DNA from: a virus
Taxonomy: Duplodnaviria > Caudoviricetes
Length of the DNA stretch: 53,560 bases
Direction: 5' to 3' (one strand)
IMG/VR virus record: IMGVR_UViG_3300007765_000007
Location: 1-53,560 of that record
The first letter of the stretch is position 1; each line of letters begins with the position of its first letter. This document shows positions 1 to 53,560 of this stretch, piece after piece. The notes under the pieces are model-generated. The model had not been told where the DNA came from. It did not search any database and saw only the letters and a list, made by a program, of their open reading frames with translations. The translations under genes were made by a program, and so were the position numbers.

Positions 1-146
1 TTTATAACTTTAACCTTTATAGGTACTTTGAAAAGTTTTTGTAAATATGGTTTTAATTTTCTTGCGTATTTTGGATATTGTGCCCATTCTTCTTTTGAAA
101 TTTTTTCAAGTAAGGATTCGTTTAATATTTTTTTTAACTTAATCAT
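1..146 (-). CDS. Partial hypothetical protein, putative head-internal protein (runs off the window)
   Basis: Not in the ORF track. ATG at 146 overlaps the upstream stop (ATGA). Translates MIKLKKILNESLLEKISKEEWAQYPKY..., open to the window edge, with the same leader as 143..598. Confidence 0.75.
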   Translation of the reverse strand, partial: MIKLKKILNESLLEKISKEEWAQYPKYARKLKPYLQKLFKVPIKVKVI

Positions 147-598
147 TTTAAAAGTGTCCAATCTGTAGGTTTACCATATTTTGCTTTATAATACCATTTC
201 TTATCTTTCATACTAAAAATATAAGCAAACTCTTCACCACTATGAAATTTTACTGCATCTCTATTCTTCCACTTACTTGTAGCATTACTTTTCTCTCCTC
301 TATCTCTACCATAAAATACAGTTTCACCTTTTTTTGGACTATCAAATGAATGGTCTTTTCCACCCTTCATACTTTTATCAATAGAAGAAATACCTTGTTG
401 TCCAAGTTTTAATAGTTGTTTAACTTTCATTGGATTATTATAAAATCTTTTTAAATATTTCCCTGCCCATTCTGGATAACCATCCCAATGTCCGTAAGTA
501 CTTACTATTTGTCCATTAGGTGATTCAATACCAACTAACCATCTTGTACCTTCAATAATTAATCCACTCTCTTTTATTATATCTTTTAATTTAATCAT
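143..598 (-). CDS. Conserved phage protein with YxHWDGYP motif and MIKLK leader
   Basis: GTRWLVG...YGHWDGYPEWAGKYL and EEFAYIF...WY motifs. N-terminal extension MIKLKDIIKESGLIIE. Confidence 0.7.
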   Translation of the reverse strand: MIKLKDIIKESGLIIEGTRWLVGIESPNGQIVSTYGHWDGYPEWAGKYLKRFYNNPMKVKQLLKLGQQGISSIDKSMKGGKDHSFDSPKKGETVFYGRDRGEKSNATSKWKNRDAVKFHSGEEFAYIFSMKDKKWYYKAKYGKPTDWTLLK

Positions 599-608
599 CG
601 TATTTTCC

Positions 609-1418
609 TTAATAGTTTGTTGTTAATTCAATTCCATTTTTAGGATTTCCCCAAAAACCACGCTGTCGAGTTAATTTGTATTGAGCTTTCATTTTTTTTA
701 CAAACTTCTTAGCCTCAATTTCAGTTTTAAATGTTTCCTTTTTAAACTCTTTATCATATTTAGTAAGAGTAACTGTTGGAACAAAGCTCTTTTCACTCAA
801 TTTCTGAATTTCTTCTCTTATGATTTCTCTTAGTTTTGTTTTTGTTATTTTCATTTTATTATCTATTTCGTTTATCTTACCTTCAGTTATTTTACTCTTT
901 GCAAGTTTTTGCATGAATTGCATTATCTTAGCGGATTCCTTAACAAACTTCAATTCAAACTTATATAGTTCACCCTCTAATTTAAATATCCTTGGGTCTG
1001 TTCCCATATCACCTAATTTCTTTCTGAAGTCTCCCCATGATATTAGAAAGTCTCTACGAGTTTTATAAACTTTATCAAAACCTTTAGTTGCTCTTTTACC
1101 TTCTTTTAAATCTCTATCTTCTGGACCAGTTCCACCGGGTGATTTTAATTTTCTTTTAGGATTCTCTGCCGACATAGTATATCCACAACTCTCTACTTCT
1201 TGACGAATGATTTCACTAACTTTTCTAATTACTTCTTTTGCAACCTTTTCTGGTTTACCTTTATGTTTAGTAGATGCAAAATCCTCTGCATCTTTCTTCT
1301 TCATAGATTTTGCTGCATCCTTTACTTTATCAGAAACTTTGGATGGTGAGAGTTCACCTTTCTGAACAGCATGAACCATTCCCATGAATCGTTGTTGGGA
1401 TTTGGATTTGGCAGGCAT
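609..1418 (-). CDS. Putative prohead core/internal protein with DUF3008-like N-terminus
   Basis: MPAKSKSQQRFMGMVHA...EDFASTKHKGKPEK. Lys/Glu-rich, AGGAG RBS, directly downstream of the prohead protease. Confidence 0.55.
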   Translation of the reverse strand: MPAKSKSQQRFMGMVHAVQKGELSPSKVSDKVKDAAKSMKKKDAEDFASTKHKGKPEKVAKEVIRKVSEIIRQEVESCGYTMSAENPKRKLKSPGGTGPEDRDLKEGKRATKGFDKVYKTRRDFLISWGDFRKKLGDMGTDPRIFKLEGELYKFELKFVKESAKIMQFMQKLAKSKITEGKINEIDNKMKITKTKLREIIREEIQKLSEKSFVPTVTLTKYDKEFKKETFKTEIEAKKFVKKMKAQYKLTRQRGFWGNPKNGIELTTNY

Positions 1419-1419
1419 G

Positions 1420-2043
1420 TTATTCTCCTCGGATTATTTTATTGATTATATCCTCAGCCTTACAATACGAACCACAAGTTCTACCCTGAGTTTGTGCTTT
1501 ATCAACATTCTCACTTAATGGATACATAAATGCACCATGTGTGGATGGATTGGATACAAAATCAAATGCTATTAATTCAAAATCTTTACCTACCTTTAAC
1601 ATTGGTTGGTCATTATCATCTTCGTGTACTGCTTCTACCGAACCCATACCACGAGAACTGATACCTAATTTGATACCATTCTTAAATAATTCTCTTAAAA
1701 TGTTTCCACTTGGTGTAGTTAGAATTTCTACTGTCCCTAACAAATTCTCACCTTCGAAATGCATTTCAGTAATATTATGAGATACATTTTGTAAATTCAC
1801 TACTGAACTATCTGGATGGTCTAATTCACCAAGTGCTCTTTTTTGTTTTACATATCCTTCAGCATAATTCTTTGCTTCTCTCTGTAATATTTCCATAGGA
1901 TACACTCGACCATTTTGATTCTTTGCATCTGCTCTTTGTAATACACCTTTAACAACTAACTTACCATCATTTTCTTTTAATGATTCATTAACTTGTCGTT
2001 TTGATATCTCAAAAGGTATATAATCTACTAATAGTTCTCTCAT
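1420..2043 (-). CDS. Prohead core protease, T4 gp21-like
   Basis: NQNGRVYP, ALGELDHP, VSH, GISSRGMGS and FDFVSNPST motifs of the T4 gp21 family. Confidence 0.95.
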   Translation of the reverse strand: MRELLVDYIPFEISKRQVNESLKENDGKLVVKGVLQRADAKNQNGRVYPMEILQREAKNYAEGYVKQKRALGELDHPDSSVVNLQNVSHNITEMHFEGENLLGTVEILTTPSGNILRELFKNGIKLGISSRGMGSVEAVHEDDNDQPMLKVGKDFELIAFDFVSNPSTHGAFMYPLSENVDKAQTQGRTCGSYCKAEDIINKIIRGE

Positions 2044-2044
2044 T

Positions 2045-2503
2045 TTATTTCATCCCTTTAACCATTAAAACACTATCTCTCATAAATTTGGTTACACCAT
2101 CTTTATAAGATTTCTTTATATCTTTTGCCAACTGATCATTTCCTTTTGTTGGGTCTTGTAAAAATACTTGTTCTAATGCAAACATTTGTTTTCTAAATTT
2201 TTGTTCTTGTTTCACTACCATCGATAATGCCTTTTTAGCATCTTTTACATCGGAGGGTCCTTCTGTTATAGATTCACCAGTAAATTGTTTTTTATAATGT
2301 GCATCATCTTTAGTTTTTTGCATCATAGCTTTCTTTTCAATATCTTTTGCCGAACCCTTTTCTGGTTTTGGTCCACTTCCTGGCCCACCTTCTTTTTTTA
2401 ATTTATGGGCTTTCATAGTATCTTCAAGAGTAGGTAATGGTTGTCCAAATTCTCTATTTAGAATATCAAGACCTTCTGCTAAATATTTGTCATTCTGTTT
2501 CAT
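2045..2503 (-). CDS. Hypothetical protein, possible head-internal protein
   Basis: Charged helical protein between portal and protease, with LAE/G and ITE/G sites. Confidence 0.6.
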   Translation of the reverse strand: MKQNDKYLAEGLDILNREFGQPLPTLEDTMKAHKLKKEGGPGSGPKPEKGSAKDIEKKAMMQKTKDDAHYKKQFTGESITEGPSDVKDAKKALSMVVKQEQKFRKQMFALEQVFLQDPTKGNDQLAKDIKKSYKDGVTKFMRDSVLMVKGMK

Positions 2504-3114
2504 TATTGTAATTTCCCAACTTTATTAGCTAATTTAACCAATCGTTCTGAAATTTTGTTCATTGCTTTATGAGTGTTCTTCCAATAAGATTTTGAATCTA
2601 TCTTTAACTCATTTTTCAATTTAACATTCATATCGATTAACTTACTTAATTCATTTAATTTATCTCTAACTTCTCTCATCGATACACCAATCTTTTGTCT
2701 CGGTGTTAATGTGTCATCATTACGATATTTTGTATAACGAGCTTCTTTTATTTCTGTTTTCTTATCAATCTGTTTACCGAATGCAGTTTGAACTCTTGTT
2801 ACACTTGTAATACCCTTTAAACCTTTTTTCAATTGTCTACCAACCATCGTCTTTGCTTGTCCAGCACCCGATGCATCAACTATAATTTTACCAACACCAT
2901 CAACACTAACTGCCCATTTAGCTTCTACAACTTTGAACTCTGTTCCTTTTTCAGCAGTTTTCTTTCTTTTCTCATTCCCTTTAGATTGAAAAGCGTTTGG
3001 TGTAGAATATTCACCACCAGCTGTTGCAGTAGTGGAAACTTCTTTAATTTCTTTTTTGATTATTGTACGAAGTAATTCTGTAAACTTTTTTCTACTTATC
3101 TTTGTGGACATCAT
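2503..3114 (-). CDS. Hypothetical head-module protein
   Basis: GGEYSTPNAF motif, C-terminal coiled coil ending YWKNTHKAMNKISERL, position in the head module. Confidence 0.65.
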   Translation of the reverse strand: MMSTKISRKKFTELLRTIIKKEIKEVSTTATAGGEYSTPNAFQSKGNEKRKKTAEKGTEFKVVEAKWAVSVDGVGKIIVDASGAGQAKTMVGRQLKKGLKGITSVTRVQTAFGKQIDKKTEIKEARYTKYRNDDTLTPRQKIGVSMREVRDKLNELSKLIDMNVKLKNELKIDSKSYWKNTHKAMNKISERLVKLANKVGKLQ

Positions 3115-3964
3115 CTAACTCCCCTACCAATTCATAATATCTCATCAACGAAACAACATTAGAATCTTTTACATGAGTTCCTTTTGTTGTAGTATCCGTA
3201 TGAGTAATTGCTTCGGTTAATTTAATTTTAGTAATCTTATCATCAACTTTTTGTAAATGTGATTTTAAGGTTTTTTTAATTTTTATAACTTCAGCATCCA
3301 TGAATTCTCGTAAAGAGTTAGTATTTGAAAGATTATTAATATACTCTTTCAATAAATTTCTTTGATTTTCATTTAATGTGCTGTATTTTTTATTGAACTT
3401 ATCAACCAATAACTGGTATGTTAACAATCTTAAATCTTTATCTTGTTTATTTAAGTTCTCTTGAACACCACCTTTAGTTTTCTTGGAGCGTTTGACTTTA
3501 GTGATATTTTCGATAATTGTTACTTTACTATCAGTTTCTTCTACTGGAGATATTTTTTCTTTTAAAGATTCACCTTCAAATACATTGTAAATTGAAGCCA
3601 AAAGTTTATATCCTGGAATTCGTGTATTAAAAAAATCTGAAGAATTATAACATTCTTTAATTGTTTTAATTAAATTATATTTTTCATTTCGTAGTTTACG
3701 ATTTGATAATTTTCTACGATTTTTAATTACTGCAGAAAGCAAAATATTTGCTTGTTCATTAGTTTTATATGTTTTTTCCGTCAAAATCTTGTAAAGTTCA
3801 TATTCTTTCCCAAGTTCTGAATTTTGTTTAAATGTTTCTTTTAAAATCTTAACTGCCTTACTATTTTCTGTACCATTAAGTACATCAACAGTTATTTGAC
3901 GAGTCAGCAATTCAAAAAGAATACCAGTATTTTTTATTTTACTGTGCTTCTTGTTATAATTCAT
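3092..3964 (-). CDS. Conserved head-module protein (possible prohead core/scaffold)
   Basis: KHSKIKNTGILFELL N-terminus, immediately downstream of the portal. Start moved to the ATG at 3964, which has a GGAG RBS at 3971-3974. Confidence 0.65.
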   Translation of the reverse strand: MNYNKKHSKIKNTGILFELLTRQITVDVLNGTENSKAVKILKETFKQNSELGKEYELYKILTEKTYKTNEQANILLSAVIKNRRKLSNRKLRNEKYNLIKTIKECYNSSDFFNTRIPGYKLLASIYNVFEGESLKEKISPVEETDSKVTIIENITKVKRSKKTKGGVQENLNKQDKDLRLLTYQLLVDKFNKKYSTLNENQRNLLKEYINNLSNTNSLREFMDAEVIKIKKTLKSHLQKVDDKITKIKLTEAITHTDTTTKGTHVKDSNVVSLMRYYELVGELDDVHKDK

Positions 3965-3997
3965 CAAACACTCCATTCATGATAAGTTTATACATAA

Positions 3998-4005
3998 ATA
4001 AATAT
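3998..4005 (-). promoter_or_regulatory. ATATTTAT motif, putative late promoter
   Basis: The same 8-mer recurs in six short intergenic spacers upstream of minus-strand genes. Confidence 0.55.
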
Positions 4006-4023
4006 AAAAACTTCAAATAATCG

Positions 4024-5859
4024 TTATTTATCTTCCGTAAAATCTTTATATTCTTTATCTATTTCTTCACTTTCAATTGTTTCTTTTAATATTTCTCTTG
4101 CTTTACTCCCAAATGATTTTTTTAATCTATCAAAATGTGCTAAAGCCATAGGTATTTTTGGTCTACCAAGTGGATCCCGTCCTCTTGCACTACCATCTTT
4201 ACTATATTTACTTCCCTCTTTTGGTCTACCAGCTCCCTCAAAACCACCTTCAGGTGCTCCACCTTCGTCATCAAAGATAGAACCCGCTAAAGTTTCAGGT
4301 GGTTCTGCCTCATCATCGGCTCCCAATCCAATTGCAGCCATATCACTTGGTGTTCCAACTGAATCACCACTATCTGCTGGATCATTACCCTCATTTTCAA
4401 TTTGAGAATATCTAAATTTTTGTTTCTGGTCTTCTATTAATTCTTTTTCAAGTATTTCTTGTTCTCTTGGTGTAAAATTGAAAATGTGTTTATACACCCA
4501 ATCACTTGACATTAAACTATTGTCTTTTACATCACGAGCTAAATTAACTTTATTACTCCACAATTCAATCTTCTCTTGTTCATAAATTGTAGATGGATTA
4601 GTTAATTTCAATTCAAAGTTTACCAATTCTTCATCTGTATATCCTTGTGCGTATAAATGAACAACTGCAATCTTTGTCAATTCACTTGTTACAATTCTTT
4701 GTATTCTTTCAATTGTACGAGCAAATCTAACATCCTCTGCTGCTAATGTTGCTTTACTTCCAAGACTTTCTTCATATCCAAGAAATGCTTTTGGTATTCT
4801 TAAAGCAGCTAACATACGATTTTTTAAATACTCAATGTCTTCTGTAGTTTCATATTGCATTCCTGGTAATGATTCAACTTGTGTTCCACTATCTCCACCA
4901 CGAACTGGCATAAAGAAGTCTTCTGTAAGATTCTGTATGTTAAATTTCAAATTATAATCACCAGTAGTATCATCCATAAAAGGTGTCTTCTTCATTTTGT
5001 TGATTATTCTTTGCATATAATTGTCAACTTCGTTTGGTGGAATATTTCCAATATCAACTTTGAATACTCTCTTCTCAGGTGCTCTCATGATTCTATGAAT
5101 CAACATAGCATCTTCCATCAATGTAATTTGTTTCCATACTTTACGAGCACTTTCAATCATTGATTTTCCATAAGGTAATAAATTACTATCATTGGCTAAT
5201 CTAAAGTGTGCTATTTGAAAGTTCTCAAATTCAATCTTTTTATTTGTAGTTGAACGAGCAAAATAAGGATGAGCTTGTTCCATAGCTTCTAAATAAAATT
5301 TTGTATAATAAGGATTCTCTGGGTCTTCTCCCTCTGAACGAATTAGTTCATAAGCTGACATTGGAACTACATTATGAATTCCATACTTATCACTAATATC
5401 TAAGTACAAAAAGAAGTCTCCATACTTACACATATTTCTTACCCACGGCCATAGATTAAATTCTATGTTCATAATGTCATAGAATAAGTTATGTAGTATT
5501 TGTTTTATTTGATCATTATCACTTTGTATTTCTAACGACTCACCATACGCACTTTTCATTGTTGATTCATCTGCGTATGTATCAAGTGCAGATGCAATAA
5601 TTGAATCTGCCTCCATTGATTCATAATCTTTAAATAACCCAAGTCGTGCAGCCTGCATTTGTGCGTGAGTGGAATATCCACTATTCGCCATATCCAACCC
5701 ACTATGTAATTTAGAATACCTGTCAACCAAATGTGATTTAACTTGTGATTGAACTTGTTCTGTATCGGCTATTTTTAGTTTCCTACCACCAACATTTCTT
5801 ACAATTACATTTGTACTAAATAATCGTTGTAATCGACTAAATAATGATTTATCTGCCAT
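4024..5859 (-). CDS. Portal vertex protein, T4 gp20-like
   Basis: LMEDAMLIHRIMRAPEKRVFKVDIGNIP, EDFFMPVRGG...VESLPG, EDIEYL...ALRIP and EDVRFARTIERIQ motifs. Confidence 0.95.
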   Translation of the reverse strand: MADKSLFSRLQRLFSTNVIVRNVGGRKLKIADTEQVQSQVKSHLVDRYSKLHSGLDMANSGYSTHAQMQAARLGLFKDYESMEADSIIASALDTYADESTMKSAYGESLEIQSDNDQIKQILHNLFYDIMNIEFNLWPWVRNMCKYGDFFLYLDISDKYGIHNVVPMSAYELIRSEGEDPENPYYTKFYLEAMEQAHPYFARSTTNKKIEFENFQIAHFRLANDSNLLPYGKSMIESARKVWKQITLMEDAMLIHRIMRAPEKRVFKVDIGNIPPNEVDNYMQRIINKMKKTPFMDDTTGDYNLKFNIQNLTEDFFMPVRGGDSGTQVESLPGMQYETTEDIEYLKNRMLAALRIPKAFLGYEESLGSKATLAAEDVRFARTIERIQRIVTSELTKIAVVHLYAQGYTDEELVNFELKLTNPSTIYEQEKIELWSNKVNLARDVKDNSLMSSDWVYKHIFNFTPREQEILEKELIEDQKQKFRYSQIENEGNDPADSGDSVGTPSDMAAIGLGADDEAEPPETLAGSIFDDEGGAPEGGFEGAGRPKEGSKYSKDGSARGRDPLGRPKIPMALAHFDRLKKSFGSKAREILKETIESEEIDKEYKDFTEDK

Positions 5860-5871
5860 ATTTTACCTCAC

Positions 5872-7446
5872 TTATAAGAGCCACTTTAACGACTCTTTTT
5901 TTCTTTCGCGGCCTACTTCCCAATCCCATTCACCATTATCATTGTCTTCGGGTACATATAGACCATCTATATCTTGAAATCTATCAAGAGTTTTCTTTGT
6001 TAATTCAATTCCTTCTGTTCGTAATCTTAAAGCAGTATCACGAACCCATAAACCAATAGCAAAAGACATAACTAAATCATCATTATATCCCCTCATTGCC
6101 TCTGCTCTATTGTTTAGATAAATAAATGTAAATAATTCATCTATCAATCTATTGGAACGAACCGTTACTGACTCATCCCTAAAATATTCCTCTAACTTTG
6201 CAATAATCAAAGGTCGAGTTTTCATAGTGGTACTGAATCCAGCCACCATTTTCTTTTCTTCACTTCTATATCGATTGTTCATTTGATGAGCAATATCGAC
6301 ATATCTTAAATCTTTACTTGTATAAAATAAATTAGGATAATCCCTATCTATTACTTGTTGGATGGTTGCCCAACCAATATTGTTGTTTTCTATAATTAGT
6401 AAAGCATCGTTATATTCTGTTGCAATACTAACTAACATATTACCAAAATCTTTAGTAGGAACTCTACCTTTATACTCTGCCACTTGTTCTACTTTTTCAA
6501 CATCCATAACATGAAATGCACTATAGTCTGCACTATCACCTCTACCAACATCTGCCGTTACCACATAACTCTTTGTATAATTTGGTGGCTCCCACACCCA
6601 TAAATTATTATCAACACCTCGTTTTTCAATTGGTTCTTTCACTTGAGTTTCTCTACAATTTTCCAATATAACACCATCAATTACTGAAGTACCAGAAGTA
6701 ATAAAATCACAATCACACTCTTGTGCTGCACTCTGTATTCCTAACAATGTATCTTGTTCATCTCTCCACTCTTGATTTCTATCTGGATGAACCGTCCAAT
6801 GTAATTTAATAAAATTAAACATTCCACGACCTTCTTCTGCCTCAACCCAATTTTTATGAAACCAATTACCAACTCCGTTTGGTGTAGAAAGTGCAATACA
6901 ACTACCACCAGTAGTTAGTGTTTGTTGTGAAGCAGTCCATATATCATCAATCTTATCAACAAAAGCAGCCTCATCTAATATCAATAATGATAGAGCTTCA
7001 GAACGAGCTGCTTCAGGTCCTGAAGAAACTGCCTTAATCTGTGAACCATTCATATATCGAAGATTTAATTTGTTATCCTCAACACATTTTTGTTTCAACC
7101 AAGATGGTAAATTTGAATGCATAACACGAACTTTCGTTACTAAGTTTTTAGCAACTTCTTGTTTTGTAGCAATAACCAACACATTCTTATCTTGATGAAA
7201 TGTCATCATCCATAAAGAATATCCAGCGGTTAATGTACTGATACCAAGTTGTCGTGCCTTCAAGATAATATTAAATCTATTTTTTTGAAACTCATTTACA
7301 GTTTTCTCTTGAAAATCATATAAAGAAAATGGAATTTTACCCTGTATTGGATGTTGTATTACACAATACTTCTTCATAAAATATGCAGGATCCTGAGCAC
7401 ACTTTACATACTCTTGTTTAATTACTTCTTTAATTTGAGTTGCCAT
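5872..7446 (-). CDS. Terminase large subunit, T4 gp17-like
   Basis: EYVKCAQDPAYF, Walker A KARQLGIST, Walker B LLILDEAAF, STPNG, and nuclease acidic residues in ADVGRG..DYSA and DDLVMS. Confidence 0.95.
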   Translation of the reverse strand: MATQIKEVIKQEYVKCAQDPAYFMKKYCVIQHPIQGKIPFSLYDFQEKTVNEFQKNRFNIILKARQLGISTLTAGYSLWMMTFHQDKNVLVIATKQEVAKNLVTKVRVMHSNLPSWLKQKCVEDNKLNLRYMNGSQIKAVSSGPEAARSEALSLLILDEAAFVDKIDDIWTASQQTLTTGGSCIALSTPNGVGNWFHKNWVEAEEGRGMFNFIKLHWTVHPDRNQEWRDEQDTLLGIQSAAQECDCDFITSGTSVIDGVILENCRETQVKEPIEKRGVDNNLWVWEPPNYTKSYVVTADVGRGDSADYSAFHVMDVEKVEQVAEYKGRVPTKDFGNMLVSIATEYNDALLIIENNNIGWATIQQVIDRDYPNLFYTSKDLRYVDIAHQMNNRYRSEEKKMVAGFSTTMKTRPLIIAKLEEYFRDESVTVRSNRLIDELFTFIYLNNRAEAMRGYNDDLVMSFAIGLWVRDTALRLRTEGIELTKKTLDRFQDIDGLYVPEDNDNGEWDWEVGRERKKESLKWLL

Positions 7447-7832
7447 TATTCACCTACTAGCTGACCTGTCAACCAAACTGATGTTGATGTGGCCACTACT
7501 CCATAAGTAAACCATAACCACTTGTTCTCATGCCATTTCGGTTTGACAACTTTAATTTTTTCTTTATAAAGTTCATTAGTCTCTTTTAATAAATCAATTT
7601 GATGTAATCTCGTTGAAATTATTAAAGAATCTAAAGCAGAATTTTCTTCTAACTTTTTAACTTGAAGTTCTAAATCTGAAATTAAACTTGTTTGTAAACT
7701 ATCCGATGTTTCGTATTGTTTGAGTTTGTTTGCCCACTCAATTACATCCGATTTAGGTACAGGTATAGTTTCTTCTTCAGATTGTCCATAAAGAAACCCA
7801 ACTAATAGTAATATGTATATAATATATCTCAT
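7446..7832 (-). CDS. Exported coiled-coil protein with C-terminal transmembrane helix (possibly spanin-like)
   Basis: Hydrophobic N-terminal signal (MRYIIYILLLVGFLYG-Q), coiled coil, then KWHENKWLWFTYGVVATSTSVWL. Confidence 0.5.
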   Translation of the reverse strand: MRYIIYILLLVGFLYGQSEEETIPVPKSDVIEWANKLKQYETSDSLQTSLISDLELQVKKLEENSALDSLIISTRLHQIDLLKETNELYKEKIKVVKPKWHENKWLWFTYGVVATSTSVWLTGQLVGE

Positions 7833-7836
7833 ATAT

Positions 7837-7844
7837 ATAAATAT
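7837..7844 (-). promoter_or_regulatory. ATATTTAT motif, putative late promoter
   Basis: Lies in the 15-nt spacer, 4 nt upstream of the ATG at 7832. No RBS is visible. Confidence 0.5.
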
Positions 7845-7847
7845 ATA

Positions 7848-8129
7848 CTACTTAGAAAATTTCTTCAAATATTTTAAAGCCTCATCACTATCGTCAAATT
7901 CGACAGCTTTCTTAGCTTCAGCAATATGTTTCTTTGTAGTAGTTACCTTTCGTTTAAGGGATGCTACCTCTTTTTTGTTAACTTTCTTCTTAGATTCGAG
8001 TGCAGTAACTTTCTTTTCAAGTTCTTTAGTTTCTGTCTCTTTTACCTTTATTGCCTTGTCTAACTTTTTGACTTCTTCTTTTTTCTTTCCGCCAAAAAGA
8101 AATTCAAGAATCCAATCTATGATTCCCAT
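7848..8129 (-). CDS. Small basic coiled-coil protein with amphipathic N-terminus
   Basis: MGIIDWILEFLFGG followed by a Lys-rich coil. AAGGAG RBS. Confidence 0.65.
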   Translation of the reverse strand: MGIIDWILEFLFGGKKKEEVKKLDKAIKVKETETKELEKKVTALESKKKVNKKEVASLKRKVTTTKKHIAEAKKAVEFDDSDEALKYLKKFSK

Positions 8130-8385
8130 TGTGTTCTCCTTTACTTGGTAAATCTATACCAACTTCGTTACAAATTTCTTCTAATGATAAATATCCAGTT
8201 CTATCATGTTCATCTAAATCCATCAATTTTTCTAATATCATTCTATACACTCTCGTTACTTTATCTGTATCTTCATTATTAACCTTCATGTGATACTCAG
8301 CAGCAACATTACCTAATTGGGAAACCATTTCCATTAATTCAATTATTACACTTTCAGGCAGTATCAAGTTCCTTTGATTCTTCAT
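8104..8385 (-). CDS. Hypothetical protein
   Basis: Fills the gap between its neighbours with short overlaps. Confidence 0.6.
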   Translation of the reverse strand: MKNQRNLILPESVIIELMEMVSQLGNVAAEYHMKVNNEDTDKVTRVYRMILEKLMDLDEHDRTGYLSLEEICNEVGIDLPSKGEHNGNHRLDS

Positions 8386-8908
8386 CTATGGCCTCTTCTA
8401 ATTTAGTTATATATTCTCGGGCCTCATCAATTACTTTATTAAATTGATCCTCTCCCATTTCCCATTTTTCTTTTTCAAGTTCAATATCTTTAACACCTAC
8501 CGAATTAAAAAATTCTGCCTTACCCTCTGTTTGTTCAAATTCATCAATACTTTGTTTTAAATCTTTTAAATATGCCTTTTTATTCTCATTAATCTTCTTC
8601 TTAGCATATTGTTCATATTCACCATTGATACGAAGCTTATTCTCCATCTCAATCTGACAATCGAAACAATGTCCATTTATTCTCCAAAACTTATTATCAA
8701 GTTTTTTCTTCATTGTTTTTTTACAAGATGGGCAAAACCAAGGCATTCTTACTGTTGCCATAATATCAGTTAATTCTGATTTTACATCTCCTTTTTCTTT
8801 TTGTTTACCCTCATATCCAACTTGAATATATTTTTTTGTATGTTCTTTACCTGAAAGTAAATCTTTTAATACTTCATTTTGTCTTTCTGATTCTTTACTA
8901 TATCCCAT
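8354..8908 (-). CDS. Conserved hypothetical protein with Zn-finger-like CxxC...CxxC
   Basis: PWFCPSC...HCFDC. AGGAG RBS. Confidence 0.7.
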   Translation of the reverse strand: MGYSKESERQNEVLKDLLSGKEHTKKYIQVGYEGKQKEKGDVKSELTDIMATVRMPWFCPSCKKTMKKKLDNKFWRINGHCFDCQIEMENKLRINGEYEQYAKKKINENKKAYLKDLKQSIDEFEQTEGKAEFFNSVGVKDIELEKEKWEMGEDQFNKVIDEAREYITKLEEAIDEESKELDTA

Positions 8909-8916
8909 TGTAACTC

Positions 8917-11900
8917 CTAACCGAACTTTAAAGTACCAAGTATTTGATTGATTGGTGCAAAACTTCCAGTAAATTTATATACCTTACCCTTGTATTTAAA
9001 TACAATACCTTCACTTGGAACAATTGCATCTAATCCACCGATTGCATTTAATTTCTCAATTTGTATTTTTAACTTTTTTAATTTATCTATATTACCAGGT
9101 TTTTGTAAATCTTTCATCGCACTAATAACTTCTTTTCTCATTTTCTGTACTGATTGTTTTGGTGATGCAGCCATATATCCTTGAATATTTTTTAATATTT
9201 CTGCACCTACACCAAAGAACAATACTTCAAATGGTTTTATATTTTGTTTAAAAATCTTTTGATGATCCATTTTATCCGTACTTAATATCCAATCTAAAAA
9301 TTTAGGATTATCTTTATAATCTTTTTTAATATCTCTTACCTTATATGATTTATCAAAGAATGCCCATCTATTAACCAAACTAACAAATTGGTTTGGTTTT
9401 AAACTAACTTTAAATTGTTTAGATGCATTGAATACATACTCTCTCCACCATGCTTCATGGTATTCACCTAACCTATCATTATCTTTCAATCCATACTGAG
9501 ATTGTAATTTTTTCAATTGTCCTAAAAATTTATTTTTCATCTTATTAAAATTTTGATGTTTAGGTACAGTTAAGAAATTTGGTTTTCCAATTTTAAACAT
9601 TGATTGTATATGTTGATTCATTTGTTTAATCATACCTGCCAACATACGAGCTGAATCTTTTGGTTGTCCAATTGGTTTTCCACTTTCATCATACTCTAAT
9701 GTACCATGAAATACTATTTCTGCCACATCATAATCTACTACATTTGCAGTTTTAGGATACATAACCTCTAAATTCATCCACTTACTACCATTTCCAAAAA
9801 CTTTTTCTTTTTGTTTATCACTTAAACTACCAATGGCTTTTTCTAAATTTTTCATCGCACCTACAAAAGCCTTTTCAATTTCACCTCTACCACTAAACAT
9901 ACTTTTTATACCACTCGTGGTAGGTGCAGTTTTACCATGATTTTTCAAATGTCCTTTATTTCGAGCTGCTCTTAACTTCCCATCAACCCAACTTACCATT
10001 AAGTTTTGTCCGTCAAGTTTCTCTGTAACTCCATCTTCTCTATCAAGAGTTCCACCTAACCCATCAATAATTATCTGTTTCAAATCTGAAAATGTAAGAT
10101 TATTGTCATCAAATGGATGACTCATATGTCCATAGGCTCCGCCCATAAGTAGTAACTCCTTTGTATCTTTTGTTATATCTATTTGTTCTTGTAATTTTTT
10201 AATTTTTTCAACACCTTTAGTAATATCTTTCATATCAAAAGTAGTTGAATCTTTAACTTTGGCTGTAGGTTTACCGAAGAATTTAACTATTTCCCAACCT
10301 AATTTATTTGCCATATTTGTCATATGTGCTCTGTACTTTGGATATGGATTATCAACACTATCTTCGTTTGATGTTTTTTGATTTATCGTTTTACCAAATG
10401 TAACTGTATCAACTCTATCTGCTACATATTGAAAATCGTATGCAGGGTCTGTTGCTCTCTTATAGTTTACAATATCACCAATTACTTCCCATCCCAATAT
10501 ATCTGCATGTTTTGGTGATACTCTTTTATAATCATCAAATGAATTAAAGAAATCATACAATCCCTCATCATCTAATATAGCAGCACTAAAGTGATGTCCA
10601 AGTGCACTTACTTCTTTTATTATATTTTTTATGTCTGGTTTATGATAAAACTCATATAATTTTTTAAACTTATTTGTCATCATTTGGTACACACCTTTAT
10701 TATAATATCCAAATAATTTCTTAAATAATTTTTCTCTTTGTGAATCGTTTAACTTAGGATGTCCTAAGATATCTCTCATTGTAGTTCCAGAAACTTCTTT
10801 ACCACCAACATTCATACTAATATGTGGAGCAGTTAAAATATATCCATGTTTCCACGCTGGTTCCAGATTACCTTTATTCTTTTTAAAATCTTGATAATAA
10901 GTTTTTCCACCACTTTTCTTCTTACCACCAGCCAATCTTCCTGCATCTTTTTTACCAAAGATATAAACCACTGCAGTAGTATCTTTATCAAACTTTTTTA
11001 ATGTATTGGATGCAACATATGGTACTTTTTCTTTTATAATTCTATTTGCAGGCACACCCATTTTAACCATATGACGAACTTTTTCTGTATAGTTCATGGG
11101 GTGTCTTGGTGGTTTTTTAATATCTGATGTAGTTATATACGCTACATCAACTTTGGATTGTAACCATTTAAAGGTTTTCAAATGGTGGGGCCCAAACGGC
11201 TGAAACCGTCCACCGTAAATACCTACGATTTTTTTAATTTTTGTTTTATCTTCTATCACATTGGATGTAAAATCCCCTTTCTCACTAATAGAATATACAA
11301 CATTTTCCATATATAAGTCAATCGTTTTTTCAAGATTTTCCATTTTTTTACTCGTATCAGTTTTCATAAATGGGCCTCTACGAAGTGTTCTAAATTTTAC
11401 TGGAACTTTTTGTCCAAAAAATTTTTTAGGTGCCAAGATTTTTAATGTAACCATATCTGTTTTATTATCAATTTTGACTAACTCAAAATCTATTTCTTTA
11501 TATTTTCTACCTTTATGTTTAAGATTAAATCCTGTTATATATCTATGAACCTTTCTACCTGATACTGCTTGTTTTGCTCTTTCATTTACATTTTCTGAGA
11601 ATTTTAACCTATTTTTTGCTAATGGTGATAACCATTTTATTTTAGCTCTTGATAATTTTTGTAAATTTCTTATTGTCATATTATCTAAATAATCAATTAA
11701 ATTTTTATATGCACTTCCTGATGGATTTATTCCTTTAACAGATGCATACATTGTTCTTAACATTTCTATGTGTGTAGGTGAAATATCTATTTCTTTTAAA
11801 ATCTCTTCAGTTCTTTGTTGTCTTAATTTTTTCTTCCACTTCTTTCTACCTTTTGCACTTGGTGAGGGTATCACTCCTGCAGGTGCTCCAAACTCTTCTT

Positions 11901-12099
11901 CAACATTTTTTTTAATTATTCTGAATTTTAACGCGGGTCTCCCATTGATGAGTAAATCACCCTTTTCATTCCAATCAATAGATTTAACTACAACGGGCTT
12001 GTTTTTGAATCTACCCATTTTAACAGTATCACCAATCTCAATTGGTAAGTCTATACCTTCTAATAGTGGTTTGGTTAGCCATTTTGTTAATTGGGTCAT
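8917..12099 (-). CDS. Multidomain protein: cytidylyltransferase-like domain plus conserved T4-like C-terminal domain (DUF6267-like)
   Basis: GIYGGRFQPFGPHH (HIGH-superfamily-like), FGKKDAGRL, VSGTTMR. The C-terminal domain has GGAYGHMSHPFD, TEKLDGQN, SEGIVF and YKFTGSFAPINQ. Confidence 0.75.
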   Translation of the reverse strand: MTQLTKWLTKPLLEGIDLPIEIGDTVKMGRFKNKPVVVKSIDWNEKGDLLINGRPALKFRIIKKNVEEEFGAPAGVIPSPSAKGRKKWKKKLRQQRTEEILKEIDISPTHIEMLRTMYASVKGINPSGSAYKNLIDYLDNMTIRNLQKLSRAKIKWLSPLAKNRLKFSENVNERAKQAVSGRKVHRYITGFNLKHKGRKYKEIDFELVKIDNKTDMVTLKILAPKKFFGQKVPVKFRTLRRGPFMKTDTSKKMENLEKTIDLYMENVVYSISEKGDFTSNVIEDKTKIKKIVGIYGGRFQPFGPHHLKTFKWLQSKVDVAYITTSDIKKPPRHPMNYTEKVRHMVKMGVPANRIIKEKVPYVASNTLKKFDKDTTAVVYIFGKKDAGRLAGGKKKSGGKTYYQDFKKNKGNLEPAWKHGYILTAPHISMNVGGKEVSGTTMRDILGHPKLNDSQREKLFKKLFGYYNKGVYQMMTNKFKKLYEFYHKPDIKNIIKEVSALGHHFSAAILDDEGLYDFFNSFDDYKRVSPKHADILGWEVIGDIVNYKRATDPAYDFQYVADRVDTVTFGKTINQKTSNEDSVDNPYPKYRAHMTNMANKLGWEIVKFFGKPTAKVKDSTTFDMKDITKGVEKIKKLQEQIDITKDTKELLLMGGAYGHMSHPFDDNNLTFSDLKQIIIDGLGGTLDREDGVTEKLDGQNLMVSWVDGKLRAARNKGHLKNHGKTAPTTSGIKSMFSGRGEIEKAFVGAMKNLEKAIGSLSDKQKEKVFGNGSKWMNLEVMYPKTANVVDYDVAEIVFHGTLEYDESGKPIGQPKDSARMLAGMIKQMNQHIQSMFKIGKPNFLTVPKHQNFNKMKNKFLGQLKKLQSQYGLKDNDRLGEYHEAWWREYVFNASKQFKVSLKPNQFVSLVNRWAFFDKSYKVRDIKKDYKDNPKFLDWILSTDKMDHQKIFKQNIKPFEVLFFGVGAEILKNIQGYMAASPKQSVQKMRKEVISAMKDLQKPGNIDKLKKLKIQIEKLNAIGGLDAIVPSEGIVFKYKGKVYKFTGSFAPINQILGTLKFG

Positions 12100-12248
12100 T
12101 TTTTTAACTCTTGTTTAATTATTTCTCTAATCTTTTTAACTACAAGTCTTTCAGTTAAATTATCTTTAAGTTCCATTTTATCCCTTGAAGACATTCTTAA
12201 TCTTTTCTTTCCGATTTCTCTCGGTTCATCTATATGAAATGTTTTCAT
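12096..12248 (-). CDS. Small hypothetical protein
   Basis: Likely start MKTFHIDE at ATG 12248, just after the upstream stop. Ends KIREIIKQELKK, with an ATGA overlap into the next gene. Confidence 0.55.
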   Translation of the reverse strand: MKTFHIDEPREIGKKRLRMSSRDKMELKDNLTERLVVKKIREIIKQELKK

Positions 12249-12250
12249 AA

Positions 12251-12565
12251 TTATCTCGGTGGTTTTGATTCCCAAGGCCCCCAATGTGCACTTTTAACCA
12301 TTAATTTTGCTGCCTCTAAATATTTGTATTTATAAAGTGGATATCCTTTAACTGGTATTCCACCCAATTCATAATACCTTTTTTTAGATATTTTAATTTT
12401 ATTATCATTACTAAAATCTAATACCGTATTTCCCTTTTCAATCCAACAATGTCCAAATGGTTTCCCATCTCTCGCCATAATAGCAACTCCATGAACCAAT
12501 CGATAAGAATTATCCTTACCAATCATCCACCTACCATTTGCTGCGTAACAATCACCTTTAGGCAT
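12251..12565 (-). CDS. Small papain/transglutaminase-fold-like protein
   Basis: GDCY...LVHG...GHCWIE...VLD gives a candidate Cys-His-Asp triad. Confidence 0.55.
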   Translation of the reverse strand: MPKGDCYAANGRWMIGKDNSYRLVHGVAIMARDGKPFGHCWIEKGNTVLDFSNDNKIKISKKRYYELGGIPVKGYPLYKYKYLEAAKLMVKSAHWGPWESKPPR

Positions 12566-13047
12566 TATACTGACAACGCTCTCTTAAACCAACCAAACAA
12601 AAACTTCTCTTGTTCAGGTTTCTTATTTACTAAATCGTAGTAATGTTTCATTCTGTAACATCTTACTCTATCTAATGATGGTTTATATGTATCGAGTGCA
12701 CTTTTTGTACCTGGACCAAATCCACCATCAACTGCTAAATCAGCACCTTTACCATTACATGCTCGTTGTAAAATTCTTACGGCAGTTCCTCTACCTTGAT
12801 TCACACACATATCAAAAAAGATATGTTTTAAATCATCAGATAAATCATCTACCTTATTCTTATCCCAATAATCTCTTTTATAGATTTCTTTAGCACCTTC
12901 TTTAGTTAAATTCTTTATATCTACATCGGGATAGAATCTACCCGCGATACCAAAATTAGTCTCTCCACCTAAATCTTTTGGGTCGTGAACATAACCGCCT
13001 TCATGATGTAAAGTTACTTCTATAATTTCATCGAATGTAGTTAACAT
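12565..13047 (-). CDS. Endolysin, glycoside hydrolase family 108 with peptidoglycan-binding domain
   Basis: HEGGYVHDPKDLGGETNFGI, FDMCVNQG, VDGGFGPGT, FLFGWFKR. Start moved to ATG 13047, which has an AGGAG RBS. Confidence 0.9.
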   Translation of the reverse strand: MLTTFDEIIEVTLHHEGGYVHDPKDLGGETNFGIAGRFYPDVDIKNLTKEGAKEIYKRDYWDKNKVDDLSDDLKHIFFDMCVNQGRGTAVRILQRACNGKGADLAVDGGFGPGTKSALDTYKPSLDRVRCYRMKHYYDLVNKKPEQEKFLFGWFKRALSV

Positions 13048-13048
13048 T

Positions 13049-13783
13049 TTATTTTCTCCTAAGTAGTTTTTGTTTACTAACCCATAATCTTCCGATTTGG
13101 TTTTTGATGGGTTGGTTAACAAACTTTCTAACAACTTTAGTAACCAATGGAACAAATTTTGCCTCCGCTTGTTTTTCGTCTAAATGAACTGAATTGTCAA
13201 TTATCACGAAATTGTTTTTAAATAATGATTGGAAAGCACCAAGATTCTTCTGTACATCTTTCCAACTCTTCTCTAATAAATCTTCTGGTAAAACTCTATC
13301 TCTCAACTTGTTTCTTTTTTGTGCCACCTCTAATGATGTGTTTACCATACACATATAGGTATCATATCCCTCTGCTTCTAACTCTTTTTTCATAGAGTGT
13401 ATCTTACCAAAGTGATGTCCTGTACCATCTATAACCATTCCTAACTTACCTTGTCGATATAATTTCATTCTTTGTTTGGTAAGTGATTTTGAATACTTTC
13501 TCAATCCACTTGCATCTGGCCCATCACCTGTTAAGTTCTGAAATACTTCATCTGGCATCTTATCTAACTCTGTACCAAATCCGTATTTGTTTAATAAGTG
13601 TTTTAACTCTTTATCAGAATTAACCATTTTCATACCACTCATTGCTATATTAAATTTATCTGGAATACCAAATAGATTTTTTGCAATATAAGTTTTACCA
13701 CTTCCTGGACCACCTGCAAGAAATACTGCTTTGAATATACCTTTGTCTTGTACACCCTCAATAATATTTTGTAATTTAATCAT
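13049..13783 (-). CDS. Zeta-toxin-like / AAA_33 P-loop kinase
   Basis: AVFLAGGPGSGKT, VNSD, VIDGTG, AQKRNKLRDR. Confidence 0.8.
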   Translation of the reverse strand: MIKLQNIIEGVQDKGIFKAVFLAGGPGSGKTYIAKNLFGIPDKFNIAMSGMKMVNSDKELKHLLNKYGFGTELDKMPDEVFQNLTGDGPDASGLRKYSKSLTKQRMKLYRQGKLGMVIDGTGHHFGKIHSMKKELEAEGYDTYMCMVNTSLEVAQKRNKLRDRVLPEDLLEKSWKDVQKNLGAFQSLFKNNFVIIDNSVHLDEKQAEAKFVPLVTKVVRKFVNQPIKNQIGRLWVSKQKLLRRK

Positions 13784-13810
13784 TTAAATTTCCTGTGTAG
13801 TTTTACACTT

Positions 13811-13818
13811 ATAAATAT
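13811..13818 (-). promoter_or_regulatory. ATATTTAT motif, putative late promoter
   Basis: Lies in the 39-nt spacer upstream of the kinase-endolysin unit. Confidence 0.55.
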
Positions 13819-13822
13819 GAAT

Positions 13823-14212
13823 TTACCAAGTTTTAAGTCTTAATCTTCTTTTTCCCTCAAGTCCTTTTTTCCAACAAAAACCATGATTTCTCCACAATTT
13901 ATTACGATAGATTGGAACGATGGTGATACCAGAATAATAGTATGCGTGAAATCTATGCCACCCATCCATTATTTGATTCTTACCATTCACATAAATTGGT
14001 AATTCAATACCTTGATTGAGTAATTTCATAAAATATTCAAACAATGCCTTGTTTGTATTCTCACCAACACACTCACAAACTGGCCCGTCTTCTTCAGTTC
14101 GTGGTTTATCCCAATATTCTAATGGTTCTGTAATTTCTATATCAATATTATTTATATTCAAATAATATGGTGTAAATGGAAATAACTCTTCAAAAAATTC
14201 TTTCTCGTTCAT
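13823..14212 (-). CDS. ParB/Srx-like domain protein
   Basis: PIYV...IMDGWHRFHA motif. Confidence 0.65.
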   Translation of the reverse strand: MNEKEFFEELFPFTPYYLNINNIDIEITEPLEYWDKPRTEEDGPVCECVGENTNKALFEYFMKLLNQGIELPIYVNGKNQIMDGWHRFHAYYYSGITIVPIYRNKLWRNHGFCWKKGLEGKRRLRLKTW

Positions 14213-14982
14213 TTGTCATTACCTCTTGTAAGTTCAAGTATACGACTAGCATGTCCATAACCACCAGCAATTTTTGGCCTTTCAATATGAATATCTTGAT
14301 TGAAATTCAATTGTTCCAATAAACATTTTTCTTTTGTATCATCTTGTACATAAATATATTTCTCTTCTAATCTGTCCATCTTTATAAAATTTAAAATACA
14401 ATCTATCTGTAAATTTGTTAATGGTTTCCAAGCTTGAATTTCCCAATAACATTTATGCATACACCGATGGTCACCACATTTAACAGGACATTTGGAAGGT
14501 TCAACTGTATCTGGTGTTCTCTCGCCCTTTTTGTGGGCCTTGTACACAAGCTCCTGTGCTGCAATATAACTTGTTCTTACTAATCCTAAATCAAAACAAA
14601 TATGATGCATAAATGTGTCATTATGATTTTCTCCTGTTATATTTACAGTTGATTTATAAAATTCTTTAGGAATTCTTGGTATACGGGTTGATGGAAATTT
14701 ACATTTAAAATATTCATCTGATAGTTTTGGGTGAAAATATTTTTTTCTTAACATATTTTTTTCAATATCACCACATTGTTGAAATAGATTTATAAATGTT
14801 TGCTGTAACATTCTATGGTGATCACTTTCACTGGATCTATCACTTTTACCAAGTTCAAGTGTAAGATTCTTATGGTACTGAAAAATAGGATTTCCATTTG
14901 GTGTTATCCATCTTAAATACCTTATAGTGTTACCCTCATCCACATAAATTTCTTCCAGTGAATTTATTATCCTATCATTCAT
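14209..14982 (-). CDS. Hypothetical protein with Cys/His cluster
   Basis: CPVKCGDHRCMHKC. ATGA overlaps on both sides. Confidence 0.65.
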   Translation of the reverse strand: MNDRIINSLEEIYVDEGNTIRYLRWITPNGNPIFQYHKNLTLELGKSDRSSESDHHRMLQQTFINLFQQCGDIEKNMLRKKYFHPKLSDEYFKCKFPSTRIPRIPKEFYKSTVNITGENHNDTFMHHICFDLGLVRTSYIAAQELVYKAHKKGERTPDTVEPSKCPVKCGDHRCMHKCYWEIQAWKPLTNLQIDCILNFIKMDRLEEKYIYVQDDTKEKCLLEQLNFNQDIHIERPKIAGGYGHASRILELTRGNDK

Positions 14983-16019
14983 ATCAATAATTCCTTCATA
15001 AACTTTTCTTTAGTTATATTTGGTTGTATCGTTAATCTACACCAATTTTTTCTATTATCGTGTGGTACTGAACAATACTTAACCAAAACTTTATGTTTTT
15101 CAAAAATTTTAATTGTATCTATATTATCAACTTCATTATTAAAATGTATCCAATTACAATTAGAATCTATAACATCATAATCACTTAACATTGAAATTAA
15201 TTTTTTCTTTTCCTCAATAACTTGCTCAATATAATCCTTGACTATATTTGGATTATTTAATATAAATTCACAATACTTCATAGATACGCCTGTAATTTCA
15301 TACATTTGTCTAAATTTTGAAATCAATTCAATATTATCTTTGTGTGAAAATACCACCCCAACACGACAGCCTGCTGCTCCAAATGCTTTTGAAAATGTTC
15401 TCGTTACGATTAAGTTTGGATAATCATCAATATACTTTATCATACTTTCATTATTCGTGAACTCTATATAAGCCTCATCAATCACAACTGGTAAATTATA
15501 TTTCTTTACAAATTGATTATCAAAAATACTTAAAATTTCTTCGTGAGATTTAAGTTCACCCATTGGACTATTTGGATTTGCCAATACTACAAGACCTGTA
15601 TGATTATTAATCGTATCCTTAAACTTTTCAATGTCAATTGTATAATCTTTTTCGTGTTCAACTGTTTTTACATAACATTGTTCAAGTTCAGTATAAACTT
15701 GATACATCGGAAAACTCGGTGTTGTTGATACTATATTTTGATAGTCATCTAAAAAAGCTTCAAATATACACCTCAATCCAAAATCAGAACCATTACATAA
15801 AAATAACTGATTTACATCTACTTGACAGTAACTACTCAGTTGTTTTTTAAATTTTTCTGTATTTGGATAATACATAAAATCTTCTTGAGTTATAGTCTGT
15901 AGAAATGCTTTAAAACCAGGTATTGGTGTGGTTCGTTCACTTTGATTCAATACATAATCATATTCAGATTTATCTATTGTATCGTATTTTCTTACTACAT
16001 CTTTTATATACTTTTTCAC
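14979..16019 (-). CDS. HisC/CobD-like PLP-dependent aminotransferase class I/II
   Basis: NGSD, LANPNSPMG, VIDEAYIEF, RTFSKAFGAAGCRVG (PLP lysine). Confidence 0.9.
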   Translation of the reverse strand: MKKYIKDVVRKYDTIDKSEYDYVLNQSERTTPIPGFKAFLQTITQEDFMYYPNTEKFKKQLSSYCQVDVNQLFLCNGSDFGLRCIFEAFLDDYQNIVSTTPSFPMYQVYTELEQCYVKTVEHEKDYTIDIEKFKDTINNHTGLVVLANPNSPMGELKSHEEILSIFDNQFVKKYNLPVVIDEAYIEFTNNESMIKYIDDYPNLIVTRTFSKAFGAAGCRVGVVFSHKDNIELISKFRQMYEITGVSMKYCEFILNNPNIVKDYIEQVIEEKKKLISMLSDYDVIDSNCNWIHFNNEVDNIDTIKIFEKHKVLVKYCSVPHDNRKNWCRLTIQPNITKEKFMKELLI

Positions 16020-16120
16020 TTGTAGATAAATGGGTCTTTCTTACGAAGTTCTCGTAACTTTTTTTTAAATAGTTTATCTTCTCTACGCTTTTTAAACCAA
16101 TTTATTATTTTTTTAATCAC
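16016..16120 (-). CDS. Unannotated 34-aa basic peptide MIKKIINWFKKRREDKLFKKKLRELRKKDPFIYK
   Basis: GGAG lies 6 nt upstream of the GTG at 16120. Its TGA overlaps the GTG start of the aminotransferase, and it fills the only large gap in the operon. Confidence 0.85.
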   Translation of the reverse strand: MIKKIINWFKKRREDKLFKKKLRELRKKDPFIYK

Positions 16121-17831
16121 TGCTATCTCCTTTAAATATTTTTTGGATTCCTTCTTTACTTATTTTTTCATTTATAAGATTTTTTTCAGATAAAACATTT
16201 ATCTCCTTTTCATATTCAAGATAAGTAGATTTATTGTTATTCATACTATCCCAAAAATCATTATGACTTATATTAGGAAAATCATCTGGTTTTACCATCA
16301 TTATTTTTTTCTCTATATTCTCAACGAAATAATATTCCATTACTTTAAAACTTTTTGCATTTAGTCTACTACGAAGATTCAAATCATAAAAGTTATTCAT
16401 ATTTAATTCATCAACTATAAATATAACATCGGTATGTATCCACCTACATCCCAATTGTTTTAAGTAATGTTCTAAATGTGTTAAATACCCAAGTTTCTCA
16501 AACAAAAAATCCTTATCTCTACAATCAATAACCATTGTTCCTACAAACGATTCTGAAAATCTTAGAGTGTTTATTTCACGAATTATGTTTGTTACATCAT
16601 GCCAATTAAAACTTTTTAACTTTTGTAACCATTGATACAAATTAGTGTTTCTAATAATTTCGTAATCATTACTCCCACCAAAATTTAAAATATTGTAATA
16701 ATCCAATACAAAAGCATTTACTTCCAATGAGTGATGTATTTTTTTGAATAAATCTTTGTAATAAAAAAAATGTATATTTGAATACACATCACTCGTCATT
16801 GAATTTGTAATTAAAAAATTATCATCTATGAATTTAAAAGTATCATTATACCTTGCGGTATCAGGAAACATAGTAGTGAATGTATCGAATTTTCTTCCTG
16901 ATACATTATTTTGATATTTAACAAATAAGTCATTTTCATCCCATATAGTATCCAATCTACTAATCAAAACCACATCATATACAAAATCATTTTTAATTTC
17001 ATGTCTTTGTTTCAATAAATTACACCGTTTCATTAAAAATGAATATCTATGATTATTAGAAAATACATTAGGTTGAACCTTTATTTGATGAATAAAAGAA
17101 TCCTCGTCTAATATTTCAATATCTTTTAAATTAGGAATAGTTTTTAAAGCATCCTCATAATTTGTTTCCCAAGTAGAAATAAAAAAGTCTATGTCATAAT
17201 CTGTATTTTTTATTACATAATCATAAAACTTTTTTGTAACTTCTAATGAACGAGATTCACCACTCAAACAGATAGCAACTCGTTTCTTATCCCTATAATA
17301 TCGTGGTGGAAAAGTCGTTTTTTCTATTTTTATTTCTCCAACATAATCTATATTTAAGTACACTCGTATTTTTGCTAACCAATGAATAAATATATCAGTT
17401 AGAGTTTGAGTTTTAGCGTGCACATTTATGTATCGTTGTTCACATATAGCTACAAAATTTGATTTCCAAAACTTACCAACTATATCGAAATCTATACTAT
17501 TACAATACCAAAATTTAAGACTAACCTTTCCATCTTTCGTTCCAAACATCTTTATATTTTTTAAATTTATTTGATTCAGATTTTTTGGATATGATAATTC
17601 TTCTTTAATGTCTGTTGATAAGAAATAGCAATATCTGTACTCTACTGGAGTTTCCAATTGAAGTTTATTTTTTATATAGATTGCCTCATCCAATCCTTTA
17701 AAAATATTTTCATTTTCTATATGTACAATGTTTAGTTCTACACCAAATGATTGTTTTATAAAATCAGCATACCGTTCTACTTCGCTTGAATTCTTAGAAC
17801 CACATACTATAAGTAAATCTCGTTGTATCAT
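16113..17831 (-). CDS. Putative glycosyltransferase-like protein (RVAxCxSG family), multidomain
   Basis: RVAICLSGESR, DFFISTW, KQRHEIKNDFVYDVVLISRLD. Paralogous to three other genes in the window. Confidence 0.6.
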   Translation of the reverse strand: MIQRDLLIVCGSKNSSEVERYADFIKQSFGVELNIVHIENENIFKGLDEAIYIKNKLQLETPVEYRYCYFLSTDIKEELSYPKNLNQINLKNIKMFGTKDGKVSLKFWYCNSIDFDIVGKFWKSNFVAICEQRYINVHAKTQTLTDIFIHWLAKIRVYLNIDYVGEIKIEKTTFPPRYYRDKKRVAICLSGESRSLEVTKKFYDYVIKNTDYDIDFFISTWETNYEDALKTIPNLKDIEILDEDSFIHQIKVQPNVFSNNHRYSFLMKRCNLLKQRHEIKNDFVYDVVLISRLDTIWDENDLFVKYQNNVSGRKFDTFTTMFPDTARYNDTFKFIDDNFLITNSMTSDVYSNIHFFYYKDLFKKIHHSLEVNAFVLDYYNILNFGGSNDYEIIRNTNLYQWLQKLKSFNWHDVTNIIREINTLRFSESFVGTMVIDCRDKDFLFEKLGYLTHLEHYLKQLGCRWIHTDVIFIVDELNMNNFYDLNLRSRLNAKSFKVMEYYFVENIEKKIMMVKPDDFPNISHNDFWDSMNNNKSTYLEYEKEINVLSEKNLINEKISKEGIQKIFKGDSSD

Positions 17832-18607
17832 AATGTCTCCCCTATAAATTCATATAGTTCTTTTGCAAACCAATCGTGTGATAAGTGTGATGGATGAGTA
17901 CAACTTGTTTTCCAATTTTCACCTGATGATTGTTTTATCCAATTATATTCTTTCCAATAATTTTTTTCACAAGGAAAGTTGAAAAAATTAAAATAATCTT
18001 TATCTTCTATATAGTCATAAATTGAATTAAATAAAATTAACTTTCCACCACATTTACTTATAAATGAATCTAACATTTTATATTGTCTTTCTACTTCTCT
18101 TCCTCTTTCGTGCTCATCATAAAAATATTTTATATAATTAATAAACCATTCCAATCCATCATCAATATCAATAGTATCCGTTCCAAATAATCTTGGTATC
18201 ATATATTCTGGTGAATAGCCTGTGTGTTCGTGTTTTTTAATATTATATTTATTTTCATAATTTGATACTACCCAACTCATTCCAGATGTCTGAAAAGTAT
18301 TAAGATGTGTTAAAAAGAATTCTATTCGTGATATTTCAGTAACACCTAAGATAAACAAAGTTTTATTTACTTTATCTTTATTATTTTCAATCCAATCAAA
18401 AGTAGTTCTAATAGAATAATCGTTTGACTCACCACCTTTTGCTAAATTTATTTCCTCAACCTCAAGTTTATCTGAAAGTAATTTTGAAAAACGAAAATCT
18501 TTTACTCTCTCATCATCTTGACCTATACCAAGATATTCTCCAGCATTAACACCCTCTACAAAACTACATCCATTAACAAACAAATATTTTATATCATTTT
18601 TTTTCAT
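17828..18607 (-). CDS. SGNH/GDSL-fold hydrolase/acyltransferase-like protein
   Basis: NGCSFVEG, NLAKGGESN, C-terminal THPSHLSH. Confidence 0.75.
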   Translation of the reverse strand: MKKNDIKYLFVNGCSFVEGVNAGEYLGIGQDDERVKDFRFSKLLSDKLEVEEINLAKGGESNDYSIRTTFDWIENNKDKVNKTLFILGVTEISRIEFFLTHLNTFQTSGMSWVVSNYENKYNIKKHEHTGYSPEYMIPRLFGTDTIDIDDGLEWFINYIKYFYDEHERGREVERQYKMLDSFISKCGGKLILFNSIYDYIEDKDYFNFFNFPCEKNYWKEYNWIKQSSGENWKTSCTHPSHLSHDWFAKELYEFIGETL

Positions 18608-19091
18608 CTTTTAATTCCGATATTTTTTTGTAAGGTGTCTTTTCCCATACTGATATCTCTCCAATTTCAATATGTTTTGGTTGGTTGATACACCACACCA
18701 CTATGTCTGATATTTCCTTATAAGTAAGACTTGGTAAATCTGATTCAAGTAAACCACAATTAATATCTATGATTCTACAAGTCTTATCACTATTTAATCT
18801 TAAATTATTTGATAAGTGGTTTAGTGCTGCCTTTGAAGCTGAATACATAAACCCCTTTGATATATTTGGATATTTACTCCTACTCCCAATATTAACAATC
18901 GTCTTATCGGTATCTTTCCACTTATCAAATGCACTCATAAGTAATTTACTCTGATTGAAACTATTGTGTCTGTTATTTATAAAGACATCACTATCTTCAG
19001 AAAATCCCTCAACTACATTATCAAATCTACTTGATAATTCTTTTCCCAATCCTCTATGTTTATTTGTTATCGATACTTTCATAATACTCAT
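18594..19091 (-). CDS. Short-chain dehydrogenase/reductase (compact)
   Basis: DVFINN, IVNIGS, YSASK catalytic YxxxK. The cofactor loop is degenerate (TNKHRGLG). Confidence 0.8.
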   Translation of the reverse strand: MSIMKVSITNKHRGLGKELSSRFDNVVEGFSEDSDVFINNRHNSFNQSKLLMSAFDKWKDTDKTIVNIGSRSKYPNISKGFMYSASKAALNHLSNNLRLNSDKTCRIIDINCGLLESDLPSLTYKEISDIVVWCINQPKHIEIGEISVWEKTPYKKISELKDEKK

Positions 19092-19953
19092 TTATAATTT
19101 TAAAACTCGTTTCACCAAACAATTGTCCATTTACTGAACAATTTTTACAAGGACTAAAATCTCTATCTCCTTTTGATAATTTTTTTCTTATTTCATACAT
19201 CTTATCACTAAACCAAACATCAAACAATTTTTCTTTTACCAAATTACCAACTATGATTTCTTTACCCCAATCATTTGAGCAAAATAAAACATCTCCGTTC
19301 CAATCTACAAACAATTTGTAAAATGGATAATGACAAGGTTTCCCTTTCAATGATTCAATATCACTTTCATCGAATCCTAACCAATCTATATTACCACCTC
19401 TGTTGTTAACAAATAACCCATAGTCGTCTTGGGAATAATGTGCTCTATATTTATATTTAGAATCATCAATATCTGACATAATATCTTCAAACTTTTCTCT
19501 CTGTTCTATTCCATCATATAAATTTATGTACAATAAGTCTAACCCACTTTCAAAAAATTTTCCTATTTTTTCTTTTTTCAAAAAATCTCCATTGGTATTA
19601 CATTCAAACAAATTATCTTTCAAATGTTTTCTCATTACTGAAATGATGTCTACAAACTTTTTATTTATAAAATTCTCACTATAACCACTATATGATATTT
19701 TACCTTTGTAGTTATGATTTGATAAATTTTTTGCAATACTTTCAGCGTCCTCAACACTCATATTTAAATTTCTATTTGGATAGACTTCTGGATTATATCT
19801 TGGACAAAAAACACAAGTTCGATTACAAAGTTCTGTAGTGTTTAGTTCAATTGTTAATATTGAACTCAATGGATTATCACTATCAACTTTATTGAAAAAT
19901 TCTTTTTCTTGATTTATTCGGTGGTTGAGAAAATCTGTTTTATTAGTTTGCAT
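19060..19953 (-). CDS. Radical SAM protein with SPASM/Twitch domain
   Basis: CNRTCVFC, NTNGD, and C-terminal C...GDVLFC...GN...CKNC. Confidence 0.92.
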   Translation of the reverse strand: MQTNKTDFLNHRINQEKEFFNKVDSDNPLSSILTIELNTTELCNRTCVFCPRYNPEVYPNRNLNMSVEDAESIAKNLSNHNYKGKISYSGYSENFINKKFVDIISVMRKHLKDNLFECNTNGDFLKKEKIGKFFESGLDLLYINLYDGIEQREKFEDIMSDIDDSKYKYRAHYSQDDYGLFVNNRGGNIDWLGFDESDIESLKGKPCHYPFYKLFVDWNGDVLFCSNDWGKEIIVGNLVKEKLFDVWFSDKMYEIRKKLSKGDRDFSPCKNCSVNGQLFGETSFKIINEYYESIDNK

Positions 19954-20575
19954 AAATAAAAGTGAATCCTATTTTTCTGATATAATTAAAAAAGGTTAAT
20001 TCTTCGCTTAAAAATTTAGAACGGAGTTCTTTTTCAAATTCTCCTGGAAATGTGTGTTCCCATTTTTTTTTATTATTTAAAAATTGGTTTCCCTTATAGT
20101 ATTTAGAAACAACACTAAATATAATAGAATTACTATACCAACAAGAAGTTGATACAATAGTAATATATTCCTTTTCGTTTGGACGGAATCTTCCACTATC
20201 TAATTTTTTAGAATCAAAAGTTACTATTGATCTATCATGTGGATAGATAAACTCTTTTGGGAAATCAAATTTATTAATATCATTTACATCAACAAAAAAA
20301 CACAAATCATATAATAAATTATTATATAATTCATACTTATCCTTTTTATGATTTGCATATTCAAGACATTTATATGAAAATATTTTATCATTATTACAAT
20401 CATCTATAACGGATACTTGTATTAAATTATTACACTTTAACCACTTAACATCTTGTTCTTTATCTGATGCAACAATAACATCACAATCTTTTAAATCAAA
20501 TGGTATATATTCTATAAATGGTTTTAAATCTGTATTAGATAGCCACTTACCGCACAAAACTATTAAATTCTTCAT
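19943..20575 (-). CDS. Hypothetical protein, degenerate relative of the RVAxC family
   Basis: KDKYELYNNLLYDLCFF resembles the KxxYELENNFxYD motif. GGAG RBS. Confidence 0.55.
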   Translation of the reverse strand: MKNLIVLCGKWLSNTDLKPFIEYIPFDLKDCDVIVASDKEQDVKWLKCNNLIQVSVIDDCNNDKIFSYKCLEYANHKKDKYELYNNLLYDLCFFVDVNDINKFDFPKEFIYPHDRSIVTFDSKKLDSGRFRPNEKEYITIVSTSCWYSNSIIFSVVSKYYKGNQFLNNKKKWEHTFPGEFEKELRSKFLSEELTFFNYIRKIGFTFIYAN

Positions 20576-20589
20576 AACTCCCCCTTAGT

Positions 20590-21513
20590 TTATGGATGCC
20601 AATTTTCATGTTTATTTTCAATTCTGTTAGAGCCCCAGGCATATTTTGTAATTTCTTCCCATCGAGTATTAACCCACTCACCATCATTAAGTTGTTGTTT
20701 ATATGGTCTTAAACTTAATCTTGGAACAACTGGCAAACAAACTTTTATTCCATCTGCTCTCGGTATTCGTAACTCCCACAGTCCTGTGTGTCTCATGTGA
20801 AATGGATTAATAGAAGTGCCAGCCGTTATCATATTATAATTTTTACTCATATAAGCATATCGATACATTCCAGTATAAATATCCATTGTGGATGACATAC
20901 CAAAAGAAAAAACATCTCCTGCAGAATATACATAAGCTAAATTTCTATCATCACATGCCCTGATCTGTTTATCTAAAAATATTTCTAGCGTATCATGATT
21001 AAAAATATTATCATTTAAAAAATACTTTTTTAATGTAAATAAAACTTCTGCCTTTATTAAAACATCTGGTCTTGTATTTATAACAGCATCATATATGAAA
21101 TTATTTTCTAATTCATATTTAGATTTTAACAAATTAACATTCATTAATAAAAATGCATATTTCTTAGTATTCCAATGTATATTAACACCTACCTCTCGTA
21201 TATTTCTAAAATTATTCTTGTTAAGTTCAACTTCATCATTTTCATTTATTAGTTTAAACGATTTCAATTGACCATTATCAAAATCATCTACAAAATGGTT
21301 AGGTGTAACAAGAGCAATCTCCTTTTTAACCTCTTTTGATTTTTTATCTTGGTTGAGATATTGTGTCTCGTCCCAGGTAGAAATAAAATATTCAAATGAA
21401 ATATTTTTATGTACCTTCTCCCAATAACGAAAACTTGCCCTACATAAATCCCAATTTCTAAACAAACCACTAAGACAAACTGCAACCCTATATTTTTTAT
21501 CCATATTCATCAT
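20590..21513 (-). CDS. Putative glycosyltransferase-like protein (RVAxCxSG family)
   Basis: RVAVCLSGLFR, YFISTWD, KSKYELENNFIYDAVINTRPD. Start adjusted to the ATGA overlap. Confidence 0.65.
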   Translation of the reverse strand: MMNMDKKYRVAVCLSGLFRNWDLCRASFRYWEKVHKNISFEYFISTWDETQYLNQDKKSKEVKKEIALVTPNHFVDDFDNGQLKSFKLINENDEVELNKNNFRNIREVGVNIHWNTKKYAFLLMNVNLLKSKYELENNFIYDAVINTRPDVLIKAEVLFTLKKYFLNDNIFNHDTLEIFLDKQIRACDDRNLAYVYSAGDVFSFGMSSTMDIYTGMYRYAYMSKNYNMITAGTSINPFHMRHTGLWELRIPRADGIKVCLPVVPRLSLRPYKQQLNDGEWVNTRWEEITKYAWGSNRIENKHENWHP

Positions 21514-22424
21514 ACACCCAAATACTCTAACATTGGTGCTAATTCTTTGTATGAACAATTCTTACAATGTGATGTAGGTTTGTTTATATTACAACCTCTT
21601 TTAACATTTTGATAATCTTCCATTTCTCTTATTTCATCAATTGTGTTTTCAAATAAATTACCAAATGGTTCTGCACCTGTATTCATACAACACATTTTTA
21701 CATGACCTTCGACTGTAATATATAAACCATTCTTTACCCAAAAACAATCTTCAAAATCCCATTTCGATTTACCTTTTATATTATCTTTCCAATTATCTTT
21801 TAAATAATCTAACTGATCTTTTGTATAACCTGATGTTGCCAAGTCATCATTCATTTTTATATCTTCATCCCAAATCTGTGCAATGTTTAATCTCAACTTT
21901 CCTAAATTATTTTCTTTTCTTAATCTATCTATCTTTTCAATATCTTCTATATTATAAGCATTTACAACATAGTTCACAACCACATCACAATCATAACGAT
22001 TAATTGTTTCAAAATCTTTTAAGAACTTTATTAACTTACTCCATTTTGCTGGTGCTCTATCTCGTTCATAACTTTCATCATATCCATCAATAGAAAAGTA
22101 CAACATATCAATATACTTCATACATTCATGAAATTTATCATTAATATTATACTGACAATTTGTTGCTACGATTAACTTACATTTTGGAAATATTTCTTTG
22201 AATATTCTACAAACTTCATCAAAGTTTGGATGTAAAAATGGTTCACCCATTCCCATAAGTTTTGCCTCTTCAATTGGATGATGTTTTATACCATTAAGTA
22301 ACTTACCCCAATCCTCTAAACTCATATGTTTTAGTGGGCCAATTACATCCATTCGATTGCAAAAACTACAATCTAAATTACAATAGTTGGTTGTTTCTAA
22401 ATATGCGTATGTTATTTTGTCCAT
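21510..22424 (-). CDS. Radical SAM protein with SPASM/Twitch domain
   Basis: CNLDCSFC, GMGEPFLHP, C...GHVKMCC...GN...CKNC. Confidence 0.92.
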   Translation of the reverse strand: MDKITYAYLETTNYCNLDCSFCNRMDVIGPLKHMSLEDWGKLLNGIKHHPIEEAKLMGMGEPFLHPNFDEVCRIFKEIFPKCKLIVATNCQYNINDKFHECMKYIDMLYFSIDGYDESYERDRAPAKWSKLIKFLKDFETINRYDCDVVVNYVVNAYNIEDIEKIDRLRKENNLGKLRLNIAQIWDEDIKMNDDLATSGYTKDQLDYLKDNWKDNIKGKSKWDFEDCFWVKNGLYITVEGHVKMCCMNTGAEPFGNLFENTIDEIREMEDYQNVKRGCNINKPTSHCKNCSYKELAPMLEYLGV

Positions 22425-23101
22425 TAAGAAATATCCCTATACGACTTGATATCAGTTTGTATTCCACGAATAAAGTTGGAGTCAATTCTGTGATTTATAG
22501 GATAAGGTCTATGATTGAAGAAATTACTATTTTTTTTGATTATATATCCGTGGTAAGAATGACCACTATGCATTGCGTCTAATGATGGTGTTCTTTTAAA
22601 AAAAGATTTCCAACCTGTTGCATATATATCAAAAGTTTCAGTTTTTCCTGCAAAAAAGAAATCTTCTGATAAAGTTAACATTCCATTTTTTGCTGATATA
22701 AGATTGCAACTTGTATTTATTTCAAAATTTAAACTTGAACTTATCTTTTTATTAAAAAACTCTTTTAAAGTATCTATATCATAAAAGACCTCGGTTCTTG
22801 TCCACATTACATAGTCATACAAAAAACCTTCATTTAATTCTGTTTGCGACTTCAGTATATTTACTCTATGAATACAATATGCTGCTCTTTCAGTATTGTT
22901 TACAAACTCTCTAATGTTCGGGTCTATAAACTCTTTTTCTTTACAAAAATCAAATTGAGATTTATCTTGAAAGTCATCCCAAGTCGAAACAAAAAAGTCA
23001 AATTCAATATTATCGTCTTTTAATTTTTTAAATATAGTATTTAAAACTTGAAAAGTTCTTGTTTGTCCATAAAAACAAATCGCTACTCTTTTTTTATCCA
23101 T
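22424..23101 (-). CDS. Putative glycosyltransferase-like protein (RVAxC family)
   Basis: RVAICFYGQTR, DFFVSTWD, KSQTELNEGFLYDYVMWTR. Confidence 0.6.
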   Translation of the reverse strand: MDKKRVAICFYGQTRTFQVLNTIFKKLKDDNIEFDFFVSTWDDFQDKSQFDFCKEKEFIDPNIREFVNNTERAAYCIHRVNILKSQTELNEGFLYDYVMWTRTEVFYDIDTLKEFFNKKISSSLNFEINTSCNLISAKNGMLTLSEDFFFAGKTETFDIYATGWKSFFKRTPSLDAMHSGHSYHGYIIKKNSNFFNHRPYPINHRIDSNFIRGIQTDIKSYRDIS

Positions 23102-23819
23102 TGAGATATTCCTGTAAGTCTTCTGGTGTTCCTAACGAATAACATTTATCCACCATAAATACTCCAACTCTTTTTCCGTCACGAACTGCCCAATTGTAAA
23201 CCGGTGCAACATAAAACTCTCCGTTGGTTCTACTATTGTCTTTAATCATTTGTTCTGCATATTTTACGAAATCACTACCTTTTTTCCAATAGTAATATCC
23301 TGCCGTTGCATACTTTGATATTTGTTTCTTTTCTGCTACCTCTTGAACATATCCATTATCGAGTGTTCTGGCATAACTCCAAGCATTTCCTTCCCCGTAA
23401 AAACAAGGAATTACTCCGTCAAATTGTTCACACATTTCAAACAATCTTTCTATATCCCAATCTACTAATTGGTCTGAGTTCATAGTCATCAATGGTGTAT
23501 CGTCGTTGATTAAATGTTTTGCTGTCAATACGGTTTGTGCCGCTCCCTCAGTTACATCATCTAATATTACGACATCATAAGAATTATGTCCGATAACTTT
23601 TTCAAATTCTGTAAAATCGTATTTATCATAATCTTCCTGTAAACAAATCAATATAAACATATATTCTTTGTCAAACTCCATACCTAAGTTTTCTATCACT
23701 CTGTGTATCATTGGTTTTCCATTTACATCAATAAATGGTTTTTTGTCCGTATAACCTTGTTCTTCAAATCGTGAACCACGACCTGCCATTGGTATCAATA
23801 TATTACACTTTTGTTTCAT
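23094..23819 (-). CDS. Sugar/alcohol-phosphate nucleotidyltransferase (NTP_transferase family)
   Basis: LIPMAGRGSRF...KPFIDVNGKPMI, TEGAAQT, VAEK, NGEFYVAPVYN, LGTPEDL. Confidence 0.88.
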   Translation of the reverse strand: MKQKCNILIPMAGRGSRFEEQGYTDKKPFIDVNGKPMIHRVIENLGMEFDKEYMFILICLQEDYDKYDFTEFEKVIGHNSYDVVILDDVTEGAAQTVLTAKHLINDDTPLMTMNSDQLVDWDIERLFEMCEQFDGVIPCFYGEGNAWSYARTLDNGYVQEVAEKKQISKYATAGYYYWKKGSDFVKYAEQMIKDNSRTNGEFYVAPVYNWAVRDGKRVGVFMVDKCYSLGTPEDLQEYLNG

Positions 23820-24114
23820 TGAAAAAATCTCCTGCGTTTATTCCTCTATCATCGATGAAGTAATCTCCATTATGTCCTTTGAAACATAATTCGTGATATT
23901 TACAACCCCACTCTTTTAATTGTTGTTCTGTGATTGGACGATAATGTTTTTCTCCCCTACCACTCTTTAATCCACGAGCAGTATAATAAACTATTGTGTG
24001 TCCATCATCATATAATCTATTAATTTTTTCTATTCTATCTTTATAAGGTTTTCTTCCTATAACCTTACCTTCTTCTTTACAAATTGTTCCATCAATATCT
24101 ATAACATATTTCAT
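23803..24114 (-). CDS. Small HAD-family phosphatase (capsule-biosynthesis type)
   Basis: DIDGTIC, YYTARG, FIDDRG. Confidence 0.85.
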   Translation of the reverse strand: MKYVIDIDGTICKEEGKVIGRKPYKDRIEKINRLYDDGHTIVYYTARGLKSGRGEKHYRPITEQQLKEWGCKYHELCFKGHNGDYFIDDRGINAGDFFNETKV

Positions 24115-24998
24115 CCTTGTACCACTCCTATTTTTTCTTCATTCAAAAACAATGTATATTGTTTTTTATCTAAATCTATATCCATTTTTAAATTACTACT
24201 ATTTTTAAAATTTTTTTCTCTACCAACAACAGTAAATTGTCTTTTACCTTTTGGTATTTGAGTTAGTATAGGATAATCATTCCCACTCATAGCACACATA
24301 AACATCCTATGTGTACCAGCAACTAAAATTTTAGTAATAAAAAAATTTGTATTGGGAAATAATAACCCATTCTGTAAAACACTTTTAAATCCTAATATTG
24401 GAAAGTCGTGATTCCAATTTGGATACCTTTTATCAAACTCATCTATTTTTGTTTCTATTTCTTTTAAATCATTCCAATCGTTTATTTGACTGATAAACTT
24501 TCTTGGAATTTCCATACTCCATCTATTTCCCTCATCATCCCTATTTGATGTAGTTTCCATATATTTTAATAGAAACTCATTCGGTATGGTTATATATAAA
24601 TATTTAGACTCTATGTTATTCTTTAAAATTTCTAAATAATGATGTTCATACAAACATAAATGCTCAAAAGGTGATTTTAAAGCACAATCTCTATATTGAT
24701 AATTACAAGTTCCACCTATTTTATAATCACCATACTTTTCTCTAAATAAAGGTTGTCCATCAGGATAAATACATACTTGATTCTCAGAATTATCTATATT
24801 GAATTTATTGTATAAGTCTTTCATTGCAGGTATATCTTTATACTCATCACTATAATAAATCAAAGAACCACTATTATATTCTTTGAATTCTTTGAAAGTA
24901 GCTTCGGCCCGATAAAGTAATTCATATAAAGAAATCTTATCAAAAATCTTTAAATCAGAAAAATGTGGTTTCCAATATTTAATTCCTTTCAAATTCAT
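24111..24998 (-). CDS. Hypothetical protein
   Basis: Long ORF within the operon. AGTHR weakly recalls the ParB/Srx GxHR motif. Start adjusted to ATG 24998. Confidence 0.6.
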   Translation of the reverse strand: MNLKGIKYWKPHFSDLKIFDKISLYELLYRAEATFKEFKEYNSGSLIYYSDEYKDIPAMKDLYNKFNIDNSENQVCIYPDGQPLFREKYGDYKIGGTCNYQYRDCALKSPFEHLCLYEHHYLEILKNNIESKYLYITIPNEFLLKYMETTSNRDDEGNRWSMEIPRKFISQINDWNDLKEIETKIDEFDKRYPNWNHDFPILGFKSVLQNGLLFPNTNFFITKILVAGTHRMFMCAMSGNDYPILTQIPKGKRQFTVVGREKNFKNSSNLKMDIDLDKKQYTLFLNEEKIGVVQG

Positions 24999-25689
24999 AA
25001 CATACTCTCTTATATACATTTACCCAATGATGTTCAAACTTACCATTCCAAGTTTTGTGCCAAGGGCCACCATTAGTAAAATGAATAACTTTTGGATTTT
25101 CCATATGCTCATAATCTCCCTCTAAGTAATTGTAAGTCAACGGAATACTACCAACCTCATCCGTCCAAGACATCCTATGCAAATACTTCGGACTTTCAGT
25201 ATTGACTACCTCTACTGATAATTTTTGTGTATCTGGATGTTCACAATTAAACATCATTAAACTTGACCAGTTCTTTCTCGGATACGATGTTTGAACAACT
25301 CCATCCATTTTAGTATCAGATTTTGGAATATAGTCGTGTTGAACACAAGATACTGCATACTTTTCATTATAAAACCCTAAAACTTCTTCTACATCACATC
25401 TCCATAAAAAATCAGAATCACAGAATATTGCAATTCCTTTATAATCATTTAAATATGGAACTAAAAATCTACTATAAGTAAACTCTGTTGATGCCAACGG
25501 ATCAATATCCCTATAATATATTCCCTTATCTATCAGTTCATCTAACTTTATTGGTTGAATTTCAACATTCTTATTATATTTCAATATAGAAGATTTGCAC
25601 ACCTCATAACAAGGATTTTTTACCTTGTCGTATTTCGGGGGATAATCTTGCCTACTATCATATCCTATATATATTTTAATATTTTTCAT
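24979..25689 (-). CDS. GT-A fold glycosyltransferase (GT8-like phage family)
   Basis: IYIGYD, STEFTYSRFLVP, FCDSDF (DxD), YPRKNWSSLMMFN, HFTNGGPW. Confidence 0.85.
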   Translation of the reverse strand: MKNIKIYIGYDSRQDYPPKYDKVKNPCYEVCKSSILKYNKNVEIQPIKLDELIDKGIYYRDIDPLASTEFTYSRFLVPYLNDYKGIAIFCDSDFLWRCDVEEVLGFYNEKYAVSCVQHDYIPKSDTKMDGVVQTSYPRKNWSSLMMFNCEHPDTQKLSVEVVNTESPKYLHRMSWTDEVGSIPLTYNYLEGDYEHMENPKVIHFTNGGPWHKTWNGKFEHHWVNVYKRVCYEFERN

Positions 25690-26510
25690 CTTTTCACCTT
25701 CATTATAAATTCAAATAATTTTTTTGATATTAACTTATGTCCATTTATATTAGGATGCTGTGCTCTACGAAATTCTTTATTATGTATAGGTTTTTCATAT
25801 ACATCTCCACCATCATCATCAAGTATATCTAAAGCAGTCTTATCCCTATAGTAAAAGTTTGTATCAACTAAGTTTGTATCAAAAACCAGTTTATCAAATG
25901 CATCACACATAATATATTTTTGATTTTTCCACTTAAAATACTTTTGTAAAAAAACAATATAATTCGTACTCAAAATTTTATAATAAGATTCATCATATAA
26001 ATTTTTCATATAGTATTTAAAATAACTATCATTAAAAAAATTAAACAAATCTGATTCAACAAATTTTTTTACACCAGTAAAACTGGTACCAAGTGTAGAT
26101 TTCTTATGTTTCTTTTCAAAATATCTTTTAGAAAATGACTCCATTGATTCAGGAGAACTGAATTCTTTCAATGACCACCCTAACCCAATTGGGCCCGATG
26201 TTGACCACATATTAGGAAAAAATGGTAAATGATCTCTTATCGGTGAACTCCACATTATAATAATTAAATCATCTTCTTTTATTCTCTCTATACTATATTG
26301 TTCAAATATATTTGAAAATATTCTATAATTAGTAGAACCAACTTCTCCATTGTTTACATAATCAATTTCCATTAAGTCTGATAAATATTTTGGCCAAGAA
26401 TGAGACCTTTGATATTTTTCCTTCTCTTCAAAAATATCTAAAGTCTCGGTATAATCATAATCAGTTCCTTCTCCTGCCGTAAAGCTATCACCAAATGCTA
26501 CAATTCTCAT
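25686..26510 (-). CDS. SGNH/GDSL-fold hydrolase/acyltransferase-like protein
   Basis: FGDSFTAG, NNGEVGSTN, HPNINGH. Confidence 0.78.
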   Translation of the reverse strand: MRIVAFGDSFTAGEGTDYDYTETLDIFEEKEKYQRSHSWPKYLSDLMEIDYVNNGEVGSTNYRIFSNIFEQYSIERIKEDDLIIIMWSSPIRDHLPFFPNMWSTSGPIGLGWSLKEFSSPESMESFSKRYFEKKHKKSTLGTSFTGVKKFVESDLFNFFNDSYFKYYMKNLYDESYYKILSTNYIVFLQKYFKWKNQKYIMCDAFDKLVFDTNLVDTNFYYRDKTALDILDDDGGDVYEKPIHNKEFRRAQHPNINGHKLISKKLFEFIMKVKR

Positions 26511-27355
26511 AACCCCACCTTTTTACAAAAGTTATTAAAATCTAATAAATCATAATTATCCCAACTATACTCTTCATAAGTATCTCTTACACTTTCAATA
26601 TCAAACTCTTTCCAATCATCAACCAATACCATTGGAAACAATTTAGAGAAATACTCTGTCATAACATTCCTATCAACTATCGGTATCACCTTTAAATATA
26701 AACTTTCCCATGTTCTAAATGAGTCGATACCATTTCCCTCAGGACAAACTTGAAACTGATATTTAGATAAATTCTTTATATAAGTTTTATAACTTACCTT
26801 ATCAATCCATTCTATTCCTTGTGATGAAATACTTTCATAACAATCTGGTCTTTTGACATCACGACAACCACCTTCTAATTCAAAATAAAAATAAATAAAT
26901 TCACTTCTTTCTCTAACTGATAATAATTTGTTATTTATCCATACTGATAAATCTCCCCATTCCCAACAGATATTTGCTATTCCAATTGGCAGTGGTATTA
27001 CTCTCTCATCATATGTGGTAACATTTTGTGCACATATTTTTTTACAATTTGGTATATCAAAATATTTTAATTCATTGTCTCCAAATGGTGAATCATTATT
27101 ATGTAAAATTAAAGTAAATGGATTTTTAAATTCTGATAATATTTCAAACATATTTATATCTGTTAGTTCTGGTATTAAATCATTTACTAAGTCATTATTG
27201 ATGTGAATATATTCTTTATTATTAAAACCTGTAAAATCAAAATCCCTCACATCAATATGTTTATATGAAGGATAAAGTTCAAATGGCATAAATTCTTTTA
27301 TACTCAAATGATGACTACATAAATTTTGAAATTTTTCACCTGTAATTATATTCAT
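26507..27355 (-). CDS. Exostosin/GT47-like glycosyltransferase
   Basis: PLPIGIAN, YQFQVCPEGNGIDSFRTWESLYLKVIPIV. Start adjusted to the ATGA overlap. Confidence 0.7.
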   Translation of the reverse strand: MNIITGEKFQNLCSHHLSIKEFMPFELYPSYKHIDVRDFDFTGFNNKEYIHINNDLVNDLIPELTDINMFEILSEFKNPFTLILHNNDSPFGDNELKYFDIPNCKKICAQNVTTYDERVIPLPIGIANICWEWGDLSVWINNKLLSVRERSEFIYFYFELEGGCRDVKRPDCYESISSQGIEWIDKVSYKTYIKNLSKYQFQVCPEGNGIDSFRTWESLYLKVIPIVDRNVMTEYFSKLFPMVLVDDWKEFDIESVRDTYEEYSWDNYDLLDFNNFCKKVGL

Positions 27356-28155
27356 TTTTGATACCACTCAAAATGTAATTTTGATAATTTCCTAAAATCC
27401 TTTGGTTTCAGTAAATCTAAACTTGGATCAAATCCCATTCTTAATATAACCTCAATAAAAGCATACCTGTGTGGTTGGATAGTATTTGGTGTTATCCCAT
27501 ATTCCATAAAGAATCCGCCCATCATTGTTCCTGGACCAAGAGACTGTATATTTAAATAACCCTCTGGATTATCTAAATTACCATTTATATGAACTCCCTT
27601 TTCTCTATATTGATATAAATCAACTATCATATCCATTGTATATGAGTTTGCATAAAAACAACAATCATTAATATTTATCAAACCACATTCACCAAGCTGT
27701 TCACCAGCGTGTGTGGTATACAAAAATCCATCACACATATAATCTTCTGTAAAATGTGATCTTGGATTAAAAACAATATCTGGTCTTGATTTAATAACTA
27801 CATCATATTCAAAATTATTCTCAAGTTCATATTGTCTTTTTAACATTATTGATTGCGAAAGACTATAAAACAAAGACATCCAATGGTCATTTTCATAAAA
27901 GAAGTTTTGTACTTTATTATCAAAAATATATTTCTTTGGTTGATACCACTCAACTATTTGATCAAATTCTTTTTGTTCTACTTTTCTCCATATATATGGT
28001 TGTGAAACTCCTTCTCTATCACCACTATAATTCCAAGTATGTATAAAATAATCTACCTCACCTCTATCACCTATTGATTCCCAAAATTGCTTTTGATTTT
28101 CTTTAGCCCTAAACCACTCTCTTAATTGTCCACTAATACAAACTGCTATTCTCAT
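27352..28155 (-). CDS. Putative glycosyltransferase-like protein (RIAVCISGQ family)
   Basis: MRIAVCISGQLR, DYFIHTW, KRQYELENNFEYDVVIKSRPD. Confidence 0.7.
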   Translation of the reverse strand: MRIAVCISGQLREWFRAKENQKQFWESIGDRGEVDYFIHTWNYSGDREGVSQPYIWRKVEQKEFDQIVEWYQPKKYIFDNKVQNFFYENDHWMSLFYSLSQSIMLKRQYELENNFEYDVVIKSRPDIVFNPRSHFTEDYMCDGFLYTTHAGEQLGECGLININDCCFYANSYTMDMIVDLYQYREKGVHINGNLDNPEGYLNIQSLGPGTMMGGFFMEYGITPNTIQPHRYAFIEVILRMGFDPSLDLLKPKDFRKLSKLHFEWYQK

Positions 28156-28625
28156 ATTTGCCTCAACTTTATTCTATGAAATCTCGTAGACTCATATAAA
28201 CTTTTTTGTCTTTTTAATCTTACTCTATTTGAAATAATCCACAATACAAATGAACCACAATATAAAATTCCATCATCACAATAACAATGGTGTGTTGGAT
28301 ATGGTTTTGGCACTTCAATTAAAGTAATGTTAAAATATGGTGTGTGTTTAAATGAATTGGTATATAATACATTATCATCTAATGGTTTTGTAATGATTTT
28401 TGAAACCTTTGAAGAATAAGTGTCATCATTTAAAATAACATTACCAGAAAATACCTCATCATTATCAAGTTCATATTTTTTTATATCAAAACAAATTTGT
28501 TGAAATGATAGTTCAGTAGTTACTTTATGTACTTTAAATTTTTTAGGAAGAGTCTTAACAAACTCATCGTCAACTTTTTTTCCTAATATCAAATTGTATT
28601 TTCCATTAAAATATTTTTCGTTCAT
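28152..28625 (-). CDS. Hypothetical protein
   Basis: In-operon ORF. KKYELDNDEVF echoes the paralog motif. Confidence 0.55.
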   Translation of the reverse strand: MNEKYFNGKYNLILGKKVDDEFVKTLPKKFKVHKVTTELSFQQICFDIKKYELDNDEVFSGNVILNDDTYSSKVSKIITKPLDDNVLYTNSFKHTPYFNITLIEVPKPYPTHHCYCDDGILYCGSFVLWIISNRVRLKRQKSLYESTRFHRIKLRQI

Positions 28626-29896
28626 TAAAATATCCTATCGTATAAATTTGTTTTTAAATCATAGTTTTCTATTAAATCAACATTATGTTTAAGTGTATCT
28701 TCCATTTCCTTATACATACTCAACATTTCACTTGTTGACAATTTAGATAATTCTAATACTACTTTCATAACTTTATATAATCTTTTCAAATGGTTCGGTT
28801 CGGTATCATAACTTTCATCCCACCATTTATCAAAAGTTTTAAATCCATAATCTCTCATTACCTTTAGAGATTTGTATGGCCCGAATTGAATTATTGGGTG
28901 TCCACAATAGATTGGATTAAAAGTAGAACTGTGTAAGTGATAACCATTTATATCAAATGGAAACGCACACATCACAATACTAATAAAGGAATTTCTATAA
29001 TGTATTGGATTGAAAGGTAAATCTGCATTAAACTTACCCTTTCCAAATCCCGCAGGGCCGTGATTAGTTTCATCCGTCTTATCGATATCAAAAGGAACTT
29101 TATTCCTAAGTTCTTCAATATTTTTATTTGTAGTATATTCATCAAATCCTGATGGATAGCTTTCTTTTGGAAAAAAAGGAAAACTTATTAGTGATTTATC
29201 TAATAACTTATGATAATTCATAAATAACATAAATAAATTTCTCTCAACTCTATTTGTTCTATTAACTTTTAAAAAATGTTTTATATTATTTTTTGATTTA
29301 TAGTTTATTTCATTTTTTATATTAACTCTACTGGGTAAGTGTCCTTCGTGTATTAATCTCTTTACATCAAAAACATTCCACATAATTGAAATTACATTTA
29401 CTTTATCTTTTCTGTCATAGTTACTATGTGTTTTTTCTGCAACCAAATCGTTAGTTATAAAATATATATTTTTTGTTGGTAATTTTAAATCGTCTATACT
29501 TTTATAAAATGGATTTAAAAAATGTCCATCATCTATTCTTCTTCCCTCTAATGTGTTGTCAAATATTAATTTACAATTACCTTTCCTAACTTCATCTAAT
29601 ATTTTTTTAGGTATTAAGTTAATATGTCTTGGCCACAATCTTTGATTATGATGAACATGCACAAAATAAAAAAATTTACTTTTAAAATCAAAGTTATCCA
29701 CTTCAACTACATCTAAATCTAAAATGTTTGGTAAACTTGAATTACTAAACAGAGGCCTACAGATAGAAAACCCACGATTATCTACTTCATTTATTTCTGG
29801 TACATTTTTGTAAAGTTTGATAATATCTTTACTTGGATTTACCATATCTACTTGATTAAATTCATCTATTAGTGCTATCATTTTATATAGTTCCAT
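28625..29896 (-). CDS. Conserved phage protein, possible GT-B glycosyltransferase
   Basis: C-terminal TFNPIYCGHPIIQFG...GFKTFDKWWDESYD...RL motif, typical of phage modification islands. Confidence 0.55.
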   Translation of the reverse strand: MELYKMIALIDEFNQVDMVNPSKDIIKLYKNVPEINEVDNRGFSICRPLFSNSSLPNILDLDVVEVDNFDFKSKFFYFVHVHHNQRLWPRHINLIPKKILDEVRKGNCKLIFDNTLEGRRIDDGHFLNPFYKSIDDLKLPTKNIYFITNDLVAEKTHSNYDRKDKVNVISIMWNVFDVKRLIHEGHLPSRVNIKNEINYKSKNNIKHFLKVNRTNRVERNLFMLFMNYHKLLDKSLISFPFFPKESYPSGFDEYTTNKNIEELRNKVPFDIDKTDETNHGPAGFGKGKFNADLPFNPIHYRNSFISIVMCAFPFDINGYHLHSSTFNPIYCGHPIIQFGPYKSLKVMRDYGFKTFDKWWDESYDTEPNHLKRLYKVMKVVLELSKLSTSEMLSMYKEMEDTLKHNVDLIENYDLKTNLYDRIF

Positions 29897-30507
29897 TCAT
29901 TTATAAAAGTTTTAATCTTTTCATAAGTTACATCATTTGAATCTTCAATATCTAAAACATAGGCGCCTGTTTGTCTTGCACCCGCTCTACCCAATTCAGA
30001 ATCCTCTAATATAATTGTTTCTTTTGTATTCACACCAGCTTTTATAATACATCTTAAATATATTTCTGAATATGGTTTTGGGTTCACTACATCTTGATTA
30101 GAATATACAAAATCTAAATGTTCTAAAAATCCTCTACGAATTAATTGTAATTTTGCACTATCACGAATTGAATTAGTAGCACAAGCAAGTATGTATCCTT
30201 CATCTTTTAATTGTTTTAAAACTTTTATCAATCTTTCATCTTTCTCTAATTCATCAATCATTTGAATAGTTATATTTTGTTTATCTTCCCAAATTGTATC
30301 ATGTAATTCATAAGGTAATCCTTTATTTTTTGTTAAAAGATTTAACTTTGTAATTGAAGTGTTGCCATCATATGTAGATAGATGTTCTTCTCTATTGATA
30401 ACATATTTCTTATCAACATTAGAAAGTGCTTTATTAAGTGCCTCATAGTGTATTTCTTTTGCATCAACTAATACACCATCTAAATCAAATATAATTAATT
30501 TAATCAT
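29878..30507 (-). CDS. HAD-superfamily phosphatase/phosphomutase
   Basis: FDLDGVLVD, ATNS, KP..EIY, LEDSELG. Confidence 0.9.
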   Translation of the reverse strand: MIKLIIFDLDGVLVDAKEIHYEALNKALSNVDKKYVINREEHLSTYDGNTSITKLNLLTKNKGLPYELHDTIWEDKQNITIQMIDELEKDERLIKVLKQLKDEGYILACATNSIRDSAKLQLIRRGFLEHLDFVYSNQDVVNPKPYSEIYLRCIIKAGVNTKETIILEDSELGRAGARQTGAYVLDIEDSNDVTYEKIKTFINEWNYIK

Positions 30508-31367
30508 AATATATCCTTTATATTTTTAAAAACTACCTTTGACCAGAATTGATGTCCTTTTCTATTTGGGTGGTGGCCGTCTATTTCAAAATATTCTTTT
30601 TCAATTTGGTTATTCCACCCAAACTTTACATCATCACTTATTGTTCGTAAGTAATTTCTAAAAGATTCTTTTATAAAAATTTTATCATAGATTTTTGAAA
30701 ATTGCTTTATAGTGGATTTGTGTATTGTGTGCTGTGATGTTAAGTCATCCATTAAATCATTTTCGTTAAATATTCCTTTTCCAATACCATTTACTGCTTT
30801 TAGAAATGGTGATTCTTCTCCAGGTATCTCCTCGTAGAATGCATTAAAAAATTTGTGTTTTATATTATTTCCTTTTAAAAAATAATGTAAGAATAAAATT
30901 TGTTCAATATATCTTCTAATGTATTCTTCTGGATTCCAAAATACCTTAATATAAGTTTCATAAAAATTTAACAATTTAGGATCATAATCAAACTTTTGAT
31001 CTAATTGATTAGGATACATCGTTTCCCACCAATTCTTATGTTTATCTAATGACCTATAATAAAAATCTTTTCTTTCTGGTGATGAAAATCCAATTATAAC
31101 AAATAAATCCTTTGATTTATTTTTTTCTGTTAAATAACTAATATTATCTATAACTCTCCTAACTATGCCATCATTTGAACTACCTGCCCTTGAATTATTA
31201 ATAACTTTTATATTTGTTAGTTTTTCTAAATCATATGGCCATACTTTTGGTAATCTATAATCAGTATTAAGATTATGATTTACATCTGTAATGTGTGTTA
31301 ATTTAGGATCAATCATATCCCCTGCAGTCCAACTATCACCATCACAATATATCAGTTTAGTCTTCAT
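30504..31367 (-). CDS. SGNH/GDSL-fold hydrolase/acyltransferase-like protein
   Basis: DGDSWTAG, NNSRAGSSN, HPNRKGH. Confidence 0.78.
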   Translation of the reverse strand: MKTKLIYCDGDSWTAGDMIDPKLTHITDVNHNLNTDYRLPKVWPYDLEKLTNIKVINNSRAGSSNDGIVRRVIDNISYLTEKNKSKDLFVIIGFSSPERKDFYYRSLDKHKNWWETMYPNQLDQKFDYDPKLLNFYETYIKVFWNPEEYIRRYIEQILFLHYFLKGNNIKHKFFNAFYEEIPGEESPFLKAVNGIGKGIFNENDLMDDLTSQHTIHKSTIKQFSKIYDKIFIKESFRNYLRTISDDVKFGWNNQIEKEYFEIDGHHPNRKGHQFWSKVVFKNIKDIL

Positions 31368-32286
31368 CTTCTACAAGGCCCCATTCTATTGCAAGTTCTT
31401 TTACTATCTTATCAAAATAATCCACATAGTCAGAATGTATATAAGGTATTTTTTTATCACTATCTGATAATACCTCTTGTACAATTTCGTGTTCGTGGTG
31501 TGGAAAGAGTTTTTCTAAATTATATGCACTACCCTCAAATTCCTCATAGTGAATTCTAAAAAGAGCATATTTTCGTTGAATTGCGTCTAATATAAAAATC
31601 TCTTGCTGAAATAATCTTAACATATTATGTAAAAATCTTTTTAATTTTACTCTGGAAACTTTTTCATCACGAACTGCAGTTCTATCAACAAATCCATTTT
31701 CCCAACCAAGAGTAATATCAGTTGCAGGTATTGGTTTTTTAAGTAACTTTTTATGAATCTCAATCATATAATTCGTTACTTCTAATTCACTATTAAAAAG
31801 TTCAGAATTATCATAATTCATACCACGATGAATAGTTCCAGCTTTTTCTTTAATCAATCTTTCCCATAATGGCAATGATGTGATACATTGTATTTTATTT
31901 TTCCTCGTTAAAACAATTACTTCAAACTCGTTACATAATAATCTCATTTGAGTATCTTCATAAGCTGATTTAGTACACTCTAACCAATTAATAACAATTG
32001 GATTATTTATTAACATTAGTTTATAATCCTTTCCTTTATTCCAATCATCGTCTACTATACTTTGCCATTGTGATAGTAATGTTTTATTACTTTCCAAATC
32101 AAAGTCTACTTCACCAATAACATTCAAACTATAATCTTTTTTTAATATACTTTCACATTCAGGTGAATTTTCTTCTGATTCAATTACACCTCTTATCGCG
32201 TTAAATAATTGTGTTCCCCCTGAACGATAGTGTGATAATATTATTGTTCCTTTTTTTGCTGGATTTACAACATTATGCAGATGCAT
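31357..32286 (-). CDS. Sulfotransferase-like P-loop protein
   Basis: ILSHYRSGGTQL (5'-PSB-like), VIVLTRKN...S (3'-PB-like), IHYEEF. Confidence 0.5.
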   Translation of the reverse strand: MHLHNVVNPAKKGTIILSHYRSGGTQLFNAIRGVIESEENSPECESILKKDYSLNVIGEVDFDLESNKTLLSQWQSIVDDDWNKGKDYKLMLINNPIVINWLECTKSAYEDTQMRLLCNEFEVIVLTRKNKIQCITSLPLWERLIKEKAGTIHRGMNYDNSELFNSELEVTNYMIEIHKKLLKKPIPATDITLGWENGFVDRTAVRDEKVSRVKLKRFLHNMLRLFQQEIFILDAIQRKYALFRIHYEEFEGSAYNLEKLFPHHEHEIVQEVLSDSDKKIPYIHSDYVDYFDKIVKELAIEWGLVEDED

Positions 32287-32716
32287 TTTTATAATCTCCT
32301 ATATAATCCGAACATATCCCTGCAATTTTATCAGAAACCTTTTCCTTTGGTAAAACTGCTATAGACTTACTTGTTAATTGTTTACCTGAATAAGTCCATA
32401 AATATCCCCTTGATGTTAATGTTACATCATCTTCTTGATGCCAAAAACAATGAATATGATAATTCATATTCATAACATACAACGCATCAATATTTTTTGC
32501 ATGACACCATAAATTTGGATGTTCTAAGAATCCCTCTGAAACTTTATATTGTGGTTTATCATGTCCTAACCAAAATTGATTATCAATATACCACACATCA
32601 ATCTCTACATCATATCCAGAGTTTAATGCTTCTTCGATATACTCAGGAGAATTTTCTCTATCTGACTTACCATTTAAATTTCCTCTATGTGATATTAGTA
32701 TCAATATACTCCCCAC
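32273..32716 (-). CDS. Small PLC/GDPD-like phosphodiesterase
   Basis: ISHRGN, ENS, DVEIDVW, LGHD, WCHAKN, GICSD. The true start may be the TTG at 32704. Confidence 0.8.
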   Translation of the reverse strand: MGSILILISHRGNLNGKSDRENSPEYIEEALNSGYDVEIDVWYIDNQFWLGHDKPQYKVSEGFLEHPNLWCHAKNIDALYVMNMNYHIHCFWHQEDDVTLTSRGYLWTYSGKQLTSKSIAVLPKEKVSDKIAGICSDYIGDYKNASA

Positions 32717-33492
32717 TCTCTTTTATAAATTATTGGATGATTTCCATTACCACTAAAATCAAATGCCTTATATGGTGTAGTGGTTTTAAAATTAGTAAAT
32801 GCTAATGGTCTCATCTTTTCAAAATTATATACTTGTCTTTTATGTGCATTTGATCTAAAATATTTTGGAATACCTTTAAACTCGTGATACTCTTTATAAA
32901 ACTTATCTCTATCCTTTTCACTCAAAACGGAATTAAAAACTCCAAGACATCTAATATGACCATAATAAAATTGTGGTTCTGGACAAGATTCAAATGCATT
33001 TGCACAACCAACCCAAACATGAGAACCTGAATAATCAATTATCTCTCCATCGAGTTTTGAAACTTGAGTATCCCAAACTTGTCCTTCTTCTCTCATAGAA
33101 AAAATCATCATTGATTTTTCTCTATTATAAGATATAATTATATCTATCCAACCATCTCCAAATACTCTCTTTTCCAATAATGCAATTTTTACTCCACCCT
33201 TTGGTGTATCATACCATATCTCACCTTTAATAAATTTTAACCACCCATCTCCTGTTTCTGTTGGCCAAAGTACATTAAATAGTCCAGAATGTCTTCCATT
33301 TCTAACTAAAATTCCACCTCGATATCCTTTATCATCAATATTTAAAGTTAACTTATCAGGATTCCACTCTGGCTTTACACTCGTACAGAATGTCCAATCC
33401 CCTGTATTAATAGATTCAACAACCTTACCACTAATATTATGTTTATTAGTATAACTAATAACCCAACCATGTGTACCATCAAGTGTAATCAT
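32701..33492 (-). CDS. LamG/concanavalin-like jellyroll protein
   Basis: LDG...WVG...YYGHI...FNSVLS...DFSGNGNH signature. Confidence 0.7.
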   Translation of the reverse strand: MITLDGTHGWVISYTNKHNISGKVVESINTGDWTFCTSVKPEWNPDKLTLNIDDKGYRGGILVRNGRHSGLFNVLWPTETGDGWLKFIKGEIWYDTPKGGVKIALLEKRVFGDGWIDIIISYNREKSMMIFSMREEGQVWDTQVSKLDGEIIDYSGSHVWVGCANAFESCPEPQFYYGHIRCLGVFNSVLSEKDRDKFYKEYHEFKGIPKYFRSNAHKRQVYNFEKMRPLAFTNFKTTTPYKAFDFSGNGNHPIIYKREWGVY

Positions 33493-34925
33493 AATTTCAT
33501 CTCCAAACTTCTATGATAAAAATCAGCTAACTCAGGAAATGTTTTACAAAAATCTGTTCCTCTTCGTTTGTCATGTTCTTTAAAAAACTTACCAAAATTA
33601 AATCTATGTTCTTTAACTTGTTGTTCTTTACCTTCCCAGTTTGCAATTCTCCAATCATATATTCTTTTAATTTTTTGTATCTCAATATCTGAATACCCAA
33701 CATAATTATGATCAAACAATGGTACTCCATAATAATCAACCAACTGAGCATGTTTCAATATGTAAGAATTCCACTCATCAGGTAATACTTGAACGGTTTG
33801 GTGTGTTGGATATCGTAAATAACTTGAATCCAAAAATACTGCAGATTTCCAATATCTATCTGCTGAACCAAACTTTGTTTTTAAATCATACATACCTTTA
33901 ATTAATTTATGATAATTTGGAACTGAAAGTGCATTGTAAGTTGCCATATTAGTTACATTTACTTTAGAAGAACTTTCCAAAATTCTATTTACATTATCCC
34001 AGAAATAATTAAAATCTAATCCATGTCTAATATATTCTGCTTGTTCTCCCCAAGACTCAACTGAAGTAAACACAATAAATTCTCTAACTCTTTCTTCATC
34101 TTCTATTCTTTTAATCTTATCAATAAATTTATCAATCAATACTTTCGGACCTCCCAAATTAGTATTTACAGCAAATTGTAAATTTTTATTTGGATTAGGA
34201 TGGTCTATAATGTAATCCAATACTTTAAAAGTATCGTTTGCTAATAATGGTTCTCCGCCTGTTATTCTAAATGTGTGTAAATCTTGATACAAATCAGGCC
34301 ACCATTTCCAAAATGCCTCTTTATAAGGATTTGTCTCACGATGTGGAATGGGCATTTTATCTTCAATTTTATTATACTTAAAATCATTAAAGTGATCAGT
34401 TGTTGGATAACCACCATGTTGTTCTATCTCTTGAAACCACTCTGAAGAATAAGCAGGTGCACAATAACTACATTTAAAATTACAAGCGTTTGAAAATGCA
34501 ACCTCTACATATCTTGGATTAAAATCTTCTCTCCAATCTAATTTTTTTATCTCATCATAATGTGGTAATGACCAACTCTCTTGTGATTTAAAAACTCTAT
34601 CAGAAAATCTATCTGAATTATCTTCTACATTCCAACAATAATCACACTCTTTAGGTCTTCCACCCTGTAGCATTTCTTTTCGTCTTTTCTTTTTAAATAT
34701 AGTATTGTGTAGAGCACTCGGATTTCTCTTTAATTCCTCTAAAGGAATTTTATGTGTTTTTGGATGGTGGCAACTATGAGTGTGCCCTGTTTGTAATTGT
34801 ATTGTAACTTGAGTCCACTTTGCTAAACACATCCCACATCCAATATCATCAAGTTTCTTTTTTGTTTTTACAAAATGTTGATTTTCTATTGAAAGTTCAT
34901 TTTTTTCTTTGACTGCTTCTGACAC
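33489..34925 (-). CDS. Radical SAM protein with N-terminal Twitch-like Cys cluster
   Basis: CLAKW...SCHH...CDYCW, CNFKCSYC, TGGEPL, NTNLG. Confidence 0.9.
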   Translation of the reverse strand: MSEAVKEKNELSIENQHFVKTKKKLDDIGCGMCLAKWTQVTIQLQTGHTHSCHHPKTHKIPLEELKRNPSALHNTIFKKKRRKEMLQGGRPKECDYCWNVEDNSDRFSDRVFKSQESWSLPHYDEIKKLDWREDFNPRYVEVAFSNACNFKCSYCAPAYSSEWFQEIEQHGGYPTTDHFNDFKYNKIEDKMPIPHRETNPYKEAFWKWWPDLYQDLHTFRITGGEPLLANDTFKVLDYIIDHPNPNKNLQFAVNTNLGGPKVLIDKFIDKIKRIEDEERVREFIVFTSVESWGEQAEYIRHGLDFNYFWDNVNRILESSSKVNVTNMATYNALSVPNYHKLIKGMYDLKTKFGSADRYWKSAVFLDSSYLRYPTHQTVQVLPDEWNSYILKHAQLVDYYGVPLFDHNYVGYSDIEIQKIKRIYDWRIANWEGKEQQVKEHRFNFGKFFKEHDKRRGTDFCKTFPELADFYHRSLEMKL

Positions 34926-36346
34926 TAAAACCTCACATTAATTAACTTATGTCTATTATAAATATCATCTTTAGATACTATTTTGTATTTCATTTCACTT
35001 AACCCATTTTCTTCTATATTAACTTTTTCTTTTTGCATTTCTTTCTTATAAAATATTTCATTTACAGAAGTTTGTTCAGGGTCTCCTGCAAAACTCTGAT
35101 TAACTATTCCCTCATCATCATGATACATACATTCCATTGTTCCATATCTTCTATCGGGTGTAATTGTTTTTGCTATCTGTACATTATCTTTGGTAATTCT
35201 TCCGTTACCAAGTATTAATTCACCATGATTTTCATTACCACTTAAATCTAATAATGTATCTCTTCTCCAAGACTTACTCATATCATAATGTAATACTAAT
35301 TCTTTTCTATCATTCCACATCTTTATAGAATACATCTTACCTTTAAATGGACGATTTCTATCTCTCATTGGATCATATTTATTTGGTGGATTCTTACCAA
35401 TATAAAATGGTGTTGTTCCATACCGTTTCAATTTTCCCTCAAATGGTAATACCGATTTTTGGGGGCCAAATTTCTCATCATACAACTCATCATTAATAGT
35501 AATTGTTCTCTCTTGTGTTCGTGTATCAACTTTGAAATTAACTTTACTCCATTGATTTGGATATCTCATCATCCAACCATAATTTAATTCATTTTTAACT
35601 CCCCATAAACAATAAGAAAATGCTTTAGAGTTATTATACGATATATCGAAATCCCAACCTTTTCTGGATACTATTGGATATTTTAAATGTCCTACTTCAT
35701 TACCAATTAAAAATTCTTTATCTTCACTTTCTATTTCTGAATGTACAATTGCTTCTATCTCACAAGATTTATTTGGTATGTTCATTATACTATTTGAAAT
35801 TGGAACTTTAATATGGGTTTCCTCACCATCAAATTGTAAAACTTTTGTATTTCCTGGTGATTCAATATATTCTGATTTAAAATATCCTTTTCTTATACAT
35901 CTCCAAAACAAATCATCATCTTCAAATCCCCAACCCCAATAATCTGCTGAATATCCGTTAACTTTTTCAAATTGTTCTATAGTGAATAAAACTACTCCAC
36001 CAAAATAATGTATATCTCTTAATGTATTATCCCATTGTGATAACCAAGTTGCAATATGTTTAGGTGTATCACCAGGATGAGAATAATCACAATCATCTTG
36101 TGGTAACATATCTACATCGTGAAATGCCACATAATCACATCCATCTTCTTTAGCAGCAAGAAATGCAACATTCTTCGTACCACTTCGGTTAAACTTCTTT
36201 TCATCAACTTGGTGTCCTATGTACACTCTGAAGTCTATATTCCTATCGCCAAGGAACTTTTCTAAATGTGGTACTAATGTATCTAAGTGTTTCTTTCTTA
36301 CACCATCTCCATTATCTCTATATGGAATACAAACTCCTAACTTCAT
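34925..36346 (-). CDS. GT7 (beta-1,4-galactosyltransferase-like) with inserted LamG domain
   Basis: IPYRD, FNRS, FHDVDMLP, YFGGV, VNGYS..YWGWGFEDDDL, then LamG (DLSGNENHG), then the GT7 tail NGLSEMKY. Confidence 0.88.
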   Translation of the reverse strand: MKLGVCIPYRDNGDGVRKKHLDTLVPHLEKFLGDRNIDFRVYIGHQVDEKKFNRSGTKNVAFLAAKEDGCDYVAFHDVDMLPQDDCDYSHPGDTPKHIATWLSQWDNTLRDIHYFGGVVLFTIEQFEKVNGYSADYWGWGFEDDDLFWRCIRKGYFKSEYIESPGNTKVLQFDGEETHIKVPISNSIMNIPNKSCEIEAIVHSEIESEDKEFLIGNEVGHLKYPIVSRKGWDFDISYNNSKAFSYCLWGVKNELNYGWMMRYPNQWSKVNFKVDTRTQERTITINDELYDEKFGPQKSVLPFEGKLKRYGTTPFYIGKNPPNKYDPMRDRNRPFKGKMYSIKMWNDRKELVLHYDMSKSWRRDTLLDLSGNENHGELILGNGRITKDNVQIAKTITPDRRYGTMECMYHDDEGIVNQSFAGDPEQTSVNEIFYKKEMQKEKVNIEENGLSEMKYKIVSKDDIYNRHKLINVRF

Positions 36347-37194
36347 AATTCATCAAACCCCTTTAAATTTTCTCTGTATGTATTATAAAATCTTATATTA
36401 TGCATCGACCAAGGTTGAAAGAATTGATAAAAATGTTGTGCTATTACACCATCTTCTTTATACTCATTTTCATCATAGTATGGTTTTATCAACTCTTCAT
36501 ATTCCCATTCTAATTCATTTGCTCTTTCATAAACATTCAACCACTTATCACCAAGTTCTTTCCATTTTTCTATAAACTTTACATTTATTATTGCCTGTTC
36601 TTCTAATAAATCATGTATTACTAAATCTAAATCAATATAATATTCATTATGTAACTCTATTAACTCCTCAAATATTACTTCACTTACCATATCACTATGA
36701 AATAACATAAAACAAGTTTGAAAGGATGGCACCGACATCCAATTCTCTCTCATCCAATCATATTTTTTCAATTGTTTTTTATTAAATTTTTCTAATTGTG
36801 GTTCTCTATATTCAAACTGATAACAAAGTGGTGTATAATTTGAATCGTTTGCATACATTACATCTTTTTTTCTATTATTTAAATCTAAATCAATTTCATT
36901 AAAAAATATAACATCTAAATCACAATAAAAAATCCAATCCCATTTTTTAAAATATTCTGTCCACATATAATATTTGTAATAATGTGGTCTTGGATTTCCA
37001 GGCAATGTTTCACCATAAAAAAACTTAACACCTTTATCAGTAAATTCTTTCTCATCAAACTCACCTTTATCTGATTCAGGCATTATCAATACAAAATCAC
37101 CATCCCACTTTCCTACGGTGATTGCACCAAACAACAAACTTTTATAATGTTGTAAATAATTTTTATCAGCTAATGCTACGAAAACATTTTTCAT
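36343..37194 (-). CDS. GT8-like glycosyltransferase
   Basis: ADKNYL, IFYCDLDVIF (DxD), EQAIIN, QHF...PW. Confidence 0.75.
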   Translation of the reverse strand: MKNVFVALADKNYLQHYKSLLFGAITVGKWDGDFVLIMPESDKGEFDEKEFTDKGVKFFYGETLPGNPRPHYYKYYMWTEYFKKWDWIFYCDLDVIFFNEIDLDLNNRKKDVMYANDSNYTPLCYQFEYREPQLEKFNKKQLKKYDWMRENWMSVPSFQTCFMLFHSDMVSEVIFEELIELHNEYYIDLDLVIHDLLEEQAIINVKFIEKWKELGDKWLNVYERANELEWEYEELIKPYYDENEYKEDGVIAQHFYQFFQPWSMHNIRFYNTYRENLKGFDEL

Positions 37195-37802
37195 TTAAAA
37201 CTCTTTACTAAATAACCAACCATTAAATCCTCAACAGGAAAACTTTCACTCATTCTTTTTGCAAAATTTTCCTGTTCACCTATAAATATACTTAACTCCT
37301 TAGAAACCATGTAAAATTTTCCCTCAAAGAAATGAAAGTATGTATCAATAAAATCTAAATTATATTCATATCCCTCACCATAGTGATTATCAAAATATAT
37401 CTTAAATTCATCTGGTGATACTCTGATATAATTCAATCCCCAATAATGTTTATTATCATCCTCATCAACCACACTCCAACTCTTATCACCCCATCTATCA
37501 CAAGTATATCGATAACCATCTCTTTCTTTTCCTAATCTTGATTTATAGAAATCCCAAGTATCATTAAAAATAGTATCATCACATTTTATTAAATAATCAT
37601 ACTCTTTATTCTCACTACACCACTTCATCATTTCTTGAGTTTTAGATGGTAGTTTATTATACTCTGTATGATAATCTGCACCCCATTCTATAACCTCTAT
37701 ATTTGGATTATCAGATATCTCTTTATAGAACTCTTGTTTCTTAAAATAATCTAAGTGTTCTTTATATTGTGAATCAGTATATATTACGAAAAGATATTTC
37801 AT
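37191..37802 (-). CDS. GT31-like (beta-1,3-galactosyltransferase-like) protein
   Basis: YNKLPSKT...YDYLIKCDD...GKFYMVS...VEDLMVG. Start adjusted to ATG 37802. Confidence 0.65.
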   Translation of the reverse strand: MKYLFVIYTDSQYKEHLDYFKKQEFYKEISDNPNIEVIEWGADYHTEYNKLPSKTQEMMKWCSENKEYDYLIKCDDTIFNDTWDFYKSRLGKERDGYRYTCDRWGDKSWSVVDEDDNKHYWGLNYIRVSPDEFKIYFDNHYGEGYEYNLDFIDTYFHFFEGKFYMVSKELSIFIGEQENFAKRMSESFPVEDLMVGYLVKSFK

Positions 37803-38394
37803 CTTCCTCACTCCATATACTTGTGTATAAATGTAACCCATATGCATCACCATCATATGTAAAAATATCTTTATAGGATTGCCATACTACTGGACAAAAA
37901 TATTCTTTAGGTAACACATACTCTTGATATTCATATTGTTCAACCAATGGTGTTAACAAGTTTGGCCCTAAATCTCCATGTGTAGATTCTTCACCAATTC
38001 TTCTTATACGATTAGCCCAATCTTTAAAAATTTGTTTTCTACTATGTTCACTATAAATAATACAACTTGCAACATGATAATCCCAACCAGTATCGAATTG
38101 TTCTGAAAATACAAATCGTTTATTAAAATCATATGGTTTCAAACATAACATATCCAAATCAACATACAAACCACCTCGTTGATATAAAAGTTCTGCTCTA
38201 AACAAATTAGAGAATGCTATAGGTGTTCCCTTTGAATGACCATGTTTATAAGTAAAATATTCATCGGTAGAAATTATTTCATCACAATTACTCTCATTCC
38301 ATAACTTAAATTCATAACCATTCTTTTCCCATGAATCAATACACCTTTGTTGTACTTCACCTATTTCACCAAACCAAAAACCATTTACAATCAT
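37774..38394 (-). CDS. GT32-like DxD glycosyltransferase
   Basis: CIDSW, FSNLFRAELLYQRGGLYVDLD, GPNLLT. Confidence 0.8.
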   Translation of the reverse strand: MIVNGFWFGEIGEVQQRCIDSWEKNGYEFKLWNESNCDEIISTDEYFTYKHGHSKGTPIAFSNLFRAELLYQRGGLYVDLDMLCLKPYDFNKRFVFSEQFDTGWDYHVASCIIYSEHSRKQIFKDWANRIRRIGEESTHGDLGPNLLTPLVEQYEYQEYVLPKEYFCPVVWQSYKDIFTYDGDAYGLHLYTSIWSEEDEISFRNIY

Positions 38395-39356
38395 ATAATC
38401 CCCAAATGTTTTAATACCGATGTTTGTTGTTTATATGCCCATTCATGAAATGATATTGGTTTTTCTTTCCATTTCATTTTATCTAAATCATAGTAATTGT
38501 GTTTCATCTTATTTGCAAGTGGAAAAGAAGCACCATAGATATAAGAAAATTCTAAAACTTTATTATCCATAATATCAAATTTAATATTTGGTGCATTTAA
38601 TTTTTTTTGAATAGTAATTAATTTCTGAATAAATTCATCTGAAAAATCTGTAGGTTCTATATCTTTTACTAAAGGTTTTTCTCCTCTTCCCACCCAATGT
38701 TCTTTATTGATATTTTTTATATGTGGGAATGAATTTGGTTCTTCAAAATATGTATTAGTTTTTTGTTTGAAACCATACAATTGATTATCAGATATAAAGA
38801 TTTGATATTCATATTCTACCTCTATGTAATCTTGTACTAAACATGGAAAGAAGTCTTCCCAATTATAACATTCTGAAATAAATTTTTGTATATCTTTTAA
38901 ATGTTCTGGTTTCCACATAAAAAAAGAACTTTCAGTACCAGCACCATATGTTGATTTTACTACTTTATTTAATGGAAAGGTCTGTATTAACCCTTTTATA
39001 TTATTACAAACCACACTCGGTGCATGTATATCGAATTTTTTTAATAACTCATATTGTCTTACTTTATTATCATAGTAATAATATGATTTTTTATTTGGCC
39101 ACATTTTTTCACCATAATGATTATATAATTTATCAAAACATTTAGAGTGAAGTTTTTTATCAGGTAAAGCATGTGCGAATCTACCTATATAGAATTCACC
39201 ATCATAATTTTCATAATCTATTAATTTATAACTTATATTTTTTGATTTAAATAAATCTTCAAACTTTTCACAATAGAATTTATTTAATGTATTTTGTTGT
39301 TTATTTAAACCATCTGGTATATGATAAATTGAATTATCTTTATGTAATGCAACCAT
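38391..39356 (-). CDS. ATP-grasp ligase-like protein (RimK-like)
   Basis: DNKVRQY, VVKSTYGAG, LVQDYI, KFD...VLE. Confidence 0.65.
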   Translation of the reverse strand: MVALHKDNSIYHIPDGLNKQQNTLNKFYCEKFEDLFKSKNISYKLIDYENYDGEFYIGRFAHALPDKKLHSKCFDKLYNHYGEKMWPNKKSYYYYDNKVRQYELLKKFDIHAPSVVCNNIKGLIQTFPLNKVVKSTYGAGTESSFFMWKPEHLKDIQKFISECYNWEDFFPCLVQDYIEVEYEYQIFISDNQLYGFKQKTNTYFEEPNSFPHIKNINKEHWVGRGEKPLVKDIEPTDFSDEFIQKLITIQKKLNAPNIKFDIMDNKVLEFSYIYGASFPLANKMKHNYYDLDKMKWKEKPISFHEWAYKQQTSVLKHLGII

Positions 39357-40288
39357 TAACCCTCGACTAAAATATTATTCACAAAATGATATCCTGCTAA
39401 TGTGTGTGGATGAACTACATCTACATCTGATTCAAGTGATTTAATTTCTTCTATCTTAACAATAGGTTTTCTTGTAAATCCATTATCATTTACAATAAGT
39501 TCATCACCTACTTGTAGGGCTCCTAAATTATCTTCTAATATTGCACCATCTCGATAAAATGGAATTAAGTGAGTAGATGTATATAATATATGATTATCAT
39601 CCGTTGATATTTTTAAAATTATTCCACCAGTATTATTCCCTGTCATTATAGAAGTAACTTGTGTATATATTATTTCTTCTGTATCTATCAATGCAGATTT
39701 TATGATATCTCCCACTTTAACTATTGAAATATCAATTTCTCCACTTTGTTCTTGTACTTTCATCTCAATTAATTCTTCAGTTCCACCAATAACAGCAGAA
39801 CTATTATGTGTTACTATATCATCCGCAATAATTGTTTCGTAATCTTGGTTTACTAAATTGTAAGTTTCGTGTTCTCCTTCGATATGAATTATATTCACAA
39901 CCTCTATCCAAGTAGAATCAATATCATTTACATAATCACCAACTTCAAGTTTTCCACTACCACCAGCATGATTTGGATTATGTCCATCTATTGTAACCCA
40001 ATCTTTATTTCTTTCAATAAAAGGATGGTTACCTGTTGGATACAAAATTTTTCCATTTTCTAAATGTAATTCATAAACATCATCATGTAATACTTTTTTG
40101 ATTTCATTTACTTTACCATTTCTGATTTCATCATACTCTTCATCCCAAACTAAAACCGAATCGTTTAGGTTTATTTCAGAAATTGGTTTCAATGTACCAT
40201 CTGACATATTTATTAATTGTTTTGGCAAAAAACAATCTGGGTTTACCATTTTAAATTTTGTATCAGTTTTCCAAATTAATTTTTTCAT
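39356..40288 (-). CDS. Tandem Hint-domain protein (mini-intein followed by a second Hint fold)
   Basis: CFLPKQLINMSDG...PTGNHPF...TYNL...IVTHN-S, then SAVIGGT...VKVGD...TSTH...LQVGD...HFVNNILVEG. Confidence 0.85.
   Translation of the reverse strand: MKKLIWKTDTKFKMVNPDCFLPKQLINMSDGTLKPISEINLNDSVLVWDEEYDEIRNGKVNEIKKVLHDDVYELHLENGKILYPTGNHPFIERNKDWVTIDGHNPNHAGGSGKLEVGDYVNDIDSTWIEVVNIIHIEGEHETYNLVNQDYETIIADDIVTHNSSAVIGGTEELIEMKVQEQSGEIDISIVKVGDIIKSALIDTEEIIYTQVTSIMTGNNTGGIILKISTDDNHILYTSTHLIPFYRDGAILEDNLGALQVGDELIVNDNGFTRKPIVKIEEIKSLESDVDVVHPHTLAGYHFVNNILVEG
39803..40234 (-). other. Mini-intein/Hint domain (144 aa, Cys19-Asn162) followed by Ser
   Basis: All canonical splicing residues are present: Cys1, block B TxxH, terminal His-Asn and Ser+1. 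No endonuclease domain. Confidence 0.8.
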
Positions 40289-40305
40289 AGTTTTCTCCTA
40301 TATTT

Positions 40306-40313
40306 ATAAATAT
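40306..40313 (-). promoter_or_regulatory. ATATTTAT motif within the palindrome ATATTTATAAATAT (40300-40313), putative promoter of the long modification operon
   Basis: Sits directly upstream of the AGGAG RBS of the tandem-Hint gene. Confidence 0.55.
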
Positions 40314-41740
40314 CATAAATCCAAGTTTACAGATAAAAATATATAATTATTATCTTCCGTTTTTGATATTGTTTTATACTTTAATGTAGTTAATCCATCA
40401 GAAATTAGATTGGATTTATTATTTAGAATTTGATCATAATATCTGATTTGATTTAATCTTGTTGATTCGTATTTCCATCCACCTTGACCATAACCTTCTT
40501 CATTGTGTTCCATCATTTCAAATGTAGAATCTCTTCTTGCAGGTAATGATATTTTCTGTTGTTCTAATTCATTATGAAGTCTTGGTATACAATTATATAT
40601 AGTACCATAAATTCTTGGATGAACTAAATCCATAACACTTCCTTTAGAATAATCATATGAATTATTAAATTTAGAATGTTTAAAATCGTAATATATTTTT
40701 AAATTATTAGAACTACTATATTGATTATCATCATTTAAAAAACTCATACCAGAATTTTGATACAATCCTTGAATTTCATTTCTCTGTAATGTTTTATCCC
40801 AATAGGCAAAATCACTTACATATCCACGAAAACTTTTTCTATCATCTTCTCTTTCAACTGATGCTATACCAATATAGAAATTTTCTTGACCAGAATTAAA
40901 TATTTTTCTTGTTATTATTTTATTTCCAACCAACTTACCATCTTGATACATTTTTAACCTACGATTTGATTTATCATAAGTTACGGTAATTTTTGTTAAT
41001 CTTGGATAACTATAATCGGAAGTGATTTGATGACACTCTTTACCAATATCCCAACACTCAAATTTATAACGATTAAATGAATTATAACATATCGTTGTAT
41101 CCCAACCTGGAATACTAAATACGCAATATTCATCAAACGACTTATCATAATCAGGAATTATTTCATCTGGTTTAAAAGTACAATGAATAGTAAAATCTTC
41201 ATGAATATTAATTGTATTTTTACATTCTATATAACTTTCATCTCCATGTATATATAAACCTGAAGTATTTTCTTTTGGTATTTCATAAATATCAAAATCA
41301 GTAAATACATTTTGTTCAGTTAACCGTAAAAGTAAATCATCATCTTCAAATCCCCAGCCCCAATATTCATTTGAGTATCCATTTACTCGTTTGAATAATT
41401 CAACTGGAAATAAAGTTACTCCACCAAAGTATGTATCAAATACTTCTCTTTTGGAATTGGTAAAGTTTGTTGCAAGATGTAATGGAACTTCTGAATAAGA
41501 ATAATCCACATCAATTGGCAGCATATCAACATCGTGAAACGCAACATAATCACATTGTTTTCTTAATGCGGTTTTAAAACCAATATTTAATAATTTACCT
41601 CGATTAAAAGGCAAATCATCATTTTGTTCAACTACAATTAAATCATAATCATAGTCTTTTAAATACTCTGATATAGATTCACGAAACTTTCGAAGATGTG
41701 TTGGCCTGTTACGATACGGGACAATTACACCAAGTTTCAT
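40313..41740 (-). CDS. GT7 (beta-1,4-galactosyltransferase-like) with inserted LamG domain
   Basis: VPYRNR, FNRGKLLNIGF, FHDVDMLP, YWGWGFEDDDL, LamG segment, GT7 tail DGLTTLKY. Paralog of 34925..36346. Confidence 0.9.
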   Translation of the reverse strand: MKLGVIVPYRNRPTHLRKFRESISEYLKDYDYDLIVVEQNDDLPFNRGKLLNIGFKTALRKQCDYVAFHDVDMLPIDVDYSYSEVPLHLATNFTNSKREVFDTYFGGVTLFPVELFKRVNGYSNEYWGWGFEDDDLLLRLTEQNVFTDFDIYEIPKENTSGLYIHGDESYIECKNTINIHEDFTIHCTFKPDEIIPDYDKSFDEYCVFSIPGWDTTICYNSFNRYKFECWDIGKECHQITSDYSYPRLTKITVTYDKSNRRLKMYQDGKLVGNKIITRKIFNSGQENFYIGIASVEREDDRKSFRGYVSDFAYWDKTLQRNEIQGLYQNSGMSFLNDDNQYSSSNNLKIYYDFKHSKFNNSYDYSKGSVMDLVHPRIYGTIYNCIPRLHNELEQQKISLPARRDSTFEMMEHNEEGYGQGGWKYESTRLNQIRYYDQILNNKSNLISDGLTTLKYKTISKTEDNNYIFLSVNLDL

Positions 41741-41940
41741 TATTTTTTCTCTTTTTCTTCTACATATTTAGAGTAATACTCTGCTAAATACCATTGAAGT
41801 CTATCACTCCACTCAGTTTTCTCGATTTCTTCGAACCAAATCGTTAGAGCATCTAAAACATTAGCAATCTTTTCTAATGCTTTTACTTTTCGCTCTTCTA
41901 AGAGTAGTGAATCATCTGGTGTTTTTGCTTTAGTAGCCAT
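41740..41940 (-). CDS. Small hypothetical protein
   Basis: AAGGAG RBS, TAATG coupling to the GT7 gene. Confidence 0.7.
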   Translation of the reverse strand: MATKAKTPDDSLLLEERKVKALEKIANVLDALTIWFEEIEKTEWSDRLQWYLAEYYSKYVEEKEKK

Positions 41941-41972
41941 ATTATAACTCCTTATTGTTATATAACTTTATA

Positions 41973-41980
41973 ATAAATAT
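41973..41980 (-). promoter_or_regulatory. ATATTTAT motif, putative late promoter
   Basis: Lies in the 42-nt spacer upstream of 41940. Confidence 0.55.
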
Positions 41981-41982
41981 CA

Positions 41983-42831
41983 TCATAAATCCTTAATCTT
42001 CAATATTTTTTTAGTAAGAATTTTCCATTTTCTATACTGTGAATAATTTGGTGTTTCTATTCTTTCAAACATAAATTCTCTTTCATTTAAATCAATTGTA
42101 TAATCTCTATCTTTAATTGATTTTAACATTTTTTTATATTCATGTGCAAATGTATAATTTGCCATTGATTTACTGACTTCTTTCAATCTCTGTAATACCG
42201 TATAATCCCATTTAAAATGATGTACTTGTGTAAAATTCTTTTCTACTGGATACCTTAATGGATGTGATTTTCCCCATGAAGTTTTTCCTCTTCCCAAATC
42301 AATAAAATGTTGTCCTGGAACTACATTGTGTTTTCCTTTTAATAATGTAACTTTATTTGCTTCTGCTCTACTCAATGGATAACGAAAGAATCCAGCGTTT
42401 GGCATTTCTTTCCATACATTACTTTCTTTTGTAATCACTGGAAACTCTCCATCTTCACCAATTCTATCAAGAAATCCACCTGTTACAAATTCCCAATTAT
42501 TTTCTTCACACTCATCTATAATTTCTTCTATTGGTTTAGAATATAATTGTAATTCATCATCATCTGCAACTATCCACCAATCATCTGGTTTTAAAGATGT
42601 GGTTTCATTATAGTGTGATGTAACCTTATGCCAATTGAATGGTTCTTCTATTGCAACTTTATATGGTTTTAAATTAAATTCATCCAATATAGAAGTTGTC
42701 TCTTCTATAATTGGATCATTCCACCATGTGGCATAAATTATTACAAAAAAATCATTGACAATTGGTTTATAATGTTGTAACATATGATGTAACATTGTGG
42801 TATTGTGGCCACATACCGTAACTAAATTCAT
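41983..42831 (-). CDS. GT2-like glycosyltransferase
   Basis: HMLQHY, DWWIVADDDEL, PGQH, VHHFKW. Confidence 0.7.
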   Translation of the reverse strand: MNLVTVCGHNTTMLHHMLQHYKPIVNDFFVIIYATWWNDPIIEETTSILDEFNLKPYKVAIEEPFNWHKVTSHYNETTSLKPDDWWIVADDDELQLYSKPIEEIIDECEENNWEFVTGGFLDRIGEDGEFPVITKESNVWKEMPNAGFFRYPLSRAEANKVTLLKGKHNVVPGQHFIDLGRGKTSWGKSHPLRYPVEKNFTQVHHFKWDYTVLQRLKEVSKSMANYTFAHEYKKMLKSIKDRDYTIDLNEREFMFERIETPNYSQYRKWKILTKKILKIKDL

Positions 42832-43553
42832 TTTTTCCTCACTATTGTTAATCCTGTAGAACTTGGGAAATCTTTTCGAATTCCATGATTAAAAAAATTA
42901 ATAACTTCAAATTTATCTTTATCTATAGTTTCAATAAATTGACTCGGCCCATTTAAAGTATCACCTTTATGGCCTTCAATTTCTACGAAATTATCCACAT
43001 AATTTTTATCTGTATCGTGTATTGTAATAATACCATTTGGCATCAATTTTTCTGAATACAATTCAAAATCCTTTTCCACTCCCTCTAAAGTGTGGTCAGC
43101 ATCTATATGAATTAAATCAAACCAAATATCTTGTTTTACAAAATGATTATAGTATGCCTCTTCCGTAGTTTCTTTTATAAACTTTGGTGTAAAATGTTTT
43201 CTAAATAAACTATTTTTATCTTCCCAATCAACCTCACCATTAAAACCATTACACGCATCAACCACATAAGTTGTTCCACTATCACCCCATTCCATTTGAA
43301 TATCTTTATAAAATCCCTCTTGTGCTAAATCATATCTAGCTTGACTCATTATTCTCGGAATATATCCACCACCACTTCCTAAACAAACTAATGTTTTTAA
43401 TTTAAAAAAATTAATTAAAGTGTAAATGATTAAACCATCACCGAGATGCATCCATGTTGCGCCATGAGTCCAACGATAAGGTACTTCATCTTCACCTGCA
43501 TTCGTTGTTATATAATTTTTTATATAATCATAATTTAATATTGAATCTTCCAT
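42828..43553 (-). CDS. Class I SAM-dependent methyltransferase (Methyltransf_24-like)
   Basis: LVCLGSGGG, DLIHIDADHTLEGVEKDF, GIITIHDT. Confidence 0.85.
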   Translation of the reverse strand: MEDSILNYDYIKNYITTNAGEDEVPYRWTHGATWMHLGDGLIIYTLINFFKLKTLVCLGSGGGYIPRIMSQARYDLAQEGFYKDIQMEWGDSGTTYVVDACNGFNGEVDWEDKNSLFRKHFTPKFIKETTEEAYYNHFVKQDIWFDLIHIDADHTLEGVEKDFELYSEKLMPNGIITIHDTDKNYVDNFVEIEGHKGDTLNGPSQFIETIDKDKFEVINFFNHGIRKDFPSSTGLTIVRKK

Positions 43554-43571
43554 AAAACCTTTATATTATTA

Positions 43572-44609
43572 TTAGAATGGATTCGAATTACTTCCTTTAT
43601 TATGTACCAAAAATGTTTTACCAAAATAAACATCCAATGGTTCTACATCAATCTGTACTACTTCGTATCCCTCATCATTATCAATTAAATTTTCTAATGA
43701 TGTAATCTCAACTTCATTTCCATTCTTATCCATTACATGAGCACCAACTTTCATATTTGGAACTAATTGCCACATCCAAGTATTTTCATTTATTGGTTTA
43801 TATAACATTTCATGTTCACCTGTAATTTTTTCCATTCCATCATTTATATTCCAATAATTATATGCAAAATCAAAATTAATATCTTGAACACTTGCTGAAT
43901 GTTGTGTAAATGTTTCTGTTTTCTCATCAGCAAATCTACAACTTCTCCAATCATCATTATCCTCATCAAGTTGTCCTGGCATATTCATGGACATAACCCA
44001 ATCACCTATTTCTAAATCTTCTACAAGTTTAGTAGTACCATCTGCCATTTCAATTGGTGTTCCCTCTAATAAACAACTTGGTGAACCACCATAACTATCA
44101 ACAACCGTTACTGACTTAGTTAAATTAGAATTATAATTTGTTGCGTGATCATTATATCCATCTGATTGTCCGTCTTCAAGAAATTTACCAGTTAAAGTAA
44201 CACTTGCATTATTTGTTCCTGCTGCAAACCAATCACTATCATCACCTGTACCAGTATTTGCATTTGATATTGCACCTGCAGTTAATGTACAAGTATAATC
44301 ACCTGCTACTGAAGTAACTCCACTATTTTCACTCCAAGCAAAATTTGCATCTCTATTTGCAATCTTACTTAAAAATAAACTTCCATTATTTGAAAAATTC
44401 ATCGTATAGGTTTCTGCAGTTTGTTCCCATAAATAAGTATATCCTGTAACACTATCTACAGAACTTATTGAAAAATCCGACATTTTAGTTTGACTTGAAC
44501 CATCATTTTGAGCACCCAAAGAAGTATTGGTAGTCGTATATGAATCAGTTCCATCTACTGCTCTCTTTAATTTTCCTAATGATAAGTTTTGTCCTGATGC
44601 TGTTGACAT
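43572..44609 (-). CDS. Putative virion fibre-tip protein with C-terminal Hint domain
   Basis: Ser/Thr/Asn-rich N-region with LSLGKL...KMSDF. Hint at 44075-43599: CLLEGTPIEMADG...TGEH...FLVHN, then KGSNSNPF. Confidence 0.8.
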   Translation of the reverse strand: MSTASGQNLSLGKLKRAVDGTDSYTTTNTSLGAQNDGSSQTKMSDFSISSVDSVTGYTYLWEQTAETYTMNFSNNGSLFLSKIANRDANFAWSENSGVTSVAGDYTCTLTAGAISNANTGTGDDSDWFAAGTNNASVTLTGKFLEDGQSDGYNDHATNYNSNLTKSVTVVDSYGGSPSCLLEGTPIEMADGTTKLVEDLEIGDWVMSMNMPGQLDEDNDDWRSCRFADEKTETFTQHSASVQDINFDFAYNYWNINDGMEKITGEHEMLYKPINENTWMWQLVPNMKVGAHVMDKNGNEVEITSLENLIDNDEGYEVVQIDVEPLDVYFGKTFLVHNKGSNSNPF

Positions 44610-44633
44610 TTTTTTTCCTATATTAATTCAATA

Positions 44634-44641
44634 ATAAATAT
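44634..44641 (-). promoter_or_regulatory. ATATTTAT motif, putative late promoter
   Basis: Lies in the 31-nt spacer upstream of the Hint protein gene. Confidence 0.55.
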
Positions 44642-45804
44642 CAATTGTTGTAAAGTTTTAACATTTTTTCTATCCATTCTTCTTTATTGTCGAATTTATT
44701 AGTTAAATATTCTCTAAGTGGCCATAATAAGTTTCTTCTACCATCAAGTGATACTTCACATAACTTATTATATTGTTCTCTAAACTCTATAGGATTAGAA
44801 GCTCTAAATGGATATTCATATTCTGTTAACCAATCACCTGCTAATATTGGAACTTTACCATAATCTATTGCCTGAAATATACTATATCCAAATGGTTCAA
44901 CAATATGAGCAGAATGACTTATACCCCAATCTCTATGATAAAATCTATCTATATTATCATACTTGAATGTAAATATTTTCCACTTTGAAGTATCAGTTCC
45001 TATATTTCTTCTCCACCATTTAACATCTTTCGGGTCTGTAAAAAACTCACTATCAATACCTGCAAGAAAATGTGGACATTTACGAGTTTCACATCGAGAA
45101 GCAAATCCTACCGTATTATTATCTGTAACATCATAATTATGTTTAAATTCATAAAAATTTGGTATATGTAATATTTTATCATTATGTTCATTATCTAAGT
45201 TAGGTTTATCCACACCAATCCAAAATGAATTTTTAGCATATCCTACTATTTCAGTTTCCCAATTAGGCGACATAGCAAAATTGAACCCAGTTTTTAAACC
45301 TAAAAGAAATGGTGCTTTTAAAGCACTACTAACATTACAATGAACGGCATTTGTATATATCTTATCTTTATTATCTCTTATATATCTATGTGGATGATAG
45401 TAACCATGTAGTATATGTATTCTACGAGCCCCATTTAAAATCTCACCAAACTCTTCTGGATCATCACCTTGCCAATAATGTTTTAATTCTGTTTTTAAAA
45501 CATCTTTATAAGTTCGTTTCTTTTTATCAAAAGTTTCCTTAAAAGTACTTTTTAAATTTTTATGAACTTGTCTACCATTATTTCCTGATTCACCTCTATC
45601 AACTCTTTTTTTAAAATCTTTGTGTTGTTCTTCAGTCCAGTCAACTATAGGTTTGTTTCTATGTATCATTAATTTTGGAACAACTTTAAGTTTTGGTGCA
45701 ATCTCTTCTATCCAATGATTCACCCAAACATCAGCACCACCACCAACTAAACTTCCACCTCCTGTGGAATAGTATACATCGTATTCTTTATTTGTCGTGG
45801 ACAT
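44641..45804 (-). CDS. GT-B fold glycosyltransferase (GT4-like)
   Basis: GGADVWV near the N-terminus, GFASR..RK, EPFGYSIFQAIDYGKVPI. Start adjusted to ATG 45804. Confidence 0.75.
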   Translation of the reverse strand: MSTTNKEYDVYYSTGGGSLVGGGADVWVNHWIEEIAPKLKVVPKLMIHRNKPIVDWTEEQHKDFKKRVDRGESGNNGRQVHKNLKSTFKETFDKKKRTYKDVLKTELKHYWQGDDPEEFGEILNGARRIHILHGYYHPHRYIRDNKDKIYTNAVHCNVSSALKAPFLLGLKTGFNFAMSPNWETEIVGYAKNSFWIGVDKPNLDNEHNDKILHIPNFYEFKHNYDVTDNNTVGFASRCETRKCPHFLAGIDSEFFTDPKDVKWWRRNIGTDTSKWKIFTFKYDNIDRFYHRDWGISHSAHIVEPFGYSIFQAIDYGKVPILAGDWLTEYEYPFRASNPIEFREQYNKLCEVSLDGRRNLLWPLREYLTNKFDNKEEWIEKMLKLYNN

Positions 45805-47104
45805 TATGTACCAATACTCCCCCTGCAAAATAAACATCATTTGGTTCAACATTTAAATTTACCGTTTCTAATTCTTCTTCTATCTTTTCTATACTTGTTA
45901 TTGTTTCAAAAACAAAACTACCAGATGTATCAGTAAGAATTTCATCTCCAGGAATTAATTCTTCTGTCTTTTTAAATTCATACTTATTATTATGTTTTAT
46001 AAAAAATGGATGTTCAAATGTAACTTTTATTCTGTCATTAATTTTATAATATTCATCATACCAATCAAACGTAATATCAGTTAATTTAGTAGTTGTATAT
46101 TCTGCCCCATCAAGTGTATCAGTTTCCCAATCTACCCAAGTATCTTTATCATCAAAATCTAATGGCATAGTTGGTAAAGTTAATGTTAATACCTCTTCAC
46201 CAATACTTAAATCTTCTATTCTTTTCGTATAACCATCTGCCATAGTTATCGGTGTATCTACTGAAAAACATCCACTTCCACCATATGCATCAATCGTAGA
46301 ACTAAAGAATTCATCAAACCTAATCGGGTGTGGAGAATCAGTTGCATAAAGTGGGCCTACTCCATACCAATCAAAATTCTTTTTCGATGCTCTTGCAACA
46401 GTATTGAATGCTTGATATAAATCATGAATATCATTATTTCCTTGAGAATCCCCATTTTCAGTTCTAATTGAATCTACATCTATATTATTAGCATAACCAA
46501 TTGTAGGAACTATTAGTGAACCTGATCCTGGGCCCGCAAGAGTAATTGTAGTATATGATCCAGGAGTTCTTATTTCACTTCTCTGTACATTATATACTGA
46601 AGCACCATTTGGAGCTGCAGGATATGAACCAGCAGCAATAGTATATTGTCCAGATGATGAAACTTCTGGTGGAAATGTTCTCCATCCAGTTACTCCACTA
46701 AAATAAGATGGGCCTCCACCTGTTTGTGATGTATAAGTTAAAACTTGTAAATATCCCCATCCATCATAAAAACAAAATTTATTATTAGTAGTGGTTACTG
46801 ATGCATTAGTATATACTGTAGTAGCACCATAATTAACAGCCTGTGGATATGTTGTACTATAAAGAGTAGTTATTGCTGAACCAATTGGTTCATATGACCA
46901 ACTACCACTTGAATAATTTGCTCCACCTGCAGTAACACTAACACCAGTTAATTTACCATCTGGATTGGATGTCCAAGTACCTGTAAATCCACTTCCTTGT
47001 CCTGGATCACTTGCAGTTAAAGGTCCAGATGTATCCGTAGCATATCCATCACCTCCTTCAAGAAGAGTTAATCCCGTTATACTGAATCCACTATTTAGAG
47101 CCAT
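45788..47104 (-). CDS. Putative virion fibre/adhesin protein with C-terminal Hint domain
   Basis: Gly/Ser/Thr-rich N-region. Hint at 46270-45803: CFSVDTPITMADG...TFEHPF...VLVHN, then VHDK. Confidence 0.82.
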   Translation of the reverse strand: MALNSGFSITGLTLLEGGDGYATDTSGPLTASDPGQGSGFTGTWTSNPDGKLTGVSVTAGGANYSSGSWSYEPIGSAITTLYSTTYPQAVNYGATTVYTNASVTTTNNKFCFYDGWGYLQVLTYTSQTGGGPSYFSGVTGWRTFPPEVSSSGQYTIAAGSYPAAPNGASVYNVQRSEIRTPGSYTTITLAGPGSGSLIVPTIGYANNIDVDSIRTENGDSQGNNDIHDLYQAFNTVARASKKNFDWYGVGPLYATDSPHPIRFDEFFSSTIDAYGGSGCFSVDTPITMADGYTKRIEDLSIGEEVLTLTLPTMPLDFDDKDTWVDWETDTLDGAEYTTTKLTDITFDWYDEYYKINDRIKVTFEHPFFIKHNNKYEFKKTEELIPGDEILTDTSGSFVFETITSIEKIEEELETVNLNVEPNDVYFAGGVLVHNVHDK

Positions 47105-47519
47105 TTTCCAACTCTTCCACTCGTTTGGTTAATTCTTTAATACTCTCAACCAACAAAGGTACAACTTTTTCATATGCAATTGCCTTAATACCATCTGGTC
47201 TCAACACAACTACTTCAGGTAAAACCTTTTCAACTTCTTGTGCAATCAATCCTACATCATGTCCTTTATCTTGTTGAATCTTACTTGACTTTTCATTCCA
47301 ATCAAATGTAACTCCGTTAATTTGTTGAACTTTAAAAAGGGCACTTTCTATTGGTCTGATATTATCTTTAAGATTTATATCTGAACTATAGTATGCAGTA
47401 ATATTATTTGTACAATATATTTGTCCAGTTACCTTTAATTCTATTGAAGGATTACCTGTAGCTCCAATATGTACATTTTCACTTGTTTCTAAGTAACTCC
47501 CTTGATCTGTAAACGCCAT
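47091..47519 (-). CDS. Peptidase S74 intramolecular-chaperone domain protein
   Basis: ITAYYS-SDINLKDNI, GVTFDW, VGLIAQEVEKVLPEVV, LLVESIKELTKRVEELE. Confidence 0.9.
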   Translation of the reverse strand: MAFTDQGSYLETSENVHIGATGNPSIELKVTGQIYCTNNITAYYSSDINLKDNIRPIESALFKVQQINGVTFDWNEKSSKIQQDKGHDVGLIAQEVEKVLPEVVVLRPDGIKAIAYEKVVPLLVESIKELTKRVEELENGSK

Positions 47520-47531
47520 TTCTTAATCTCC

Positions 47532-48338
47532 TTAAATTTGTATGTGGATACTTGATCCATCACCACCTGTCTGTGCACCTCCTGTTGTTCCAGCATCTGG
47601 AGCATCTGCATCATTCGTACCAGATCCACCATCTGCACCAACAGTTCCTGTAACAGTAATTGTTCCTACACTGGACGAAGTTGTAATTATTACTACAGCA
47701 CCACCAGAACCACCTCCTCCGCCTCCGCCAGCACCACTATAATATTCTTCCGGATCAATTGTCATTGCCCCTGATCCACCATCACCACCATCAGCTGATG
47801 TTGATGTTACGATACAATTATTAACAGTTGCATCTACACTTGAATCATACATCTGTGGATGAACATCTGCGCCAGATCCTGCATTTGGTGTCCATCCCTG
47901 CTGAGCGGTTACTCCTGTTGCATCCGAAGAAACTGCACCACCACCGCCTCCGCCTCCTGCGGATCCGCATACTTTTAATCGTACGGCAGTATCTGATGCG
48001 TCCATAACATCTCTCATCATTATAACAAGATGGGGATCAATTACCTCTAATCGAGATACTGCACTTGCTCCACTACCTGCACCACCTGCACCTCCAGGTG
48101 ATCCATATGCTGGAGCCATTCTAAACATAGTGTTTGATATCCATCGTGGTGGTTTAATTTCTGTATTATCATCTCTAATACAATCTATATGTACTTTATA
48201 TTTTTCATCAAACAAAATATTCTTATCTATAGAGATAACTTCTCGTGTTTCTATTTTTTGTTTTTGATTATCAATAGTAATACTTTTAGGTATTATTTTA
48301 CCGTTACCGTATACTTCTCCTCTGTCTCTTTTAATCAT
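47532..48338 (-). CDS. Glycine-rich tail-associated protein
   Basis: GGGGGGSGGAVVII motif shared with the C-terminus of the upstream giant protein. AGGAG RBS. Confidence 0.7.
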   Translation of the reverse strand: MIKRDRGEVYGNGKIIPKSITIDNQKQKIETREVISIDKNILFDEKYKVHIDCIRDDNTEIKPPRWISNTMFRMAPAYGSPGGAGGAGSGASAVSRLEVIDPHLVIMMRDVMDASDTAVRLKVCGSAGGGGGGGAVSSDATGVTAQQGWTPNAGSGADVHPQMYDSSVDATVNNCIVTSTSADGGDGGSGAMTIDPEEYYSGAGGGGGGGSGGAVVIITTSSSVGTITVTGTVGADGGSGTNDADAPDAGTTGGAQTGGDGSSIHIQI

Positions 48339-48365
48339 TTCATTCTCCTAATATTAACTTGCAAC

Positions 48366-51300
48366 TTACGCGGCTTGTGCTGAGTTTTGGCCTACTCCAC
48401 CAGTTCCACCAACTGAACGGATAACTCCATTATTAGTAACTGTTCTTGCTGAAATAAATATTATTCCACCAGAACCACCTCCCCCGCCGCCTTTCCTTCC
48501 TGCAGCTGATGTACTATTTGGTATTCCAACTATACTACCACCATCTCCACCAAATACTCCATCAGTTCCTGCTGATAATGTTCCGCCTGCTCCGCCTGCT
48601 CCACCGTTTCCACCACCTGTTTGGCCACTCCCAGCTTGGCCAGCTGATCCATCATTATGAACAATACAAGTTGAATCTATGGTTAATGTTCCTTTAACAA
48701 ATATTCTATATCCATTGGTTACTAATGTTGTTGCGGCTACACTACTATCTACTTCTAAACTGTTAGTGTACCAATCACCTTGCATCGTCCAAGTAGCACC
48801 ACTTCTGGAACATACTACATCTCCTCTGTCATCTTTAATAGAATCGTTACTAACTTTTGTTCCACCATTGGCTACGGTACAATCATTTGATTTCAATACA
48901 ACATCACCATCAGAACCCGCACCAAACAATCTACTTCTTTCAATTAAATAATCTTGTGATGTAATTGTTCCATCAGCTTCAAATGTAAGTGCAGGTGTTT
49001 TTAATTCAAATGATGAAGCTCCAGGTGTTCCACTTGCATCAAATTTTAAATAAGATTCAGTTCCAGTAGCACCACTTGTTCCACCATCCGAAATAAAGAA
49101 ATCACCAGTACCATCCATATAGACACCAGCCCTTCCCTGTCCAGCTGCATTACTTGTTGGGCCTCCACTTGCCCCTAATCTAATATTACCACTATTAACT
49201 CCACTATCTATAATAATAGTATTTGTAAGTAATGAAAATGTATTAGATTGTAAAACAATATTTCCATTTGATGTGAATTGAATTCTATTACCACTTGAAG
49301 CACCAACTAAGAATGTACCATCACCACCTAAAAATATACCAGTTCCACTTGTTGCACTTGAAGGTGGTGATGCACCCAATCTTATCTTACCATCACTTGT
49401 ACTATCTAAAATTACTTTTGAGTTTACACTTTCTAATGTGTTACTAACAATATCCCATCCACCAATGTTACCACTATCAGCAGTTACATTACCAGTTATG
49501 GTTAATGTTCCAGCACCATCCCAAGTCAAACTATCAGAAGCACTCTTTAATGAGAATTTATAAACTCCACTACCATCTTCACCTAAGAAAATTCCTGATG
49601 AATCATATGTTACTGCACTACCATCAGCACCTAAAGCAATTCTTTTATTGGCACTTGAAATATAAAGCTCGGTTGCATCAAGGGCAAATTCTGTTGCAGT
49701 AATGTCAATATCCGAAGATTTAATTACTAAATCACCACCTGATGTAAACTTTAAATAATCTGTTCCACCACTCGTTGCATCTCCCATTCGGAAATTACCA
49801 GCACCGTCCATAAAGATACCTTCTCCTAAATCAACAGTAGTAGCAGAACCTAATAATATTTTAGCATCAGTAGTAGTCATTTGCAGTTTTGGTGTAGTAT
49901 TTTCAAGTATGAGTTTACCACTACCTGCATTTAAATTAAATGTGTTTGCAGTAATATCCATATTACTACTTACAATCGTAAGAGTACCACTACCACCATA
50001 TTGTATTCTATCACCACCGTGTGCACCAAGTAAGAATTCACCATCTTTATTAACAAAGAACCCAGTTCCACTATTGTATGCAGTTGGTAATGTATCACCA
50101 AGTGCTATTCTTGTTGTGTTCACTCCCAATTCACCACTACCAGCCGAACCAGCAGATAAATCAAAGTTAGTAGATTTTATTTGTAATGAATTACTACCAT
50201 TGAAATAAATAAAGTTATCACCACTTGTGGCTTCACCAACTCTAAATACTGCTCCACTATCCATAAAGATACCAGTATTTGCTGTTGCTGTTATATCATC
50301 TGCACTTGAACCTAATCTTAATTGTGAACCACCACTGGCATCACTCTTTCCATGTAATCTAAATGTATCACTACCAGATATTTGTAAATCATGTGAAGCT
50401 AATCCTAATCCATTTGCATCATGTCTAATATAATTGTATTGGTCTTTTTGGAAATTAAAATATCCACTACCACTTAATATAATTCCATTTGCTGTAAATG
50501 TATCTACTGGTGGTGAAGCACCCATTGAAATTCTTTGAACAAGTGAATTAAATATAATATCACCTTTGGCAGTATCAAGACTAAAATCATCAGTTGCCAA
50601 TGCCATTGAACCCCCATCTACAGTCAAGAAGTTTGTAGGATTACCAAATACTCTAAATGCACCACCATTATCCATATAGACTCCAGCACCATCATCATCG
50701 GAATCACTTTGGATTTCTCCGAGATACATTCTCGTGTTATTGAGTGCCATATTTGTACCTTGTAAATCAAAGGTATCAGTTCTTATAGATAAATCACCAG
50801 CTGATGAAAATGTTAAATAATTACTTTCATTTCTATACATTTCAAGTTTATAAGTACCATTATCACTACCAAGTATTATACCCGTTCCACTTCCAAAATC
50901 TCTTGAACCAATTTTTAAATAATCATCAGTAGTAGTACTACTAAGTTCCATATTATAAGCACCTTTTGGTCCGAATCCAATTAAACTTGGACTTCCACCA
51001 ATAAATGTCATTCCTGCATTTGCATTAGTATCATAACCTAAACTCATTGATGGTGCAGTTGAATCTATTTGATAATCATCAGCATCTATCTTCATTATTC
51101 CTGTTGAAATATCAACATTAGATGCAGTAACTTGAATGTCATCACTTGCTATTTGTAAATTACCTGTTCCACTATTAAATTTAATATATTGTGTAGCAGT
51201 ACCAACATTGAATTCTTGAACACCATTACTATTTGCTATCCAAAATCCTGCAGTATTATCGGTGAAAGAATCTTTAACACTTCTAATTGAACCTACCGTA

Positions 51301-53560
51301 TTCGAACCAGTTATCTGAATTGCCTTTGTGATATCTTGTCCGACTTGTAAATAACCAACTCCACTTCCTGCACTTGTTGCACCAATCTTAATGGAATTGT
51401 CAGCAAATGACATAGATGTATTACCACTCGATAGTTGTAAATCACCTGTTCCTGCATCTAATTCAAAAGTTTGTGTAGTCATTGATAATGCACCACCATC
51501 ATATTTCATAAAGTTTGTTGAATTACCTAAATGAAATTCTGGATCAGTATTATTATTTGCTAACCAAAATCCTGCAGTTGTATCAGTAACATTTGCTTTA
51601 CCACTATAAATTGCACCATGATATTGTGAACCACTTATTGTTATTGCTCTATCTACATTTCTACCAACTTTAATATGTGAACCACCACTATCTTTTGCGT
51701 GTATTAAAATATCATCATCATTAAATGACATAGAATGTTCAGTAGAAGATATTTGTAATTCTCCAGTATCAGCATCTAATTCAAATTTTTCTACCTGTAT
51801 GGATAAATCATTTCCAAGATTACCACCACTACCACTTAAATGAATATAATTAGTTGCATCTCCTACTCTCCATTCTGCATCCGTAAACCAATAGTTATTA
51901 TTATTTATGTAAATACCATCTTGTGTACCATCTACATTTCTACCAATAGAAATCTTTTGGTTAGTTTCTATACCACCTTGTTGTGTAGCAACATGAAGTA
52001 TTCCATGAATACTTCCTGTCATTGCATGTAAAGTTCCTCTAAAGAAACCATTTTCTGTATATAAACCAAATCCTGGTTCTTCATCACCATACAAATAAGC
52101 ACTACTTAATCCACTTAAATCACCAAGTCTTGTTCTTAATTGTAAATCATAAACTCCACTACCAGTTCTCTCAACAATATCCATATATGGTGTTGAAATA
52201 TCATTTGGATTTGCATTCATCAATATATAACCACTTGATAAATCTGCAGAAGCATCATATTTACCAGTCGATACAAAAACTTGACCTTCATTGTATTCTA
52301 CAGGAGTTGAAACTAATCCTTGTAAAAATTCATTATCTCCATTTATTTTATATACGGTGGCACCATTCGAATGTGAATCTGGATCTGTATTGTGAAAATC
52401 TCGTAATACTTCAATTGTTTGATTGGCCCCCGTATTACCAGTAATCGAACCAGAAATAATTTTAAATTTCTCTGTATCAATTTTTATTACATCTTGTATA
52501 TTAACTACATTACTACCCAAATCTAAAACAATACTTTGACTTGTACTATATGTAGCCGTATCTGACATTGCACCATCTAATGTACCAACTGATGATGAAA
52601 TATTAGTAATTTGACCATATCCTCTACCAACATATATTTCACCAGACAACCCATCTGGGTCTATTTGTGAACCTGTAATATGTGCCAATGCCGGATCACT
52701 TGAATATCGTTTTGAACCTGTTACTTGTAAATACTCAACTGAAAATCCAGTTTGTCCAACTTTTTTAGCCTTTAAAATTTCTCCTGAAGCAAATCCACTA
52801 ACATTCGCAAAACTCATCGTTACATCGGTAGCCGAAGAACCTGAATTGCCAGCTATTATCGCACTACCACTTCTTAATGGTTGTAGTGTTGTTGAGTTTG
52901 CAACCATTAATTGTCCACCAACTACATTAACACTCTCTTTCTCAAATACAGCGGTTGATAAAGTACCTCTAATTCTTGCGTTTTCAAATTCTGCTGTACC
53001 ATTTCCTAATGTATCAATTCTCCAACCTTTTAGATTAGTTGCAAAATCTGCACTTTCCAATCTACCACTTGAATGTAATATTAATCCATTTTCACCTTCT
53101 GCAAATTGTCCACCTAATCCTGCATCAGGTATACTTCTAAGTTGTGTTCCAGTTATTTCCCATCCTGCAATTTTATTACCTTGTTCACCAAACATTGCAA
53201 TTAAATCTGTAGCATCATTTGTTCCTGTTCCATCGTAAACTTTTATACCATATAAATCACTTGCGTCTGTAGAGATTTCACCAATTCTTACCCACTCTGT
53301 TGTTCCATCTGTATCGAAAATGGTTATTCTTCTATTGGTAGAACTTATATCAAGAGTTGTGGTATCTAATTCAAATTTATCAGTTTTAATATCCACACCA
53401 CTTCCATCTATTCTAAAATAATTGTCATTACTCGAACCAACAGTAAAATCAAATTTAGCAGTTCCATTATCAATACCCATAATAAAACCAGCTGTACCAG
53501 TCTGGTCAAAATCTGTCTTACCACCAAACTTTAAAAATCTATCATTACCAAGACTTTGTA
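48366..53560 (-). CDS. Very large tail fibre/spike-type structural protein (5' end outside the window)
   Basis: The frame stays open from 53480 to the window edge (QSLGNDRFLKFGGKTDFDQTGTAGFIM...). Contains GWRI...GTAEFENARIRG, RLGDLSGL, beta-rich repeats and a Gly-rich C-terminus. Confidence 0.85.
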   Translation of the reverse strand, partial: QSLGNDRFLKFGGKTDFDQTGTAGFIMGIDNGTAKFDFTVGSSNDNYFRIDGSGVDIKTDKFELDTTTLDISSTNRRITIFDTDGTTEWVRIGEISTDASDLYGIKVYDGTGTNDATDLIAMFGEQGNKIAGWEITGTQLRSIPDAGLGGQFAEGENGLILHSSGRLESADFATNLKGWRIDTLGNGTAEFENARIRGTLSTAVFEKESVNVVGGQLMVANSTTLQPLRSGSAIIAGNSGSSATDVTMSFANVSGFASGEILKAKKVGQTGFSVEYLQVTGSKRYSSDPALAHITGSQIDPDGLSGEIYVGRGYGQITNISSSVGTLDGAMSDTATYSTSQSIVLDLGSNVVNIQDVIKIDTEKFKIISGSITGNTGANQTIEVLRDFHNTDPDSHSNGATVYKINGDNEFLQGLVSTPVEYNEGQVFVSTGKYDASADLSSGYILMNANPNDISTPYMDIVERTGSGVYDLQLRTRLGDLSGLSSAYLYGDEEPGFGLYTENGFFRGTLHAMTGSIHGILHVATQQGGIETNQKISIGRNVDGTQDGIYINNNNYWFTDAEWRVGDATNYIHLSGSGGNLGNDLSIQVEKFELDADTGELQISSTEHSMSFNDDDILIHAKDSGGSHIKVGRNVDRAITISGSQYHGAIYSGKANVTDTTAGFWLANNNTDPEFHLGNSTNFMKYDGGALSMTTQTFELDAGTGDLQLSSGNTSMSFADNSIKIGATSAGSGVGYLQVGQDITKAIQITGSNTVGSIRSVKDSFTDNTAGFWIANSNGVQEFNVGTATQYIKFNSGTGNLQIASDDIQVTASNVDISTGIMKIDADDYQIDSTAPSMSLGYDTNANAGMTFIGGSPSLIGFGPKGAYNMELSSTTTDDYLKIGSRDFGSGTGIILGSDNGTYKLEMYRNESNYLTFSSAGDLSIRTDTFDLQGTNMALNNTRMYLGEIQSDSDDDGAGVYMDNGGAFRVFGNPTNFLTVDGGSMALATDDFSLDTAKGDIIFNSLVQRISMGASPPVDTFTANGIILSGSGYFNFQKDQYNYIRHDANGLGLASHDLQISGSDTFRLHGKSDASGGSQLRLGSSADDITATANTGIFMDSGAVFRVGEATSGDNFIYFNGSNSLQIKSTNFDLSAGSAGSGELGVNTTRIALGDTLPTAYNSGTGFFVNKDGEFLLGAHGGDRIQYGGSGTLTIVSSNMDITANTFNLNAGSGKLILENTTPKLQMTTTDAKILLGSATTVDLGEGIFMDGAGNFRMGDATSGGTDYLKFTSGGDLVIKSSDIDITATEFALDATELYISSANKRIALGADGSAVTYDSSGIFLGEDGSGVYKFSLKSASDSLTWDGAGTLTITGNVTADSGNIGGWDIVSNTLESVNSKVILDSTSDGKIRLGASPPSSATSGTGIFLGGDGTFLVGASSGNRIQFTSNGNIVLQSNTFSLLTNTIIIDSGVNSGNIRLGASGGPTSNAAGQGRAGVYMDGTGDFFISDGGTSGATGTESYLKFDASGTPGASSFELKTPALTFEADGTITSQDYLIERSRLFGAGSDGDVVLKSNDCTVANGGTKVSNDSIKDDRGDVVCSRSGATWTMQGDWYTNSLEVDSSVAATTLVTNGYRIFVKGTLTIDSTCIVHNDGSAGQAGSGQTGGGNGGAGGAGGTLSAGTDGVFGGDGGSIVGIPNSTSAAGRKGGGGGGSGGIIFISARTVTNNGVIRSVGGTGGVGQNSAQAA
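48950..51920 (-). repeat. About a dozen degenerate ~60-80 aa beta-rich protein repeats (boundaries approximate)
   Basis: Recurrent G(I/F/V)(F/W/Y)(M/L)xxxGxFxxG...(Y/F)(I/L)x(F/Y)...LxIx(S/T)xxFxL, e.g. TGIFMDSGAVFRVG, EGIFMDGAGNFRMG, TGIFLGGDGTFLVG, AGVYMDNGGAFRVFG. Confidence 0.7.

Follow-up and report, generated by a model that had tools for sequence, protein, structure and literature searches.

The protein encoded at 39356..40288 on the minus strand of the window (the whole 53,560-nt stretch of viral DNA that was analyzed) is best explained, with a probability of about 60%, as a small phage autoprocessing protein, composed of a basic N-peptide of 16 to 20 residues and a Hedgehog-type Hint domain, that was invaded by a mobile, endonuclease-free class-1 mini-intein at the scissile junction before Ser1 of the Hint domain. 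The precursor gene encodes 310 aa plus a stop codon and is preceded by a ribosome-binding site, AGGAGA (40294..40299, minus strand), read off the sequence 5 nt 5' of the ATG at 40288. From its N terminus, and likewise on the minus strand, the precursor includes the N-peptide that forms the N-extein (residues 1 to 18, MKKLIWKTDTKFKMVNPD; 40235..40288), which is disordered in both AF2 models; a mini-intein of 144 aa without an endonuclease domain (residues 19 to 162; 39803..40234); Ser163, the +1 nucleophile of the intein (39800..39802); and the host Hint (residues 164 to 310; 39359..39799), which begins with Ser164 as Hint residue 1 and ends ...GYHFVNNILVEG without His-Asn. An earlier note, made from the sequence alone, had given the right coordinates for this open reading frame, and all of the motifs that it listed were found, including the N-peptide, Cys19, TGNH (85-88), His161-Asn162, and Ser163, followed by SSAVIGGT, VKVGD, TSTH (237-240), LQVGD, and NNILVEG-stop.

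Profile and structure searches support the assignment of the two domains. NCBIfam intein_Nterm matches residues 19 to 90 of the window protein at 27.0 bits (cut-off, 24.5), and Pfam Hint and PT-HINT match residues 178 to 307 at 32.8 bits (cut-off, 29.7) and 28.7 bits (cut-off, 27.7), respectively. The Pfam Intein_splicing match to residues 27 to 99 is subthreshold (31.9 versus a cut-off of 35.8), and the AF2 model of the whole protein has a low pLDDT of 66.9; both values count against the favored explanation. In Foldseek searches, the whole-protein model matched BIL2 and DnaB mini-inteins at an E value of 1e-8 and, more broadly, DnaB, gp41-1, and RecA inteins at E values of 1e-8 to 1e-5. The earlier note had described a complete mini-intein in the first half, a second Hint-like fold without a terminal Asn as its C-extein, and no conventional host protein. 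These observations hold: the first half combines all of the class-1 residues with the intein_Nterm match and a DnaB/gp41-1 fold match, the C-extein is a real Hint fold by both the Pfam scores and its similarity to a Hedgehog structure (see below), and a conventional host enzyme is absent. The Foldseek comparison proposed in that note returned Hint folds for both models, with BIL2 on top. There was no detectable sequence similarity between the intein half and the host-Hint half (BLASTP E value, 1.6), and a recent tandem duplication of one Hint domain was therefore ruled out.

A search for tandem-Hint homologs with a conserved N-peptide, also suggested in the earlier note, recovered 10 clusters that cover 100% of the window protein, and 18 related metagenome loci were analyzed besides the window; no frameshifts or stops were found across these 18 loci. 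When 50,697 phage records were searched with the window protein using tblastn, there was no match covering at least 80% of it. Ten records, all with <60% identity, matched the intein half only (residues 18 to 167), mostly within helicase genes of Vibrio phages.

The intein half carries the features that define class-1 inteins, including a Hint fold, Cys at position 1 (Cys19), the block-B T-x-x-H motif (T85-G-N-H88), and a C-terminal His-Asn pair (His161-Asn162). Among 13 aligned sequences, T85-H88, H161, and N162 were invariant. In all 15 intein-bearing loci, the +1 residue was Ser or Thr or was supplied by Ser1 of the host; most relatives have Ser or Thr at the equivalent of Ser163, which is missing in P0003, L076, and L086, where the host Ser1 takes the +1 position. 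Values of dN/dS for the intein ranged from 0.05 to 0.49 (median, ~0.19; 10 pairs), indicating, at the level of codon comparison, purifying selection.

The real host is a small protein consisting of an N-peptide and an Asn-less, Hedgehog-type Hint. Intein-less alleles were found at 3 of the 18 metagenome loci (L070, L075, and L077; two lineages), where the N-peptide is joined directly to S-A-[VA] and the protein is otherwise collinear with the intein-bearing forms; the L070 protein (P0100) was present on four contigs. The AF2 model of this natural intein-less protein (pLDDT, 75.8; pTM, 0.75) aligned with the Hedgehog autoprocessing domain 1at0 at a Z score of 19.5 (rmsd, 2.0; 139 residues), its best structural match, and each of the 30 chains with Z scores of at least 8 was a Hint fold. 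Ser19 of the model aligned to residue 1 of NpuDnaB, the alignment reached the last residue (20..179 of 179), and BIL2 was matched by Foldseek at 1.2e-8. A host-Hint profile matched PolII inteins, a C. thermocellum BIL, BIL2, and Hedgehog, the last of these marginally (E value, 0.04).

The core of a Hog domain is present in the host Hint, namely, a Hint fold, an N-terminal nucleophile, a T-x-x-H motif (T237-S-T-H240; 39569..39580, minus strand), and no terminal Asn. No variation was seen among 12 host Hints, split forms included, in the Thr and His of this block B or in the C-terminal strand, and Ser1 was likewise kept in all 12. Unlike Hedgehog, the phage protein has Ser in place of Cys, a "Hedge" part of just 16 to 20 residues, and no sterol- or adduct-recognition region, since its stop codon comes directly after the last Hint strand; it is also phage borne, with the marginal sequence similarity noted above. 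The missing adduct-recognition region and the Ser nucleophile count against the favored explanation. The host Hint may also resemble type B BIL domains, which have type-specific motifs and the intein motifs except the C-terminal one: its block B is present, and it ends in VEG without the C-terminal motif. Searches with P0100 for a host Hint fused to a larger N-terminal domain gave only intein-bearing forms and fragments.

The Hint gene is followed by a predicted RimK-like ATP-grasp gene (321 aa; 38391..39356, minus strand), whose ATG overlaps the TAA of the Hint gene by one base (TAATG). This partner gene begins 0 to 15 nt after the Hint gene in all 18 loci and in the window, often with the TAATG overlap and even where the upstream neighbors differ. 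Because the phages behind these 18 loci are related and broadly syntenic, part of the linkage could reflect inheritance. The partner is probably a RimK-like ATP-grasp, as judged from subthreshold Pfam matches and look-alikes in the ESM Atlas. The ATP-grasp_3 profile matched 8 of 10 family members (best E value, 2.8e-4, below the cut-off), the copy in the window had no Pfam or NCBIfam match, and the family profile found nothing meaningful among PDB sequences (best E value, 1.2). The likeness to RimK/R2K/TTL-type ATP-grasp peptide ligases lies in the Atlas structure of the partner, which aligned from end to end with clusters of the RimK family at TM scores of 0.68 to 0.74; its Pfam scores lie below the cut-offs. 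Residues K134, D261, and E269 were invariant in the family by eye. Jumbo phages are reported to encode R2K ATP-grasp peptide ligases (PMC7824862). A predicted complex of the L070 ATP-grasp with P0100 scored 0.00, 0.69, and 0.02 and was counted neither for nor against binding. No arrangement of a Hint protein coupled to an ATP-grasp was found in the literature, and the constant pairing of the two genes points to a possible peptide-processing module that has not been described. Formation of graspetide-type side-chain cross-links in the N-peptide by the ATP-grasp was considered and dropped because the Thr, Asp, and Lys positions vary among N-peptides.

Searching from the ATP-grasp side identified eight viral loci. 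In five of these (L089 to L092 and L094), which belong to more distant phages, a split N-peptide/Hint pair lies directly upstream of the ATP-grasp gene; in two others, a tandem-Hint protein is encoded 1.6 kb upstream. In the remaining locus (L093), a 240-aa upstream open reading frame gave no Hint match, though it appears Hint-like by eye and ends ...NEG; this locus counts against the linkage. The split pair consists of ORF-A (56 to 61 aa; net charge, +12 to +14) and ORF-B (134 aa; net charge, -16 to -20), each with its own ribosome-binding site. ORF-A aligns with the N-peptide and the first ~30 Hint residues, and ORF-B matches positions 27 to 156 of the Hint profile at 30.0 bits (cut-off, 29.7), so that two genes together encode one Hint fold. 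The short N-piece and the opposite charges resemble those of split inteins with a short N-fragment; in contrast to such inteins, ORF-B ends ...ILLHD-stop, with neither a C-extein nor a terminal Asn, and the split relatives would therefore be capable of cleavage or transfer at most and not of trans-splicing.

We infer splicing, cleavage, and peptide release in the window protein. The intein, which has the catalytic residues and is under selection, would first excise itself through a thioester at Cys19, transfer to Ser163, and cyclization of Asn162, leaving a host protein of 166 residues. Without a terminal Asn, the host Hint could carry out only the first Hint step, and its fold and motifs suggest an N-to-O acyl shift at the bond between the peptide and Ser164; water or another nucleophile would then resolve the ester and free a peptide of ~19 residues. 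The translationally coupled ATP-grasp may belong to the same pathway, as suggested by the gene linkage, and act on the new carboxyl end of the peptide or on an acceptor. Where the +1 role falls to the host Ser1, the O-acyl-Ser intermediate left by the intein after cyclization would be the same species as the activated ester of the host Hint, and this shared species would make the junction unusually tolerant of inteins. Activation of an N-terminal partner by a Hint domain for transfer, as the earlier note had envisaged, has precedents in Hedgehog, in which the first acyl-shift step alone serves cholesterol transfer (PMC7664689), and in BIL2 of Tetrahymena BUBL, which is described as transferring (PMC8616854) an N-terminal ubiquitin-like domain to lysine without ATP. 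BIL2 performs the kind of transfer that was proposed and is, with other BIL domains, among the top Foldseek matches of both models, but the phage protein has no ubiquitin-like domain and its host Hint lacks the C-terminal Asn found in BIL2.

The strict coupling of the gene to a RimK-like ATP-grasp could also be explained if the host Hint were a nonenzymatic scaffold or carrier, with the ATP-grasp modifying the N-peptide or the ...V-E-G end and the peptide never being released. RimK acting on S6 and LysX acting on LysW provide the model for this explanation, which would account for the invariant C-terminal strand and for the fast-evolving middle of the Hint domain, as expected of a scaffold. 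It is nevertheless rather unlikely: without catalysis, it would be difficult to account for the retention of Ser1 and of the block-B Thr and His in all 12 sequences, split forms among them, and the final two residues vary across the wider family (EG versus HD).

A bolder version of the autoprocessing model, which is speculative and unlikely in its full form, would make the N-peptide-Hint protein and the ATP-grasp a phage peptide-conjugation system similar to Hedgehog or BUBL. The Ser ester of the C terminus of the basic peptide would be passed to a nucleophile (on a glycan, lipid, or protein) made or modified by the surrounding glycosyltransferase island, the ATP-grasp would build the acceptor or seal the product, inteins would gather at the junction through the shared O-acyl-Ser species, and the split form would be a trans-acting tagger.

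Codon-level constraint on the host protein is weak, which counts against a strict function for it. The N-peptide, which is basic and 16 to 20 residues long, follows the family pattern M-K-x-[LVI]-[IT]-W-[KR]-x-[DN]-x-[KR]-[FIY]-x-[ML] plus 2 to 5 variable residues; its pooled pN/pS was 0.85 (codons 2 to 14; 0.29 to 0.92 per pair), so that there is no clear constraint on its codons and only Trp6 and the physicochemical pattern are kept. For the host Hint, dN/dS ranged from 0.13 to 1.45 (median, 0.50; 11 pairs) and exceeded 1 in two close pairs. These values, the absence of a conventional extein, and the existence of near-pure tandem-Hint proteins (P0034 and P0036) would fit a selfish or decaying gene in which both domains are parasitic Hint modules without a host function, comparable to the poly-Hint arrays. 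Such an origin is improbable, since an endonuclease-free intein would be selected only through the function of its host, yet its dN/dS is low. The gene, the N-peptide pattern, and the ATP-grasp partner moreover persist, free of frameshifts and stops in the 18 loci, across phages whose ATP-grasps are just 49% identical, and the gene also persists in a split form, whose two products carry complementary charges.

The history of the intein is separate from that of its host. Besides the intein-less alleles, one protein (P0008) carries two inteins in tandem. The inteins of L086 and P0003 are 90 to 91% identical to that of L001, an unrelated protein with four Hint domains, and 65 to 68% identical to that of the window, whereas their host Hints are 84 to 85% identical to that of the window; conversely, the inteins of L079 and L085 are 99% identical in hosts that are 58% identical. 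Synonymous divergence is unequal between the intein and host halves of the same pair, the intein and host trees conflict, and a tree in which the inteins of this host are monophyletic was rejected (AU P value, 1.2e-14). These allele and tree comparisons identify the intein as a guest that is optional and mobile and not as a designed first stage. The earlier note had proposed a two-step relay, in which splicing passes the 18-mer on to the second Hint, to be re-activated as an ester and transferred to an external nucleophile; as one evolved unit, such a relay would make the intein an obligatory first stage. Its components stand (the mini-intein, the Asn-less Hint, and the lack of a host enzyme), and the architecture is kept in 15 of 18 loci, with purifying selection on the intein and a +1 Ser that adjoins, or equals, the host Ser1. 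As a single designed relay, however, it is very improbable, because the intein varies in number from 0 to 2 and has been swapped between unrelated hosts, and because L070, L075, L077, and the split forms, all without an intein, retain the same N-peptide, Hint, and ATP-grasp partner.

Two further genes on the minus strand of the window encode C-terminal Hint domains: a 345-aa protein (43572..44609), in which the Hint extends from Cys179 to ...LVHN and leaves a tail of 8 residues, and a 438-aa protein (45788..47104), in which it extends from Cys279 to ...LVHN and leaves a tail of 4 residues. Inteins of the type found in the precursor also sit in numerous phage proteins that are unrelated and poorly conserved, and they form head-to-tail arrays in which the linkers are 0 to 2 residues long; P0034 and P0036, from the same metagenomes, are made up almost entirely of tandem Hints. 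No description of natural arrays of tandem, adjacent, or consecutive inteins or Hints was found in the literature. The ~380-aa N-terminal domain of a large poly-Hint family is unrelated to the ATP-grasp family (hhalign probability, 0.7%) and was thus rejected as a Rosetta-stone fusion. Although this distribution is BIL-like and BIL2 is the best structural match, there is little chance that the first Hint is a BIL-like domain that cuts off the N-peptide and frees the second Hint without ligation, given that in all family members seen, the residue after His-Asn is Ser, Thr, or Cys and thus a +1 nucleophile. Type A BIL domains, which mainly cleave, are described as lacking a nucleophilic +1 residue (PMC7664689); the first Hint has Ser or Thr at this position.

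The guest itself is most similar to class-1 mini-inteins such as Ssp/Npu DnaB and gp41-1, sharing with them the Hint fold, Cys1, block-B T-x-x-H, His-Asn, and Ser +1, as well as host alleles without the intein and insertion at the most conserved residue of the host. It differs from them in residing not in a replication or repair enzyme but in a second Hint domain that is preceded by an N-extein of 18 residues, in its lack of a homing endonuclease, and in its occurrence in unrelated phage proteins and arrays. If the favored reading holds, an intein is hosted by another Hint domain at that host's own scissile bond, and closely related endonuclease-free mini-inteins hop among phage genes that are not related to one another and form head-to-tail stacks, which is relevant to the question of how inteins can spread in the absence of homing endonucleases. 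Protein engineering may also benefit from such compact inteins, which tolerate minimal exteins and a Ser at +1, and from the naturally split Hint, whose N-piece is short. The conserved pair of a peptide-Hint protein and an ATP-grasp would be a new small-peptide processing module of large marine phages.

The window spans an entire IMG/VR virus record of 53,560 bases, which is estimated to be 34% complete. It encodes a portal and a large terminase, and over the region of these two genes its nearest phage records, Flavobacterium phage immuto (160 kb) and Microcystis phage Mel-JY01 (190 kb), share 66 to 67% nucleotide identity with it. The precursor gene (39356..40288, minus strand, 310 aa) has an AGGAGA site 5 nt upstream of its ATG and lies within a long co-directional run that includes glycosyltransferase, methyltransferase, and radical-SAM genes. 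All of the motifs from which an earlier note had read an intein followed by a second Hint-like domain are present in this open reading frame, which comprises an N-peptide (residues 1 to 18, MKKLIWKTDTKFKMVNPD), an intein (residues 19 to 162, with Cys19, T85-G-N-H88, and His161-Asn162), an intervening Ser163, and a host Hint (residues 164 to 310) that starts with S-A-V-I-G-G-T, contains T237-S-T-H240, and ends in NNILVEG directly before the stop codon. The first half agrees with a class-1 mini-intein in all features open to testing and scores above the cutoff for NCBIfam intein_Nterm (27.0 versus 24.5) and slightly below that for Pfam Intein_splicing (31.9 versus 35.8); the second half exceeds the cutoffs of both Pfam Hint (32.8 versus 29.7) and PT-HINT (28.7 versus 27.7). 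The identities and catalytic motifs of both domains are established. An AF2 model of the full-length protein is of intermediate confidence (pLDDT 66.9) yet matches BIL2, the Hint of the Tetrahymena BUBL locus, and DnaB mini-inteins at about 1e-8. The two halves show no sequence likeness to each other (E 1.6), which rules out a recent duplication as their origin.

A word-indexed search recovered 32 relatives, 10 of which span 100% of the query at 44 to 92% identity; in these, the N-peptide pattern and the His-Asn/Ser junction recur, and the ending GY-x-FVNNILVEG is invariant. An exhaustive search of representatives gave 1174 matches at E<=1e-3, and nearly all of the best 150 align to the intein half only. 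The exception is P0100, a homologue of 179 aa in which MKKLIWKENRRYKWNLVP is fused directly to SAVISGTE... and which ends in ...FVNNILVEG. A metagenome scan yielded 19 loci, of which 18 were analyzed after a 1.2-kb fragment was left out; the intein is present in 15 of the 18 and absent from 3, namely, L070 (which is P0100) and L075 and L077, which come from a second lineage. The junction itself also varies: P0008 carries two consecutive inteins with one Ser between them, and in P0003, L076, and L086 the host's own Ser directly follows His-Asn. From these intein-less alleles and junction variants, the actual host protein is an N-peptide plus a Hint, with the intein located exactly at the N-terminal junction of that Hint.

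The AF2 model of P0100 has a Hint fold (pLDDT 75.8, pTM 0.75) with residues 1 to 19 disordered. In VIA-align comparisons it superimposes on Hedgehog 1at0 (Z 19.5, rmsd 2.0, 139 residues) and on NpuDnaB (Z 19.0), with Ser19 of the model on intein residue 1, and its Foldseek matches include BIL2 (1.2e-8), a Clostridium thermocellum bacterial intein-like (BIL) domain, and Hedgehog. A profile of 12 host Hints likewise matches PolII inteins (5e-5), the C. thermocellum BIL (1.4e-4), and also BIL2 and Hedgehog (0.04). In all 12, the Thr and His of block B and the final strand are conserved without exception. Since the domain retains a nucleophile and T-x-x-H but has no terminal Asn and nothing behind it, its sequence predicts that it can carry out at most the first Hint step, which is the step attributed to Hedgehog in a published account (PMC7664689). 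The host Hint would work like a Hog-type Hint but lacks the adduct-recognition region and has Ser as its nucleophile, and for these reasons we do not assign it to the Hedgehog family.

The intein is a mobile, optional guest of the host gene, as identity matrices show that the intein and host histories conflict. The host Hints of L086 and P0003 are 84 to 85% identical to that of the window, whereas their inteins are 65 to 68% identical to the window's and 90 to 91% identical to that of L001, an unrelated poly-Hint protein of about 895 aa. Inteins are 99% and hosts 58% identical between L079 and L085, and 88% and 49% between L080 and L072; synonymous divergence is likewise unequal between the two halves within pairs (e.g., 0.20 versus 0.03 for the window and L084). 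A tree of 25 inteins does not unite those of the N-peptide/Hint host: the best tree requires five host changes, and monophyly is rejected (p-AU 1.2e-14). The window's intein type also occurs in a tail-collar-like protein, Gly-rich proteins, a MopE-motif protein, and others. None of these inteins contains an endonuclease domain.

Directly downstream is a gene (38391..39356, minus strand, 321 aa) whose ATG takes the final base of the Hint stop codon as its first (TAATG). A homologue lies 0 to 15 nt past the Hint gene in all 11 loci with enough downstream sequence and, by tblastn, at the same place in 7 truncated loci. The coupling of the two genes therefore holds in 18 of 18 loci, including loci with differing upstream neighbors and all three intein-less loci. 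The partner family may be RimK-like ATP-grasp: 8 of 10 members match ATP-grasp_3 below the cutoff (best E, 2.8e-4), the window's own copy does not match it, ESM Atlas structures give TM scores of 0.68 to 0.74 to RimK clusters, and a PDB sequence search found no match. Scanning viral contigs with the ATP-grasp profile found eight loci, and in five of them (L089 to L092 and L094, with ATP-grasp proteins 49% identical; e.g., L089:2395-3000 and L092:1908-2498) the host Hint is split into two genes directly upstream. ORF-A (56 to 61 aa, net charge +12 to +14) combines the N-peptide and Ser junction of the one-gene form with some 30 residues of the Hint and a tail rich in Lys. Its TAA stop is followed by a GAGG site and then by ORF-B (134 aa, net charge -16 to -20), which supplies the remainder of the Hint, matches Pfam Hint positions 27 to 156 (30.0 bits), retains T-x-x-H, and ends in ...ILLHD. 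In L093, a 240-aa ORF (2267-2989) without a Pfam Hint match immediately precedes an ATP-grasp gene of 40% identity; the ORF ends in ...SLLNEG before the stop codon, resembling the family ending ...ILVEG. In L095 and L096, a tandem-Hint protein is encoded 1.6 kb upstream of the ATP-grasp gene.

The surrounding genes form a glycan-modification island (33489-43553), with all of the genes on the minus strand: a GT7 galactosyltransferase-like gene with a LamG domain (40313-41740) and its paralogue (34925-36346), Gly_transf_sug (37774-38394), Galactosyl_T (37191-37856), Methyltransf_24 (42828-43553), and a radical-SAM-like gene scoring below the cutoff (33489-34925). The window holds four Hint domains across three genes. 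The other two genes, also on the minus strand, encode proteins of 345 aa (43572-44609) and 438 aa (45788-47104) that have Gly/Ser/Thr-rich N-terminal parts and, at their C-terminal ends, a Cys1...LVHN Hint with just eight (KGSNSNPF) or four (VHDK) residues behind it and a nonnucleophilic +1 residue; these Hints look like BIL-type self-cleaving domains. A 142-aa protein with a self-cleaving Peptidase_S74 (endosialidase-chaperone) domain (47091-47519, minus strand) and an adjoining 1704-aa ORF with no PHROG match (48366-53480, minus strand) likely represent a tail fiber region with a further autoprocessing module. On viral contigs, a second host family (L001 to L041; e.g., L005:2681-5362, L041:1980-3773, and L031:4625-6886) has an N-domain of about 380 aa with no Pfam match and then two, three, or four tandem Hints, the last of which also lacks Asn (...FANKVLVSDESDT then stop); the extra unit of the four-Hint forms is the window's intein type. 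P0034 (700 aa), P0036, P0040, and P0044 consist almost entirely of head-to-tail inteins with linkers of 0 to 2 residues (e.g., ...VVHN abutting CFMPGT...), so that Cys1 of one unit would be the +1 residue of the preceding unit. In the literature searched, no account was found of an intein that has a Hint as its host, of inteins naturally arrayed head to tail, or of a Hint gene paired with an ATP-grasp gene.

Constraint is strongest on the intein (dN/dS 0.05 to 0.49, 10 pairs). The host Hint is far less so (0.13 to 1.45, median 0.50, 11 pairs), and the N-peptide is least constrained (0.29 to 0.92; pooled pN/pS 0.85 over codons 2 to 14). Two close host-Hint pairs exceed 1 (1.45 for window 39359-39799 versus L084 and 1.08 for L072 versus L073), which could reflect relaxed constraint or diversifying selection; by eye, the changes in these pairs fall mainly within the first half of the domain. 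Selection can act on an endonuclease-free intein only by way of its host's function, and the low dN/dS of the intein therefore speaks for the importance of the host product. The weak constraint on the host Hint and N-peptide speaks against a peptide with strict sequence requirements or, alternatively, in favor of diversifying pressure.

In the pathway that we propose, the intein would splice out to restore a 166-residue host, which would turn the peptide/Ser164 bond into an ester; the basic peptide of about 19 residues would then be lost to water or another nucleophile, and the ATP-grasp protein would be active in the same pathway. Transfer by a Hint is known from Hedgehog and from BIL2 of BUBL (PMC8616854, section 2.4). 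In those alleles in which Ser1 of the host Hint is also the +1 residue of the intein, the last intermediate of the intein, in which the N-extein is O-acylated on this Ser, would be the same species as the activated ester of the host. Because of this shared O-acyl-Ser species, inteins may accumulate at this junction.

Follow-up and report, generated by a model that had tools for sequence, protein, structure and literature searches.

A candidate self-removing Hint module encoded beside a predicted glycosyltransferase in a T4-like marine phage

Among the systems described so far, type-A BILs have a His-Asn pair, have no nucleophile at +1 and yield mainly cleavage products, according to the available text of PMC4031507 (which cites Amitai 2003, Dassa 2004 and Aranko 2013). 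BIL2, from the BUBL1 polyubiquitin locus of Tetrahymena thermophila, forms an isopeptide bond with lysine and, without using ATP, transfers a ubiquitin-like domain to substrates, as given in excerpts of PMC8616854. Peptidase S74, the intramolecular chaperone of phage tail fibres and spikes, sits at the C-terminus of fibre proteins and removes itself, as is proposed below for Hint, but the two differ in fold and chemistry, S74 being a Ser-Lys autopeptidase and Hint acting through a Cys thioester and Asn cyclisation. The C-terminal Hint of Hedgehog frees an N-terminal functional domain via a thioester; it is followed by a sterol-recognition region and has no functional His-Asn. In phages, a C-terminal intein domain is annotated in tail proteins, themselves uncharacterised, of Phage NCTB (LT598654) and Erwinia phage pEa_SNUABM_5 (MW366843). 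We know of no Hint domain that takes part in the virion glycosylation of mycobacteriophages. There, glycosyltransferases encoded beside structural genes decorate virion proteins (Freeman et al. 2023, as cited in the available text of PMC12619734), whereas the target of the glycosyltransferase described below is a prediction.

The window (the whole stretch of DNA that was analysed, 53,560 nucleotides) is a fragment of an uncultured T4-like marine phage. Every gene of the island lies on the minus strand in the ORF listing, and the gene for a big fibre is followed downstream by a stand-alone S74 chaperone, HintA, a GT-B glycosyltransferase, HintB, a methyltransferase, more glycosyltransferases and a free-standing tandem Hint protein (Table 1). 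The fibre-like protein (Ser plus Thr 20.8%) has no PHROG match and is homologous to ORFs of 1700-3000 aa located ahead of the cassette in related loci. The Gly-rich protein next to it found no match in Pfam, PHROGs or NCBIfam and has partial homologues in related loci. From their position, HintA and HintB would be virion or 'fibre-tip' proteins.

Table 1. Features of the Hint and glycosyltransferase region, with positions in the window
Feature	Position	Strand	Basis or remark
Large fibre-like protein, 1704 aa	48366..53480	(-)	ORF; frame open to window end
Gly-rich protein, 268 aa	47532..48338	(-)	Translation
Peptidase_S74 intramolecular-chaperone protein, stand-alone, 142 aa	47091..47519	(-)	Pfam PF13884
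HintA, 438 aa	45788-47104	(-)	N-domain, Hint/BIL domain and tail
HintA N-domain, residues 1-278, beta-rich, S/T/G-rich, ends ...YGGSG	46270..47104	(-)	Translation, AF2 model
HintA Hint/BIL domain, residues 279-434: Cys279, T362-x-x-H365, H433-N434	45803..46269	(-)	Alignment, VIA
HintA tail V-H-D-K after Asn	45791..45802	(-)	V, H and K each at least 90% conserved
GT-B fold glycosyltransferase ('GT4-like')	44641..45804 (ORF listed from 45852)	(-)	AF2, VIA, Foldseek, Atlas lead; start probably Met17 (45804), by homologues
ATATTTAT promoter-like motif upstream of HintB	44634..44641	(-)	Motif count
HintB, 345 aa	43572-44609	(-)	N-domain, Hint/BIL domain and tail
HintB N-domain, residues 1-178, ends ...SYGGSPS	44076..44609	(-)	Translation, profile
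HintB Hint/BIL domain, residues 179-337: Cys179, T263-x-x-H266, H336-N337	43599..44075	(-)	Alignments
HintB tail KGSNSNPF	43575..43598	(-)	Junction comparison
SAM methyltransferase, Methyltransf_24	42828..43553	(-)	Pfam
282-aa protein, possibly GT-A / GT2-like	41983..42831	(-)	Atlas lead only
GT7N + GT7C + LamG, beta-4-galactosyltransferase-like	40313..41740	(-)	Pfam
ATATTTAT upstream of tandem Hint	40306-40313	(-)	Motif count
Free-standing tandem Hint protein	39356..40288	(-)	Pfam
Second GT7	34925-36346	(-)	Pfam

The preliminary description of this DNA had placed an S74 chaperone at the head of the island, and the Pfam match (66.6 bits against a cut-off of 22, E = 2.5e-18) bears this out. The protein also matches tail-fibre C-termini in PHROGs; its gene has its own AAGGAG ribosome-binding site, with two TAA stops upstream, and overlaps the start of HintA. 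In contrast to the S74 of known fibres and spikes, it is a gene of its own here, unfused to any fibre, while the fused form occurs in three related loci (L096, L097, L043). In related fibres this C-terminal position is taken by S74 (L096, L043) or by Hint (L018, L023 and L072, where the fibre of 1723-1750 aa is itself Hint-ended).

The junctions previously reported for HintA (...YGGSG-Cys) and HintB (...YGGSPS-Cys) are exact in the translations. Cys1, TxxH and His-Asn are invariant among the 26 sequences of the HintA alignment and among 17 HintB sequences at 31-74% identity, so that these domains are catalytically intact and fixed and are not decaying inteins; HN stands at the C-terminal junction in all 78 readable HintB junctions. 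The +1 residue is Val in HintA and Lys in HintB, neither of which is a nucleophile that inteins use. By these motifs, the Hint domains of HintA and HintB are type-A BIL-like, with all catalytic residues intact. Both have several Hint-family Pfam matches, every one below the gathering score (at best 25.6 bits against 35.8 for HintA and 22.6 against 32.1 for HintB); the sequences are divergent, and their membership in the Hint superfamily rests on fold and motifs. The HintA model (residues 272-438) matches 24 BIL, intein or Hedgehog chains in VIA at Z 19.5-14 and has 61 Foldseek matches at E<=0.001, and the HintB Hint, assigned from alignment alone, aligns with HintA across all blocks. A canonical class-1 intein was considered for both proteins and rejected, given Val or Lys at +1, no extein-joined allele among 84 matches to the HintB N-domain and no complete Hint-less form among the HintA matches inspected (25 aligned and six short ones, of 85).

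The N-domains are rich in Ser and Thr (24.5% in HintA and 28.7% in HintB, against 12% for the proteins of the window). That of HintA is modelled as a beta-sandwich with weak VIA fold matches to phage virion domains (Z 5-7), and no Ubl is found among its listed structural matches. The Hint is conserved to the same degree as the N-domain (Hint versus N-domain, 59% versus 52% in HintA and 40% versus 44% in HintB).

Both proteins share with type-A BILs a mini-Hint of about 156-159 residues, the catalytic residues Cys1, block-B TxxH and a His-Asn pair at the C-terminal end, and the absence both of an endonuclease and of Cys, Ser or Thr at +1. The BIL of C. thermocellum (2lwy) is the second-best structural match of HintA (Z 18.4). 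Unlike type-A BILs, they are proteins of a phage tail module, with Hint at the extreme C-terminus before a tail of 4-8 residues or, in relatives, preceding an Fn3-like domain; HintB has, in addition, an invariant Lys at +1 and a constant GT-B neighbour, and autocleavage is predicted here. The top structural match is BIL2 (6tmm / 6y75; Z 19.5, rmsd 1.7 over 141 aligned residues, Foldseek E 4.5e-8), likewise a Hint between two small domains with a lysine implicated downstream; however, sequence identity is just 20-26%, the phage N-extein is not ubiquitin-like and an isopeptide would here be hypothetical. The Hedgehog autoprocessing domain (1at0) matches at Z 16.3 and shares the C-terminal position, but the phage Hints show the reverse arrangement, with His-Asn conserved and the recognition region absent. 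Hedgehog-type (Hog) processing was also considered as a class: only 4 residues in HintA and 8 in HintB follow the Asn, with no recognition region after Hint. The NCTB and Erwinia phage proteins share a Gly-rich or small -1 region, Cys1, TxxH, His-Asn and a tail of 7-10 residues, and they too lie in tail-fibre modules, NCTB also having a free-standing 153-aa Hint; they differ in their N-domains and, for the Erwinia protein, in a Thr at +1.

The ORF between HintA and HintB had been called GT4-like. A GT-B fold is supported by its AF2 model, which is of moderate quality (pLDDT 60, pTM 0.66) and for which all of the best 50 VIA matches are GT-B enzymes (Z 8.3-12.5, residues 22-403), while at the level of sequence no family match was obtained in Pfam, PHROG, NCBIfam or PDB-profile searches. 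The Atlas lead is AGT / Glycos_transf_1, and the alignment contains the motif EPFGYSIF(Q/E)A, a candidate for the GT4 EX7E motif, whose second Glu is present in 4 of the 11 sequences.

This gene is followed by HintB in 80 of 80 IMG/VR loci by tblastn (79 by HMM, one being cut by the contig end), which group into 57 clusters at 90% identity and into 9 at 50%, and the catalytic residues of HintB are invariant across those 9. The pair is also present in 15/15 assessable metagenome loci and in three of four MAG contigs, the fourth having a Hint ORF one gene away. Its flanks vary between loci and the pair is constant: in the two loci inspected for what comes after it (L039, L043), it lies between S74-bearing fibres and sheath, tube and baseplate genes, with sheath and tube following, and in L006 and L009 extra GT-like ORFs with weak GT9 matches are inserted beside HintA. 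The expected co-occurrence of Hint genes with modifying enzymes thus holds for GT-B and fails for a big GT/rSAM island, since other island genes were not found near the pair in 55 of the 80 loci, 52 of which have 3 kb or more of flank on the downstream side. What is new here is the fixed GT-B/HintB pair, the invariant Lys at +1, the Fn3-like C-extein of most relatives, an island of which no other gene was found nearby in most loci, and Hint-less homologues of the HintB N-domain that stop at the junction, with neither GT-B nor island in three long-flanked loci.

In the window itself, most of the 14 genes of the order given earlier were recovered, including a 66-aa ORF and the Pfam-supported Gly_transf_sug (GT32) and Galactosyl_T (GT31); the span given for the island takes in just the first 10 of them. 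The 321-aa 'ATP-grasp' and 283-aa 'GT8' identities drew no support from any search (Pfam, PHROG and NCBIfam included), the 'GT2-like' protein is a lead without Pfam, NCBIfam or PDB match, and the second 'GT7-LamG' has a GT7 match and no LamG match. The tandem Hint clears Pfam cut-offs (PF01079, 32.8 against 29.7; PT-HINT, 28.7 against 27.7), and its Hint1 has Ser or Thr at +1.

We favour a reading in which a domesticated, self-removing Hint module is carried by glycosylated tail proteins and is functionally tied to GT-B, and we give it an even chance of being right. HintA and HintB would be tail-fibre-module proteins with a type-A BIL-like autoprocessing C-terminal Hint. After folding, Cys1 would carry out an N-S acyl shift at ...YGG(S)G-Cys or ...YGGSPS-Cys; the thioester would be resolved mainly by water, freeing the S/T-rich N-domain with a mature C-terminus at the YGG motif, and His-Asn cyclisation would shed the short Lys-bearing tail, or in most relatives the Fn3-like domain. 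GT-B would be the dedicated partner of HintB, most likely glycosylating the precursor or its N-domain, and Hint, in the position that S74 holds in other fibres, could serve in maturation, timing or docking before it removes itself. The sugar-biosynthesis island of about 31 kb may be a lineage-specific addition, one that makes the glycan more diverse and stands outside the Hint mechanism.

The C-terminal side of HintB varies among relatives. At least 98 aa of C-extein follow in 55 of 78, giving the layout N-domain, Hint, K-G linker and Fn3-like domain, with fn3 or Ig-like Pfam matches in eight of ten C-exteins tested; in 20 of the 78 the C-extein is lost and Hint kept. The tail KGSNSNPF is the remnant of such a linker and Fn3-like C-extein. 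Hint-less homologues of the HintB N-domain form ten clusters that stop exactly at the junction, ending ...TGGA, ...GGGGS and similar. Among 85 matches to HintA, all 25 aligned full-length sequences have Hint; no complete Hint-less HintA was seen among these and six short matches read, which were truncated or chimeric, and 21 representative clusters of the N-domain contained no Hint-less full-length form.

His-Asn, Lys at +1 and the tail motif are strictly kept, even in short-tail forms, which points to a role for the chemistry of the C-terminal junction. Hydrolysis on the N-terminal side alone would have no need of it, and this counts against the favoured reading.

The idea that the N-domain acquires an adduct or is ligated, which the preliminary description advanced, is unlikely when taken whole, although Hint-driven conjugation does have a precedent in BIL2 (excerpts of PMC8616854), the best structural match of HintA. 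In its BUBL-like form, which we consider rather improbable, a lysine epsilon-amine, either the +1 Lys in cis or a virion-protein Lys in trans, would capture the thioester and fix the N-domain covalently to the Fn3-like domain or tail, or to the fibre. Besides the structural match, all 78 HintB junctions read HN-K, and His-Asn and tail persist after loss of the C-extein. Within the lineage of the window, Lys lies 1-5 residues from Asn in seven of nine tail types (VHxK, AGKGGP, GKGE, AKD, EVGK, TFHDK and KG...); the ORFs of the other two have no His-Asn and end ...LVHSET and ...YLCHQ / ...YLCRQ. In NCTB the two tails carry Lys further out, at +6 and at +6/+7. Lys in short tails is weak evidence, however, because this residue is common in this AT-rich genome. 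The model shows no ubiquitin-like N-domain, Hint-less homologues function without any thioester, and in the tail of the Erwinia phage protein +1 is Thr.

Type-A BIL splicing, a mechanism described in the available text of PMC4031507, would have the +1 alpha-amine attack the thioester after Asn cyclisation, yielding an N-domain peptide-bonded to the tail or Fn3-like domain in a mixture of spliced and cleaved products. Such an outcome fits the layout of the 55 relatives and the conserved His-Asn and tail, but we judge it distinctly improbable: cleavage products dominate in type-A BILs in that same source, a direct fusion of N-domain to Fn3-like domain occurs in none of the 84 natural N-domain matches, and the 20 relatives without a C-extein still keep Hint.

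More doubtful still is the specific proposal that GT-B or the island provides a glycan or small molecule which resolves the thioester into a C-terminal ester or amide, as cholesterol does in Hedgehog. The reaction of GT-B enzymes is sugar transfer to acceptors, and they are not known to present nucleophiles to thioesters. Strict adjacency of GT-B to a Hint-bearing gene and the additional GT-like ORFs beside HintA in L006 and L009 speak for such an adduct, as does the joint absence of Hint and GT-B in L096, L097 and L099, where Hint-less HintB homologues with long flanks have neither Hint cassette nor GT-B nor island. This absence may be a single evolutionary event, because it involves three loci of one lineage, two of which (L096 and L099) are identical in this homologue; a second Hint-less lineage (L109, L110) adjoins a full HintA-GT-B-HintB cassette, so Hint-less is not always GT-B-less. 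Against an adduct, Hint is followed by 4-8 residues or an Fn3-like domain with no Hedgehog-like adduct-recognition region, Hint-less homologues have a plain C-terminus at the junction, 55 of 80 loci yielded no other island gene, and no glycosyltransferase is annotated, or found by Pfam in 10 neighbouring proteins, near the Hint-ended tail proteins of NCTB and the Erwinia phage.

Finally, selfish or decaying inteins without host function, interleaved with enzymes merely by inherited gene order in a hypervariable region, are a very remote prospect: inteins are common in large phages, the tail-module gene order of T4-like phages is generally stable and the tandem Hint, not conserved in the cassettes of 11 related loci, fits a mobile element, but HintA and HintB have no homing endonuclease, a non-nucleophilic +1 residue, no intein-free allele with joined exteins among the matches inspected and, for HintB, catalytic residues invariant across the 9 clusters and a constant pairing with GT-B between varying flanks.

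Two of the Hint genes had been credited with an upstream ATATTTAT of their own. Both copies are present. The overall total of 25 matches, against 19.4 +/- 4.2 expected, shows no enrichment, but 6 of the 19 minus-strand copies lie in the roughly 1 kb of intergenic DNA directly upstream of starts; since non-Hint genes are included among these, the motif is general and promoter-like rather than Hint-specific.

Completeness of the window (53,560 bases, the entire IMG/VR virus record) is estimated at 34%. Every gene lies on the minus strand, and a large terminase and a portal are encoded. The terminase shares 55% identity with those of Microcystis phage Mel-JY01 and Flavobacterium phage immuto and approximately 34% with those of T4-like cyanophages; megablast of the region against phage records gave no DNA-level match. 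Two predicted tail-fibre-region proteins with a C-terminal Hint domain, HintA and HintB, are encoded on either side of a predicted glycosyltransferase, termed here GT-B. Several assignments from the preliminary description of the genes downstream remain provisional: "GT2-like" for the 282-aa ORF is a lead only, family searches gave no confirmation of "ATP-grasp" (321-aa ORF) or "GT8" (283-aa ORF), and phmmer searches of these three ORFs against PDB sequences returned nothing meaningful. NCBIfam, applied to 10 unexplained ORFs of the window, matched solely the radical SAM protein.

Features of the window, with genes in order of transcription followed by copies of the upstream motif
Feature	Positions	Strand	Remarks
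Fibre-like ORF, 1704 aa	48366-53480	-	first gene listed
268-aa protein, Gly-rich		-	after 1704-aa ORF
Peptidase_S74 chaperone, 142 aa	47091-47519	-	Pfam 66.6 bits; PHROG matches are tail-fibre C-termini
HintA, 438 aa		-	after S74 ORF
403-aa ORF (GT-B)		-	between HintA and HintB
HintB, 345 aa		-	after 403-aa ORF
Methyltransf_24 enzyme		-	after HintB
282-aa ORF		-	after Methyltransf_24
66-aa ORF		-	after 282-aa ORF
GT7N/GT7C + LamG protein		-	after 66-aa ORF
Tandem Hint, 310 aa	39356-40288	-	after GT7N/GT7C + LamG
321-aa ORF		-	after tandem Hint
Gly_transf_sug (GT32)		-	after 321-aa ORF
Galactosyl_T (GT31)		-	after GT32
283-aa ORF		-	after GT31
Second GT7 protein		-	after 283-aa ORF
Radical SAM protein		-	after second GT7; NCBIfam: twitch-domain radical SAM protein
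(T/G)ATATTTAT	3998-4005	-	upstream of a start codon
(T/G)ATATTTAT	7837-7844	-	upstream of a start codon
(T/G)ATATTTAT	13811-13818	-	upstream of a start codon
(T/G)ATATTTAT	40306-40313	-	upstream of tandem Hint
(T/G)ATATTTAT	41973-41980	-	upstream of a start codon
(T/G)ATATTTAT	44634-44641	-	upstream of HintB

The S74 gene starts after a pair of in-frame TAA codons and carries an AAGGAG ribosome-binding site of its own; it overlaps the start of HintA and encodes only ~45 residues ahead of the S74 domain. S74 is fused to a fibre in the related loci L096, L097 and L043, and is also a separate gene in L003-L013; the stand-alone protein of the window may act in trans or constitute a mini-fibre.

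The layout of HintA is ...YGGSG/C...T-F-E-H...V-H-N/VHDK and that of HintB is ...YGGSPS/C...T-G-E-H...V-H-N/KGSNSNPF (slashes mark the junctions). In an alignment of HintB with 25 HintA relatives at 43-78% identity to the query, Cys1, the block-B Thr and His, and the terminal His-Asn are invariant, and the V-H-x-K tail is at least 90% conserved. When the AF2 model of HintA (pLDDT 72.6) was compared with known structures, residues 272-438 ranked BIL2 of the Tetrahymena BUBL locus (Z 19.5) and a Clostridium thermocellum BIL (Z 18.4) ahead of inteins and Hedgehog, and Foldseek concurred. According to PMC4031507, type-A BIL domains possess the His-Asn and lack a +1 nucleophile; cleavage is dominant in them, with some splicing through the freed alpha-amine. 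Judged by their motifs, the Hint domains of HintA and HintB fit this definition and are not canonical inteins.

The Hint is present in all 25 aligned full-length HintA relatives (drawn from 85 HintA-search matches) and is conserved on par with the N-domain. Six short matches that we inspected were truncated or chimeric, none being a complete Hint-less protein, and a search of the representative library with the HintA N-domain gave 21 matches, with no Hint-less full-length protein among them. The Hint domains are fixed in the HintA relatives inspected, and a reading of HintA and HintB as carriers of selfish inteins was rejected. The fold of the HintA N-domain matched small beta domains of phage sheath, tail-tip and capsid proteins at Z 5-7, which is below noise level, and hhalign found no similarity between the HintA profile and the proteins lacking a Hint that precede GT-B in loci L039 and L043. 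The stretch at 46864-46972 (HintA residues ~45-81, …GKLTGVSVTAGGANYSSGSWSY…) recurs as 13 and 10 repeats in the giant proteins P0216 and P0221 (2914 and 1369 aa), and the protein P0082 joins the initial ~107 HintA residues to another fibre-like C-terminus; the start of HintA resembles a fibre module that has been shuffled.

No family match was obtained for the 403-aa ORF, and the GT-B profile had no matches among PDB sequences. Comparison of its AF2 model (pLDDT 60, pTM 0.66) against VIA returned GT-B enzymes in all 50 top rows (Z 8.3-12.5), and Foldseek gave weak matches to GT4 and GT41 enzymes. Because the model resembles only GT-B enzymes, the original "GT4-like" call stands. Prediction of a complex between GT-B and HintB, run without controls, yielded scores of 0.39, 0.01 and 0.06, which speak neither for nor against it.

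A locus search with HintA as a single sequence gave nothing, and the HintA alignment worked as a query. The order S74, HintA, GT-B, HintB, methyltransferase is kept in all 11 loci found in this way. Extra ORFs, two of them weakly GT9-like, lie between HintA and GT-B in 3 of 10 inspected loci, an extra ORF separates HintB from the methyltransferase in 6 of 10, the position of the radical SAM gene differs from that in the window, and the tandem Hint is missing from all 11 loci. Because of these insertions, the moved radical SAM gene and the absent tandem Hint, the rule initially proposed, with a modifying enzyme right behind every Hint gene, does not describe a conserved feature; the conserved feature is GT-B followed by HintB. 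A scan of IMG/VR with the GT-B alignment yielded at least 583 relatives. In the best 80 of these, tblastn placed a HintB homologue directly after GT-B in every case, and HMM searches did so in 79, the remaining locus being cut by the contig end; the gap is estimated at no more than 36 nt in 74 of the 79. At 90% identity the HintB proteins of these 80 loci fall into 57 clusters, and at 50% into 9.

The pair was also present in all 15 assessable metagenome loci and in three of four MAG contigs, the fourth having a Hint one gene away. In LR756508, a 484-kb uncultured phage, a 432-aa protein with a C-terminal Hint is encoded 71 nt upstream of GT-B. A tblastn search of 50,697 phage records with HintA, HintB and GT-B matched only LR756508, Phage NCTB and Erwinia phage pEa_SNUABM_5, and no cultured phage among these records carries the GT-B/HintB pair. 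Among 185,579 species genomes GT-B had four matches, all on short MAG contigs resembling phage DNA: L119 and L121 (MAG "Flavobacteriales bacterium NAT55") and L120 and L122 (Pelagibacter MAGs), with GT-B identities of 78%, 62%, 42% and 38% across the four. These contigs with the phage cassette are probably phage DNA binned with the host, and as a lead from MAG binning only, they would point to Flavobacteriia as hosts for the lineage of the window and to Pelagibacter as hosts for a distant one.

The sugar island downstream of HintB is larger than first described: ~31 kb of sugar and glycan enzymes (~13200-44075), among them the twitch radical SAM protein and no fewer than six glycosyltransferases, or about a fifth of the estimated genome. 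Over ~14-44 kb we also find an aminotransferase, a short-chain dehydrogenase, two radical SAM/SPASM enzymes, a nucleotidyltransferase, HAD hydrolases and three DUF6071/GDSL-like proteins. No other island genes were found in 55 of the best 80 GT-B loci (of at least 583), and 52 of these 55 extend 3 kb or more downstream. In the two annotated loci, L039 and L043, the order is S74-ended fibre, short fibre, GT-B, HintB, tail sheath, tail tube, baseplate. Because of this gene order and the 55 loci without other island genes, the GT-B/HintB pair belongs to the tail module and is independent of the large island, which is a lineage-specific addition; the proposed link of Hint genes to that island was not borne out.

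HintB relatives differ in what follows the Hint, and an internal Hint is read as the ancestral arrangement. Among 78 readable ones the Hint is internal and followed by ~100 residues in 55, by 21-27 residues in 3, and by no more than 9 residues in 20, including HintB of the window. Pfam assigned fn3 to 5 of 10 C-exteins (above the cut-off once) and fn3 or other Ig-like families to 8 of 10. The +1 residue is Lys at all 78 junctions, with HN/KG in 77, and the Cys, TxxH and His-Asn-Lys are invariant in 17 HintB sequences at 31-74% identity. In three loci (L018, L023 and L072) a fibre of 1723-1750 aa directly before GT-B ends in a Hint (HN/AGK...), and therefore fibres of this group end in S74 or in a Hint. 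The HintB relatives of L003-L013 contain an extra middle domain of ~150 residues (alignment A3, columns ~150-300), absent from HintB of the window, which may be a carbohydrate-binding-like beta-sandwich.

The HintB N-domain profile matched 84 short proteins. The start of a Hint is included in 28 of them, and most others are fragments, either frameshifted or cut at a contig end; complete Hint-less proteins of 158-173 aa make up ten clusters, and a direct fusion of the N-domain to an Fn3-like domain occurs in none of the 84. The Hint-less proteins terminate a few residues downstream of the conserved ...YNT... block (...YTGGA, ...HVGGA, ...ESGGGGS), at the exact point where the N-extein meets Cys1 in HintB. 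In L096, L097 and L099 (the last scanned with Hint, GT-B and N-domain profiles only) the order is fibre with fused S74, 90-aa ORF, Hint-less protein, and the 5-6 kb flanks contain no GT-B and no other Hint gene. The ~31-kb island is absent from L096 and L097, close relatives in which the Hint-less protein is directly followed by homologues of window genes 12565-13155, 13049-13783, 8917-12099 and 8354-8908; L096 also encodes a terminase 70% identical to that of the window. Because L096 and L099 are identical in the Hint-less protein, the joint absence of GT-B and Hint may have arisen just once. Another Hint-less lineage (L109, L110) occurs as an additional paralogue next to a full HintA-GT-B-HintB cassette.

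Serine and threonine together make up 24.5% of the HintA N-domain and 28.7% of the HintB N-domain, compared with 12% for the proteins of the window. We infer that the Hint cleaves itself off, leaving the S/T-rich N-domain as the mature product, and that GT-B acts on the Hint-bearing protein. The preliminary description had the Hint proteins ligated at their C-termini to a glycan, small molecule or partner made by the island; the Hint-less forms argue for an N-domain that can function with a normal carboxyl terminus, which makes this idea less likely. Plain hydrolysis does not account for the joint travel of GT-B and Hint, nor for the tail motif, Lys +1 and His-Asn being retained where the C-extein has been lost. 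These features may reflect BUBL-like lysine capture, BIL-type splicing or a docking role of the Hint towards GT-B. It is conceivable, although we consider it unlikely, that GT-B and the Hint-bearing tail protein form a two-part maturation system in marine myophages. In such a system the thioester, rather than simply being hydrolysed, would be captured by a Lys, either the invariant +1 residue or one in a partner virion protein, or by a sugar that GT-B delivers, so that the receptor-binding domain is covalently fixed or capped; or the Hint would be a self-removing docking domain that recruits GT-B, by analogy with a RiPP leader and its enzymes.

Autoprocessing by BIL/Hint domains is known already, and tail proteins labelled "intein domain" exist in GenBank. 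In our literature search, which covered few subscription journals, no paper described phage tail proteins with C-terminal Hint domains, or a pairing of Hint with a glycosyltransferase. A two-part system would, if real, be without viral precedent as a Hint-dependent route to protein conjugation or glycosylation. Self-cleaving C-terminal modules determine the folding and maturation of phage receptor-binding proteins, the known module to date being the S74 chaperone; the BIL/Hint thioester domain would be a second, chemically different module in its place, and one described here as fixed across at least 583 IMG/VR loci holding the partner glycosyltransferase, with the Hint pairing examined in the best 80. 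If the pair acts together, autoprocessing would be tied to virion glycosylation in abundant ocean phages, with a bearing on host range and evasion of recognition. A compact Hint working with Lys +1 and a tail of 4-8 residues could serve as a protein-engineering tag. The Hint-glycosyltransferase pair is widespread and open to direct testing.

The tandem Hint, which lies outside the conserved cassette as judged by gene content, belongs to a separate family of free-standing proteins of 308-351 aa, 44-92% identical to it. In its Hint1, an N-extein of 18 residues precedes Cys1, with T-G-N-H and a His-Asn whose next residue is Ser or Thr (canonical +1); the +1 Ser appears to double as residue 1 of Hint2, so that the two Hints abut without an extein, and Hint2 ends ...VNN/ILVEG. 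Phage NCTB and pEa_SNUABM_5 encode tail proteins ending in similar Hints, with no glycosyltransferase annotated nearby or detected by Pfam in 10 neighbouring proteins. A similar free-standing 153-aa Hint follows the Hint-ended tail protein of Phage NCTB (L014 6744-7205).

The ATATTTAT motif does occur upstream of HintB and the tandem Hint, as had been noted, but it is a general promoter-like motif that occurs upstream of six genes, is not specific to Hint genes and shows no overall enrichment. Six start codons have a copy of (T/G)ATATTTAT 20-30 nt upstream, within ~1 kb of intergenic DNA on the minus strand, and the other ~52 kb of the window holds 13 more minus-strand copies; it is probably a phage promoter element. 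The 521-nt gap between called genes at 7833-8353 on the minus strand looks like it contains a small Lys/Glu-rich ORF, below the 100-aa ORF cut-off.
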